IMG/VR virus record: IMGVR_UViG_3300032303_002011 | Span: 1-39,086 of that record | Length of the DNA stretch: 39,086 nucleotides | DNA from: a virus | Taxonomy: Duplodnaviria > Caudoviricetes | Reading direction: 5' to 3' (one strand) | Shown: positions 1 to 39,086 of the stretch, one piece after another | Layout of the letters: the number at the start of each line of letters is the position of its first letter | How positions within the stretch are numbered: the stretch's first letter is position 1 | Translations under genes and position numbers: made by a program | The notes under the pieces: generated by a model | Database searches by the model: none | The model's input: the letters and a program-made list of their open reading frames with translations, nothing else | Told to the model about the DNA's origin: nothing

Positions 1-1
1 A

Positions 2-3000
2 GCCGTTGTTGAGTACAAAAAGGCCGTAAACTCAAACGACAAGCAATCTGACTTTGTTGATGCCCTTGGGTCAGTTCTTAGGGCTTCAATGGTCGCAAGC
101 CAAGAAACAGCAAGAGGAGCCTACTCAATAGCCGCCAACTCGCTACGAGCCATGATCAACGGAAAAGACCCAATGCCAGATATGGCCCCTCAGGGGCTAC
201 AGGCTGTCACATCCGTTCTTGGCAAGGCTTCCCTACTTGCAAATCCAGTCAAGGGAGTCCAAGACGCCATTAGCGCGGCTGGACAAAGAGTCGGAAACAA
301 AATTCTTGAGTTTGGAATTAGGCATAGCTCAAAGATCAAATCCCTCGCGGAAGTTACTGCCGATGTCCTCGAAGCATCTGCCCAAGCGGCGAAAGAAAAC
401 AAAGATGCAATTAATAAGACAATGTATGTCGACCCATCCTTTGAGGCTGGCATTACTGGGCAGGTCCTCAAAACGCTTGGTGAATCGCCTTGGACAATGG
501 CCCCTTATGCCTTCGGTGAGATTGGAATTCCGATTGCAGGTGCGCTAAACGTATCAAGGCTTTATTCGGAAGCACGGGAAGACCAAGACCAGAGCTACCA
601 AGCCAAACTACAGGAATTCAAGAGCGGTAAGATCAAGGAAGAACCGCAAGCGATGACGGAAGAGGAGGCTCACAGAAGCGCACTCCAATACGCCCTTCCG
701 GCCGGCATGATTGACACAATCGCCGACAAAATAGGATTCGATTTGCTCAAAGGCGGATTCAAGGTTGGCGGTAAATTAGCACCCAAGACGCTCGGAGAAT
801 TCTTTGAGGCAACCGCAAAAAGCTTGGCAAGGGATGGAGAACAAGCCCTCCCATTATACATGTCCGCTCCGCTTGGTGGAGCCGTTGAGAGCATTTCCGA
901 AACTAGCCAACAGGAAATACTTAACGGCCTAGCTCAACAATACAAGAATTGGGACCCCAAGAGGGAGTGGACTCAAGAGCTCGCTCAAAGCGCAATTGTT
1001 GGCGGTCTGGCAGGCATCTTGTTCCCCGTTATGGGTCATGTGAGCGGTGGCGTTTACAAGAAGTACGTCACCCTTCCCCAGATGGCGCTCGATAACGCAG
1101 GGCTGGATGAAGTAGCTAATCAGTTTAGATCACACTCTCAGGACGTTGAAGTTGGCGGTTGGGCCAAGTTTGCCCAAGCGATAATGCCGGAATCCGCCGA
1201 ACCCGCACAGGCCCTTGGGGCAAAGGTGTTAAACACCCCAGAATCCCAACTGCGAGGCACGGGAGTTAAATGGGTTATTGCGAATGGGATCAAAATCGAC
1301 GCAAGAATCAACCAATTGCAGGCAGAAATCGACAGCCTGCCGCCGTCTGAAGGCAAATCACAAAGACAGGAGCGCAATCACCTACTGATGATGAGGGCAA
1401 ATCTTGTAAGCGCATTACAAAACGATGCGAATACCAGATCCCAGCTTTGGAAGGAGATCTCGGAGCTTCCTAATGAGCCTCTTCGTAAAGGCGAACAGAA
1501 CCTCCATGACCTAGCCCTAGTGGTTGCCAAATTCTCTATGGGGGCTCCCCTCACCGAGGAAGAGATGAAGATGAAGGCAAACGGAATGCCGATCATCCAG
1601 AACGCTCAATTGGTGCAAATGAAGCTGGCCTTACAAAACAGAGACCCAGCCAGAGAAGACGGCAATAAAGCCGTATCCCCAGCGTTCATGAGGCTGATTG
1701 CTGGCAAATTACCAACCCTTGAGGCTGTCATTGAGAGTAATCAAGCCCTGCTTGAGGGGACTCCTGGGGTTGCTGATGAGGGCGCCGTCCCGCCGAAGCT
1801 GTCTGAAGCTCCATCCAAAGAACAAATCATCGCCGAGAGAAAAGCCGTCGGTGAGGAATACGACAAGGCAAATCAACCCACTCGGGCACCCTCTGAGACA
1901 ACCAAGACAGCCCAACCATCCCCTTCTATGCCCACATGGAATGTTGCGTGGAAGCGTGGGAAAGCCTCCGGAACATCACAGGTGTCAGCCCCAACAAGCG
2001 GACAGGCAAAACTCGAGGCCTTAAAACAACTTAAAGCAGAAAACCTTCCGGGTCAGATTTCAATTGGGCCAGCAGAACAGGCCGAACAACAAGACTTAAT
2101 TCCCTCCGAACAGCAACCCCTGATAAATAGAGCAAAAGAACTGGCACGGAGGGGATCACCTATCAGCGTTAACAGATACCTAAGAAGGCTCAAGGGGAAC
2201 ACGCCCGAAGAGAAACTTGCTGATGCCAAGCAACGTCTAACCGCATTTGCGATGGGCATGAAATCAAAATACGGACAAACAGTAAGATTCTCCGAAAATA
2301 AATCGCTCACAATGCCCATCTTCGCCAATCAATCCGAAGACGGAAACGTCACAATCAACATTAACCCAGACTTTTTCTTGAAAAATGACCCAGAGCACAA
2401 CAACAGATCCTTTGCAGAAGAAATCTTCCATGCGGCTGATTTTATTGCCTCCAACCTTGAAGCAGAAAAGGCCGGCAGAACCGACAAACATACATTTTGG
2501 CGGGAAAGAAGGTCTAGCCTCTACAGCAAACTAAAAGAAATAGGAAAAACAAACGAAGATGTAGCAAAAGCAATCATCTATTCAGCTTCCCTTTATGTTG
2601 ATGAAGGCCCGTTACGCGGGAAGCTTTTTGATAAAGAAGGACAAAACGGGGGTCTATCCGTTGAAGACACAATTGGCCTTATCGATGCAGAACAAAGCTT
2701 TAACGATGCCGCTTTTATGGCGGAACTTCTACGGCAGTTAAATTCACCAAGGACAACGGAAGGCAGGGTCGAATTCGGAAGAGCCAGAAATGACGCAAAG
2801 CGCGGAAAATATGCTTCACTTAAAGAAGCAATCAGCGTTGTCACAAACTACCTAAAGCAGGTTTATAGGGCGATCAAGGGCATCCGAGATGGCTTAAAAG
2901 ACAACCCCGAGGTTGCCCAAGAGCTAGATGCAACCCTTCAGAGCATCCGTGATGTTCTTAACGAAAAAGACACCGAGGAGCCACCGCTTGATTCCGGGTT

Positions 3001-6000
3001 GGTAAAGAAGCTAAAAGATCGCGGACTTACAACGGCTGAGATTAACAAGATGACGCCCGAAGAGGCTCAGAATAGGGCTAATACTCCTATCCAAGGGCCG
3101 GCACAGGGTCTTGACCCAGAACGCTTAAAGAACCAGAAGTCGAACAACGTCCGTGGGACAAAGTACGGAGGCGTAAAGTTTGATTACGTCGTTGTTCCTA
3201 GAGGCAAGCTGAACAACATGGCCGGGACAGAGCTCCAGCCAAGAAACCGAAGCGGAGATCCGGATTACACCAAAGAAGCTCTCGAGCGCGCGAATGAGCT
3301 AGATCCAAACAAGCTTTTGCAGGGCAACGAACTTGATACAGGAGCTCCCACGGTTATTGCTTCTGGAGACAACCCATACAGCATTAACAAAGACGGGTTC
3401 GACATTATTGCCGGACACGGGCGTAACGAGTCTATTGGACTTGCGCCAGATGAGCGGCGTCAGGCCTACATTGATGAAATGAGAAGGATGTATCCCGAGC
3501 TTAATGACGAAATCAATGCCATTCTCGAGTCGGGCGAAATGCCGGTTTTGGTCAGAAAGATTAATTGGGACGCAACGAAAGACTCCTCCCTCGGTACGCC
3601 TACTCAGCAATTAAGGCGGATCGCAAGGGACGCAAACCTAGGAACTGGAAACAGCAACCAAACCGAGGTCTCGCTATCCGACGCCATGGAAGTGAAGGAC
3701 GATGTGACTCTAAGCGCACCTCCCGAGGCGGACGGGTCGCTCCTAGACCCAGCTGGAAACCCATTAGGCGACCGAGAAGTGTTGGATAAATGGTTTAAGA
3801 TCTTTGGCTCACCCCGGGAATACAAAAGCGGTAATGGCTACACGAAGTCTTTTGAGGACAGGGTCAGGAACGCAATTGTGGCATACACCTTTGCCCCTGT
3901 TAACGAAAACGGCCAGATCAAGCTTGATAAAGACACCTTTAACTTAATCAACACCCTTGTTTCTGAGAATGTGGCGAAAGAAGCCAACCTCTCATCCCTT
4001 CGGGATGGCCTGCACAAGGCGGCTCCCTCCCTCTTTAGGGTTCGCCAGAAATTCCAAGAGCTAGAAAACAAGCTCCCGCAAGAGGCTAAAGATTCCAATC
4101 CGATCACCAACATCCAGAAAGCTCTTGTAGCCTATTTGGGATACAGGAGCGAACAGATCAATGCTGGCCTGAAAGTATCAGATATTGAGTTTGATAAATT
4201 CGTCAACCAAGGACAACTCTTTGGCGAAGTTATCACACCCAACCAAGCCATGATTCTGGCTCCGATGGTGCAGAAAAACGGAGAGAATGGCCTTCTTGAG
4301 GCAGGACAAGGAGCTCTGGCTCCCATCGCCTCTATTAAAGATGCTCACAGCATCAAAGATTCTCCCGACAGAATCGCCGCTTACCTGAGTGCCTATGCAA
4401 ATGCCATAGCTGACGCCTATTCAGAATACGGAGCGGATGCGGTATTCCCCGGGATGGAGCGGAAGCTTACCACGGAAGAAAACGCCTCTATTATCAAAGG
4501 AGCTCTTGAAATGGCTGGTGCAATCTACCCCAAGGGTCAGAGAGCGCCCGAGCCACAGATGCCAAATACGGCTTCAAATAAATCTTTGGGAGCTAAAAGC
4601 ATTGAAGCCGTAAAGGTAGCTAAAGAATTTGTCTCGTATTGGTCTGGCGTGGTAAGCGAGTCCCAAAAACACGCAAAAGATTTTGGCAATACTTTTGACG
4701 AAGCAAGCCTTATGGAAAGGCCTGTATACGGGAAAGATGCAAGAGACAAGAACATGGCTAATTTCGTATCAGCCGTTGCAAAGGTTATGGGAGGACGCGA
4801 CTTCATGCGACCAGACCTTGTTACCGATAAAGATGAAATTAAAGAGCCCCAGCTATCAAAATCAGCCGATGAAAGCGGAGGATTGGCATTTATCTCGAAT
4901 AAAGAAGACTTTGATAAGGCGAACTATCTTGCCGACTATTTCGGCATAAAAGGCAAAACAACCCTTGGCGATATTCTGAATAGGGCAAAAGCTCTTGGTA
5001 GGGATAACAATCAAAACCTTGGAGCCAAATCCTTGCCATCAATCTCCCCTGTCCGTGAGCTACGAAAGCTCACTAACGATCTAAAGAATGGCAAGATCAC
5101 CGAGCTCGATCTAGCTGTCAAGGTCGGACAACTGGTTTCCGACATAGAAGACCAGAGGGACCAAAGGATGGTTGAAAAGATTTTCAAGGAACGAGTCCGA
5201 GGACCCGATTTTGTTGAGCAGAAGCTCCTAGAAGCAAAACGGAATGGAAGCCTCTCCGTAGGTCAGGTCGAGATGGCCCGATTCTTATTAAGGGAGAACC
5301 CCAACCTTGCGGAAGGACTCGGGATCTCAATCCGTGGGGCAAAAGAACAGGAGGATATTGGTGGCATATACAACCCCTTCAACAGGGTTATGACCTTAAT
5401 AAAAGACAGAGGTAACGAATCTGTTGCCGTCCACGAGATCCTTCATCACGCCGAGAGAATGATGCCAAAAGATGTCCAAGAAGGAATCAAGGTTGAGTGG
5501 AGCAAAGCGTACAGCAAGGCAATTCAAGACGCCACGGCGAAGAACGATACCAAGCGGATTGAGCTACTCACAGAAATGTTCACTTCCCTAATTGGGGATC
5601 AGGCTCCAAGCGAATCCGTCATGAAGGCATTTGATGACAATTCTCTAAGCCGTGATGACTACCAGCTAGTCAATCCGAGCGAATTCTGGGCAGTAAACGC
5701 AAGCCGAATTGTTGCGGATCGCTCTCAGACTATGGGTTGGGTCGAGAAGGCCAGACAATGGCTCAAGGAGTTTTACCAACTTGCAAAAGGCGCTATCGGG
5801 CTCCAAAGCGACTCTCCAATCCTCAAGGGGTTGGCCGAAGTCATTCAGTCCGAAGGCTATTTCCAATCCAAAGGAATGCTTTCGGGTGGCTTAAAGTCGC
5901 TTGCATCAAAATTTACAGACGAACAATTATTCAACAACGACGAGAACGCAGAGACAGAGCAAGAGGTCGGGGCAACCGAAGAATCTGTAAAGAACGCTGG

Positions 6001-9000
6001 GATCGTAAGGAACATCATCGCTCCACCAGAAAAGGTTAAAAGAGGTTCTAGCAACGGAGAGAAGAACGAAAGAACGCAACCCGGTGGGAAGCTAATCAAT
6101 TCTTTCGTGAGAAGCTCGATTGCCGAAAGGTTTTACATTCGTGGCTACAGCCAAGACGAGCTTCGTGAGCTCGCATACGACAAGATTATGGATTTGCTTT
6201 CCAAGTCCCCTGCCGGTCAAAAGATTGCAAAACAATATTTATCCGCAAACTCGGAATTCCTTAATGATAATTTAATCAACGCAAAGGGCGGCGCTGAGAT
6301 ATCGGAACGCAAAGAAGGCCAGATGGAGCTAGTCAAAACCCTCGTTGCAAGGGCCAAGTCCGAGGGTAATGCAACACCTACAGGGGCGGATCTGATGGCA
6401 TTCATGACGGCCGAAGAGAAGGCAAAAGGCTTCACCGAAACCGAAATTGAGTCAGCAAGATCAGAAAGACACCTATTTAACTACGTTCTCCGCTCGCTGA
6501 CCAACATGGTCGCAAAGATGACGGGTAACGAGGAGTCCGAAGGTAAAATCATCGCCCAATCCCAGATCGAGAATCGCTACAACAATCTTTCCCCAGAAGC
6601 TGATACAGAGGAAATGGCTGAAAACATGTACGGCAACCAAGCTGGTGTCGAAACAACCATTAGCAATATCCCGCTTGAAGAAGTTTACGAGAACATTGAG
6701 AGAAGCCTCCAAAACACGACTCCAGAAAGAATAATGCGGAGTATCCTTGGAAATCTTGGCGGTAAGGACGGACCGATGGACCTGCATGCACGTGGACTGT
6801 CATTCAGCCAGATTGCAGACGAGCTTAACCTTACTGGAACACAAAGGGATGACGCAAAGGTTTGGAGGTCTATTCAAGAGGGCTACCAAAGAATGCAGGT
6901 AGCTCTGGATGCTATACGAAAAAGAAAATCCGAGCTCGAATCCTTGAGAAACCCGACAGAAGAAGACGAGGCAACTTTAGACGAGATTAACGAATACCTC
7001 GGCGGATTCTCGAAAAAGGACTTGGAGGCCATCAACGCTAAGGCAAAAGAAAAAGAGGAGTTCCAAAAAGCCCTTGATGAATCCCGCCTAGAGAAAGGCG
7101 AGTCAGTACAACAAAGCTTATTCGCCAAAGTCCCAGATGCTCGGATTGTTACTAAATACTACGAGCTACAGGACAAGATACGGGCCGGCGAAGTCACCCC
7201 GAGGGAATTGGACATGTACGACAAGATCGAAAGCATGGCGATTAAGTACAAGTGGCCCGGCGTACCCGTCCAAACACGCCTCTTTGAGCTCGCAAGCATC
7301 ATGCGCCGCACAAAAGACAGCAACACACAGACAGATCTAAACGTAAAGCAGATGGAGCTGATGCTTGATGATGACACTCTCAGCGGTTTGAACGGAAACC
7401 TCAAAGCTAAAACCATTGCCAGAATGAGCGAGGATCAGTTGCTTAACGAACTAGAAGGAGATTGGTTGACAGAAGAAGAGCTCCAGCAAGCGATGGCAGA
7501 CGAAGAGGCCGGCAAATCAAGAGGATTGGCTGACTACGGAGAATCTGAGAACGCAAGTGCTGGTGTTAGGGCTTCCCAAGAGGCAACTCCTCGCCCAGCA
7601 GTCAAGAAGCTCGAGGATACGGCTCGTGGATCGGATTCGATTTCCGATAGGGACATCCTTGCTAGAATGCGTGAAGAAGGTGTGCAGTTGAGCGACGAAG
7701 AGACTTTTGCGGCCAGAAGGGTCAGCAACAAGCTATGGGACGAGGCAATTGAATCTGGGGACGAAACCCAAATCAACAGGGCATTTCTAGTAACCCGCGA
7801 CTACATTCGGTCTGGAACAGAGCAAGCAAGAGGATTGGCCGCTAGAAGGGGTCGCTCGCAAGAAGACGCCCATCGGGATGCAATCCTCTCGCCTATTCTG
7901 CCCACAGAGAACGAGCTCAAAAAAGAAGCCGCCACACAAGCCGTTAAGGCACGGAGAGAGGCTTCCAGCAAAAGGGCGCAGGTCGAAGACGCTAAGAGCA
8001 AACTCAGCAAGCAAGACCAGCAACGCCCCGATTGGAAAGAATGGTTTGACACCCAAGAGAAAGAGATTGCTGAACACAAGAAGACAATTGCTGATGGTGG
8101 ACGGAGCAAGGCCGAAGAAGTTGTCGTGGACAAGAAACGCAAAAAAGCTGAAGAAGCCCTAGCTGTTACAGGCAGAAACCTCGCGACCCTCGAAACCGAG
8201 AACACAATCCACAAGCTCCGCACGGGTGAGACAATGAATCAGATCTTGGGCAAGATAGGAGACCCCATCCTCCGCGAAGCCGTCCGGATGTACACACAAG
8301 GCATGGCGGTTAAGGATATTGAAAAAACCCTCGGCAAGAAGGGGCTAAAAAACGACATCAACAAGGCAATTGTTAATGGCCTACAGCCCGAAATGGACCG
8401 CCGGTTCCAAAGACTTTATGATGAAGTAGCCGAAAAGGGGCTGACAAAAAAACAACTTATTGCGCGGCTGAAGAAGCTATCGAATGGGCAATCTCTTCTT
8501 GCCAAAGGCATGGATAATCAGGATGACGGATCACCCCTCACCCAAGAGGAGGCACGGCAAATTACCCAAGAGATGTTCGGGCTTACCACCGAAGGGCTAA
8601 ACCGAGAGAAAAGTGAGCAGTTATTTAACTACAAAGATCAAGTCCAAGTTAGCAAAATACAATCTCTCATAACCGAGGGTGTAGATGGACCCGCTTCTTG
8701 GGGCAAGATAGCAAGCGATGTATTTGCCTCATTTATATTTAGCGGAGCCCCATCATTAGTGGCAAATGTTGGCTTAACAACAATTGCTTGGGCGAGCGTA
8801 CCGGCGCATCTTTTTGCCGAAGCTATAACTTCACGGATGAAGGGTGATGTGAAAATGGCCTACGGAGACGAAATTATTGGAACCCCATACAAAAACATTG
8901 GCGAAGCCGTGTCGGGAGGCATCACGGAAGCAAAGTCCGCTTTAGCATCCATTAAAATTGGGGCACTAAACGCCGCTTGGGCCAAAGCTTGTGATGCATT

Positions 9001-10849
9001 TAAGAATGAGTTTTCTTCTTTTGGAGAAGATCAAGGCATGGCCAACCAAGGCCTAACCGAAAGGGAGTCCGGTATTATCACCAAATCAATACCCGGGTTT
9101 ACTGGCAAGGTAGTCAGAGCTGGGATCAACTTACTTTTATCTGGCGACGAGTTCACAAAGAACTTCAGGGCAAACATGTATGTTGGAGCATTTGCGTACA
9201 GGGTTGGCAAGGCAAAGGGCTTGTCCGGAACTGATTTGACTGACTTTGTAGAAAATCAAATTGCTGACAAAAGTTCAATTGCTTGGGATTTGGCCGTTAA
9301 AAGAACTCTTAGGGACACATTCGGACAAAATCTTGCTTCCGAAGAGAATGTATCAAGGAAAACACTTGGCAAAACAAGAAGCATTGGCGAAGGCTTTGGA
9401 ATTGTTCCTCAAGCCGCCAGAAACATAAACGCAGGAATAGCCAAAATGGCACAGCAAGCATCACAGACAGATGGAATAGGCAACATTACAATTGGAGGAA
9501 GATCATTTAGCCCAGCCGAATTCGCCTTAAGGTTTGCACAGAGTTTCTTTATATTAATTAAAAGCCCATATAATATTGCTAGAGCCGCCGCCGCTTACTC
9601 GCCTCTTGCAGGGTTAAATGTTATTGCGAGAAACGCAGCCGGAACAAGAACGACAATCGACCCAGAGACAGGAAAAACAATTAAATATATGCAAGCAGAG
9701 GACTATGAGGCCTCTGTTCAGAGGCATACCGAAGCCATGCTTGGAATGATGGGGATGGCCGCTTTATGGAGTGCTTTTGAGGGAGATGATGATGACGACG
9801 AGAAAAGAGTATTTGGACTTTCATGGATGCCCAAGATACTAATTACAGGATCATCCGACAAAGGCCCAAAGACAAGATACGGGAATCAAGCCACAACCAT
9901 CACGGTTGGCGGTTACTCGTTCCCTTATGGGCGGTATGAACCATTGTCAGGATTAGCGTACCTAGCGGACCTAGCAAGAGAGGCAAAACAAATCCAAAAG
10001 GGTCGCGGATCTGCTGGGGCAAGAGTTCAACAATGGGCAAGCGACTTCATTTCATACCCATTTAGCAAAACCTTTTCAAAGTCGTGGCGCGATCTTGCAA
10101 AGTTTGCAAGCGTGAAGGGAGTTCCAGAAGTGATGCAAAACAGGATAGCATCTGTTGTTGTACCCAACTTTTTCCGTAGGCTTTTTGAGCCCGGAGCTGT
10201 TACCGCTGGTGAAGAAGAATGGGATTCCGAGCGGTTATCTGGTTGGAGTTGGAACGAGATGGGTGGATGGATTAATGCCACCCTTCCGGGACTTCCATCA
10301 ATGCTTTCCGAAGCAGGCGTCAAAGGAGTAGCCTCTGAGGGACTTCCACCAAGATCGCTTGCCGACCTAAGCGTTAAAAAGAGAAATGTTGCGGTTAGTG
10401 AAACTATAGCAAAAAGAATCCTTCCAGATAGGGCGGCAAGATTAATTGGCGGAATTACAAGAGGACTCGTACCTGAGGGTGGTTTCTATGAGGCCCCAGC
10501 AAAAACGAGGCTAGAAAAGTTCATTTCAGCTTACAACGCAAGGTATCCGCAAACATCCTATAACCCAAAGCCACCCAACAAGTTCGTGCAGATAAAAGAT
10601 AAGAATGGGATATCCAAGAACGAACAGATGACGCCTCGCGAATACAAGATGATGCTGGAAATGGCCTCAAAACTAGGCACGGCAAGGATCAATTCTGTAT
10701 TGAGCGACGAGAATATTGCGAACCCAACAGAGAATGTCCGCAAACTGGTCGATAAAATCCGAGAGGATGCAGTTAGCTCGGCCAGAGAAGCTGTAAAACG
10801 TGCGCGTCGCTATCAAAACGAAAAAGCTGTTGAGCCAGCCTCCAGCTAG
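2..10849 (+). CDS. Giant polyvalent / internal virion (ejection) protein, 5'-truncated
   Basis: Frame is open from base 2, so ATG 89 is probably internal. Zincin-like motifs EEIFH (2417-2431) and HEILH (5432-5446, with downstream SEFWA); DdrB/ParB-like segment QPRNRS..LDPNKLL..GAPTV..IIAGHGR..PVLVR (~3170-3640); HTH GLSFSQIADELNL (~6790); LPD38-like C-terminal segment (FPYGRYEPL). Lies next to the portal gene. Confidence 0.8.
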   Translation, partial: AVVEYKKAVNSNDKQSDFVDALGSVLRASMVASQETARGAYSIAANSLRAMINGKDPMPDMAPQGLQAVTSVLGKASLLANPVKGVQDAISAAGQRVGNKILEFGIRHSSKIKSLAEVTADVLEASAQAAKENKDAINKTMYVDPSFEAGITGQVLKTLGESPWTMAPYAFGEIGIPIAGALNVSRLYSEAREDQDQSYQAKLQEFKSGKIKEEPQAMTEEEAHRSALQYALPAGMIDTIADKIGFDLLKGGFKVGGKLAPKTLGEFFEATAKSLARDGEQALPLYMSAPLGGAVESISETSQQEILNGLAQQYKNWDPKREWTQELAQSAIVGGLAGILFPVMGHVSGGVYKKYVTLPQMALDNAGLDEVANQFRSHSQDVEVGGWAKFAQAIMPESAEPAQALGAKVLNTPESQLRGTGVKWVIANGIKIDARINQLQAEIDSLPPSEGKSQRQERNHLLMMRANLVSALQNDANTRSQLWKEISELPNEPLRKGEQNLHDLALVVAKFSMGAPLTEEEMKMKANGMPIIQNAQLVQMKLALQNRDPAREDGNKAVSPAFMRLIAGKLPTLEAVIESNQALLEGTPGVADEGAVPPKLSEAPSKEQIIAERKAVGEEYDKANQPTRAPSETTKTAQPSPSMPTWNVAWKRGKASGTSQVSAPTSGQAKLEALKQLKAENLPGQISIGPAEQAEQQDLIPSEQQPLINRAKELARRGSPISVNRYLRRLKGNTPEEKLADAKQRLTAFAMGMKSKYGQTVRFSENKSLTMPIFANQSEDGNVTININPDFFLKNDPEHNNRSFAEEIFHAADFIASNLEAEKAGRTDKHTFWRERRSSLYSKLKEIGKTNEDVAKAIIYSASLYVDEGPLRGKLFDKEGQNGGLSVEDTIGLIDAEQSFNDAAFMAELLRQLNSPRTTEGRVEFGRARNDAKRGKYASLKEAISVVTNYLKQVYRAIKGIRDGLKDNPEVAQELDATLQSIRDVLNEKDTEEPPLDSGLVKKLKDRGLTTAEINKMTPEEAQNRANTPIQGPAQGLDPERLKNQKSNNVRGTKYGGVKFDYVVVPRGKLNNMAGTELQPRNRSGDPDYTKEALERANELDPNKLLQGNELDTGAPTVIASGDNPYSINKDGFDIIAGHGRNESIGLAPDERRQAYIDEMRRMYPELNDEINAILESGEMPVLVRKINWDATKDSSLGTPTQQLRRIARDANLGTGNSNQTEVSLSDAMEVKDDVTLSAPPEADGSLLDPAGNPLGDREVLDKWFKIFGSPREYKSGNGYTKSFEDRVRNAIVAYTFAPVNENGQIKLDKDTFNLINTLVSENVAKEANLSSLRDGLHKAAPSLFRVRQKFQELENKLPQEAKDSNPITNIQKALVAYLGYRSEQINAGLKVSDIEFDKFVNQGQLFGEVITPNQAMILAPMVQKNGENGLLEAGQGALAPIASIKDAHSIKDSPDRIAAYLSAYANAIADAYSEYGADAVFPGMERKLTTEENASIIKGALEMAGAIYPKGQRAPEPQMPNTASNKSLGAKSIEAVKVAKEFVSYWSGVVSESQKHAKDFGNTFDEASLMERPVYGKDARDKNMANFVSAVAKVMGGRDFMRPDLVTDKDEIKEPQLSKSADESGGLAFISNKEDFDKANYLADYFGIKGKTTLGDILNRAKALGRDNNQNLGAKSLPSISPVRELRKLTNDLKNGKITELDLAVKVGQLVSDIEDQRDQRMVEKIFKERVRGPDFVEQKLLEAKRNGSLSVGQVEMARFLLRENPNLAEGLGISIRGAKEQEDIGGIYNPFNRVMTLIKDRGNESVAVHEILHHAERMMPKDVQEGIKVEWSKAYSKAIQDATAKNDTKRIELLTEMFTSLIGDQAPSESVMKAFDDNSLSRDDYQLVNPSEFWAVNASRIVADRSQTMGWVEKARQWLKEFYQLAKGAIGLQSDSPILKGLAEVIQSEGYFQSKGMLSGGLKSLASKFTDEQLFNNDENAETEQEVGATEESVKNAGIVRNIIAPPEKVKRGSSNGEKNERTQPGGKLINSFVRSSIAERFYIRGYSQDELRELAYDKIMDLLSKSPAGQKIAKQYLSANSEFLNDNLINAKGGAEISERKEGQMELVKTLVARAKSEGNATPTGADLMAFMTAEEKAKGFTETEIESARSERHLFNYVLRSLTNMVAKMTGNEESEGKIIAQSQIENRYNNLSPEADTEEMAENMYGNQAGVETTISNIPLEEVYENIERSLQNTTPERIMRSILGNLGGKDGPMDLHARGLSFSQIADELNLTGTQRDDAKVWRSIQEGYQRMQVALDAIRKRKSELESLRNPTEEDEATLDEINEYLGGFSKKDLEAINAKAKEKEEFQKALDESRLEKGESVQQSLFAKVPDARIVTKYYELQDKIRAGEVTPRELDMYDKIESMAIKYKWPGVPVQTRLFELASIMRRTKDSNTQTDLNVKQMELMLDDDTLSGLNGNLKAKTIARMSEDQLLNELEGDWLTEEELQQAMADEEAGKSRGLADYGESENASAGVRASQEATPRPAVKKLEDTARGSDSISDRDILARMREEGVQLSDEETFAARRVSNKLWDEAIESGDETQINRAFLVTRDYIRSGTEQARGLAARRGRSQEDAHRDAILSPILPTENELKKEAATQAVKARREASSKRAQVEDAKSKLSKQDQQRPDWKEWFDTQEKEIAEHKKTIADGGRSKAEEVVVDKKRKKAEEALAVTGRNLATLETENTIHKLRTGETMNQILGKIGDPILREAVRMYTQGMAVKDIEKTLGKKGLKNDINKAIVNGLQPEMDRRFQRLYDEVAEKGLTKKQLIARLKKLSNGQSLLAKGMDNQDDGSPLTQEEARQITQEMFGLTTEGLNREKSEQLFNYKDQVQVSKIQSLITEGVDGPASWGKIASDVFASFIFSGAPSLVANVGLTTIAWASVPAHLFAEAITSRMKGDVKMAYGDEIIGTPYKNIGEAVSGGITEAKSALASIKIGALNAAWAKACDAFKNEFSSFGEDQGMANQGLTERESGIITKSIPGFTGKVVRAGINLLLSGDEFTKNFRANMYVGAFAYRVGKAKGLSGTDLTDFVENQIADKSSIAWDLAVKRTLRDTFGQNLASEENVSRKTLGKTRSIGEGFGIVPQAARNINAGIAKMAQQASQTDGIGNITIGGRSFSPAEFALRFAQSFFILIKSPYNIARAAAAYSPLAGLNVIARNAAGTRTTIDPETGKTIKYMQAEDYEASVQRHTEAMLGMMGMAALWSAFEGDDDDDEKRVFGLSWMPKILITGSSDKGPKTRYGNQATTITVGGYSFPYGRYEPLSGLAYLADLAREAKQIQKGRGSAGARVQQWASDFISYPFSKTFSKSWRDLAKFASVKGVPEVMQNRIASVVVPNFFRRLFEPGAVTAGEEEWDSERLSGWSWNEMGGWINATLPGLPSMLSEAGVKGVASEGLPPRSLADLSVKKRNVAVSETIAKRILPDRAARLIGGITRGLVPEGGFYEAPAKTRLEKFISAYNARYPQTSYNPKPPNKFVQIKDKNGISKNEQMTPREYKMMLEMASKLGTARINSVLSDENIANPTENVRKLVDKIREDAVSSAREAVKRARRYQNEKAVEPASS

Positions 10850-10862
10850 TAGGTAAAAGCCG

Positions 10863-13082
10863 ATGGCGTCCACACAAATCGAGAATCTTGTCGCTAGAGC
10901 AGAAGCACTTGAGGAAGCGCTAGATACGCCAAAAAGCACCGAAGAGGGAGAGGCTCTTGGTGGCGGTAAACCAACAGAAACAGGATTTTCCTCGGCATAT
11001 AAGCTCACAGCAGAACAGGAGAGAATCCTTGTAGATCATGCGGTTGAGAGGCTTCGCAAGCTTGAGCGTGATATGGGCAGATCCCTAGTCCGAAACATGG
11101 CGTGGAGCACTCAGTCCGGCACAATGGCCGCTTACGACACCTTCTTAGGACGCAGACAGGTCTTTGAATGGCTTTACGAAAATAACGTAGATTGGAGGCC
11201 TGCGGTCATGGGTGGAATCTTTGAGCACAGCAACCTTGTTGTGCCTATTACCCGCCGAATCGTCCGCCAGATGATTGCCCGGGCTCAGAAATACTTCATC
11301 GGCACAGATCCTTGGTTTGCAACCTTCCCTCAGGGGCCGGCAGATAGGGACATTTGCGATAAGGTTGAGAAGTACGCTCGCTGGAAGTTCGATAAGACCA
11401 AGCTGAAGGAGGCTATTGCCATGATCCTTCAGATGGCCTTCGTGCGTGGCGAATGCGTAGTTAAGACCACCTTCCAAAAGAAAGAGAACATCTTCCAGCG
11501 GAAGGCCAAGGTTCTGGTAGATGCTGATGGCAACGACATCCTTGGAGCTGATGGAGACATTATCACCGATACGGACGCTTTTGTTATTGGACAGGACGGA
11601 ATGACCCTTGTTCTCCAAAGGGACGGAGTAACCGAACAGCCCCTTGTACCTATTTTCATTGAGAAAATCATCACCCGCAAAGTCGTGACCCATAGCGGTC
11701 CTACTGCCGAGCCGATCTACTACCAAGATTTTATCTGCCCCCTAAACGCAACAAGCATCGATGATGCCGACTTCTGCGCTCACCTTTACGATGCTCCCGT
11801 GATGGAGTTAACCGACTTTTACTCGAAGTCACCCAAGGAAGAGACTCCAGAAGCAGAATTGGCAAGGCTGACAGCCGCTATTGAACAGATTCGCTTAGGC
11901 GCCGGTGAAAGCGGAATGGCTAAATCGGCAACAGGCCAAGCAAGAGTCGAGCGCGGGGAGACCCAACTCAGCCCAGACGATACGAACCCCAAGATGGAAA
12001 TTGCAGAATGCTACATCCGTTATGATGCTAACAATGACGGAATCCTTGAGGAAATCGTCCTCATGCTCGATGTTCAAAACCGCAGGGCTTTGTATTATGA
12101 CTATCTAGCCAATGTAACTCCCGACGGGAAAAGGCCGTTCACCGCAGTCCGCATCAACCCTGTTGACGGCCGGTGGTATGGTTTGGGTGCAGTTGAGCAG
12201 TTCAAGACATCCCAAGACTTCGTTGATTTGACGATTAACAGGCTGAATTTCGCTCAAGGAGCCTCTGGAAGGGTCACTTTCTGGCGTCCCGACGCTACCT
12301 TTGAGGGGTCGGCAAATCCCAATTTGATCCTCAATACTGGCGGGACTTACACGCTTCGGCCCGGGTTTTCCGCTCCTGACGCCCTCACCTACGTCAATTT
12401 GCCAGAAACAAAGAACAATGACCTAAACTTCATGCTTAATTACTTCACTCAGATCGTCCAACTGGAGTCGGGTGTTGTGAACGGCGGGGATCAGGAGTTT
12501 TCTGGTTTGCCTAGCAGTAAGCTCGCAACCGGAATCCGCTCCATTGACCAAGCTGGGACCGAAATGTTCAGCCAATATCTGCTCTCGCTTGAGTCTCCCC
12601 TCACCCAGATCATCAACCGACTCATGACCATTCTTCTGGATAATTTAGATAAACAGGAAGCCTTTACCTACCTCGAGGGAGATGCGGCGAGCTTAATCAG
12701 CGTAACTCCTGACGATGTGCGGGGGATGGATCTAAACATCAAGCTCCTCCTAACCCGCTATCACGGAGAGCAACAGCTACAAAGCAACGCCCAAGCGGCC
12801 AATCTGGTTGCTCAATTCTACGGACTGCCTCCAGAGGTTCAGCAGAAAGTCGGACTCTTCTACCGCCAGAGCTTAAAGGCTCTTGGAATCATGGAAGCCG
12901 ACTCGATTATCCAAGCTTTTGAGCCACCTCCCGCAGTTAATGGCATTACCCCAGACGGAAGAGTCTTTGGACAGGCTGGATCTCCGGGTTCCCCCACTTC
13001 TTCGGTTGGTGGATCTAGGCAGGTTCCGATGGATGCGGGATCGGCTGGAGGGCCAAATCCGGGTAATGGGACATCGCTATGA
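10863..13082 (+). CDS. Portal protein (podovirus/P22-like)
   Basis: 739 aa; MAFVRGECVVK, RPF..PVDGRWYGLG..QD..N, QLESGV..ATGI pattern and Pro/Gly-rich tail typical of this portal class. Confidence 0.85.
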   Translation: MASTQIENLVARAEALEEALDTPKSTEEGEALGGGKPTETGFSSAYKLTAEQERILVDHAVERLRKLERDMGRSLVRNMAWSTQSGTMAAYDTFLGRRQVFEWLYENNVDWRPAVMGGIFEHSNLVVPITRRIVRQMIARAQKYFIGTDPWFATFPQGPADRDICDKVEKYARWKFDKTKLKEAIAMILQMAFVRGECVVKTTFQKKENIFQRKAKVLVDADGNDILGADGDIITDTDAFVIGQDGMTLVLQRDGVTEQPLVPIFIEKIITRKVVTHSGPTAEPIYYQDFICPLNATSIDDADFCAHLYDAPVMELTDFYSKSPKEETPEAELARLTAAIEQIRLGAGESGMAKSATGQARVERGETQLSPDDTNPKMEIAECYIRYDANNDGILEEIVLMLDVQNRRALYYDYLANVTPDGKRPFTAVRINPVDGRWYGLGAVEQFKTSQDFVDLTINRLNFAQGASGRVTFWRPDATFEGSANPNLILNTGGTYTLRPGFSAPDALTYVNLPETKNNDLNFMLNYFTQIVQLESGVVNGGDQEFSGLPSSKLATGIRSIDQAGTEMFSQYLLSLESPLTQIINRLMTILLDNLDKQEAFTYLEGDAASLISVTPDDVRGMDLNIKLLLTRYHGEQQLQSNAQAANLVAQFYGLPPEVQQKVGLFYRQSLKALGIMEADSIIQAFEPPPAVNGITPDGRVFGQAGSPGSPTSSVGGSRQVPMDAGSAGGPNPGNGTSL

Positions 13083-13408
13083 CCCTTAATCAAGCGTTTG
13101 GTACTGGAAACGTAACAGCAACCACAATTAGTGGCGTCACAAAAGTGACATTCAAGAAATCTCTTTTCGATGAAATTTCAACAGCGGAAGCAAACGCTAC
13201 GGGGGGAGACATTCGCAAGGTTGTATACGGAATGGTCAAAGGGCTAATTGGAATCGTTAACTCCGAGAGGGCAAAAGACACAACCCTGACAAGCGTGGTT
13301 CCATCTGAGTCATACCAAAACCTGTATCCTTCGGACGATACGCAATACTCAGGACAAATGGTGTTTGCAGTTGCGCCTATTGTTAACGACGTAAAGGACG
13401 AGCCTTAA
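13079..13408 (+). CDS. Small virion-associated protein (putative fibre attachment)
   Basis: 109 aa; ATGA overlap with the portal stop; directly precedes the fibre-like gene. Confidence 0.5.
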   Translation: MTLNQAFGTGNVTATTISGVTKVTFKKSLFDEISTAEANATGGDIRKVVYGMVKGLIGIVNSERAKDTTLTSVVPSESYQNLYPSDDTQYSGQMVFAVAPIVNDVKDEP

Positions 13409-13409
13409 T

Positions 13410-16400
13410 ATGGCTTTCAATAAAGCCCCAAGTAGCTGGCTTACGGGGTACACCTACACCAGCGATCAGATCTCCTTCAGCCTGTCTGGGGACTACACAG
13501 CAGAATGCCAAGATGCAATGGGTTTAATCTTTAGAGTCACGGACGAGATTCTGAATAAATATACCAGCAAAACACCTTCCGAAAGGCCGGTTCAATGGGA
13601 GTCGTCCTGTCTAATAACTCAACCAACGCAGGCAAACCCAAGCTCGCTTAAAACAATCACAAACAAATTTGTATTAGATGCAGAGCTATTTTCTGGGTTA
13701 GCCATACCGTCTCTTGACGTAACAATATCAACTCCCGACATGGTTTATACTGGTTTTGGCTATGGGGCTACGTCTTACAGCGCCCCCAGCGGAAGCTCTG
13801 TGACCATTACCTATAGTGCAGATGGCGGTCAGACATTCTCAGGGACGCTCCCTGTCGCGAGGGGATCTTATATTGCTAGAATCGTAGCAACAAAAGACGG
13901 AAGGTCTGGAACGGCAAGGTCAGGGTTCTCTATACTTAAATCAACTCCAGCCGTAATTGCTGGGAATGATATTACGGAAGAATATTCATCTGGGACGATA
14001 AACACTAACTTTTATAGCAGCGCAAATTTTGTTTCAATTACTTCATCAAACCCAGCCGTGGTGTCAGTTGTATCCTTTACTACAGGAGGGGGAGTTGTTC
14101 TACAGAAGAACAGCATTGGGCAAGCAGATATTATAGCATATACAGAGGAAACATCCGACAACTACACATCCTCCGGAAGTAAGGCGGTAATCTTAACAGC
14201 CAAACCAGCATTGATAAATGCTCCAGCAACCTTAGCTATTTCAGCATCAAACGGGCTATCTCAAGCTCTTCAATTCACCCCAAACTTTACCCTGACTCCA
14301 ATTAGGTACTCTTTGCTAGAAATAACTTCTAGCAATACTGCAGTAGCTACAATACAAAAGGGTTCAGCCTACCCGCCAACAATCAATATCATTACAGGTG
14401 GAGCTTGCGAGATTGCCATTGCATTCCCCGGGGACTCTGAATACGGATCTGTAACAAGCCTGACTGCACTTACTGTTTCTGGAATAACTCCAGTTCAAGA
14501 GGTTGCAATAGCCAAAGCGTCATCGCAGGCGCTTTTCAGCGGAGATGATGGCATCGTAATTACACAACCAACGAGTCCAGCAACAGGCCCATGGGGATCT
14601 AATAAGTTATGGACGATTAGGATTGGATTAGATTCAGACCAGAACAATGAAGTCGACGGGCAAATCCCAACGCTTCCATACGTCTTTGAAATAGCAATTA
14701 CAGACGCCATCGGGCAACAGGGATCAACCGGAGCAACTTCTACCACCTTTACAAACTATGCAACAAATAACTGGATATCATTCTCTATCTCCGGAGGGAA
14801 AATTATAGCAACAGTAACAAGTGCACCGTCTTCACCTAACAACGGAGAAATCTCTGGGGGAGCTTTATTTGTAACAAAAGCCCCAGCAGATGGGGTGTTG
14901 GCATGGACAGCGCAGTTTGAAATAACTGTATACGTTGACGGACCTAGGCTTGCTCTTTATCAGTCTGGTTTTTATGGAGAGGCAGGAATAGACCCAGAAA
15001 AAGAAATAAGCTCAACATCACTTACTCTTAATACACAAGCTCAAGGCGAACCATTTCTTTCGCAATGGGATTCCGACGAAGAACATGCTGTACGGATGAA
15101 GGTTATTGGAGCCGGCGGAGCACCTACAAATAAATCCGCTTCAATCGCCTTACTCAACCAGTATGGCCAGCCTTTTTCAGATGATTCCGTATATTTAAAT
15201 TCTGGGTCTAACAGCATTTCTGTGGAGCAAAACACCTACTTTTATCTGTTTATAAAAGAGCCACTTACTTTCATGATATCTATTTCGCTACAAAATTCAA
15301 CGCCAACATATTCAAAAGTCTTCACTATTGCTGTGTCTCAGGTTTCGCCTTCACTAACCCTGCAAATACTTCCGGTGTCAAGTGGCCAAAATTCACATAT
15401 ATGTTGTGATACAAATGGATGCCCCGATTTTTCTTTAATTGCAAATGTCCAAGAATACCCACCCCTTATCGCTCAGATTGTACCAGAGACATTGGCTTGG
15501 TCTGGTAGCGAATCACGTCTAGGCGTTACTTTTTCTAGCTCAAAAGTATCTACCACAGGCGAAAGAGTTAAAATATCTGGGGGCAAGACAAAGTTTAATA
15601 TAAAAGCAACAGGCGATAGTTATCTTACGATGACCCTTTCAACTCCAAGCAGCGAGTTGTATAAGAGCTTTTCAATCACAAAAAGCATAAGAGTAAAAAA
15701 GCCAATCCTTAAAGGCGAATATAGAAGCACAAAAAAGATGTTTAGTGATTATTTGCAAGGACAAACGGGATTATACCAAACTTCGGAGCATGTTCTTGGT
15801 CTTGGAGGAACGGGTTATGGCGTCATGGGGGTTTATGATCAGATACCAGAGCGAACTACAACTTATACGGCAACTCCAGAAAGCGGAGTAGCTGGATACG
15901 ATCCTGCAGATGCCAATACCTTTGGCCCTTCCGTATATCTGGCCAGTATAGACCTGTACGGATTTTCCTGCCTTAGTGATCTTGGTGCAAACAGGCGTTC
16001 ATACATTAGTTCGCAACTGCCAGAAATACCAATGATCGCAAAAACCTTGCCTACATTATATTCTCAATATGGGTCTTATGGGTACAGCCCAAACTCAACT
16101 CCACCTGAAGACGTAGTTAGCACTACAGGGATTGACTTAGAAACGATCTACATGGGAACCTCTCCGGAATACGGAATCTTCTACGGAAACAAACAAACGC
16201 CGAGGACGAATAACGCCAAATGGGGCGGTTATGGTAATTGGTTGCTAAATCAAAACGAAACAATTAAAACCGCTCATAGGGGTAGTGGTGCAAGCAACTA
16301 CAGCGCCTACACCGGATTTAGCCAGCTAGTTGGATTCGGCGTTGGTGGCGTCTATATCGGATTTGACCCAACCTCTGCTATTAGACTAAGCAACCCTATG

Positions 16401-16838
16401 AATACCGTGAGAGAAATAAGGTTTTATTTGGCCACTCTTAACGTAGCACTAGTGTACAACATGTTTGTCCCTTTTAATGGCAGAATAGCTGACGGCACAA
16501 CGAGGTTAAATTCAGTAGCGGGCCCCAACAATAATACCGAGACGTCACCATACGGACCGTGGACATATTGGATCGGGGAGAATAGCGATGTCCAACTTTA
16601 TACATCTCCAGATTTCCCATATCAGAATGGAACGATCTCCGATTATTTCCAAATTACTGGACCAACAAAAACGCTTACCTTCAGAAGTGAGGCAGGTATG
16701 GGAAGCAACCCAGCCGTTCCCGGCACCCCACCTACCGTCAGGCTTGGAGATGATGAGTTCACCGGGAATTACTTTGGCTCGCAATACTGGCAAGACGGAG
16801 ATTCCGTTGAGGTGGTCAATATCAGCACGGGGGCATAA
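13410..16838 (+). CDS. Tail fibre / adhesin with Ig-like repeats
   Basis: 1142 aa, S/T/G/Y-rich; two Big_2-like motifs (ITSSNPAVVSV, ITSSNTAVATI); aromatic-rich C-terminal region. Confidence 0.7.
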   Translation: MAFNKAPSSWLTGYTYTSDQISFSLSGDYTAECQDAMGLIFRVTDEILNKYTSKTPSERPVQWESSCLITQPTQANPSSLKTITNKFVLDAELFSGLAIPSLDVTISTPDMVYTGFGYGATSYSAPSGSSVTITYSADGGQTFSGTLPVARGSYIARIVATKDGRSGTARSGFSILKSTPAVIAGNDITEEYSSGTINTNFYSSANFVSITSSNPAVVSVVSFTTGGGVVLQKNSIGQADIIAYTEETSDNYTSSGSKAVILTAKPALINAPATLAISASNGLSQALQFTPNFTLTPIRYSLLEITSSNTAVATIQKGSAYPPTINIITGGACEIAIAFPGDSEYGSVTSLTALTVSGITPVQEVAIAKASSQALFSGDDGIVITQPTSPATGPWGSNKLWTIRIGLDSDQNNEVDGQIPTLPYVFEIAITDAIGQQGSTGATSTTFTNYATNNWISFSISGGKIIATVTSAPSSPNNGEISGGALFVTKAPADGVLAWTAQFEITVYVDGPRLALYQSGFYGEAGIDPEKEISSTSLTLNTQAQGEPFLSQWDSDEEHAVRMKVIGAGGAPTNKSASIALLNQYGQPFSDDSVYLNSGSNSISVEQNTYFYLFIKEPLTFMISISLQNSTPTYSKVFTIAVSQVSPSLTLQILPVSSGQNSHICCDTNGCPDFSLIANVQEYPPLIAQIVPETLAWSGSESRLGVTFSSSKVSTTGERVKISGGKTKFNIKATGDSYLTMTLSTPSSELYKSFSITKSIRVKKPILKGEYRSTKKMFSDYLQGQTGLYQTSEHVLGLGGTGYGVMGVYDQIPERTTTYTATPESGVAGYDPADANTFGPSVYLASIDLYGFSCLSDLGANRRSYISSQLPEIPMIAKTLPTLYSQYGSYGYSPNSTPPEDVVSTTGIDLETIYMGTSPEYGIFYGNKQTPRTNNAKWGGYGNWLLNQNETIKTAHRGSGASNYSAYTGFSQLVGFGVGGVYIGFDPTSAIRLSNPMNTVREIRFYLATLNVALVYNMFVPFNGRIADGTTRLNSVAGPNNNTETSPYGPWTYWIGENSDVQLYTSPDFPYQNGTISDYFQITGPTKTLTFRSEAGMGSNPAVPGTPPTVRLGDDEFTGNYFGSQYWQDGDSVEVVNISTGA

Positions 16839-16839
16839 A

Positions 16840-17382
16840 ATGGACAAAAGCTCAATGGTCGGATCTGTCAGCGCAAATGACATTAACGCATTAGGCGTAA
16901 GCCCAGCAAAAACATACGGGCATGTGGCTGGAACACCCGCAAGGTTCTTCGGTGCTGGTATTATCAAGCTTCCAAAGCTGGATGATGAAACTCCTTTCCG
17001 TGTTCACATAAGAAAGACTCAGGCAGGGTCATACGAGTTCAAGGCAAGAACAGGCTTTGTTGACGGGCTAAAGGCAACCGGAGGAACCACTTGGGACCGA
17101 ATAGTTCCGCAAAGCCAATCAGTAATCCTTTCGGCTACAGTAGAAAAAGATACAATGACGATAACAAAGGCCGAGGTTAAAGCCGACAAGGTTCAAGAAC
17201 CTTTCAGAGTAATAATCTCTGGCGGCACACAGACCTACGCAAAGATTATTATTGCCCAGTTTGAAGTATCCGGAAACGAGGTAACAGTCATACAGAATGT
17301 AAAAACAAATCTCATAGCCCAGCTAAAATGTGTAGATGGGTACGCCGCAAAGATTCTGCTTCAAGAATACTTAACAACATGA
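16840..17382 (+). CDS. Hypothetical beta-rich virion protein
   Basis: Start re-called to ATG 16840 (MDKSSMV), 1 nt after the upstream stop; the 16588 start would overlap the fibre gene by 250 nt. Confidence 0.6.
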   Translation: MDKSSMVGSVSANDINALGVSPAKTYGHVAGTPARFFGAGIIKLPKLDDETPFRVHIRKTQAGSYEFKARTGFVDGLKATGGTTWDRIVPQSQSVILSATVEKDTMTITKAEVKADKVQEPFRVIISGGTQTYAKIIIAQFEVSGNEVTVIQNVKTNLIAQLKCVDGYAAKILLQEYLTT

Positions 17383-18293
17383 GCCTGTTATTTGATGTAC
17401 CATGCCTAACGATTAAACCTTCAAAAAAACCTACTGACATGGATCAAGATTATTGGGACGCAAGGAACAAAGTCTCGATAACATTAGCCCAATACGTGAA
17501 ATGGGTTAACGCAAAATGGGAGGGAGGAAAGGTTATGTCTGGTTCCTACAGCAAAGAAGTATATTGCGACACGTGTAAATCATACGAAATCACGGTTCAC
17601 TTATCAACAAACAAAACTCATGACGAATATTATAACAGGCTCAACAAAGTGGTAAAGAATAATTTAACATGCGAAGGAGATCCAAGGGATGGATTTAATA
17701 ACGAACCAAGTAGATATGGGAAAATACCTGAAGCAGACCTAATGAAGATGAGGTACAATGTATGCTACGGAAATGAAGCTACAGCAGTCTTTCTTACGAA
17801 ATATCGCAGAACAAATAATCCGGGAGGAGACTATTGCTCTCCGGGTGAAGGCGCCCCGCCCGCAGAGGATAGGTGTGCGCCCGGAATTGCGAATGTCGAC
17901 AGCAGATCCATGAGCACAACCACATGCGGAAATTGCACATATAGTGGGCCTAATAATAATTATATTGAGGGAAAAACAGCATGCGTTTGGTGTTCATATA
18001 ATGTGAGGTTCTGTTCGTCAATAGCCATTAAAATCCTTGGCGGATGGTACGATATTGAAACAAAGAAAGTATTCCCAGATATTGCATTCGGCGGGTCTTA
18101 CCCAAGATACAATTGGGTTGGCTATGCCTTAAAAGATTCCGAGAACACGGGACCACAAGGCAAACACAGAACAAGTACAAACGTTAAAGTAGATGGAATT
18201 AGTATTCCGTGCGGAACAGATTGGAGTACTTACGGAGATTCTGGGGGCATAAACTCAACGCTAACATGGACCGCAAGAATTAGGGATCTCTAG
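17379..18293 (+). CDS. Cysteine-rich hypothetical protein
   Basis: ATGA-coupled start at 17379 (MSLLFDVPC); 13 Cys including CDTC, CGNC and CVWC. Confidence 0.6.
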   Translation: MSLLFDVPCLTIKPSKKPTDMDQDYWDARNKVSITLAQYVKWVNAKWEGGKVMSGSYSKEVYCDTCKSYEITVHLSTNKTHDEYYNRLNKVVKNNLTCEGDPRDGFNNEPSRYGKIPEADLMKMRYNVCYGNEATAVFLTKYRRTNNPGGDYCSPGEGAPPAEDRCAPGIANVDSRSMSTTTCGNCTYSGPNNNYIEGKTACVWCSYNVRFCSSIAIKILGGWYDIETKKVFPDIAFGGSYPRYNWVGYALKDSENTGPQGKHRTSTNVKVDGISIPCGTDWSTYGDSGGINSTLTWTARIRDL

Positions 18294-18354
18294 CCTGTGC
18301 GTCGCTAGACCATAAACTTTTTGCGAGCAACCCCTTGGGGGGCAGAAGTTATGC

Positions 18355-19353
18355 ATGAGCGACAACACTCCGGCGCAAGCCGAGAACACTCCAACAAGCG
18401 TCCCAGAGACGCAAAACCCTAAGACTACAGATGTGGCGGCGCTTGATGAGCGCGCGTACCACGAAATCATCCAAGCCTTAGATCCAAACGCAACTCCCGA
18501 ACCTGCCAAGGAAGAGCCAAAAGCTGAACCTGAACAGGAAGCACCTGTGGCGGAAGCCCAAGAGCCAGAAAAGGAAGAAGCAAAGGAAGAGGTTAAGGAA
18601 GAAGCCCCAGCCCAAGAAGAGTCTGATATCGCCCTGCCCGAGCGGGTTCGTATCGGTTCTTGGTCGGAAACCGAAAGAAAAGCCCTGCAAATTAGGGCTC
18701 GTAATCCGGATCTGACCCTTGAGCAGGCCATCAGCATGGTGAAAGGCAAAGACGAATCAGCCTCCCCTGCCCCAGCCGAGCCAACACCAGAAGAAATCGA
18801 GACCAAAATCGACGCCAAGGCCCAAGAAAAAGCCAATGCGATCAAAGCGCTCGAATTCGACAAAGCGGCTCAGTTAGAGCTTGAGATGGCAGACCTGTCA
18901 AAGGCCTACCGCCGTGCAGAGAAAGTTGCATCCGAAAAAGCAGAGATCCAGAAAGCAGTAAGAATCGAGGAGTCCGAGAAGTCCAAGAAATTGGCCGTTG
19001 AATACTACCCCGATACTGCGAACAAGGATTCGGCTTTAACCAAGAAGATGTATGAGATCTTTGATGTCCTACAAGACACCAAAAATCCGTTGGTTAATGA
19101 TCCGAACCTGCCCATTCGGTTGGCACAGATGGCCGCTAATGAGCTTGGGATTGCCCCTAAAACGGCAAGCAAAATCCCAGCCAAACCAGCGGTAGTAGCG
19201 CCCTCGCCAAGCGCCGCCCGTCGTAGTCAACCCACTATACAACCCGCAAGCGGTAACGCTCGCACTAATTCACCCCAACCAGTTAGCGCAAAAGATGTCT
19301 TGTCCAAGATTGAGGATGTGGATCAATTCCGCGCCCTCATGGCAAGTCTCTGA
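18355..19353 (+). CDS. Capsid scaffolding protein
   Basis: Acidic E/P/A-rich N-terminus, coiled-coil middle, short C-terminal helix; immediately upstream of the major capsid gene. Confidence 0.8.
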   Translation: MSDNTPAQAENTPTSVPETQNPKTTDVAALDERAYHEIIQALDPNATPEPAKEEPKAEPEQEAPVAEAQEPEKEEAKEEVKEEAPAQEESDIALPERVRIGSWSETERKALQIRARNPDLTLEQAISMVKGKDESASPAPAEPTPEEIETKIDAKAQEKANAIKALEFDKAAQLELEMADLSKAYRRAEKVASEKAEIQKAVRIEESEKSKKLAVEYYPDTANKDSALTKKMYEIFDVLQDTKNPLVNDPNLPIRLAQMAANELGIAPKTASKIPAKPAVVAPSPSAARRSQPTIQPASGNARTNSPQPVSAKDVLSKIEDVDQFRALMASL

Positions 19354-19370
19354 TGCGTTGGGAGGGGTAA

Positions 19371-19377
19371 AAGGAGG
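19371..19377 (+). promoter_or_regulatory. Strong Shine-Dalgarno of the capsid gene
   Basis: AAGGAGG ending 8 nt before ATG 19386. Confidence 0.8.
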
Positions 19378-19385
19378 ATAATACT

Positions 19386-20909
19386 ATGGCTGAAAACCTT
19401 AGCATTCCTACAAATAACGCTACTAGCGACTTTAAGTCGCAATCCCCCACGTTCCTTCCGGAATTGTGGAAAAAAGGAGTTCAACTCTCGGAAGCCGCTG
19501 AGAACTTTTTCAATCAGTTCGAAGGCCCGACTGAGAATTACTCCGTAATGTCGGTCCGCGACTTGTCTCGCGGAGCTGGCACCAAAATCACGTTCCGCAC
19601 CATGGCGCAACTCTACGGAGAAGGCGTACAGGGCGAAACACTCATCAACAGCAACACGGAAGATTTCCGCGTTGGTGCTTACAACCTGACCGTTGATTTC
19701 CTACGGCATGCGGTTTCTTACAATCGCCGGCTCGAAGAGAAAACGGCTTTGGCTTCTGAATTGAAGTCGAATGTTCCTGTCATGCTGGGCAACTGGCTTG
19801 GCCGGATGAAGACTGAGCGCTTGATGAAACTCTTCCTCCACAAGGGGAACGGGCGGAATTATGTGTTCGCCAACGGCAAAGCTAATACCGATGCCTTGTT
19901 GAGCACGGACACCCTCAGCTACGATGGAATCATTGCCTACGGACAACAGCTTCGCACTCGCGGTGCTCGTCCCGCTCAGGTTGCGACCATCGACAAGAAC
20001 AAGCTCAACCGCTACGTGGTAGTTTCCACCGGTGAAGGGCTCCTCTCGCTGAAAAGCGAAGACAAGTACCTGAAGGCAGTTCAAGCGGCTGGTGGGCGTG
20101 AAGGCTACAATGGAGTTCAATTCACGGGCGGATTCGTTGACCTCGACGGCCACATCATTCGTCAGTTTGATCCTATCGATCACGACGGATTTGGTGCTAT
20201 CGGGTCTCCTCTGAACGCGAAAGCAACCCTCGGAACGGCGATCACCGCCACCACGGGTTCTGCGATCACGGTTCGGGCGACTGCCACTCAGGTGAGCGCG
20301 ACCATCCCCGGATACGGAGCCTCGTACTTCAAGTACTTCTCTGGCTTCAGCTATCCGTTCAGCGCGGACGATTCGGACAACAAGATCCTCGGCACGGCCA
20401 CCACCGGTGGTTATGTCTTGATCCTCAACCTGACGGGTTCCGATGCAGGCAAGTACGGTTTCTACCGCTACTCTGCTAACAACGGCAACACCCTCACCTT
20501 GGATCGCGGTCTCGTTGCCACCACCGGAACTGAAGGCACGTCGGAAGCGTTCCAACTCAAGAAAACAGTTGGAAGCGTTGCCAGCCATGCCACCACCGGT
20601 GCTTGGGCTAACGCCAACCTCACCAACAGCCACCCCGTAGGCTCGCTCGTTATCGAGACGAATGCTCGCGGTGTTGCGATTGGTCGTTCCCTCGTCTTGG
20701 GAGCCATGGCCGCTGTTCGCGGTTACGGATCTCTCGACGGCGAGCGCTCCGAGGAAACCTTTGACGGAGATTTCGTGCGTAAGACCTACATTACCTCGAT
20801 CTTCGGACAGGCTCCTTACCAGCGTCCGGACGGCGATCTGCCTAACTTCTTGGTCGCTACCCATGCGGTCAACTACGCAGGTCTGAATCTGCCCTCGGTG
20901 ACTAGCTAA
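19386..20909 (+). CDS. Major capsid protein (N4-gp56/DUF4043-like, HK97 fold)
   Basis: DLSRGAGTKITF..LYGEGVQGE..E..LTVDFLRHAV motif; strong SD, biased codon use and downstream terminator. Confidence 0.88.
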   Translation: MAENLSIPTNNATSDFKSQSPTFLPELWKKGVQLSEAAENFFNQFEGPTENYSVMSVRDLSRGAGTKITFRTMAQLYGEGVQGETLINSNTEDFRVGAYNLTVDFLRHAVSYNRRLEEKTALASELKSNVPVMLGNWLGRMKTERLMKLFLHKGNGRNYVFANGKANTDALLSTDTLSYDGIIAYGQQLRTRGARPAQVATIDKNKLNRYVVVSTGEGLLSLKSEDKYLKAVQAAGGREGYNGVQFTGGFVDLDGHIIRQFDPIDHDGFGAIGSPLNAKATLGTAITATTGSAITVRATATQVSATIPGYGASYFKYFSGFSYPFSADDSDNKILGTATTGGYVLILNLTGSDAGKYGFYRYSANNGNTLTLDRGLVATTGTEGTSEAFQLKKTVGSVASHATTGAWANANLTNSHPVGSLVIETNARGVAIGRSLVLGAMAAVRGYGSLDGERSEETFDGDFVRKTYITSIFGQAPYQRPDGDLPNFLVATHAVNYAGLNLPSVTS

Positions 20910-20923
20910 AGTCATATTGGAAC

Positions 20924-20962
20924 GGGCGGGAAGGGTTCAAACCCCTCCCGCCCTTCCTCTTT
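20924..20962 (+). terminator. Rho-independent terminator
   Basis: GGGCGGGAAGGGT-TCAA-ACCCCTCCCGCCC stem (one mismatch) followed by TTCCTCTTT, 14 nt after the capsid stop. Confidence 0.75.
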
Positions 20963-20970
20963 AATATAAA

Positions 20971-21282
20971 ATGAGAGCAGTTTGCGTTATCCGAGACGGG
21001 CCAAGGTATGTGCCTGTCTTCGTTATTCACGATAAAACCAACAAGAGACATAACTTTGTTTGGTCTGCCGTGTATAACGCCCATATCTGGGATCGTGGAG
21101 ATCTAGGACCAGAAGACTCCCGCGACCTAGATAATATCCTTTCTAGAGCAGACAATTTCTACCGAGCTTCCGTGATTCTAAGGCCTGACGATGTCACGCC
21201 TCCTATCGTTCCTAATGAAGTAGTCGAACAGCCTAAGCCTAAAAACAAGGGTGGACGCCCACGGAAAGTGCAGGTGGCGTGA
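20971..21282 (+). CDS. Hypothetical protein with basic C-terminal GRPRK (AT-hook-like) motif
   Basis: 103 aa ending KPKNKGGRPRKVQVA; a gene type often found after capsid genes. Confidence 0.65.
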   Translation: MRAVCVIRDGPRYVPVFVIHDKTNKRHNFVWSAVYNAHIWDRGDLGPEDSRDLDNILSRADNFYRASVILRPDDVTPPIVPNEVVEQPKPKNKGGRPRKVQVA

Positions 21283-21950
21283 AGGTAAACGAAGCCATTG
21301 ATGCCATGTACGAAGTGTTCGGGGTTCCGAACAATGCTTCAGCGCCTCCCATCATGCAGAGGCGTATCTTCAATGACCTCAACTCTGCCATGCAGTTGCT
21401 ATGGACGAAGGGGCATCGGCTTCTTGATTACTACACAAGAGGCGAAGTCACAGTAACCATCCAAGCTAACAGCAAGTCGCAAGCCCTTTCCGACAGCGTT
21501 CAGTCCGTGATTGGCCCTGTCCGCAGAGCCACGGACAACATGATGCTTCGACCAATTAAAAGCCGTGGCGAATACGAGAATTACGCAAGCATCTATGCCG
21601 GTAGCTTGACCCAATTAGCTGGCTCCCCTCCTCAGGCTTACTTCATTGAGGCATCGAGGAATTCGCCACCCGACGCAACAAGCATCAGCATTTTTGTTGT
21701 CCCTGTTCCGATTGTGAGTACGGACCTCAAGGTTGCCGTATCCCTAAATGCTCCAGCCTTTACCCAGACGGATTACACAAACCACACGGAGATACCAATC
21801 CCCCACAACTATGCAGAAACCCTGCTGTTGCCCGTGGCCAGATATCTCACATGCTCTTCCCTTTTCTTTGCTGATAAATCGAAACAACGCGAGCCCCTGC
21901 TGAAAGCAGAATACGACAGGGCTCTACAAACCCTGGTGGAATCCGTATGA
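21279..21950 (+). CDS. Head-tail adaptor / tail tubular protein A-like
   Basis: N-terminal helices (IFNDLNSAMQ), G.P.AYF, IFVVPVP, IPIP..Y and C-terminal helices. Confidence 0.7.
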   Translation: MKVNEAIDAMYEVFGVPNNASAPPIMQRRIFNDLNSAMQLLWTKGHRLLDYYTRGEVTVTIQANSKSQALSDSVQSVIGPVRRATDNMMLRPIKSRGEYENYASIYAGSLTQLAGSPPQAYFIEASRNSPPDATSISIFVVPVPIVSTDLKVAVSLNAPAFTQTDYTNHTEIPIPHNYAETLLLPVARYLTCSSLFFADKSKQREPLLKAEYDRALQTLVESV

Positions 21951-22813
21951 CGAGTCTTCAACTAGCGCAAAGGGCTTTGTCTTTCACAAAGTTACCTACC
22001 GACCCAGCGAACATCTCGGCCAACGAGGCCGCTACGATAGTTGGTGCGATCAATGCTGGAATGTCTCGTTATTACATCAGCGCACCCAGCGGAAGGAAAA
22101 CAACCCCTGTAACTGCCTACATCAAGGCTCCTGAGCCGGTAAACATTGGACTTACAAAAGGGTCTTATAATACTACCGGACTAAACCTCGGAACCGATGA
22201 CAGAATGGGCGACACAATTCTTGTCGCTGACAGGAAGATTCGTTTGGCAATTGGAACAAAGCTCCGTGAGCCATGGCCTCTTGAAACAGGAACATACGCA
22301 GGCACTCTTTATGATGATGCCGTTCCGCTTTATACCCCTGTCCGCAGGATTGAGGGTTATGTCATTTTCGATGAGCGTTATAGACTCCCTTTCCTTGCCG
22401 ACACACCCGTAAGAGAAGATGAGATAGTAGTTCCAAGAAGGAGCGGATCGCCGGCGTTCTTTTCTATTGAAAGCCTTGGGGACGCCGTCGGTGGATCTGC
22501 CAGAGCTCTTGTGAGACTATACCCTGCCCCTTCTCAGGCTTCCACAATCCGATTCGCGGCAAGCATCGAAGCCCAAACATTCACGATAGCTAACTTGTCT
22601 GATGCTGTTGCCGTGTACGCCAGCCCTATGGATGTTGAGGCATTTATCGTGCCTTTAATCGCTTCAGAATTGGCTCTAACGCAATACTGGCAAGACGGAG
22701 TATCCCGAGAGCTTGCAATTGGCAAAGGCAGGGAAACAGAGGCTTTCCTTCGAACATACCATGAGCCAACCGGCCCCTCCATGAGCAGGGCTCTTACCCC
22801 AATAGGATTCTAA
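21947..22813 (+). CDS. Second adaptor-like neck protein
   Basis: Same architecture: AINAGM, SGSPAFF, VRLYPAP, FIVPLIA; coupled to its neighbours. Confidence 0.6.
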   Translation: MTSLQLAQRALSFTKLPTDPANISANEAATIVGAINAGMSRYYISAPSGRKTTPVTAYIKAPEPVNIGLTKGSYNTTGLNLGTDDRMGDTILVADRKIRLAIGTKLREPWPLETGTYAGTLYDDAVPLYTPVRRIEGYVIFDERYRLPFLADTPVREDEIVVPRRSGSPAFFSIESLGDAVGGSARALVRLYPAPSQASTIRFAASIEAQTFTIANLSDAVAVYASPMDVEAFIVPLIASELALTQYWQDGVSRELAIGKGRETEAFLRTYHEPTGPSMSRALTPIGF

Positions 22814-23436
22814 TGGCTTTAGTAGCAACATTCGATCTTGCCGAGAACATGATAACCAGCGTCCTATCGCAGGTTCGTCGTGGCGTATCGCTATCCAGAA
22901 TGGATAACACGGAGAATTCAACTAGGGGGGTAATGGTCGACCTTCCCGAAAAAATTGATTTTGAAATAAACCTGCTTAAATACCACCAGCTTCTCAGCAG
23001 GCAGACAACATCGACAGAAACGAGTTTATCTGCAGACGCAGAGTCATTGGCTTCAGTTGACTCGGAGTTATCACGCGACAGCGAAAGATCCCTAGATAAT
23101 TCGCGGTCGGGCGGAGGCTCGAATGAGGGGAACCGATCTTTATCCAGAGAGGTCAGTCTCGACTCAAATCGTGGTGGTGAAGGCTCATCAATGAGAGGCG
23201 GCGGAAGCTCATCTGATTCCGTAAGTTCAAGCGGAACGGAAGACAGGAGCTCAAAGAAAAATGAAAAAGAAATTGATTCTGCGTCGAGTAGCTCAAAAGA
23301 GAACTCTAACGAGACCAATAAGGACAATTCAACTAGATTAGACTACGAATGCTCAGACAAGTGGGTTACCTCTGAGACAAACAGAAATTATTGGAAACTC
23401 GATGAAGATACTGGAGTAGTAACACAAGCATCATGA
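22813..23436 (+). CDS. Ser/acidic alternating-register protein A1 (putative beta-tube subunit)
   Basis: N-terminal domain VRRGV..G.M.DLP.K.DFEI..HQ.LSR shared with 24184..24846, followed by a long polar tract. Confidence 0.7.
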   Translation: MALVATFDLAENMITSVLSQVRRGVSLSRMDNTENSTRGVMVDLPEKIDFEINLLKYHQLLSRQTTSTETSLSADAESLASVDSELSRDSERSLDNSRSGGGSNEGNRSLSREVSLDSNRGGEGSSMRGGGSSSDSVSSSGTEDRSSKKNEKEIDSASSSSKENSNETNKDNSTRLDYECSDKWVTSETNRNYWKLDEDTGVVTQAS

Positions 23437-23915
23437 GCTTTACACTTGTAGATTATCTAAATAGCGCAACAGGACAATCGGTTAACTCCGGTAGCGGTAG
23501 TGGGTCTAGCTCTGGATCGTCCTCTGGCTCATCATCGGCATCATCCTCAACCAGCACCTCTTCATCTAGGAGTAGCTCAACGAGCGATTCGTCTAGTCAA
23601 AGCTCTAGCCGTAGCGGAAGCAATTCAAGCAGCAACAGCAGGTCTTCATCTACAAGCGGAATTTCAAGCAATAGCTCAAGCGGATCAAGCTCATCCTCTT
23701 CCTCTAGGAGCGGTTCCTCTTCTAGCTCCACAAGTTCTAGTGGGTCTGGTAGCCGTTCTGGCTCATCAAGTTCTTCATCCAGTAGATCTTCTAGTTCGTC
23801 CAGATCGTCTTCTGGCGGGTCCTCGAGAACAGAAACTCAAAAAGATGATATCGGCTGTGTTGTCCGATTCAGCGTTCCAATTGTTGTCCAATTCCCGGGA
23901 GATGTTTCGCCATGA
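23433..23915 (+). CDS. Poly-(Ser-X) protein B (putative beta-tube subunit)
   Basis: ATGA-coupled at both ends; 114-residue Ser tract using all six Ser codons; C-terminal VVRFSVPIVV strand. Confidence 0.7.
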   Translation: MSFTLVDYLNSATGQSVNSGSGSGSSSGSSSGSSSASSSTSTSSSRSSSTSDSSSQSSSRSGSNSSSNSRSSSTSGISSNSSSGSSSSSSSRSGSSSSSTSSSGSGSRSGSSSSSSSRSSSSSRSSSGGSSRTETQKDDIGCVVRFSVPIVVQFPGDVSP

Positions 23916-24187
23916 ATGACGAAGGCAAAGCTCTTGAGCGGATAGCTCGCGTTGAGGAAAACCAGCGGTGGGTGATGCAAAACCTAACCGATATTCGAAA
24001 TATGCTTGAGAAGTCCCTGTCCGAGAAAGGAGAGGCCCATGAGCGTGTTTTAGAAAGGCTAAATAACGTCGAGGATGATGTCACCGGAATAAAAACCAAA
24101 CTATGGATGTTTGGGATTGGTGCTGGAGCGATCCTGACGGCCTTATGGGAGCTTGCAAAAGCAAAGCTATGGGGTGACCACCCGTGA
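23912..24187 (+). CDS. Coiled-coil protein with a C-terminal TM helix (XhlA-like/holin-like)
   Basis: ERIARVEE..ERLNNVE coiled coil, then LWMFGIGAGAILTALW. Confidence 0.6.
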   Translation: MNDEGKALERIARVEENQRWVMQNLTDIRNMLEKSLSEKGEAHERVLERLNNVEDDVTGIKTKLWMFGIGAGAILTALWELAKAKLWGDHP

Positions 24188-24846
24188 CAATTGTCCAGCT
24201 TTCAGATCTGGATGATTTCTTAAAAGACTCGCTATCAATAGTGAGGCGTGGAGTTGCTAATGCGAGGAACGCAAATCAGTCAAACCCTGCCCTCGGAATT
24301 ATGGCAGACCTCCCAGACAAAGTGGATTTTGAAATAATGGTGGTATCAAATCACCAATCTTTAAGCAGAGTAGCATCAACCACATCTTCCGATTCAAGCT
24401 CAATTAGTGAAATACTTGGGTCTAGGGAAAATGGTGGCTCACTAACCGGAGGTTCTTCCGTTGAGTCCAACTCTAAGAGCGATTTAGCCAACGAGAGTTC
24501 TTTAGACACATCTTCCATAACTAACTCGAAAAAAGCGGATTCTGGAAGTTCATCCTTTGAACTCGATTCAGAAACATCAAATGGAAATTCCAAGGAATAT
24601 GATAACTCCTCATCAAAAGGGTACGGCACATCCGACAGCAACGAGAAGGGAACAAGAAGCGAAAACAGATCAGCCACAAATACCTCTTCAAACAACAAAA
24701 ACGAGAAAAGCAAAAGCATGCAAATAGGCCGAACAAGAGAGAGCAACAAGCATCAGGTAAAAGGATTTGACCAATCCACCGGCCGATGGGGAGGCCAGAA
24801 TTTCGCTCCAGTTCAACCAGAAAGACAAGAACTAAAATGCTCTTAG
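24184..24846 (+). CDS. Ser/acidic alternating-register protein A2 (paralog of 22813..23436)
   Basis: GTGA-coupled start; aligns without gaps to A1 in the N-domain and ends its tract with FDQSTG versus LDEDTG. Confidence 0.7.
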   Translation: MTIVQLSDLDDFLKDSLSIVRRGVANARNANQSNPALGIMADLPDKVDFEIMVVSNHQSLSRVASTTSSDSSSISEILGSRENGGSLTGGSSVESNSKSDLANESSLDTSSITNSKKADSGSSSFELDSETSNGNSKEYDNSSSKGYGTSDSNEKGTRSENRSATNTSSNNKNEKSKSMQIGRTRESNKHQVKGFDQSTGRWGGQNFAPVQPERQELKCS

Positions 24847-25214
24847 TATTTGCGTTATTTTTCTTGGCTGGGTGCTCAACCACACAGCATCAATCCCCAT
24901 CTTTTGATAGGGCATATTCCTACTTAGACCAAGCGTCTGACTCTGCATCCGGGAGGACGGCGGAAGCCATCAAAAAAGCCAAAGAGCAGATTATAGCCGC
25001 AGATAAAGCGTGTTTAGCCAACACAGAAGCCCTCGATGAGGCTGTTAGGGCCAAAAACGAGGCGATCAAAGACGCCGAATACTGGAAAGCAAAACAGCGG
25101 AAAGCTCTTAAAGAGCTATGGGTATGGCGCGGGCTTCTAATTGTGGTTGGATTGTTTGCCCTCAGGGGGCCGATCTTCTGGGTGATTCGTAAATTCATAG
25201 GTATCCCTTGGTGA
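24837..25214 (+). CDS. Lipoprotein, putative unimolecular spanin
   Basis: Start re-called to ATG 24837: MLLVFALFFLAG-C lipobox, Ala/Lys helical middle, C-terminal hydrophobic segment; within the lysis cluster. Confidence 0.65.
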   Translation: MLLVFALFFLAGCSTTQHQSPSFDRAYSYLDQASDSASGRTAEAIKKAKEQIIAADKACLANTEALDEAVRAKNEAIKDAEYWKAKQRKALKELWVWRGLLIVVGLFALRGPIFWVIRKFIGIPW

Positions 25215-25558
25215 AGAAATTCATTTCCCATCTGCAAGGCGTCACCTGTTTTTCCATTGCGTCCTTCATATTCTGGTTCTCTGGGCCGATTGTTCAGCAT
25301 TTCGACCCAACCGCTGGAGTTTGGGATCGCGGGTCAATGCACGGGCTGGCGATTGGAGCTTGTGCATACTTTCTTGCCGTATGGTTGGCTTGGCTGGCCT
25401 TTCAGATTGAGTGGCCTTCTTTAGATAAGCACATCGACGAGAACAGGTGGCTTCAAGACATGCGAGCCATGTCCCCTGCTTCTCGGGTTTGGTTCACCTT
25501 AGCTGTCTGGTCAGTTCTATTTACTGGAGCCCTTTTATGCCTTCTGTCATGGAGGTAA
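25211..25558 (+). CDS. Putative holin (3 TM)
   Basis: GTGA-coupled start; three hydrophobic segments; directly upstream of the endolysin. Confidence 0.6.
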   Translation: MKKFISHLQGVTCFSIASFIFWFSGPIVQHFDPTAGVWDRGSMHGLAIGACAYFLAVWLAWLAFQIEWPSLDKHIDENRWLQDMRAMSPASRVWFTLAVWSVLFTGALLCLLSWR

Positions 25559-25562
25559 TCAA

Positions 25563-26072
25563 ATGCGCCTGTCACTTGTCGGTATTGTGTTTTGTCTCGC
25601 TAATACGCTACTTGCGGGACCAAGAGAGGACGTTGCCTTTATCGCAACAGCCCTATTGGAGACAAAAGAAGAATGGGGCGAAAACTCGGGGCCCATGGTG
25701 GATCAAATCCTTGCTTCCGTGGGTCTTCCTCCCGGGAATCCTTGGTGTGCGGCTTTCAACTACTACTGCTTTAGCCGAGCCGGTTATGCGGATGCCGTCC
25801 CCAGAACAGGTTGGTCTCCGTCGTGGTTGGCTGGACAAAGAAAGCCAGCCGAAAAAGCCCAAACCGCCGACGTCTTCGGTATCTATTTTAGCAGTCTCCG
25901 CAGAATTGCCCATACAGGGATCATAGAGAAGCCCTGTAATGGCTACTGCATAACCATAGAAGGAAACACAAACAATGGAGGCTCAAGAGATGGAGACGGG
26001 GTCTATCGCAGAAGAAGGCCAAACAAAACAATCGTCATCAAAGATTGGCTCGAAGAAGCCGTCTCTCGGTGA
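25563..26072 (+). CDS. CHAP-domain endolysin with N-terminal signal sequence
   Basis: E..GENSG, PWCAAF (catalytic Cys), HTGII (His), TIEGNT; hydrophobic N-terminus. Confidence 0.88.
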   Translation: MRLSLVGIVFCLANTLLAGPREDVAFIATALLETKEEWGENSGPMVDQILASVGLPPGNPWCAAFNYYCFSRAGYADAVPRTGWSPSWLAGQRKPAEKAQTADVFGIYFSSLRRIAHTGIIEKPCNGYCITIEGNTNNGGSRDGDGVYRRRRPNKTIVIKDWLEEAVSR

Positions 26073-26406
26073 CATTAAAAAGGATGTAAAGCCGGCTGAG
26101 TGGCTTGAAAAGGCCTTAGGCCAACCCGACATCCAGAAGTCTATCGTAAAAGCTATTGCTGACTCTCTGGGTGCGGTTAAGCACCAGTGGGACGGAAAGA
26201 GACAGCAGGCCGACGAAGTCCCTGACTACGCGACGCGCATAAAAGCAGCCGAACTAGCGTTGTCCTATATCGTTGGTAGACCGGTAGAACGGCAACAAAT
26301 TATGGTCGCACACCAAAAAATGGATGATCCGGTCAAAATGGTTAAGTCCAGCCCAGCCCTCAGAACTGCTCTCAAGGAGCTATTGGAGGAACCTAGTGAG
26401 TCATAA
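25990..26406 (+). CDS. Possible terminase small subunit-like protein (start uncertain)
   Basis: PDYATRIKAAELALSYIVGRPVERQQI resembles the oligomerisation helix plus C-terminal strand of many TerS-like proteins. Confidence 0.4.
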   Translation: METGSIAEEGQTKQSSSKIGSKKPSLGDIKKDVKPAEWLEKALGQPDIQKSIVKAIADSLGAVKHQWDGKRQQADEVPDYATRIKAAELALSYIVGRPVERQQIMVAHQKMDDPVKMVKSSPALRTALKELLEEPSES

Positions 26407-26722
26407 GAACGGGGTCACAAAAGACCATGAGGTAGATAGCCATACAATATGGACATCCGCCTACATGGATGGGCGAACTAAATACGAGTCAGGCCACAAA
26501 GAGCATAAGTCAAAGTTCTGGACGGCTGGTTTGGCTTGGTATGCGAGCAACCTTCGAGACGAGATCCTAGATGGCGTTGCTTATGTCCATCACCTCACCC
26601 TTCGAATCGGAACGCTCCTAGATATTGCGGAACAACTTGAGAAGAAGAAAATTACACCCAAGCAAGGGGCAAAAATGATCCGAGAAATAGTCTCGGCCAA
26701 GCCAATTGATGAAGATAACTAA
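26396..26722 (+). CDS. MazG-like all-alpha NTP-pyrophosphatase-fold protein
   Basis: GTG 26396 after GGAGGA; G..KY..G..EH and LRDEILDGVAY acidic helix motif. Confidence 0.45.
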   Translation: MSHKNGVTKDHEVDSHTIWTSAYMDGRTKYESGHKEHKSKFWTAGLAWYASNLRDEILDGVAYVHHLTLRIGTLLDIAEQLEKKKITPKQGAKMIREIVSAKPIDEDN

Positions 26723-27449
26723 ATTCGTTGCGGCCGGCGATGTGCATGGAGACGAGCAGGATAAGAAGTCCGTTCAGTCGCTCCTGTCATTTATGGCTCA
26801 CTATAAGCCCTCCCTAGTGGTCATGACGGGCGACCTTTGGGATTTCAAAAGCCTTAGGCGTGGCGCAAGCGACGATGACCAAGCTGAATCTCTGGAGCGA
26901 GATTGGGATGCTGGAGAGGAATTTATTAAGGACTTCTTTGCCTATGGAGATGAGCGTGTCTTCCTCAGGGGAAATCACGATGAAAGGCTTTGGGACTTGG
27001 CAAATAGCGCAAGGTCTGGATTGGCTAGAGATTACGCAGAGCAAGGGATCGAGCGTGTGGAGGATTTGCTGAAGAAACTAAAGGCTAGAATGTTGCCATA
27101 CGACTCTGTCGGAGGTGTGTATTCGCATGGGAGCTTGAAGTTCGTTCACGGATACGGCCACGCAATGCATTCGGCCAAACAACACGCCGATGCCTACGGC
27201 AATGTTCTTTTTGGGCATACCCACGCGATTGATTACTTTAAGTCAGTCTCCATCGACAATCGGGAGGGTTGGAATATCGGAGCTTTGTGCAACCTAGCGC
27301 CATCCTACAACAGAAATAATATGAGGCGCATGAGGTGGCAACACGGATGGGCTTTTGGGGTTATCTACGATGATGGAACCCATGATGTTTTCCAAGCAAA
27401 GCAAAGAAGCGGGAAATTCACGATACCAACCAACGTGAGGACACTATAA
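26709..27449 (+). CDS. Calcineurin-like metallophosphoesterase
   Basis: All five motifs present: GDVHG, GDLWD, GNHDE, HG, GHTH. Confidence 0.92.
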   Translation: MKITKFVAAGDVHGDEQDKKSVQSLLSFMAHYKPSLVVMTGDLWDFKSLRRGASDDDQAESLERDWDAGEEFIKDFFAYGDERVFLRGNHDERLWDLANSARSGLARDYAEQGIERVEDLLKKLKARMLPYDSVGGVYSHGSLKFVHGYGHAMHSAKQHADAYGNVLFGHTHAIDYFKSVSIDNREGWNIGALCNLAPSYNRNNMRRMRWQHGWAFGVIYDDGTHDVFQAKQRSGKFTIPTNVRTL

Positions 27450-27712
27450 TGCTACACCGGAAGACCAAGGGTAAGGACGAATGGACAAAACTGCTCATGC
27501 AGACCTTGACCAAGAATGTCGATGTAATCCCACCGGGCTGGCTTACAAGCGACGAAGTGGCTAAAAAGTTCGGCGTCCAAAGAAGTCAGGCAATTAAACT
27601 TCTAAAAGACATGAGAGAAGACGGACTTGTCGAGGCAAAGCAGTTTAGGGTTGTGATAAATAAAGAATACGGCGTTGCTAGACCCCAATTGCACTACCGG
27701 ATAAAGAAATGA
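27449..27712 (+). CDS. Winged-HTH DNA-binding protein
   Basis: WLTSDEVAKKFGVQRSQAIKLL..GLVE..Y pattern. Confidence 0.65.
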   Translation: MLHRKTKGKDEWTKLLMQTLTKNVDVIPPGWLTSDEVAKKFGVQRSQAIKLLKDMREDGLVEAKQFRVVINKEYGVARPQLHYRIKK

Positions 27713-28026
27713 AAGAGCCAGACGTTAACCGACTTGTTCCAGAGGAGTTTGATAACATGACGGCTAGTATGTTCACCTCTAGGCCAGATCCAAATCTAGT
27801 AGGAGAGCCACCTCCCCTTCCAGATATGATGCGAAATCTATATCACGACATGAAGGACTGGGCTCAAGATGGGTTCAAAACAGAGGCCGAAGCCGAAACA
27901 AATCGTAGGCTAGACATCTGCCGAGGTTGCGAGAACTTTAAGGAAGGAAGGTGTATGCTTTGCGGATGTTTTATGAAGCTAAAGGCAAAGCTCTCAACAG
28001 GATCTTGCCCAGTAGGCAAATGGTGA
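27709..28026 (+). CDS. Cys-cluster protein (DUF6171-like)
   Basis: RRLDICRGC..RCMLCGCFM..K..L....CP.GKW. Confidence 0.7.
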   Translation: MKEPDVNRLVPEEFDNMTASMFTSRPDPNLVGEPPPLPDMMRNLYHDMKDWAQDGFKTEAEAETNRRLDICRGCENFKEGRCMLCGCFMKLKAKLSTGSCPVGKW

Positions 28027-29076
28027 TCAGAGGTGTTCTGAGAACCTTCTAAAGGCCGATTCCCCGTCACCAATTCCAGCCATAAGAGCCGTATGGGCAT
28101 TCATGGCCATAAGCTCCCTAGCTTGAGTATCAAAAGCCAGAGCGCTTAGTCTGTAGACTACTTGCTCGTCGTTTTTGCATAACAAACCGGTTCGGCCATC
28201 TTCTATAAACTCAGGCATCCCGCCTGTATTAGATCCAACTACAATGGACCCAGATGCCATAGCCTCAAAAGCAACCCGAGGAGCGTTCTCAACTACAGGG
28301 TAGTACATAAGGGTTGCGTGGCAGGCGCTCATCATGTCTCCAATGACCGCCGGGTCATAGACATGCCCGTTAATAGATCCGGATAACTTTCCGTGATATG
28401 CGTGATCTGGCTTCCTATAGTCACCTATCTTAGCCTCTCCATTCGGCCCCCAGCCAATCAAATGGATGCCTTTTGGCTTTGGTGAGGCAAACCTGTGCAC
28501 AATCTCCCATAGGTTATCTGGGTACTTGTCTGGATCATCTCTTCCAATCTTAAGCACATCAAACCTAGATCTATCTTTGGGGTAATTCCTAAATTTGCTC
28601 CAAGAGGAAAGAAGGTTGAAATAGGGTTCACAATGAATGAAGTTATGGCTTAGCCCTAAAGGGATAAGCTCATTATTGAGGGCATTTTGCTGGTATCTGG
28701 ATTGGCACAAGACGCGGAGATTTGGTATTCTCCCAATCGCAATCTTTTCTTCAACCGAAAGAAAGTTCATGCACGGCCAGTAAGCGATTAGGGCAGGTTT
28801 TTCATCATTCCTATAGATGTAGGAGAACAGGTCTTGTTCGCACCAGCACCAGACCACCTTATCGGTTAGCACCCCGGGGGCGTATTCTTTGGTTTTAACA
28901 CCTATTGCGTCAAAATACTTCCTTCTGGGCTCATCGGCCCCCAATACGTCTGTGCCAGCCTTAAGAACGCAGGTTACATCAATATCCCTGCTCCTTAATA
29001 ATTCAATGATATGACCAACTTCAGGACCGGCTCCACCGCATTGGTGTAAATAGCCCCAAACGTAGATTTCCTTCAT
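28027..29076 (-). CDS. Glycosyltransferase, GT-B fold (GT4-like)
   Basis: N-terminal GGAG; ENAPRVAFEAMASG..VVGSNTGGMPEFIEDGRTGLL signature. Confidence 0.9.
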   Translation of the reverse strand: MKEIYVWGYLHQCGGAGPEVGHIIELLRSRDIDVTCVLKAGTDVLGADEPRRKYFDAIGVKTKEYAPGVLTDKVVWCWCEQDLFSYIYRNDEKPALIAYWPCMNFLSVEEKIAIGRIPNLRVLCQSRYQQNALNNELIPLGLSHNFIHCEPYFNLLSSWSKFRNYPKDRSRFDVLKIGRDDPDKYPDNLWEIVHRFASPKPKGIHLIGWGPNGEAKIGDYRKPDHAYHGKLSGSINGHVYDPAVIGDMMSACHATLMYYPVVENAPRVAFEAMASGSIVVGSNTGGMPEFIEDGRTGLLCKNDEQVVYRLSALAFDTQARELMAMNAHTALMAGIGDGESAFRRFSEHL

Positions 29077-29702
29077 AGGTAAAACCAGATTCTTTCAATG
29101 CAGTGGGGTGAAAAAGGCGACAAGCAACAGCACTTTGAGCTGTAATAGCCGACAGGATGAATGCATCCCTCGGAACTAGGATTCCTGAGCCTATCTCGTA
29201 TCTGAATCCAAGATTCAAGGCTCCTTGCCCTTATGCGTTTTGCTGAATAGCCAAAGATCTGGCCAGCTGGGTAATAAATCACCTCAGGAATTTCTGTGCC
29301 AAAAATCTCATGCCATGTCTGTTTCACGAATGGAGCAAGATCAGTGTGATTTTCAGACGCTTCCCTCCAATGAGTTTCGATTGAGCCAAGCTTGAAGATT
29401 GGGGCGCCAGATTGGACTACCCCAAAATCTGCCCACTTATTAAGCAATTCTATAAAGTCTCGAGAATGTGGAAACGGGTCCCCTTGAGCAAAGAAAACTC
29501 GGCATGGAAGCCTTTCGTAGTTCTCTATTATGAAAGTCAGGTGCGTGTCTGTATCAAGCCCAACATTCTCAAGCTTTACTCCGTTTTCGGATAGCTCCCC
29601 TTTGTCGTAGATAACAAATGGAACTTTAACCTCTTTCAGCCACGAAATGTCCTCGTTATGCCTAGCCACAACCAGCATTGATGGTATTCCGGATATTTTC
29701 AC
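29073..29702 (-). CDS. DUF3431-like protein (putative glycan-related)
   Basis: LVVARHNEDISWL..IYDKG..LENVG....HL.FIIENYE.LP..VFF.QGDPFPH..H..ER.W. Confidence 0.75.
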   Translation of the reverse strand: MKISGIPSMLVVARHNEDISWLKEVKVPFVIYDKGELSENGVKLENVGLDTDTHLTFIIENYERLPCRVFFAQGDPFPHSRDFIELLNKWADFGVVQSGAPIFKLGSIETHWREASENHTDLAPFVKQTWHEIFGTEIPEVIYYPAGQIFGYSAKRIRARSLESWIQIRDRLRNPSSEGCIHPVGYYSSKCCCLSPFSPHCIERIWFYL

Positions 29703-30049
29703 GCCATCCTCTGAATTGACCTACAGCTACGCCTCATGATCCTTGAGACCTCCCGAACACTGAGTCCTCCACGTAGAAGCATTCTTGTGACTTGGTAACG
29801 GGCATCTTGGAGTTCGCCTTTCCTGTCGTGACTGAGTATCTGCTTCTGGGTAAAACCCGTTGACTGACAAACAGCCCCGAAGTCCTTGCTTCCCTGTATT
29901 TTCTCGTCTTCCGAACTAGAGGACCCTGCGAGTGCATTAGTAACCGCAACGCACCTCGCTCCAGCCTCAAGCTGGTCAACACGTTTCTCCAGAGTCGTAA
30001 TCCGAAGTCCGAGAGCCTGCGCGACTGCCCTGTCGATCTCAATGTACAT
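29699..30049 (-). CDS. DnaA domain IV-like HTH protein with N-terminal coiled coil
   Basis: VCQSTGFTQKQILSHDR....DARY......GLSVREVSRIMRR. Confidence 0.6.
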   Translation of the reverse strand: MYIEIDRAVAQALGLRITTLEKRVDQLEAGARCVAVTNALAGSSSSEDEKIQGSKDFGAVCQSTGFTQKQILSHDRKGELQDARYQVTRMLLRGGLSVREVSRIMRRSCRSIQRMA

Positions 30050-30371
30050 ACTCGGGAACCTTTGTTACCGCTCCAACCCACTTCTTAACATCTGTACCGA
30101 TGCGGTTATTTGTATCGGCAACATAGTCTTCCGTACGATTCTTGAAGTCCTCTGGGCTCATGTCCCGCATCTCCCGAGCCTTTGCGTACTGCTCTTTGCT
30201 CAAAATCCTGCCGAGCTCGTGCCAGCCATCGTCATCAAGCCGCACACAGGCGTCACGGATGGCGTAGCAAATACCATTTCCGGCGCAGTAGTTCGCCACA
30301 GGGCGTTGTGAGAAGGCGCCACCAAGTTCGGCTATAATCTGGCGTTTATACATTTCGTTAATCTCGTTCAT
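30039..30371 (-). CDS. Hypothetical protein
   Basis: 110 aa; overlaps both neighbours in the operon. Confidence 0.6.
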   Translation of the reverse strand: MNEINEMYKRQIIAELGGAFSQRPVANYCAGNGICYAIRDACVRLDDDGWHELGRILSKEQYAKAREMRDMSPEDFKNRTEDYVADTNNRIGTDVKKWVGAVTKVPEYVH

Positions 30372-31060
30372 TTAGCTAACTCTCTTTCCTTTCTTTGTCT
30401 GATTATCATGTCGTTGAGTGAAGGTTTCCCTGCGCTAAGCCATTCCTGTTCAGTCATATTGACCTCTCCCCAAGGAGTAATTCGATTTGGCGGGCTAGAG
30501 CAATGGCTATTTTGCTCCTTGATAAACTTGGGCATGAGCGTGGGCTCCGCCTTATTCATCCAAGTGGTGATAAATCTGATCGAAAACTTCTTATCGGGAT
30601 GAGCCAGAAGGTAGCATTGAGCCTTATTCATCTCCCTTGCCGTATCTACCCCCCTCTCCTTCGCAAGCTTGAGGATCTTATCTAGCTTGGTTTTGTCATC
30701 CTCTTCTCTTGCCCCGGCCAACTCCTTCTCAATCCTCGACTGCTCCCTGACCATCCGCCTAGAGAAAGGGACCTTTTCGGCTGTACGACTAAACACACCT
30801 GCCGACTCGAGCTCCTTGCAGAGCTCCACAATAACATCCGTAGTTGTGCCCAATCCTACAGCCAAAGCCTTCGCACTTATGGCCGTTGAGTCCTGATTGA
30901 GCAGATACCCCCTTTTCGGAGAGGTATGCATAAGCAATAGGATCTCAAACCACAGAGCTTTCGCCTGTAGTGACAGCGTCCTAGTATCAGTCCACCAACT
31001 CTGAGGACTAAAGCTTAGAGACGTTGATTTCGATACAAGGGGCTTCACCGGTAGCTCCAT
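30368..31060 (-). CDS. Phage replication initiator (wHTH, replisome-organiser type)
   Basis: F.PQSWWTD...LS..AKALW.EIL..MH.S..RGYL..ELE..GVFS......SRRMVRE; start re-called to ATG 31060 (uncertain). Confidence 0.7.
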   Translation of the reverse strand: MELPVKPLVSKSTSLSFSPQSWWTDTRTLSLQAKALWFEILLLMHTSPKRGYLLNQDSTAISAKALAVGLGTTTDVIVELCKELESAGVFSRTAEKVPFSRRMVREQSRIEKELAGAREEDDKTKLDKILKLAKERGVDTAREMNKAQCYLLAHPDKKFSIRFITTWMNKAEPTLMPKFIKEQNSHCSSPPNRITPWGEVNMTEQEWLSAGKPSLNDMIIRQRKERELAK

Positions 31061-31424
31061 AAACCTTGCTTGTGTCTCCTTTACATATTTGTGCATCATC
31101 GATCCACCACGCTGACGAGGTGAGTGAGTCGAATAGCGGCTTCAAAAGATTGTCCCGATCTGGCCGTACTGGCGCTGGTTCCCTTCCGCCCTTCTTCATC
31201 GCATTAGGGCGCTTCAACACAAAAGTTACGTCAACCTGTATTGCTCCCGTCAGGGGTTCTTTCGGGGAAAATTTATTCGCGGCCAGAACAAGATCCCTGC
31301 GGTAGAGCATTCCATCCTTGTTCCGATAAACACGGAAGCCTCCCTTCGAGGCGAACCTCAAGGAGCTTTGGGTGCTCTTCGGAGCAACAGGAAGTGTTGC
31401 CACTATCCGATAAGGACTTGCCAT
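31008..31424 (-). CDS. rusA: RusA-family Holliday junction resolvase
   Basis: RPDRDNLLKPLFDSL....WIDDAQI....K.Y signature. Confidence 0.9.
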   Translation of the reverse strand: MASPYRIVATLPVAPKSTQSSLRFASKGGFRVYRNKDGMLYRRDLVLAANKFSPKEPLTGAIQVDVTFVLKRPNAMKKGGREPAPVRPDRDNLLKPLFDSLTSSAWWIDDAQICKGDTSKVYGATGEAPCIEINVSKL

Positions 31425-31657
31425 GCTGATTTAATCCTCAGTAATAGAGTTCGCTTCTGCCCAATAATGGAGAGGTGGAGAGTTCCGCTCTTCGCTTGGA
31501 CATCCAGAATCCCGCCTTGGAGATCCGGGACCTCGCTGACGGAGATTGGTCCGTATAAAGCCAGCATGTAGCTGACCACGTTTCTCCAGAACGCCTGCTG
31601 ACGGCGCTCCTCTGCCACAACTAATGCTGGGCTTGTTTTCTGGGGTCTATTTGCCAT
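31403..31657 (-). CDS. Hypothetical protein
   Basis: 84 aa; fits the tightly packed operon. Confidence 0.5.
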   Translation of the reverse strand: MANRPQKTSPALVVAEERRQQAFWRNVVSYMLALYGPISVSEVPDLQGGILDVQAKSGTLHLSIIGQKRTLLLRIKSAWQVLIG

Positions 31658-31904
31658 TTTTTTTCTTCTGGGCTATTCCGAGCCTCAGTCCTTGTTCTAA
31701 TGTCTCCAACATGGTTGCCATTACTTTGGCTCCCAAATACTGTTGGAAACGCTCCTCCCGGATCTCTTTGGATACCGATTGGTCAAGACACGCCTGACCC
31801 ATCTTTTCCAACGAGTTCAACGAAACGCTCTTAAGCCATAGGTACGGCTCAAAGTCCCTGAGTCGTTCCACCATCTCCAATGTCTGGTCGGCGTCGTATT
31901 CCAT
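31647..31904 (-). CDS. Hypothetical helical protein
   Basis: Start re-called to ATG 31904 (MEYDADQ); TAATG overlap with the upstream gene. Confidence 0.6.
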   Translation of the reverse strand: MEYDADQTLEMVERLRDFEPYLWLKSVSLNSLEKMGQACLDQSVSKEIREERFQQYLGAKVMATMLETLEQGLRLGIAQKKKNGK

Positions 31905-32176
31905 TATATTGAGTAGACGGCAATCTTCTTGCCCCCATCTGTCTCCATGGTCGCTTTCGTGACCGAGTGGCCCATCTTCCGGATGTCGTGAATCCGAGCG
32001 GCAAGCCTCAAGCATCCAAAAAGCTGGAGAGCCTCGAATGCGGTGATGCTATTACCGGAGAGCATGTGGTTCAGAATCTTCGCGTTCTGCTCATTGCCGA
32101 TCCTTGGCTGGGGGTGATGAGTCCTCCGCTCAAAATCAAGGTCTGGCTGAATGGCGCAATACATCAGCAATCCCAC
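31904..32176 (-). CDS. Winged HTH protein (HTH_39-like)
   Basis: Q...IL.HM..GNSITAFEAL..FGCLRLAARIHDIR..GH. Confidence 0.85.
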   Translation of the reverse strand: MGLLMYCAIQPDLDFERRTHHPQPRIGNEQNAKILNHMLSGNSITAFEALQLFGCLRLAARIHDIRKMGHSVTKATMETDGGKKIAVYSI

Positions 32177-32433
32177 TTTCTGAGGCTTTTATTGATTCTG
32201 CTGTTGGGGTCTCCAGCGGTCTTAGATGATGTGTTCTTGCGCTTCATGCCTTCCATCCGAGCGCAAAAAGACTTCCGCCTTCCCGCCGACTTGGTAGAAC
32301 GAGAAGCCTCCTCCCGACTAACTGGTGGCTTCAGATTTCCGCCTGTAGCCCGATTGTAGCTACGCCGACCAGCCTCATTAAGGCCACCTTCTGGGTTCTT
32401 TCCTTCTTTCCTCTGCCAAGCTGGACTAGACAT
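32164..32433 (-). CDS. Small basic phage protein (DUF6321-like)
   Basis: Start ATG 32433; AWQRKEGKNPEGGLN..RRKSFCARM.GMK..DPNSRINKSLRKWDC, a pattern I recognise from aquatic phages. Confidence 0.75.
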   Translation of the reverse strand: MSSPAWQRKEGKNPEGGLNEAGRRSYNRATGGNLKPPVSREEASRSTKSAGRRKSFCARMEGMKRKNTSSKTAGDPNSRINKSLRKWDC

Positions 32434-32635
32434 TGTGACCCCCCACCAGCCCTGAGGCCATAATCCCACGGCGTAACTCCTTAAGATAGTCAGAGTATGC
32501 GTAGGCCTCATCAGAGCACCTGCCCTCTTGATCTAGCGCAACTGCGCCCAGAAATTCAGCGAGTGGCTCAAGGGCCAAGCATAACTGCTCTGAATTCTCG
32601 AATCTTTCTAACGGAACAAGTGTTTCAACTTTCAT
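32426..32635 (-). CDS. Hypothetical protein
   Basis: 69 aa; coupled to its neighbours. Confidence 0.55.
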   Translation of the reverse strand: MKVETLVPLERFENSEQLCLALEPLAEFLGAVALDQEGRCSDEAYAYSDYLKELRRGIMASGLVGGHNV

Positions 32636-32775
32636 TGGTCGTATCCTTTCTTTATGTTTTTCTTGGTTGCCTTGATTTTCTTTTTGACCTTCCCCTTGAT
32701 GAGCCGAGGCTCGATATCGTTAGGGTTAGTCGTTGCTATTCCTGTGGATGGGACGCTTGCTTGCTCTCCGCTCAT
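32632..32775 (-). CDS. 47-aa Lys-rich protein (not in ORF track)
   Basis: MSGEQASVPSTG..KGKVKKKIKATKKNIKKGYDQ; ATGA overlaps at both ends fill the gap exactly. Confidence 0.6.
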   Translation of the reverse strand: MSGEQASVPSTGIATTNPNDIEPRLIKGKVKKKIKATKKNIKKGYDQ

Positions 32776-33338
32776 GAGGGAACCCCCACGGCATCCCTAA
32801 CCTCTTCAAGCTTCTTCTTGAAGACCTCGTCGGTTTTCATCATGGATGCGACCTTCCTGAGGGCATGAAAGGCAGTTCCATGATCACGGTTGAACATCTC
32901 CCCAATCGTCTTGAGTCCCATACCAAGGGTTACTCGGCACACATACATGCAAGCCATCCGAGCCTTGGCCACATCTGCGGTCCTGTCCTTAGATACAAGC
33001 TTATCAACCGGCACTCTGAACACGCTTGAGGTGACATTGACCGCCTTCTGGGCATCGGCTGGTGTACCCCGGAAAGGCATGGCCTTATGAAGAATCCCCA
33101 ACTCAATAGCCAAGCTCTCTGTAACCTTGCGGTAGCTCTCCATCTCAATCCTAAAAGCGCCGAGCTCATAGACCTTGCGCTTTAGTTCAGCCACCTCTTC
33201 TTCGAGTCGTGTAATCTCTGAACAAGCCAGAGGATCAATCATCTTAGAGAGGGCATATTCCGAGGCTGACGCAGAGTTGAATAGGCTCATGCGTGACGGA
33301 ATGTTGACCTCAACCTCCCTTACATTTGCTGTAATCAT
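32772..33338 (-). CDS. DnaA C-terminal (domain IV) DNA-binding protein with coiled coil
   Basis: LVSKDRT..VAKARM..MY.CR......LKTIGEMFNRDHGTAFHALRKV closely follows the DnaA domain IV consensus; no AAA+ domain. Confidence 0.85.
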   Translation of the reverse strand: MITANVREVEVNIPSRMSLFNSASASEYALSKMIDPLACSEITRLEEEVAELKRKVYELGAFRIEMESYRKVTESLAIELGILHKAMPFRGTPADAQKAVNVTSSVFRVPVDKLVSKDRTADVAKARMACMYVCRVTLGMGLKTIGEMFNRDHGTAFHALRKVASMMKTDEVFKKKLEEVRDAVGVPS

Positions 33339-34399
33339 TATTTACTCCTTGTTAATTTGTTGATGGGGCGAGTATCTATTAGATCAGCTAATAGAGCCCC
33401 AAGTTGTTGACTTGCATCTCTTTTTGAACACGCATCCTTGTCCATAATCAGCTTTTCGGCATTTGTTATGGAAATGTCTGCGGCTTCGATGGCTTTCTTC
33501 ATCCCAACGACCTCTGCGAGACGATTAAGCGCCTCTGTAGCGTCTGTGATGTAACGGCGATTCTGGGTCTGGATCTTCCAGCCTTGGATCGAACCGCCTT
33601 CTGCCATGTAGTCCCTCGCCCGTTGGCGGACTGCATCGATAACCGACTCAGCGACGATGCAACTATCCAACAGGCGGGGTAGATCCGCTGGGCTAATCAG
33701 AGTCCCTGTGCTGACGTTTGCTAGGGCTGTGGTGGCGTTCTGAGCCTCGGGGCAAACACCAGAAGCCTTGCAATACTGACAATGTGGACCGACAACCCTT
33801 GTCTCTTTCTGGCTGGAAAGCCTCTCAAGTTCGTTACGGAGTCTTTCACGCTCCATTCCGATTGCGCTTTCTGACAGCTTTTCAAGAACGACACCCTGAC
33901 CAGCTTGGATGATGGCTACATAGGCTTCCTCGGCCTTCAGATCCTCGCATCCCATGACAGCGAGAGCCCGAAGCTGGGCATTGCCAGCCGACTCAACCGG
34001 AACCATCCCTGTCTTGTAATCAAGAACAAGAATCGACTTGCCGATTGAATAGATGGCATCGGGCTTACCAGTAAGCCTTAGTTCGTTATCAACCTTTAGG
34101 CCGAGCCGTTGCTCACGAATAATCGTGGGCTTTTCCTTGGAGCCGACTACATCCGACCATTGATCGACTGCAATCTTCTCTAGGACGGAAAGCTTCTGAG
34201 CCAGATCGGCCTCTTCGACATTAAGTATCGAAAAGTCACCATTCTGTAGGGCATCGTGGATGCGATTACCCTTCTCAGCCGCTTCCCCTGCCTCGGTGTC
34301 TGGGATCAGCTTTTCGAGTTCAAAAGAACCCGGACAGCGACTCCACCTCTCCCGCTTTGAAGCAGAGGGCAATCCCTTGCGATCATCTTCGAGGATCAA
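33338..34399 (-). CDS. PD-(D/E)XK exonuclease (DUF2800/Cas4-like)
   Basis: SAS...RW..CPGS, G..IH, G.PD, DYKTG, QL; C-terminal HCQYC.....CP. Confidence 0.85.
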   Translation of the reverse strand: MILEDDRKGLPSASKRERWSRCPGSFELEKLIPDTEAGEAAEKGNRIHDALQNGDFSILNVEEADLAQKLSVLEKIAVDQWSDVVGSKEKPTIIREQRLGLKVDNELRLTGKPDAIYSIGKSILVLDYKTGMVPVESAGNAQLRALAVMGCEDLKAEEAYVAIIQAGQGVVLEKLSESAIGMERERLRNELERLSSQKETRVVGPHCQYCKASGVCPEAQNATTALANVSTGTLISPADLPRLLDSCIVAESVIDAVRQRARDYMAEGGSIQGWKIQTQNRRYITDATEALNRLAEVVGMKKAIEAADISITNAEKLIMDKDACSKRDASQQLGALLADLIDTRPINKLTRSK

Positions 34400-34584
34400 G
34401 AGGTAGCTCCTCTCGTCAAAACCTCGGACTCTTCTTTATTGATTTGACGCACCCACTCAGAGGGAACCTCTAAGAGCTTTGCGCCGTCAGGAGTTAGGAG
34501 CTCAGTCACGCCATCCGCGACCCTTGCTTCCCCGCCCCAAGTAAAATCCAAACCTTCCGGACTATGAATTTTGAACCAGTTCAT
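34396..34584 (-). CDS. Hypothetical protein
   Basis: 62 aa; coupled overlaps at both ends. Confidence 0.55.
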   Translation of the reverse strand: MNWFKIHSPEGLDFTWGGEARVADGVTELLTPDGAKLLEVPSEWVRQINKEESEVLTRGATS

Positions 34585-34748
34585 TCGAAAAATCCCTTTC
34601 TAATTTTGTCGATGATTGTGCAAATAACCGCCACGCCTAGGGCGATGCCAGTTACGGCGATGCCCAAAACCACAACCCAACCGACGATCCAGTAGGAGGC
34701 ATTTACCAATTCCCGAAGGAAGGTCGGCTGGGCTATGGGTTCAGTCAT
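34581..34748 (-). CDS. 55-aa single-TM membrane protein (not in ORF track)
   Basis: MTEPIAQP..YWIVGWVVVLGIAVTGIALGVAVICTII-DKIRKGFFE; its stop overlaps the next ATG. Confidence 0.6.
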   Translation of the reverse strand: MTEPIAQPTFLRELVNASYWIVGWVVVLGIAVTGIALGVAVICTIIDKIRKGFFE

Positions 34749-34757
34749 GGTGATCAA

Positions 34758-35588
34758 TTAGAACGGCACTCCATCTTCGGGCTCGGGTGCATTAGCCAGC
34801 ATCGAGCGGATGATTTTGTTGCGCTCCAAGTCGGACTTGAACGGCTTCCCGTCCTTTCCGAGTTTCAGTTCCTGACGCTCCAGCCATTCGAGATAACGAA
34901 GGCCATCCTCGGTCTTCCCGATGGTACGAAGGGTCTGACCCTTATATTTCCCGAAGGAAATTGCCATATCGGCCAAGGGTGCGTTTTTATCGAACTGCAC
35001 TGCCTGACGATTCGACTCGGCGACCCTTGTGCCAACCGACTCACTCTGAATGATGTGGGCAATCTCCTTGGCTTCGGACGGCGATGGGGTGGCTTCAATG
35101 ATGCAAGCTTTAGGAGCCTCATCCTTAAACCCACCCTCTGGCACTTCCTCTGCGGGAGTTGCGGATAGATCCGATACCCCCATCAAAGGCACTACCGAGG
35201 CCAAGGCAGAGCGAACCACCTTGGACAACGCCCGAGTCTGAGCCATAGACCGAATTGCGTAGGCATTCGCGTTCTTCCAACGAGCCTCGTCACGGCCACA
35301 GAACCCTTCGGCTCTTGCCACAACGATGCCAGTATCAGACTTACGAAGTTCAGCCACAGCGACGTATCCGTCACCTTCGGGTCGAACTTCCGCAATTCCG
35401 GGCATGAAGCCAGCCGTGTTAGCCAGCATCCCCCATCCTTCAGCCTTAATGTGACGCTTCGGAGGATTGCCAATCCTTATCGTCTGCTGAAGAACAGCGT
35501 CTTTCACCACATGCGCTAAGGTCCGGAGCCCGTGGTGAAGGGCAGACGGATCTGTTAGTTGGTTGTTGTTGTGTGTTGTGTTTTCCAT
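34758..35588 (-). CDS. Putative ssDNA-annealing recombinase with C-terminal FGKYKG (DUF3820-like) domain
   Basis: HIKAEGW..AEGFC..E..W..SMAQTRA..TPAEE core; ISFGKYKGQTL..YLEWL; acidic tail ending VPF; upstream of the exonuclease. Confidence 0.6.
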   Translation of the reverse strand: MENTTHNNNQLTDPSALHHGLRTLAHVVKDAVLQQTIRIGNPPKRHIKAEGWGMLANTAGFMPGIAEVRPEGDGYVAVAELRKSDTGIVVARAEGFCGRDEARWKNANAYAIRSMAQTRALSKVVRSALASVVPLMGVSDLSATPAEEVPEGGFKDEAPKACIIEATPSPSEAKEIAHIIQSESVGTRVAESNRQAVQFDKNAPLADMAISFGKYKGQTLRTIGKTEDGLRYLEWLERQELKLGKDGKPFKSDLERNKIIRSMLANAPEPEDGVPF

Positions 35589-35591
35589 AAT

Positions 35592-35834
35592 TCAGCTCTT
35601 GTAGTACTTCCCCTTGACCTCGGTGTAGGCAGATTGGGGGGTGAAAAGTTTTGCCTCAGAAATAAGCGAGGTGTCGTAACGCTTGCCAAAACGGCTGTTT
35701 AGAAATTCATCAAGACGCTCAAGCGAGCAAAGGATTGCCCTGCGGTCTTGGTAGCCAAAGTTCGCCAGATCAGTCCGGCGGAGTCCCCTCAAAATAAAAT
35801 TACGAAGCCAATCCCATTGAGCCATGTTCGGCAT
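35592..35834 (-). CDS. Hypothetical protein
   Basis: 80 aa ORF ending 3 nt before the next start. Confidence 0.45.
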   Translation of the reverse strand: MPNMAQWDWLRNFILRGLRRTDLANFGYQDRRAILCSLERLDEFLNSRFGKRYDTSLISEAKLFTPQSAYTEVKGKYYKS

Positions 35835-36020
35835 CGGAGCCGAAATTCTTCTTACACGGAGTTTGCGATCTACTGCGGATACGCCGAGTTTGCTAATTGT
35901 CGATTAATGCGTGGCGAAAAGAATTTCCTTTTTTCCGAGTAGCGCCGATCTCACCATCGCCACGGATCGAATTTTTTTTTAATTCTTCGAGCCGTTAATC
36001 CATCACTTTTGACAGACTAT

Positions 36021-36626
36021 TTATTGTGCGACTTCTGTTATCGCTTCGGATTCGGAGGAAGTTTCTAACTCGTTAGCATTCCTCCGTTTGTATTTGGCCC
36101 AGCGAATAATCGAAGCCCGATGAGCACTAGCTCTTCTTGCTGGCGTTGAGCAACGGCCACCTTTTGCTCCGATTTCCGCCATGTGGTTGGAGACTTCAGT
36201 TTCAACGTGTTTGAAATTCCCAAAATTCTCATCTTTCGTCAACACGAAATTTCGTAGGCGTGTTTTTGCGGCAGCACTACGCTTTGTGTGGCTCTTTTGG
36301 CCCTTGCTTGGGCAGGCCTTTTTGCAGTCAATACAGCACCTACGGATGCCTCTATAACGCTCAGAATCATCCAAAATGTCTTCAGCTAGGGCTAGGTATA
36401 TGTTGTTTTCGCCCCGCACTACCCGATCAGCCTTAATCCTTACATACAAGCTCATATCCCTTTCGGGATATTCCGATATTAATGGGTCTTCGAACAATAA
36501 GAGCTGTTGCCCGTCATTTAGGCGCCTATCCACAACCAAAGCCCCCAATACCTTGATTTTCGCTCCCAAGGAGAGCGGAACAACCGGAGCACCCATTCGA
36601 TGGGTGTTTATAGGACAGTACCTCAT
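36021..36626 (-). CDS. Hypothetical protein with C-terminal KGG-like motif
   Basis: HMAEIGAKGG..RW motif and CCIDC..C; first gene left of the control region; start uncertain. Confidence 0.5.
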   Translation of the reverse strand: MRYCPINTHRMGAPVVPLSLGAKIKVLGALVVDRRLNDGQQLLLFEDPLISEYPERDMSLYVRIKADRVVRGENNIYLALAEDILDDSERYRGIRRCCIDCKKACPSKGQKSHTKRSAAAKTRLRNFVLTKDENFGNFKHVETEVSNHMAEIGAKGGRCSTPARRASAHRASIIRWAKYKRRNANELETSSESEAITEVAQ

Positions 36627-36686
36627 GATACTTCACTTAGTACGATTGTTTGCGTATTAGTCTAAAAGAGTAAATGCTAAATGTAA

Positions 36687-36722
36687 GGTGTTAAACACCA
36701 CCTACTTGCGGTGTTAAACACC
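36687..36722. promoter_or_regulatory. Twin palindromic operators GGTGTT-A-AACACC
   Basis: Identical 13-bp palindromes at 36687-36699 and 36710-36722 in an AT-rich divergent intergenic region. Confidence 0.75.
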
Positions 36723-36765
36723 AATAAAGAAATTGGATTCTACAAAACCTTGGGTATTTAGCCTA

Positions 36766-36990
36766 ATGCCCAATAAGCGTCATCCAACTCGAAAATATAT
36801 TGGGTTTTGGGCAACTTTATTTCTTAAGAGCAAATTAACAGAGATAGCCTCGAGTAAGGGCGTCACCCTTTCGGTCCTCGTGACCCAGATACTACGAGAT
36901 TTTCTAATTGGCCCCAAGAGCACCAAACTGCCTTCTTCTTGCATCATTCTGAAGAAGGGTAATCGCCCTCGCCGCCGAAAACTTGGCTAG
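36766..36990 (+). CDS. Ribbon-helix-helix (Arc/CopG-like) regulator
   Basis: ATG 36766; KYIGFWA strand, LKSKLTEIA helix, GVTLSVLVTQIL helix. Confidence 0.6.
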   Translation: MPNKRHPTRKYIGFWATLFLKSKLTEIASSKGVTLSVLVTQILRDFLIGPKSTKLPSSCIILKKGNRPRRRKLG

Positions 36991-37389
36991 GCTGATTTGA
37001 TTGGCTATCTCGCCAAGCACCTCATCGGCAGTATCGGCAGAGATTATCACCTCCCACTCCAAGCCGAGCCCCGGAGCGTGTTTTAGGCTTTTAAGCTCAT
37101 AGGTAGGCTCAACCGAGAAGCCCCACGCCTTCCAAAGCTCTTTTAGGGGCTTCATCCGAAGCCAAAGGTATCCGTGGACAGAGAAGGCCCCTCGAGGGCC
37201 CATAACGTGGTCTCTGTAAAAACGCATTAACCCAGACCATTCGTGAGGACCCTTCCCATCGTCTCTCAGGTTAACCCAGCACCCCAGAAGCTCCTCCGGA
37301 GGCATTTCAGAGATCATTCGGTAGGTATATGGGTGGTCTTTGTGCATTTGTTTAACGTCAAGTGAGGTCTCGAGTAGTTGCATATCCAT
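36904..37389 (-). CDS. Hypothetical protein
   Basis: 161 aa with protein-like composition; converges on and overlaps the RHH gene tail. Confidence 0.55.
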   Translation of the reverse strand: MDMQLLETSLDVKQMHKDHPYTYRMISEMPPEELLGCWVNLRDDGKGPHEWSGLMRFYRDHVMGPRGAFSVHGYLWLRMKPLKELWKAWGFSVEPTYELKSLKHAPGLGLEWEVIISADTADEVLGEIANQISLAKFSAARAITLLQNDARRRQFGALGAN

Positions 37390-37495
37390 AGATAGTCCCG
37401 CTGTTTGCGAAGTTTCCGCAAAATAGTTGTTGCGTCAAAGCCTTCCGTTCTTACCAAGACCTCCTGTGCCACGAAACAAGAAGGCTAAATAGGCC

Positions 37496-37825
37496 ATGAA
37501 AAAGCCATACACCAAAATCACCCTAGAAAATACAGCCCTACAAGAAGTCATGATGACGCTCGCCAAAATCCTTGCCAAGAGTGCGGTGGACAAGTCGTTT
37601 CCCCAAGATGCTCGGATTGCCTTCATGAAGCTCAACAACCTCATGGCTTTCCTTCTTCTGTCTGGCGAGAAGTTCAACACTCTTTACGACCTAATTGCCA
37701 TCAGCGTTCTAGAGAATCATCCCGAGGCTGAGAACGAGCCATCCGAGCTAAAGAAATACCGAGAAAAGTCGAGGGTCATGCAAAAGGACTATTACGAAAT
37801 GATGAGACGGGCTTCCGGAGGATGA
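37496..37825 (+). CDS. Hypothetical helical protein
   Basis: 109 aa; ATGA-coupled to the HNH gene. Confidence 0.6.
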   Translation: MKKPYTKITLENTALQEVMMTLAKILAKSAVDKSFPQDARIAFMKLNNLMAFLLLSGEKFNTLYDLIAISVLENHPEAENEPSELKKYREKSRVMQKDYYEMMRRASGG

Positions 37826-38127
37826 AGAGAAAATGCTTCCTAAGAAGAAAAACACCTCTCAAGAGGTCGGGCAGACTTCGACCTTTTACCCAGAAGCGGA
37901 AGGCTGGGCTGGATCTTTATCGGAAACTTCGAGTGGAATACCTGACAGCAAATCCCCTATGTCACATTTGCGGGGGGCCGGCGAACCAGATTCACCACAA
38001 ACGGGGGCGTATCACTTGGAGGCTCTGCGCCGAGAAATTCTTCATGGCGATATGCCAAGAGTGTCACATGAGGATACACGCAAACGGAAAGTGGGCTCGG
38101 GCAAAAGGCTATATCTTGGAGGCCTAA
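37822..38127 (+). CDS. HNH-family endonuclease
   Basis: CHICG....IHHKRGR..ICQECH..IH with basic N-terminus. Confidence 0.8.
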   Translation: MKRKCFLRRKTPLKRSGRLRPFTQKRKAGLDLYRKLRVEYLTANPLCHICGGPANQIHHKRGRITWRLCAEKFFMAICQECHMRIHANGKWARAKGYILEA

Positions 38128-38528
38128 TAGCCCTTTTTCTGGCTCCCCTTGGGGCTAACCCCTCCCCTGCTGACAAACCCCCCGCCCCTCCCCTTCCCAA
38201 GAAGCTTGTAAGGCTTACTGCCTACTGGAGGGGGCAAGACTACTACACCAACAGGGGGCAATCCTCATCCGGAGCTAGGCTTGTGTCTGGCAAATCGTGT
38301 GCCGTTGACCCAAGGCTATTCCCTTACGGCACGACCATCCTCATTAAAGGCCGTGAATTTAAGGCCGTAGACACGGGTACAGCTGTGGTTAACCGCAAGT
38401 CGGAGTGGTCAAAGCCAGCTGGTAAGCGACTTCCTGTGGTGGATCTGTTCTTCAAAAGCGAGAAAGAGGCCGAGCGGATGCTGGCTTCCCTGCCCAAATA
38501 CGTCGAAGTCGAGTATCGCAAACAATAG
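38091..38528 (+). CDS. 3D-domain (MltA-like) peptidoglycan-active protein with signal/TM segment
   Basis: LTAYW..CAVDPRLFPYGT..AVDTGTAV..VDLFF (three Asp); probable GTG start near 38091 ahead of LYLGGLIALFLAPLGA. Confidence 0.8.
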   Translation: MGSGKRLYLGGLIALFLAPLGANPSPADKPPAPPLPKKLVRLTAYWRGQDYYTNRGQSSSGARLVSGKSCAVDPRLFPYGTTILIKGREFKAVDTGTAVVNRKSEWSKPAGKRLPVVDLFFKSEKEAERMLASLPKYVEVEYRKQ

Positions 38529-38541
38529 GACTAATTGAGGC

Positions 38542-38730
38542 ATGAGCTTACTTAACAAAACACACGTTAAACGCAGGGCATTGTTCTATTCGTCAGATAC
38601 CCGAGGCGGGAAGTTCACAAGAGTCTCAAACTCGTTCCTGTCCGACCTAGAGCTGGCCCTGGACAACCTTATTCGAGCCAAGATTCGGTCACATCCAAGC
38701 AGGGGCAAAACTCTTATGGGAGGTCAATGA
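38542..38730 (+). CDS. Putative histone-fold protein
   Basis: LLNKTHVKRRAL / RVS / NSFLSDLELALDNLIRAKI / RGKTL matches alpha1-L1-alpha2-L2 of prokaryotic histones. Confidence 0.55.
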   Translation: MSLLNKTHVKRRALFYSSDTRGGKFTRVSNSFLSDLELALDNLIRAKIRSHPSRGKTLMGGQ

Positions 38731-38805
38731 TCCCCCAAGACATTTGGGATAAATGGATAGCCGTAAGACGAGAAGACTTCTTAAACAACCTAGAAAGGGA
38801 AATAC

Positions 38806-39086
38806 ATGAGCTACGACATTATAGACACCCCAAACCCGATCCTTGCGGTCAACTGGATTCGGGACAACGCAGTATCACTTGCGAAGGCCAAGGCCAACAG
38901 GGTCTATCTGGAGGAGTTCCGGAAGACCAAAAAAGCCCTGCTTATGCAAGAGGTGGCGCAAAAGTTCCCAGCTTTCGCCGCTCAAGAAAGGGAGGCCTAC
39001 GCACACAAAGAGTATCAAGACCTAATCTTGGGGCTCAAAGAGGCCGTGGAAGAGGAAGAAAAGCTCAAGTGGCAGATGACAGCCGC
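38806..39086 (+). CDS. Conserved helical phage protein, 3'-truncated (not in ORF track)
   Basis: MSYDII..AKAKANRVYLEEFRKTKKALLM..AAQEREAYAH.EY..L..GLKEAVEEEEKLKW runs off the window; AGGGA upstream. Confidence 0.75.
   Translation, partial: MSYDIIDTPNPILAVNWIRDNAVSLAKAKANRVYLEEFRKTKKALLMQEVAQKFPAFAAQEREAYAHKEYQDLILGLKEAVEEEEKLKWQMTA

Follow-up and report, generated by a model that had tools for sequence, protein, structure and literature searches.

Length-matched and probably antiparallel strands encoded by three adjacent genes next to the head-tail adaptors of a phage: a candidate beta-barrel tail tube

The window analysed here, a stretch of 39,086 nucleotides, is one linear virus record of an uncultured podophage and is ~60% complete. 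Its forward strand encodes an SU10-like portal (10863..13082; PF23899, E 5.5e-25), a major capsid protein recognised by a profile match (19386..20909) and a head-tail adaptor of the SU10_adaptor family (adaptor 1, 21279..21950; PF24175, E 6.8e-7, above the cut-off). The following gene on this strand (adaptor 2, 21947..22813) encodes a 288-aa paralog of adaptor 1 (HH 98%, E 1.3e-13) with an inserted beta domain. The best structural matches of its predicted model (pLDDT 82) were chains of podophage portal-tail complexes, the top match being the cyanophage A4 portal-tail complex (Z 12.7, rmsd 5.0, 193 aligned). The genes considered here, A1, B and A2, therefore sit directly after two adaptor genes, and adaptor 2 is likely to be the docking ring for the A and B heads. 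The gene order is adaptor 1, adaptor 2, A1, B, a 91-aa ORF, A2 and a lysis cassette. The whole stretch recurs in a second assembly of the same study, which differs by 43 substitutions and 0 gaps, and a further assembly matches the window exactly and may be its source. The 91-aa ORF (23912..24187, forward strand) gave weak holin/XhlA-like matches (E 0.035 and 0.007). It is probably a passenger, as three related loci (L054, L057 and L058) have B directly next to A2. The window also contains a 3,586-aa ORF, and the nearest peptidase among its 37 scanned ORFs is a CHAP endolysin.

A1 (22813..23436, forward strand, 207 aa) has a conserved head at residues ~1-65, formed by a helix and a DFE strand, followed by a two-faced polar tract and an aromatic tip position (L196). 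B (23433..23915, forward strand, 160 aa) has a short hydrophobic N-end (L5), a tract and a conserved C-terminal strand (F146). A2 (24184..24846, forward strand, 220 aa, GTG start) is a paralog of A1 with a C-terminal extension ending in Cys. The first-pass annotation had described these ORFs, an N-domain common to A1 and A2, and a set of end motifs ([LF]DxxTG in A1 and A2, LNSATG in B and the C-terminal VVRFSVPIVV of B), and all of these were confirmed from the coordinates, BLASTP (E 4e-16) and the motif positions, with LDEDTG at the end of A1 and FDQSTG at that of A2. Its reading of LNSATG as a shared turn motif was dropped, since the motif is absent as a conserved feature in two other clades. 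None of the three proteins matched Pfam or PHROGs. The AF2 monomer of A1 (pLDDT 48) displayed, with low confidence, a helix at residues 7-31 and a tip hairpin, and A1 on its own is predicted to be largely unstructured. In the organisation predicted here, A1 would be an outgoing strand, B the returning strand and A2 a second outgoing strand.

Relatives were gathered from viral and metagenome contigs. For A, the span was taken between the F of DFE and the aromatic at the tip, and for B between residue 5 and the F of RFSVP; truncated ORFs were left out of all span counts, and the A2 span of G001 (196), counted by hand, was included in the length comparison. In the window, A1 and A2 both span 146 residues and B spans 141. 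The 23 distinct B sequences yielded 16 distinct span values, from 79 to 207 residues, all of them odd (16/16). A2 was longer than B by 5 residues in 21 of 22 trios, one of which was counted by hand, and A1 was longer by 5 in 11/20 and by 7 in 9/20. Every A1-B offset of 7 corresponded to a 2-residue insertion in the head (Q-to-R spacing of 6, otherwise 4). With this head correction, chosen post hoc when the data had already been seen, the offset was constant in 15 of the 15 distinct length pairs for A1, and it was constant in 14 of 15 for A2; 200,000 permutations gave at most 8 of 15 equal offsets, in a statistic that ignores kinship. Near-identical sisters can differ in span: the window (141) and L001 (199) are 0.046 apart in the adaptor-2 tree. 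There were two length exceptions, L028, in which B is 10 aa short, and L064, which is 24 aa off. The B gene of L028 is that of L010 minus a 30-nt tandem copy, with identical A2 sequences in both, and the mismatch may correspond to an assembly collapse or be genuine. Both exceptions are in tandem repeats, so an assembly collapse is possible in each. A1, B and A2 represent a rare case of indels in three genes co-evolving residue-exactly.

The first-pass annotation had proposed that the outgoing strand comes from the A chains and the returning one, antiparallel to it, from B, and had taken frequent odd-length tract indels among homologs as evidence that would speak against this. All the aligned indels in 10 pairwise comparisons were even-sized (35/35). 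Insertion sites were located at the DNA level, with distances counted from the head for A and from the C-terminal strand for B, in the four of these 10 pairs with one net insertion, leaving out three equal-length pairs and three with several indels. The site ranges overlapped in the antiparallel register in 4/4 pairs (73-80/66-77/75-82; 21-27/17-24/21-30; 94-123/112-124/112-120; 59-82/59-140/53-61). In the parallel register, worked by hand from the N-end of B, overlap was found in 1/4, the last and poorly resolved pair. At the protein level, this fourth pair has scattered sites. In the most diverged pair, L023/L053, the protein-level indel sites do not coincide (78, 139, 175).

When the A tip aromatic was set against residue 5 of B, or two residues off, 58-63% of the basic residues of B faced acids of A2. 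Among 25 shifts, the most charge-complementary one was 0 or -2 in 4/4 clades for A2-B and in 3/4 clades for A1-B. The parallel control also beat the charge shuffles, both pooled and in the repeat-rich clade c2; this test alone is therefore not decisive, because repeats inflate the pooled test. L028 was left out of the charge tests. The spans, the indel sites and the charge register together back the proposed strand arrangement, and the A and B strands very probably pair antiparallel and in register.

The composition of the tracts is also that of two-faced strands. There is a single Pro in 9,073 tract residues; in 67 tracts, no face has a hydrophobic run of 5 of 5, hydrophobic residues account for 3-17% of each face, and a membrane-type hydrophobic belt was found on none. 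In the window, one face of the B tract has Ser at 55 of 59 positions and the opposite face carries 8 Arg; in the pooled B tracts, Ser accounts for 86% of one face and Arg/Lys for 15% of the other. The pooled A tracts have 33-34% Asp/Glu on one face and 1-3% on the other, and large hydrophobics make up 12-17% of the side opposite the acids. Between the A1 proteins of the window and the L002 genome, 46 of 58 positions are identical on the acidic face and 16 of 58 on the other, and the Ser face of B uses all six Ser codons, with many synonymous changes between the same two genomes. The unequal conservation of the faces and the synonymous changes suggest selection on a two-faced beta-strand rather than on a DNA repeat. 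The window tracts showed no significant period-2 pattern in residue volume (p 0.09-0.21), and face composition and conservation were informative where residue volume was not. In L017, the small residues of A1 and A2 are on opposite faces; this, together with the polar nature of both faces, is more in keeping with a wide, solvated barrel than with a packed core. In the register considered here, the Arg face of B and the acidic face of A would lie on one side and the Ser face of B and the variable face of A on the other, and the lumen could be lined by either the Ser/Thr/Asn-rich side or the side with the A acids and B Arg.

A search of 1.84 billion representatives with the A-head profile returned 60 matches, 14 of which are short distant proteins without a Pfam match. 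The distant loci have a two-gene form, in which A followed by B occupies the corresponding position behind two adaptors, and in all the inspected genomes of related phages A/B lies right after the two adaptors, except in G411, in which the pair is ~12 kb from the adaptor. No unsplit homolog emerged from this profile search, which set no length limit: A and B are separate ORFs in all the loci read, and none of the 60 representative matches carries a B-type end motif on a single chain with the A head. The two-gene form implies a 1:1 ratio of A to B, and the trio is then most simply explained by a duplication of A. In one two-gene clade, in which the length offset is constant in 5/6, the tracts consist purely of repeats. 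One partner has NENR repeats and the other repeats of the TSTG type, and these trade places between A and B across the genomes. In the two-gene phages, fibre genes stand between A/B and the lysis genes, and the link with the adaptors is kept.

Two loci are in MAGs labelled Luteolibacter and Verrucomicrobiaceae. A Verrucomicrobiota-type host is a lead only, because binning can misplace phage contigs, and in 401 genomes of the phylum of the Luteolibacter MAG the A-head profile matched that MAG alone. Neither the A1 head nor P0073 matched anything in the GenBank phage collection, which thus yielded no cultured member. A viral scan with alignment A7 confirmed 0 of 189 candidates, the ESM Atlas returned generic helix matches for the A1 head with no usable feature, and none of the sequencing runs listed holds RNA. 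No description of the family was found in the open-access literature.

The first-pass annotation had noted no nozzle, tail tube or tape measure in the window, and this observation now extends to complete relatives, in profile scans of selected ORFs. Families for these parts were not matched among the 37 ORFs scanned in the ~60% complete window, nor were tube, sheath or tape-measure families (PHROG/Pfam) among the selected ORFs of relatives. The core genes shared by G001, G003, G008, G009, G010 and the window encode a terminase (missing from the partial window), a portal, a likely scaffold, a capsid protein, a small protein, the two adaptors, an A head, a giant protein and lysis proteins; the labels "scaffold" and "ejection protein" used here are our assumption, from position and general knowledge. 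Across these five relatives, no conserved unassigned gene has the size of a nozzle gene (450-1000 aa). The candidate closest to this size, a gene of 434/481 aa, has a low-complexity sequence. The nozzle/P22-hub models PF25675 and PF11134 matched in 0/5 complete genomes, PF25675 being silent in every control genome as well. Separate tail-fibre genes are present in relatives, and a tip or plug protein was not identified. According to PMC9509320, the nozzles of SU10 and T7 share no detectable sequence, so a divergent nozzle could escape such profiles.

The helix, strand and hairpin layout of A/B had been likened to that of Trypco2/Pepco proteins. The A head does align collinearly with the N-half of Trypco2 over 45 columns (HH probability 23-30%, pairwise E 6e-4 to 9e-4), and the score was above 60/60 block shuffles and the reversed control, with a narrow Trypco2 alignment (38 rows, Neff 3.9). 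The likeness is weak for the A head and unsupported for the B tail: the profile of the B C-terminus, which at 26 columns is too short to exclude homology, aligned to the hairpin tip with a probability of 0.6%, within the shuffles, and not to the last strand of Trypco2. A similarity lead from the Atlas to Trypco2 had a score of 0.77, in a cluster that is 10% Trypco2. PF19631 and PF24393 matched none of A1, B and A2 at E<=0.05, nothing in the six-frame translation of the window and none of 20 relatives at E<=1. Trypco2/Pepco proteins resemble A in their N-terminal helix followed by a hydrophobic-polar strand. In PMC12642450, they are described as small unsplit defence effectors forming an oligomeric beta-barrel of 9-11 subunits, and Pepco as having a hydrophobic barrel exterior, a charged lumen and a partner protease; A/B is encoded on separate ORFs, its tract faces are polar, unlike the Pepco exterior, and no trypsin- or caspase-like protease was found among the 37 window ORFs scanned. 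Judged by Pfam, gene structure, partner protease and exterior chemistry, A/B is outside Trypco2/Pepco, and a descent from that fold is weakly indicated for A and unsupported for B.

A closer parallel is the lower collar of phi29. As described in PMC6542822, the gp11 tube has 24 strands, is 180 A long and 32 A wide inside, and is acidic outside and Arg/Lys-rich inside. Its two 180-A strands per subunit take up 156 residues, 16 of which form a loop. Twelve gp11 hairpins thus give a 24-strand barrel that passes DNA and has its length fixed by the strands. Like A/B as predicted from genes alone, this protein of a short-tailed phage has long antiparallel strands below helical heads; two long strands of equal length are indicated for A/B too, between chains rather than within one. 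However, gp11 is a single 293-aa chain with both strands, 18 nm long and with a tail knob cap, whereas the A/B strands come from two or three genes and vary about threefold in length. PDB searches with the A profiles gave no meaningful match, with 0 matches for the A-head profile at E<=10, gp11 included. We therefore do not claim common descent with gp11 and use the likeness as a working analogy, according to which A/B most likely works like the phi29 lower collar. Kuravirus SU10 shares the portal and adaptor families with the window phage, but the A/B phages have two adaptor paralogs. PMC9509320 describes the SU10 tail as short but able to reach ~28 nm further, and as equipped with a needle, short fibres and a nozzle of the beta-propeller kind; these three parts were not detected in the A/B phages.

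By analogy with gp11, we suggest, with a probability of roughly 0.5, that A1, B and A2 close into a preformed wide beta-barrel tail tube, ~36 nm long in the window phage. Each A chain very probably runs from its helical head to the tip, with the tip aromatic opposite residue 5 of B or two residues off, and B runs back. The A and B strands would alternate in an antiparallel barrel below the adaptor rings, with the heads uppermost and the free ends forming the tip, and DNA would pass through the water-filled barrel as in a tail tube. A-type and B strands would be present in equal numbers, for example 12 B + 6 A1 + 6 A2 for 24 strands, a stoichiometry with a 12-to-6 symmetry step that is a guess. 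The gp11 geometry (~0.26 nm per residue) would give ~36 nm in the window phage and 20-60 nm across the family, which makes the 35-43 nm first suggested for the barrel reasonable. As strand length would set tail length, no tape measure would be needed. We advance more tentatively a broader version, in which a Pepco-type pore hairpin was split at its tip into separate genes and stretched into single strands of 80-230 residues. These would zip up as a heteromeric beta-barrel of 20-60 nm, which would take the place of nozzle, tube and tape measure and may assemble only at infection, its length being tuned by insertions that match between the two or three genes.

It is also possible, if rather unlikely, that A and B are packed unassembled in the virion and zip into the same antiparallel barrel only when the phage infects, so that a stub tail is lengthened to cross the host envelope; the split hairpin would then block premature assembly. 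The same length-lock, indel and charge-pairing evidence applies to such an ejection conduit, the low-confidence prediction for A1 alone (pLDDT 48) and the weak likeness of its head to a pore-forming family would suit it, and SU10 extends its tail and has ejection proteins that form a periplasmic channel (PMC9509320). However, the tracts lack a membrane-spanning hydrophobic belt, the A/B genes are beside the adaptors and not, with the exception of G411, beside the giant or low-complexity candidate ejection genes, and the adaptor rings of the mature virion would still need closing.

The faces also bear on another reading, in which a small number of A and B strands form a thin rod or twisted ribbon that lacks a DNA lumen and would serve as a narrow needle, plug or fibre, closing the tail or reaching the receptor. 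The length lock and the antiparallel register are equally compatible with it, and the nearly invariant Ser face of B could pack tightly, but no side is small in all three chains (33-34% Asp/Glu on one side of A against 12-17% large hydrophobics on the other), and the A1 and A2 small faces of L017 are opposed. SU10 does have a 26-nm needle (PMC9509320); a needle requires a nozzle, however, and none was found, and the relatives have separate tail-fibre genes. We consider this reading improbable.

A phage-captured Pepco-like effector acting as a non-virion pore in lysis or host takeover is very unlikely: the holin-like ORF and the lysis cassette adjoin the A/B genes in the window, and the A head is weakly similar to Trypco2, but both A/B faces are polar and no partner protease was found, unlike Pepco as presented in PMC12642450, and the two-gene phages keep the adaptor link while fibre genes part A/B from the lysis genes. 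Disordered low-complexity linkers, with equal lengths from shared descent or repeat slippage, would be in keeping with the low AF2 confidence, the pure tandem repeats of the two-gene clade and the relatedness of the sequences, but this explanation has next to no probability and is largely refuted by the even indels and antiparallel insertion sites, by spans of 79-207 at a fixed offset that change between sisters, always in even steps, and by the different selection on the two faces.

If the preferred reading of a preformed tail tube is true, these phages would set the length of their tails through the length of strands that separate genes encode, a design for which we found no counterpart in the open-access literature, and the tail length of the particles would scale by ~0.26 nm per residue between relatives. 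The A/B system would then constitute a natural length-programmable protein nanotube, and would possibly link defence pore-formers with phage tails.

The A and B tracts, the long two-faced polar stretches, occur as pure repeats in four loci of phages with the two-gene form, A then B (L063, L064, L065 and L071 6989-8600), one type being (NENR)n and the other (TSTG)n or (TTGS)n. Among close relatives within these four loci, the repeat types have been exchanged between the A and B partners, and one bulky and one small strand are retained. In the genome G411, the A/B pair (L062 6995-7827) follows the giant gene and precedes a probable glycosyltransferase gene, and about 12 kb separates it from the adaptor.

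Conserved cysteines were found in A1 near the tip, the far strand end (C180, window 23350-23352), in B near the head, the strand end at which the A N-domain lies (C142, 23856-23858), and at the end of A2 (C219, 24838-24840). In the L054 clade (L054 4797-5087), the near-tip cysteine is carried by B (C19) and is absent from A1. A disulfide or a metal site is possible for these residues.

A cellular protein in genome G022 (L075 1231-2016) carries two tandem domains of Trypco2, the small oligomerising family to which the A head shows weak similarity, behind a lipoprotein-like signal. A LexA-like gene adjoins it; no protease was seen nearby within the stretch listed.

The two paralogous adaptor genes are in tandem (window 21279-22813), and this pair is kept in both trio phages (A1, B and A2) and pair phages. 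Adaptor 2 has a beta domain inserted at about residues 51-123. Stacked rings and a single mixed ring are both possible arrangements.

Between the portal and the likely scaffold, a label resting on gene position, lie four unassigned genes (109, 1142, 264 and 321 aa; 13079-18293). Other genes largely take their place in G003, and this module is therefore variable and not core tail. The giant gene of the window (89-10849; 3,586 aa) gave a ddrB-like ParB domain match, and its G009 counterpart matched a DarB-like antirestriction family; the product is probably a cargo protein that is ejected and whose middle domains can be exchanged.

In the lysis cassette (24786-26072), one gene gave a weak Rz-like match, another encodes a hydrophobic protein of 116 aa, and a third a CHAP endolysin. 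The phage also encodes a group 1 glycosyltransferase and a DUF3431 gene (28027-29702, minus strand), whose products might modify the virion or the host surface; it is conceivable, as speculation, that the Ser/Thr-rich A/B strands are substrates.

What the first reader, a model, noticed from the sequence alone, without database searches (positions are those of the whole stretch)
23002..24783. Paralogs A1 and A2 keep an identical 132-residue spacer with one acidic face
Although the tracts are very divergent, both have exactly 132 residues between HQxLSR and [LF]DxxTG (63+138+6=207 aa; 62+138+20=220 aa). Counting from HQxLSR, Asp/Glu sit on even positions in 22 of 23 cases in A1 (first 116 residues) and 16 of 18 in A2 (first 132), while most hydrophobic residues, and in A1 most Arg/Lys, sit on odd positions. 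Exact length conservation suggests co-assembly in one register-locked barrel acting as a molecular ruler. An acidic lumen is a known property of phage DNA conduits; assigning this face to the lumen is inference.
Basis: partly seen in the sequence, partly recalled or inferred. Interest (0 to 1): 0.82.

Follow-up and report, generated by a model that had tools for sequence, protein, structure and literature searches.

The report
Phage tube zipped from length-matched strands
Three neighbouring phage tail-region genes encode long serine-rich strands whose lengths change together, residue for residue, across related phages, and they likely zip head-to-tail into one hollow beta-barrel tube predicted to be 20 to 60 nm long, a tail design we did not find described.

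Summary
Observation confirmed: both spacers are 132 residues and Asp/Glu fall on one face (22 of 23; 16 of 18). The number 132 is not conserved. What is conserved is the match: across related phages the tracts of A1, A2 and the intervening gene B range from 84 to 236 residues and stay locked (A2 minus B = 1 in 24 of 25 loci; A1 minus A2 = 0 or 2 in 22 of 22). Position by position, A2's acids face B's Arg/Lys only when the chains are laid antiparallel (0 of 400 rotated controls; no parallel or self-hairpin signal). A distant clade has just one A and one B. The genes follow two podophage-type adaptor genes, and a complete relative shows no tape-measure, tube or sheath hit. A's head weakly resembles the first half of Trypco2/Pepco barrel proteins, and B ends like the second half. 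Best reading (inferred): an A1-B-A2-B beta-barrel tail tube whose wall strands set its length (about 37 nm here). The acidic face is probably the lumen, but it is neutral in the two-gene clade. No structure of the assembly was obtained.

The parts
22813..23436 (+). A1, 207 aa: head (helix 7-34, strand 51-55), then one long amphipathic Ser-rich strand (spacer 23002-23397), conserved Cys, distal anchor LDEDTG (23398-23415)
23433..23915 (+). B, 160 aa: short conserved N-terminal motif, Ser-rich strand (Ser on one face; Gly/Arg/Asn on the other), conserved C-terminal CVVRFSVP strand (Phe146 at 23868-23870); inferred returning strand
24184..24846 (+). A2, 220 aa (GTG start): paralog of A1; spacer 24370-24765, distal anchor FDQSTG (24766-24783), C-terminal tail ending in Cys
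23912..24187 (+). 91-aa membrane-anchored, holin-like gene between B and A2; not part of the length-locked set (it sits elsewhere in other clades)
   Evidence: phrog_689 holin, E 0.007; XhlA, under cut-off
21947..22813 (+). 288-aa second adaptor-like protein, directly upstream of A in every clade; likely docking ring for the tube
   Evidence: pLDDT 81; Foldseek: chains of GP4 portal-tail 8jov E 1.9e-4, DEV neck/tail 9bgm E 7.1e-4, N4 tail 9lc0 E 1.6e-3; TM by query only 0.32-0.40
21279..21950 (+). SU10-type head-tail adaptor, 223 aa
   Evidence: PF24175, 30.3 bits, cut-off 27
19386..20909 (+). major capsid protein
   Evidence: phrog_334, E 7.7e-20
10863..13082 (+). SU10-type portal
24786..26072 (+). 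lysis genes: Rz-like spanin, membrane protein, CHAP-like endolysin (context, not part of the tube)
89..10849 (+). 3586-aa protein with a ddrB-like ParB domain; likely cargo injected with the DNA (context)
   Evidence: PF18763, E 2.1e-11; role inferred

Best explanation
A1, B and A2 carry Ser-rich alternating strands whose lengths are matched within each phage, and they likely assemble as an antiparallel beta-barrel that would form the phage's tail tube and DNA conduit below the two adaptor rings. Each chain would give one full-length strand: A1 and A2 run away from the head, B runs back, in the order A1-B-A2-B (A-B in two-gene phages). At the head end, A's helix-plus-strand and B's last strand would rebuild a Trypco2/Pepco-like domain from two chains; at the far end, A's terminal motif meets B's N-terminus. 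Tube length would be set by strand length itself: about 37 nm here and 21-61 nm in relatives, using the 2.57 A per residue of the phi29 collar barrel. The face with Asp/Glu (A), Arg/Lys (B) and Gly would line the lumen. Shown: length lock, parity, antiparallel A2-B complementarity, gene position. Inferred: closure into a barrel, strand number, stoichiometry, which face is inside, presence in the virion, DNA passage.
For: Length lock: A2-B = 1 in 24 of 25 loci, A1-A2 = 0 or 2 in 22 of 22, A1-B = 1 or 3 in 23 of 23 three-gene loci and -1 in 5 of 6 two-gene loci (with one mis-anchored value, L092 A2, corrected). Neighbouring genes keep near-constant lengths. Phages with near-identical adaptors differ in length (204 vs 146; 134 vs 208; quick tree). 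Anchor distances are even in 52 of 55 A proteins. Antiparallel register: A2 D/E against B K/R peaks at shifts -4 and -2, the top two of 83 shifts; 0 of 400 rotated controls reach it; it survives trimming 35 residues from each end (0 of 200), while the parallel layout gives nothing (137-175 of 200). A1 and A2 side-chain volumes anti-correlate at -2 and +2, the two lowest of 31 shifts (0 of 400), as expected for every-other strands offset by two residues per pair. In the two-gene clade a bulky (NENR)n tract and a small (TGTS)n tract swap between A and B but never coincide. None of 9,819 tract residues is Pro. Position: A follows the adaptor pair in all clades, and in two-gene phages B is followed by a fibre-like gene. 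No tape-measure, tube or sheath family among 58 ORFs given from two complete 65-kb relatives, 52 of them from G002. B has the strongest ribosome-binding site of the three in 14 of 20 loci (weak, related loci). Lumen assignment: 31 Trypco2-like proteins put charged residues on the same parity as A (118:3), and Pepco models have a charged lumen (PMC12642450, section 8).
Against: No model or structure of the assembly. The A1 monomer model leaves the tract unfolded (pLDDT under 50). A1-B charge complementarity is not significant (74 of 400); its volume signal is modest (5 of 400) and moves to another shift after trimming. The shift pattern was read after the fact, the 12 groups are related, and 10-residue repeats create side peaks. 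Two loci break the lock (L028 by 10, L065 by 24). The Trypco2 link is weak: no Pfam hit, HH-align probability 54%, B's end not significant (6 of 60), and B's parity relative to its Phe is shifted by one against Trypco2. The face is neutral in two-gene phages. Absence of tail-tube hits is weak evidence, because most ORFs of these phages hit nothing. No host or cultured relative was found.
Confidence: 0.55

Rival explanations
1. Same antiparallel barrel, but an ejection tube: the chains are stored unfolded in the head and zip up only on infection to cross a thick cell envelope, as the T7 or DEV ejection proteins do with helices.
For: Tracts are Ser/Thr/Gly/Asn-rich and predicted unfolded alone; 21-61 nm would span an envelope; a giant cargo-like protein is encoded; Pepco relatives are membrane-active (PMC12642450).
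Against: The genes sit right after the adaptors, not beside the giant gene; another 434-478 aa gene precedes the giant in complete relatives; no hydrophobic belt in the tracts (face print-out; large hydrophobics about 6%); described DEV and T7 tunnels are alpha-helical (PMC11445570, passages).
Confidence: 0.2
2. A narrow barrel (about 12 strands, for example 3 A1 + 3 A2 + 6 B) that is a needle, plug or spike rather than a DNA conduit.
For: Volume anti-correlation between A1 and A2 implies crowding on the variable face, which suits a small radius; small residues dominate; strand number is unknown.
Against: No nozzle or other tube gene was recognised to hold a needle; a net acidic or neutral polar face suits a conduit; Pepco forms 9-10-mers (PMC12642450), which would be 18-20 strands if each subunit gives a hairpin.
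Confidence: 0.13
3. Each chain folds back on itself as a roughly 70-residue hairpin (as phi29 gp11 does), and equal lengths only keep the hairpins level.
For: Would also predict length matching; phi29 gp11 has similar dimensions (PMC6542822).
Against: No self-complementarity signal in A1 or A2 (largest Z 2.6); the inter-chain signal maps the whole of B onto the whole of A2 end to end; parity never flips at mid-tract; repeats run uninterrupted across the midpoint; head and last strand lie on different chains.
Confidence: 0.05
4. A lysis or host-killing pore, as the Pepco resemblance and the neighbouring holin, spanin and endolysin genes might suggest.
For: In this clade a holin-like gene lies between B and A2 and lysis genes follow.
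Against: In two-gene phages fibre genes separate A-B from the lysis genes, and the holin-like gene moves; no partner protease gene seen beside them; strands are far longer than a membrane and lack a hydrophobic belt.
Confidence: 0.04

Closest known systems
phi29 lower collar gp11 (and the P68 and Andhra counterparts)
   Same: A tail tube that is one continuous antiparallel beta-barrel whose length is set by strand length: 12 subunits, 24 strands, 180 A long, 32 A inner diameter (PMC6542822, passages; PMC11476376, passages).
   Different: gp11 is one gene giving an intramolecular hairpin with a helical collar. Here two or three genes each give one strand, 84-236 residues against about 70. No sequence similarity to any PDB chain. 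The phi29 lumen is rich in Arg/Lys. Portal and adaptors here are SU10/N4-type.
Pepco / Trypco2 (Pfam PF19631)
   Same: Helix, then strand, at the N-terminus; final V-[RK]-F-x-V strand; charged residues on the same parity; Pepco forms 9-10-mer barrels with a charged lumen (PMC12642450, section 8). HH-align of A heads to a Trypco2-like alignment: 48 colinear columns, probability 54%, 0 of 60 shuffles.
   Different: Split over two chains; strands several times longer; no Pfam match; no hydrophobic outer belt; no partner protease seen; encoded in a phage structural module instead of a defence locus.
N4-like tail tube (DEV gp75)
   Same: Tube hung under a head-to-tail adaptor, 330 A long, 36 A inside, no tape measure mentioned; the 288-aa protein here resembles chains of DEV and N4 tails (PMC11445570, passages).
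   Different: gp75 is a single dodecameric gene product described as resembling an upside-down portal barrel, with a mildly basic channel; no similarity to A or B was found.
Tape-measure-controlled siphophage and myophage tails
   Same: Tail length is encoded in protein length; electronegative lumen (PMC9022992, passages).
   Different: There one internal ruler templates stacked rings; here the inferred rulers are the wall, and two or three genes must change together.

Membership tests
Trypco2 / Pepco (PF19631) | Match to the Pfam model at the curated cut-off | tested here: not met
   no hit for A1, A2, B, 25 head fragments, 14 distant homologues, or the six-frame genome
Trypco2 / Pepco (PF19631) | N-terminal helix plus strand homologous to the family's first half | tested here: inconclusive
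   probability 54%, pairwise E 1.3e-4, 0 of 60 column shuffles; a cluster with 10% Trypco2 at rank 20, score 0.75 (lead only); helix 7-34, strand 51-55
Trypco2 / Pepco (PF19631) | Helix, hairpin and last strand in one small protein | tested here: not met
   head on A, last-strand-like motif on B; A-to-B reading frame varies (12, 2 and 15 of 29 loci in frames 0, 1, 2), so no conserved fusion by recoding; no fused form seen among the 49 of 58 profile hits read
Trypco2 / Pepco (PF19631) | Partner protease gene and activation by cleavage | tested here: not met
   neighbours are adaptors, holin-like and fibre-like genes; cleavage itself not testable
Trypco2 / Pepco (PF19631) | Oligomeric beta-barrel with charged lumen | not testable with these tools
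   parity agrees; the closed barrel needs a many-chain model or EM
phi29-type lower collar | Sequence or fold similarity to gp11 | tested here: not met
   no PDB sequence under E 0.95; no PHROG; no viral fold match for the head model
phi29-type lower collar | Intramolecular beta-hairpin from one gene | tested here: not met
   no self-pairing signal; the inter-chain antiparallel signal is present
phi29-type lower collar | Continuous barrel wide enough for dsDNA, attached to the neck | not testable with these tools
   gene position fits; strand number unknown
Tape measure protein | One long helical protein templating a tube of stacked rings, with tube and chaperone genes | tested here: not met
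   beta-type two-residue periodicity; no tube or tape-measure family among 58 ORFs given from complete relatives
Podophage ejection proteins (T7 gp14-16, DEV gp73-71 type) | Operon of small, medium and giant genes; alpha-helical tunnel | tested here: not met
   A and B lie about 12 kb from the giant gene and are beta-patterned; packaging inside the head not testable

The most novel reading that the evidence does not exclude
These phages build a 20-60 nm DNA tube from a Trypco2/Pepco-type pore domain split into two genes and stretched several-fold: each chain is one strand running the full length of the barrel, A1 and A2 alternate around B, and tube length evolves by matched insertions in all three genes. 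It would be several times longer than the phi29 collar barrel, a tail type without tape measure or ring stacking, and an evolutionary link between an anti-phage pore family and a phage tail.
Probability: 0.35. Interest if true: 0.92.

Novelty: new variant of a known kind. Interest (0 to 1): 0.82.

Why it matters
If true, it adds a way of building and sizing a phage tail: the wall strands are the ruler, and length is tuned by co-ordinated changes in two or three genes. It gives a natural length series (84 to 236 residues) in which tube length can be tested directly against sequence, and simple repeat rules (bulky beside small, acid beside base) for very long soluble beta-barrels, useful for nanopore and nanotube design. 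It would also tie a widespread defence pore family to virion architecture. Seven literature searches showed no description in the listings; that library lacks most subscription papers.

Tried and rejected
Complex prediction, 3 x A1(1-91) with 3 x B(105-160): no verdict (score 0.25, mark 0.32); it says nothing either way. Sequencing runs: no RNA holder listed. Gapless sequence alignment of the two tracts: not supported. Pfam, PHROG and PDB sequence searches of A1, A2 and B: nothing. Atlas search with full A1: no usable feature hit, structure rows under TM 0.4. Fold search of the A1 head model: no match under E 2.8. Host search: two scans of genome contigs gave nothing real (L096 is a chance match); named phages gave one weak capsid match and none for A2. 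Programmed fusion of A1 and B: rejected, frames vary. Parallel pairing and self-hairpin: no signal. A recalled idea that N4-like tail tubes are beta-barrels was not borne out by the DEV passages. The careful tree did not finish; the quick tree was used. Left out of length counts: three divergent two-gene loci without usable anchors (L040, L049, L072) and genes cut by contig ends. Left out of the register test: L006, L012, L027, L046 (near-duplicates or partial) and the mismatched L028 and L065; L075 was also left out as too short.

Full report
Setting. The window is a 39,086-base virus record, estimated 60% complete. It encodes an SU10-type portal, a major capsid protein, an SU10-type adaptor, a 288-aa protein, then A1 (22813-23436), B (23433-23915), a 91-aa holin-like protein, A2 (24184-24846) and lysis genes. 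The 288-aa protein folds well (pLDDT 81) and its best structural matches are chains of 200-240 aa from short-tailed phage neck and tail structures (GP4 E 1.9e-4, DEV 7.1e-4, N4 1.6e-3; TM by query 0.32-0.40), so it is likely a second adaptor ring. A1, A2 and B hit no Pfam or PHROG family.

The observation. The weaker claims on hydrophobic and basic residues are borderline in the window, but hold when pooled over 21 three-gene loci: D/E 447:47 and 435:29, large hydrophobics 385:110 the other way, and B's Arg/Lys 181:3 on one face. The tracts are not alignable by sequence. A second assembly covers the stretch with 43 substitutions and no gap.

Length lock. Searches gave 86 loci for the scan, 78 with B, 35 after removing duplicates and subsets. 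I measured from the head Phe to the distal anchor in A, and from Met to the C-terminal Phe in B. A2 minus B is 1 in 24 of 25 loci; A1 minus A2 is 0 or 2 in 22 of 22, the 2 being an insertion next to the HQ motif in some subfamilies; A1 minus B is 1 or 3 in 23 of 23. One printed value (L092 A2, 183) was a wrong anchor; searches give 164. The exception is L028, where B lacks one 10-residue repeat while A2 equals that of L010. A2 takes 14 different lengths from 84 to 212. Flanking genes keep near-constant lengths. On a quick tree of the adaptor, near-identical neighbours differ widely (204 vs 146, 134 vs 208, 162 vs 134); cassette swapping may reduce the number of independent events. A distant clade has one A and one B right after the same adaptor pair and before a fibre-like gene; there the difference is -1 in 5 of 6, up to 236 residues (L065 is 24 short, within perfect repeats). 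Three divergent two-gene loci had no usable anchors and were not counted. Among A proteins without context, 52 of 55 anchor distances are even.

How the chains pair. I laid B against A2 and A1 at every shift, in both directions, over 12 groups of related loci. A2's acids meet B's Arg/Lys at antiparallel shifts -4 and -2, the top two of 83 shifts, with 10 and 11 of 12 groups positive. Rotating B independently per group never reached that score (0 of 400). It survives removing 35 residues from each end (0 of 200) and is absent in the parallel layout (175 and 137 of 200). A1 and A2 side-chain volumes anti-correlate at -2 and +2, the two lowest of 31 shifts (0 of 400). Twin peaks two residues apart are what an alternating A1-B-A2-B ring would give if each strand pair is offset by two residues; this reading was made after seeing the data. 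Against it: A1-B charge pairing is not significant (74 of 400), and A1-B volume is modest (5 of 400) and shifts on trimming. Folding A back on itself gives no signal. In the two-gene clade a bulky (NENR)n strand always lies with a small (TGTS)n strand, whichever gene carries which. B has the strongest ribosome-binding site in 14 of 20 three-gene loci, weakly in line with 1:2:1. A and B are separate genes: their relative frame varies.

Which face is inside. The variable face carries D/E/G in A and R/K/G/N in B. It is net acidic in three-gene phages (-9 to -28 per A1+A2+2B) and near neutral in two-gene phages (0 to -5). From memory, the A head and the B end looked like the two halves of Trypco2. 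I tested this with one Pfam-confirmed member and 30 of its 32 homologues. A heads align colinearly over 48 columns (probability 54%, pairwise E 1.3e-4, 0 of 60 shuffles); B's end lands on the last strand but not significantly (6 of 60). An Atlas feature search listed a 10% Trypco2 cluster at rank 20, a lead only. Pfam itself does not ring. In those proteins charged residues fall on the same parity as in A (118:3), and Pepco (= Trypco1/2) forms 9-10-mer barrels modelled with a charged lumen (PMC12642450; passages and section 8 read, supplements not seen). So the acidic face is probably the lumen, by inference; B's parity needs a one-residue bulge to fit.

What it does. The phi29 collar has two 180-A strands in residues 103-258 with a 16-residue loop (PMC6542822, passages), which is 2.57 A per residue by my arithmetic; applied here it gives 37 nm for the window and 21-61 nm across relatives. 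Among 58 ORFs given from two complete 65-kb relatives (52 from G002, 6 from G001; G002's portal, capsid, scaffold, A1, B, A2 and ORFs under 100 aa were not given) none matched a tape measure, tube or sheath family, though most matched nothing. With gene position, this makes a tail tube the best reading (0.55). An ejection tube formed on infection (0.20) and a narrow needle (0.13) share the same barrel and cannot be excluded; self-hairpins (0.05) and a lysis pore (0.04) fit poorly. I put co-assembly into one antiparallel, register-locked sheet at about 0.9.

Comparison and novelty. It would work like the phi29 collar but is not a member of that family, and it resembles Trypco2/Pepco without meeting its defining features. 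The DEV tube (PMC11445570, passages), SU10 nozzle (PMC9509320, passages), ring-stacked tubes (PMC9022992, passages) and the phi29 review (PMC11476376, passages) describe other designs; PMC7159879 was seen only as a listing. Seven searches listed no paper on such a set, judged from titles and abstract openings. An earlier AI note on another genome (e1-9778515) reached a similar idea; it was found after my tests and is not independent evidence. Verdict: real, strongly non-random, new variant of a known kind; interest 0.82.

Noticed in passing
L062, L073 against L065, L066, L070 (A and B genes): In the two-gene clade the (NENR)n and (TGTS)n/(GSTT)n tracts swap between A and B while keeping the same face parity; the adaptor genes are nearly identical.
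   Followed up: yes
P0003, P0004, P0005: A1 variants of 207, 217 and 227 aa differ by tandem 10-residue duplications; L010 has 10-residue repeats in A1, A2 and B alike. How three genes expand in step is unexplained.
   Followed up: partly
L017, L020, L026: A1 carries almost only Gly on the variable face while A2 carries almost only Asp/Glu: a division of labour between the paralogs.
   Followed up: partly
window 23353-23355 (A1 Cys181), B Cys142, A2 C-terminus: Conserved cysteines: one 15 residues before A1's distal anchor, one or more at A2's C-terminus, one four residues before B's Phe; possible disulfide locks.
   Followed up: no
P0064-P0076: Short A homologues of 98-166 aa with strands of 45-110 residues; no genomic context available.
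   Followed up: partly
window 89-10849; L032; L036, L038, L039: Giant protein directly upstream of the portal: 3586 aa here with a ddrB-like ParB domain, at least 5,524 aa in G001.
   Followed up: no
window 13410-18293; L005 859-1404: The genes between portal and scaffold lie on the opposite strand in the L005 clade; G002 encodes a serine invertase-like gene (L036 12313-12903). A link was not tested.
   Followed up: no
window 21279-22813: Two adaptor-like genes in tandem in every clade examined.
   Followed up: partly
L097 1378-2351: A Trypco2-matching gene directly followed by a DpnII-MboI-type nuclease gene in an unnamed bacterial genome (G158), without an evident protease in the two ORFs read.
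   Followed up: no
window 28027-29702 (minus strand): Group 1 glycosyltransferase and DUF3431 genes next to the late region.
   Followed up: no
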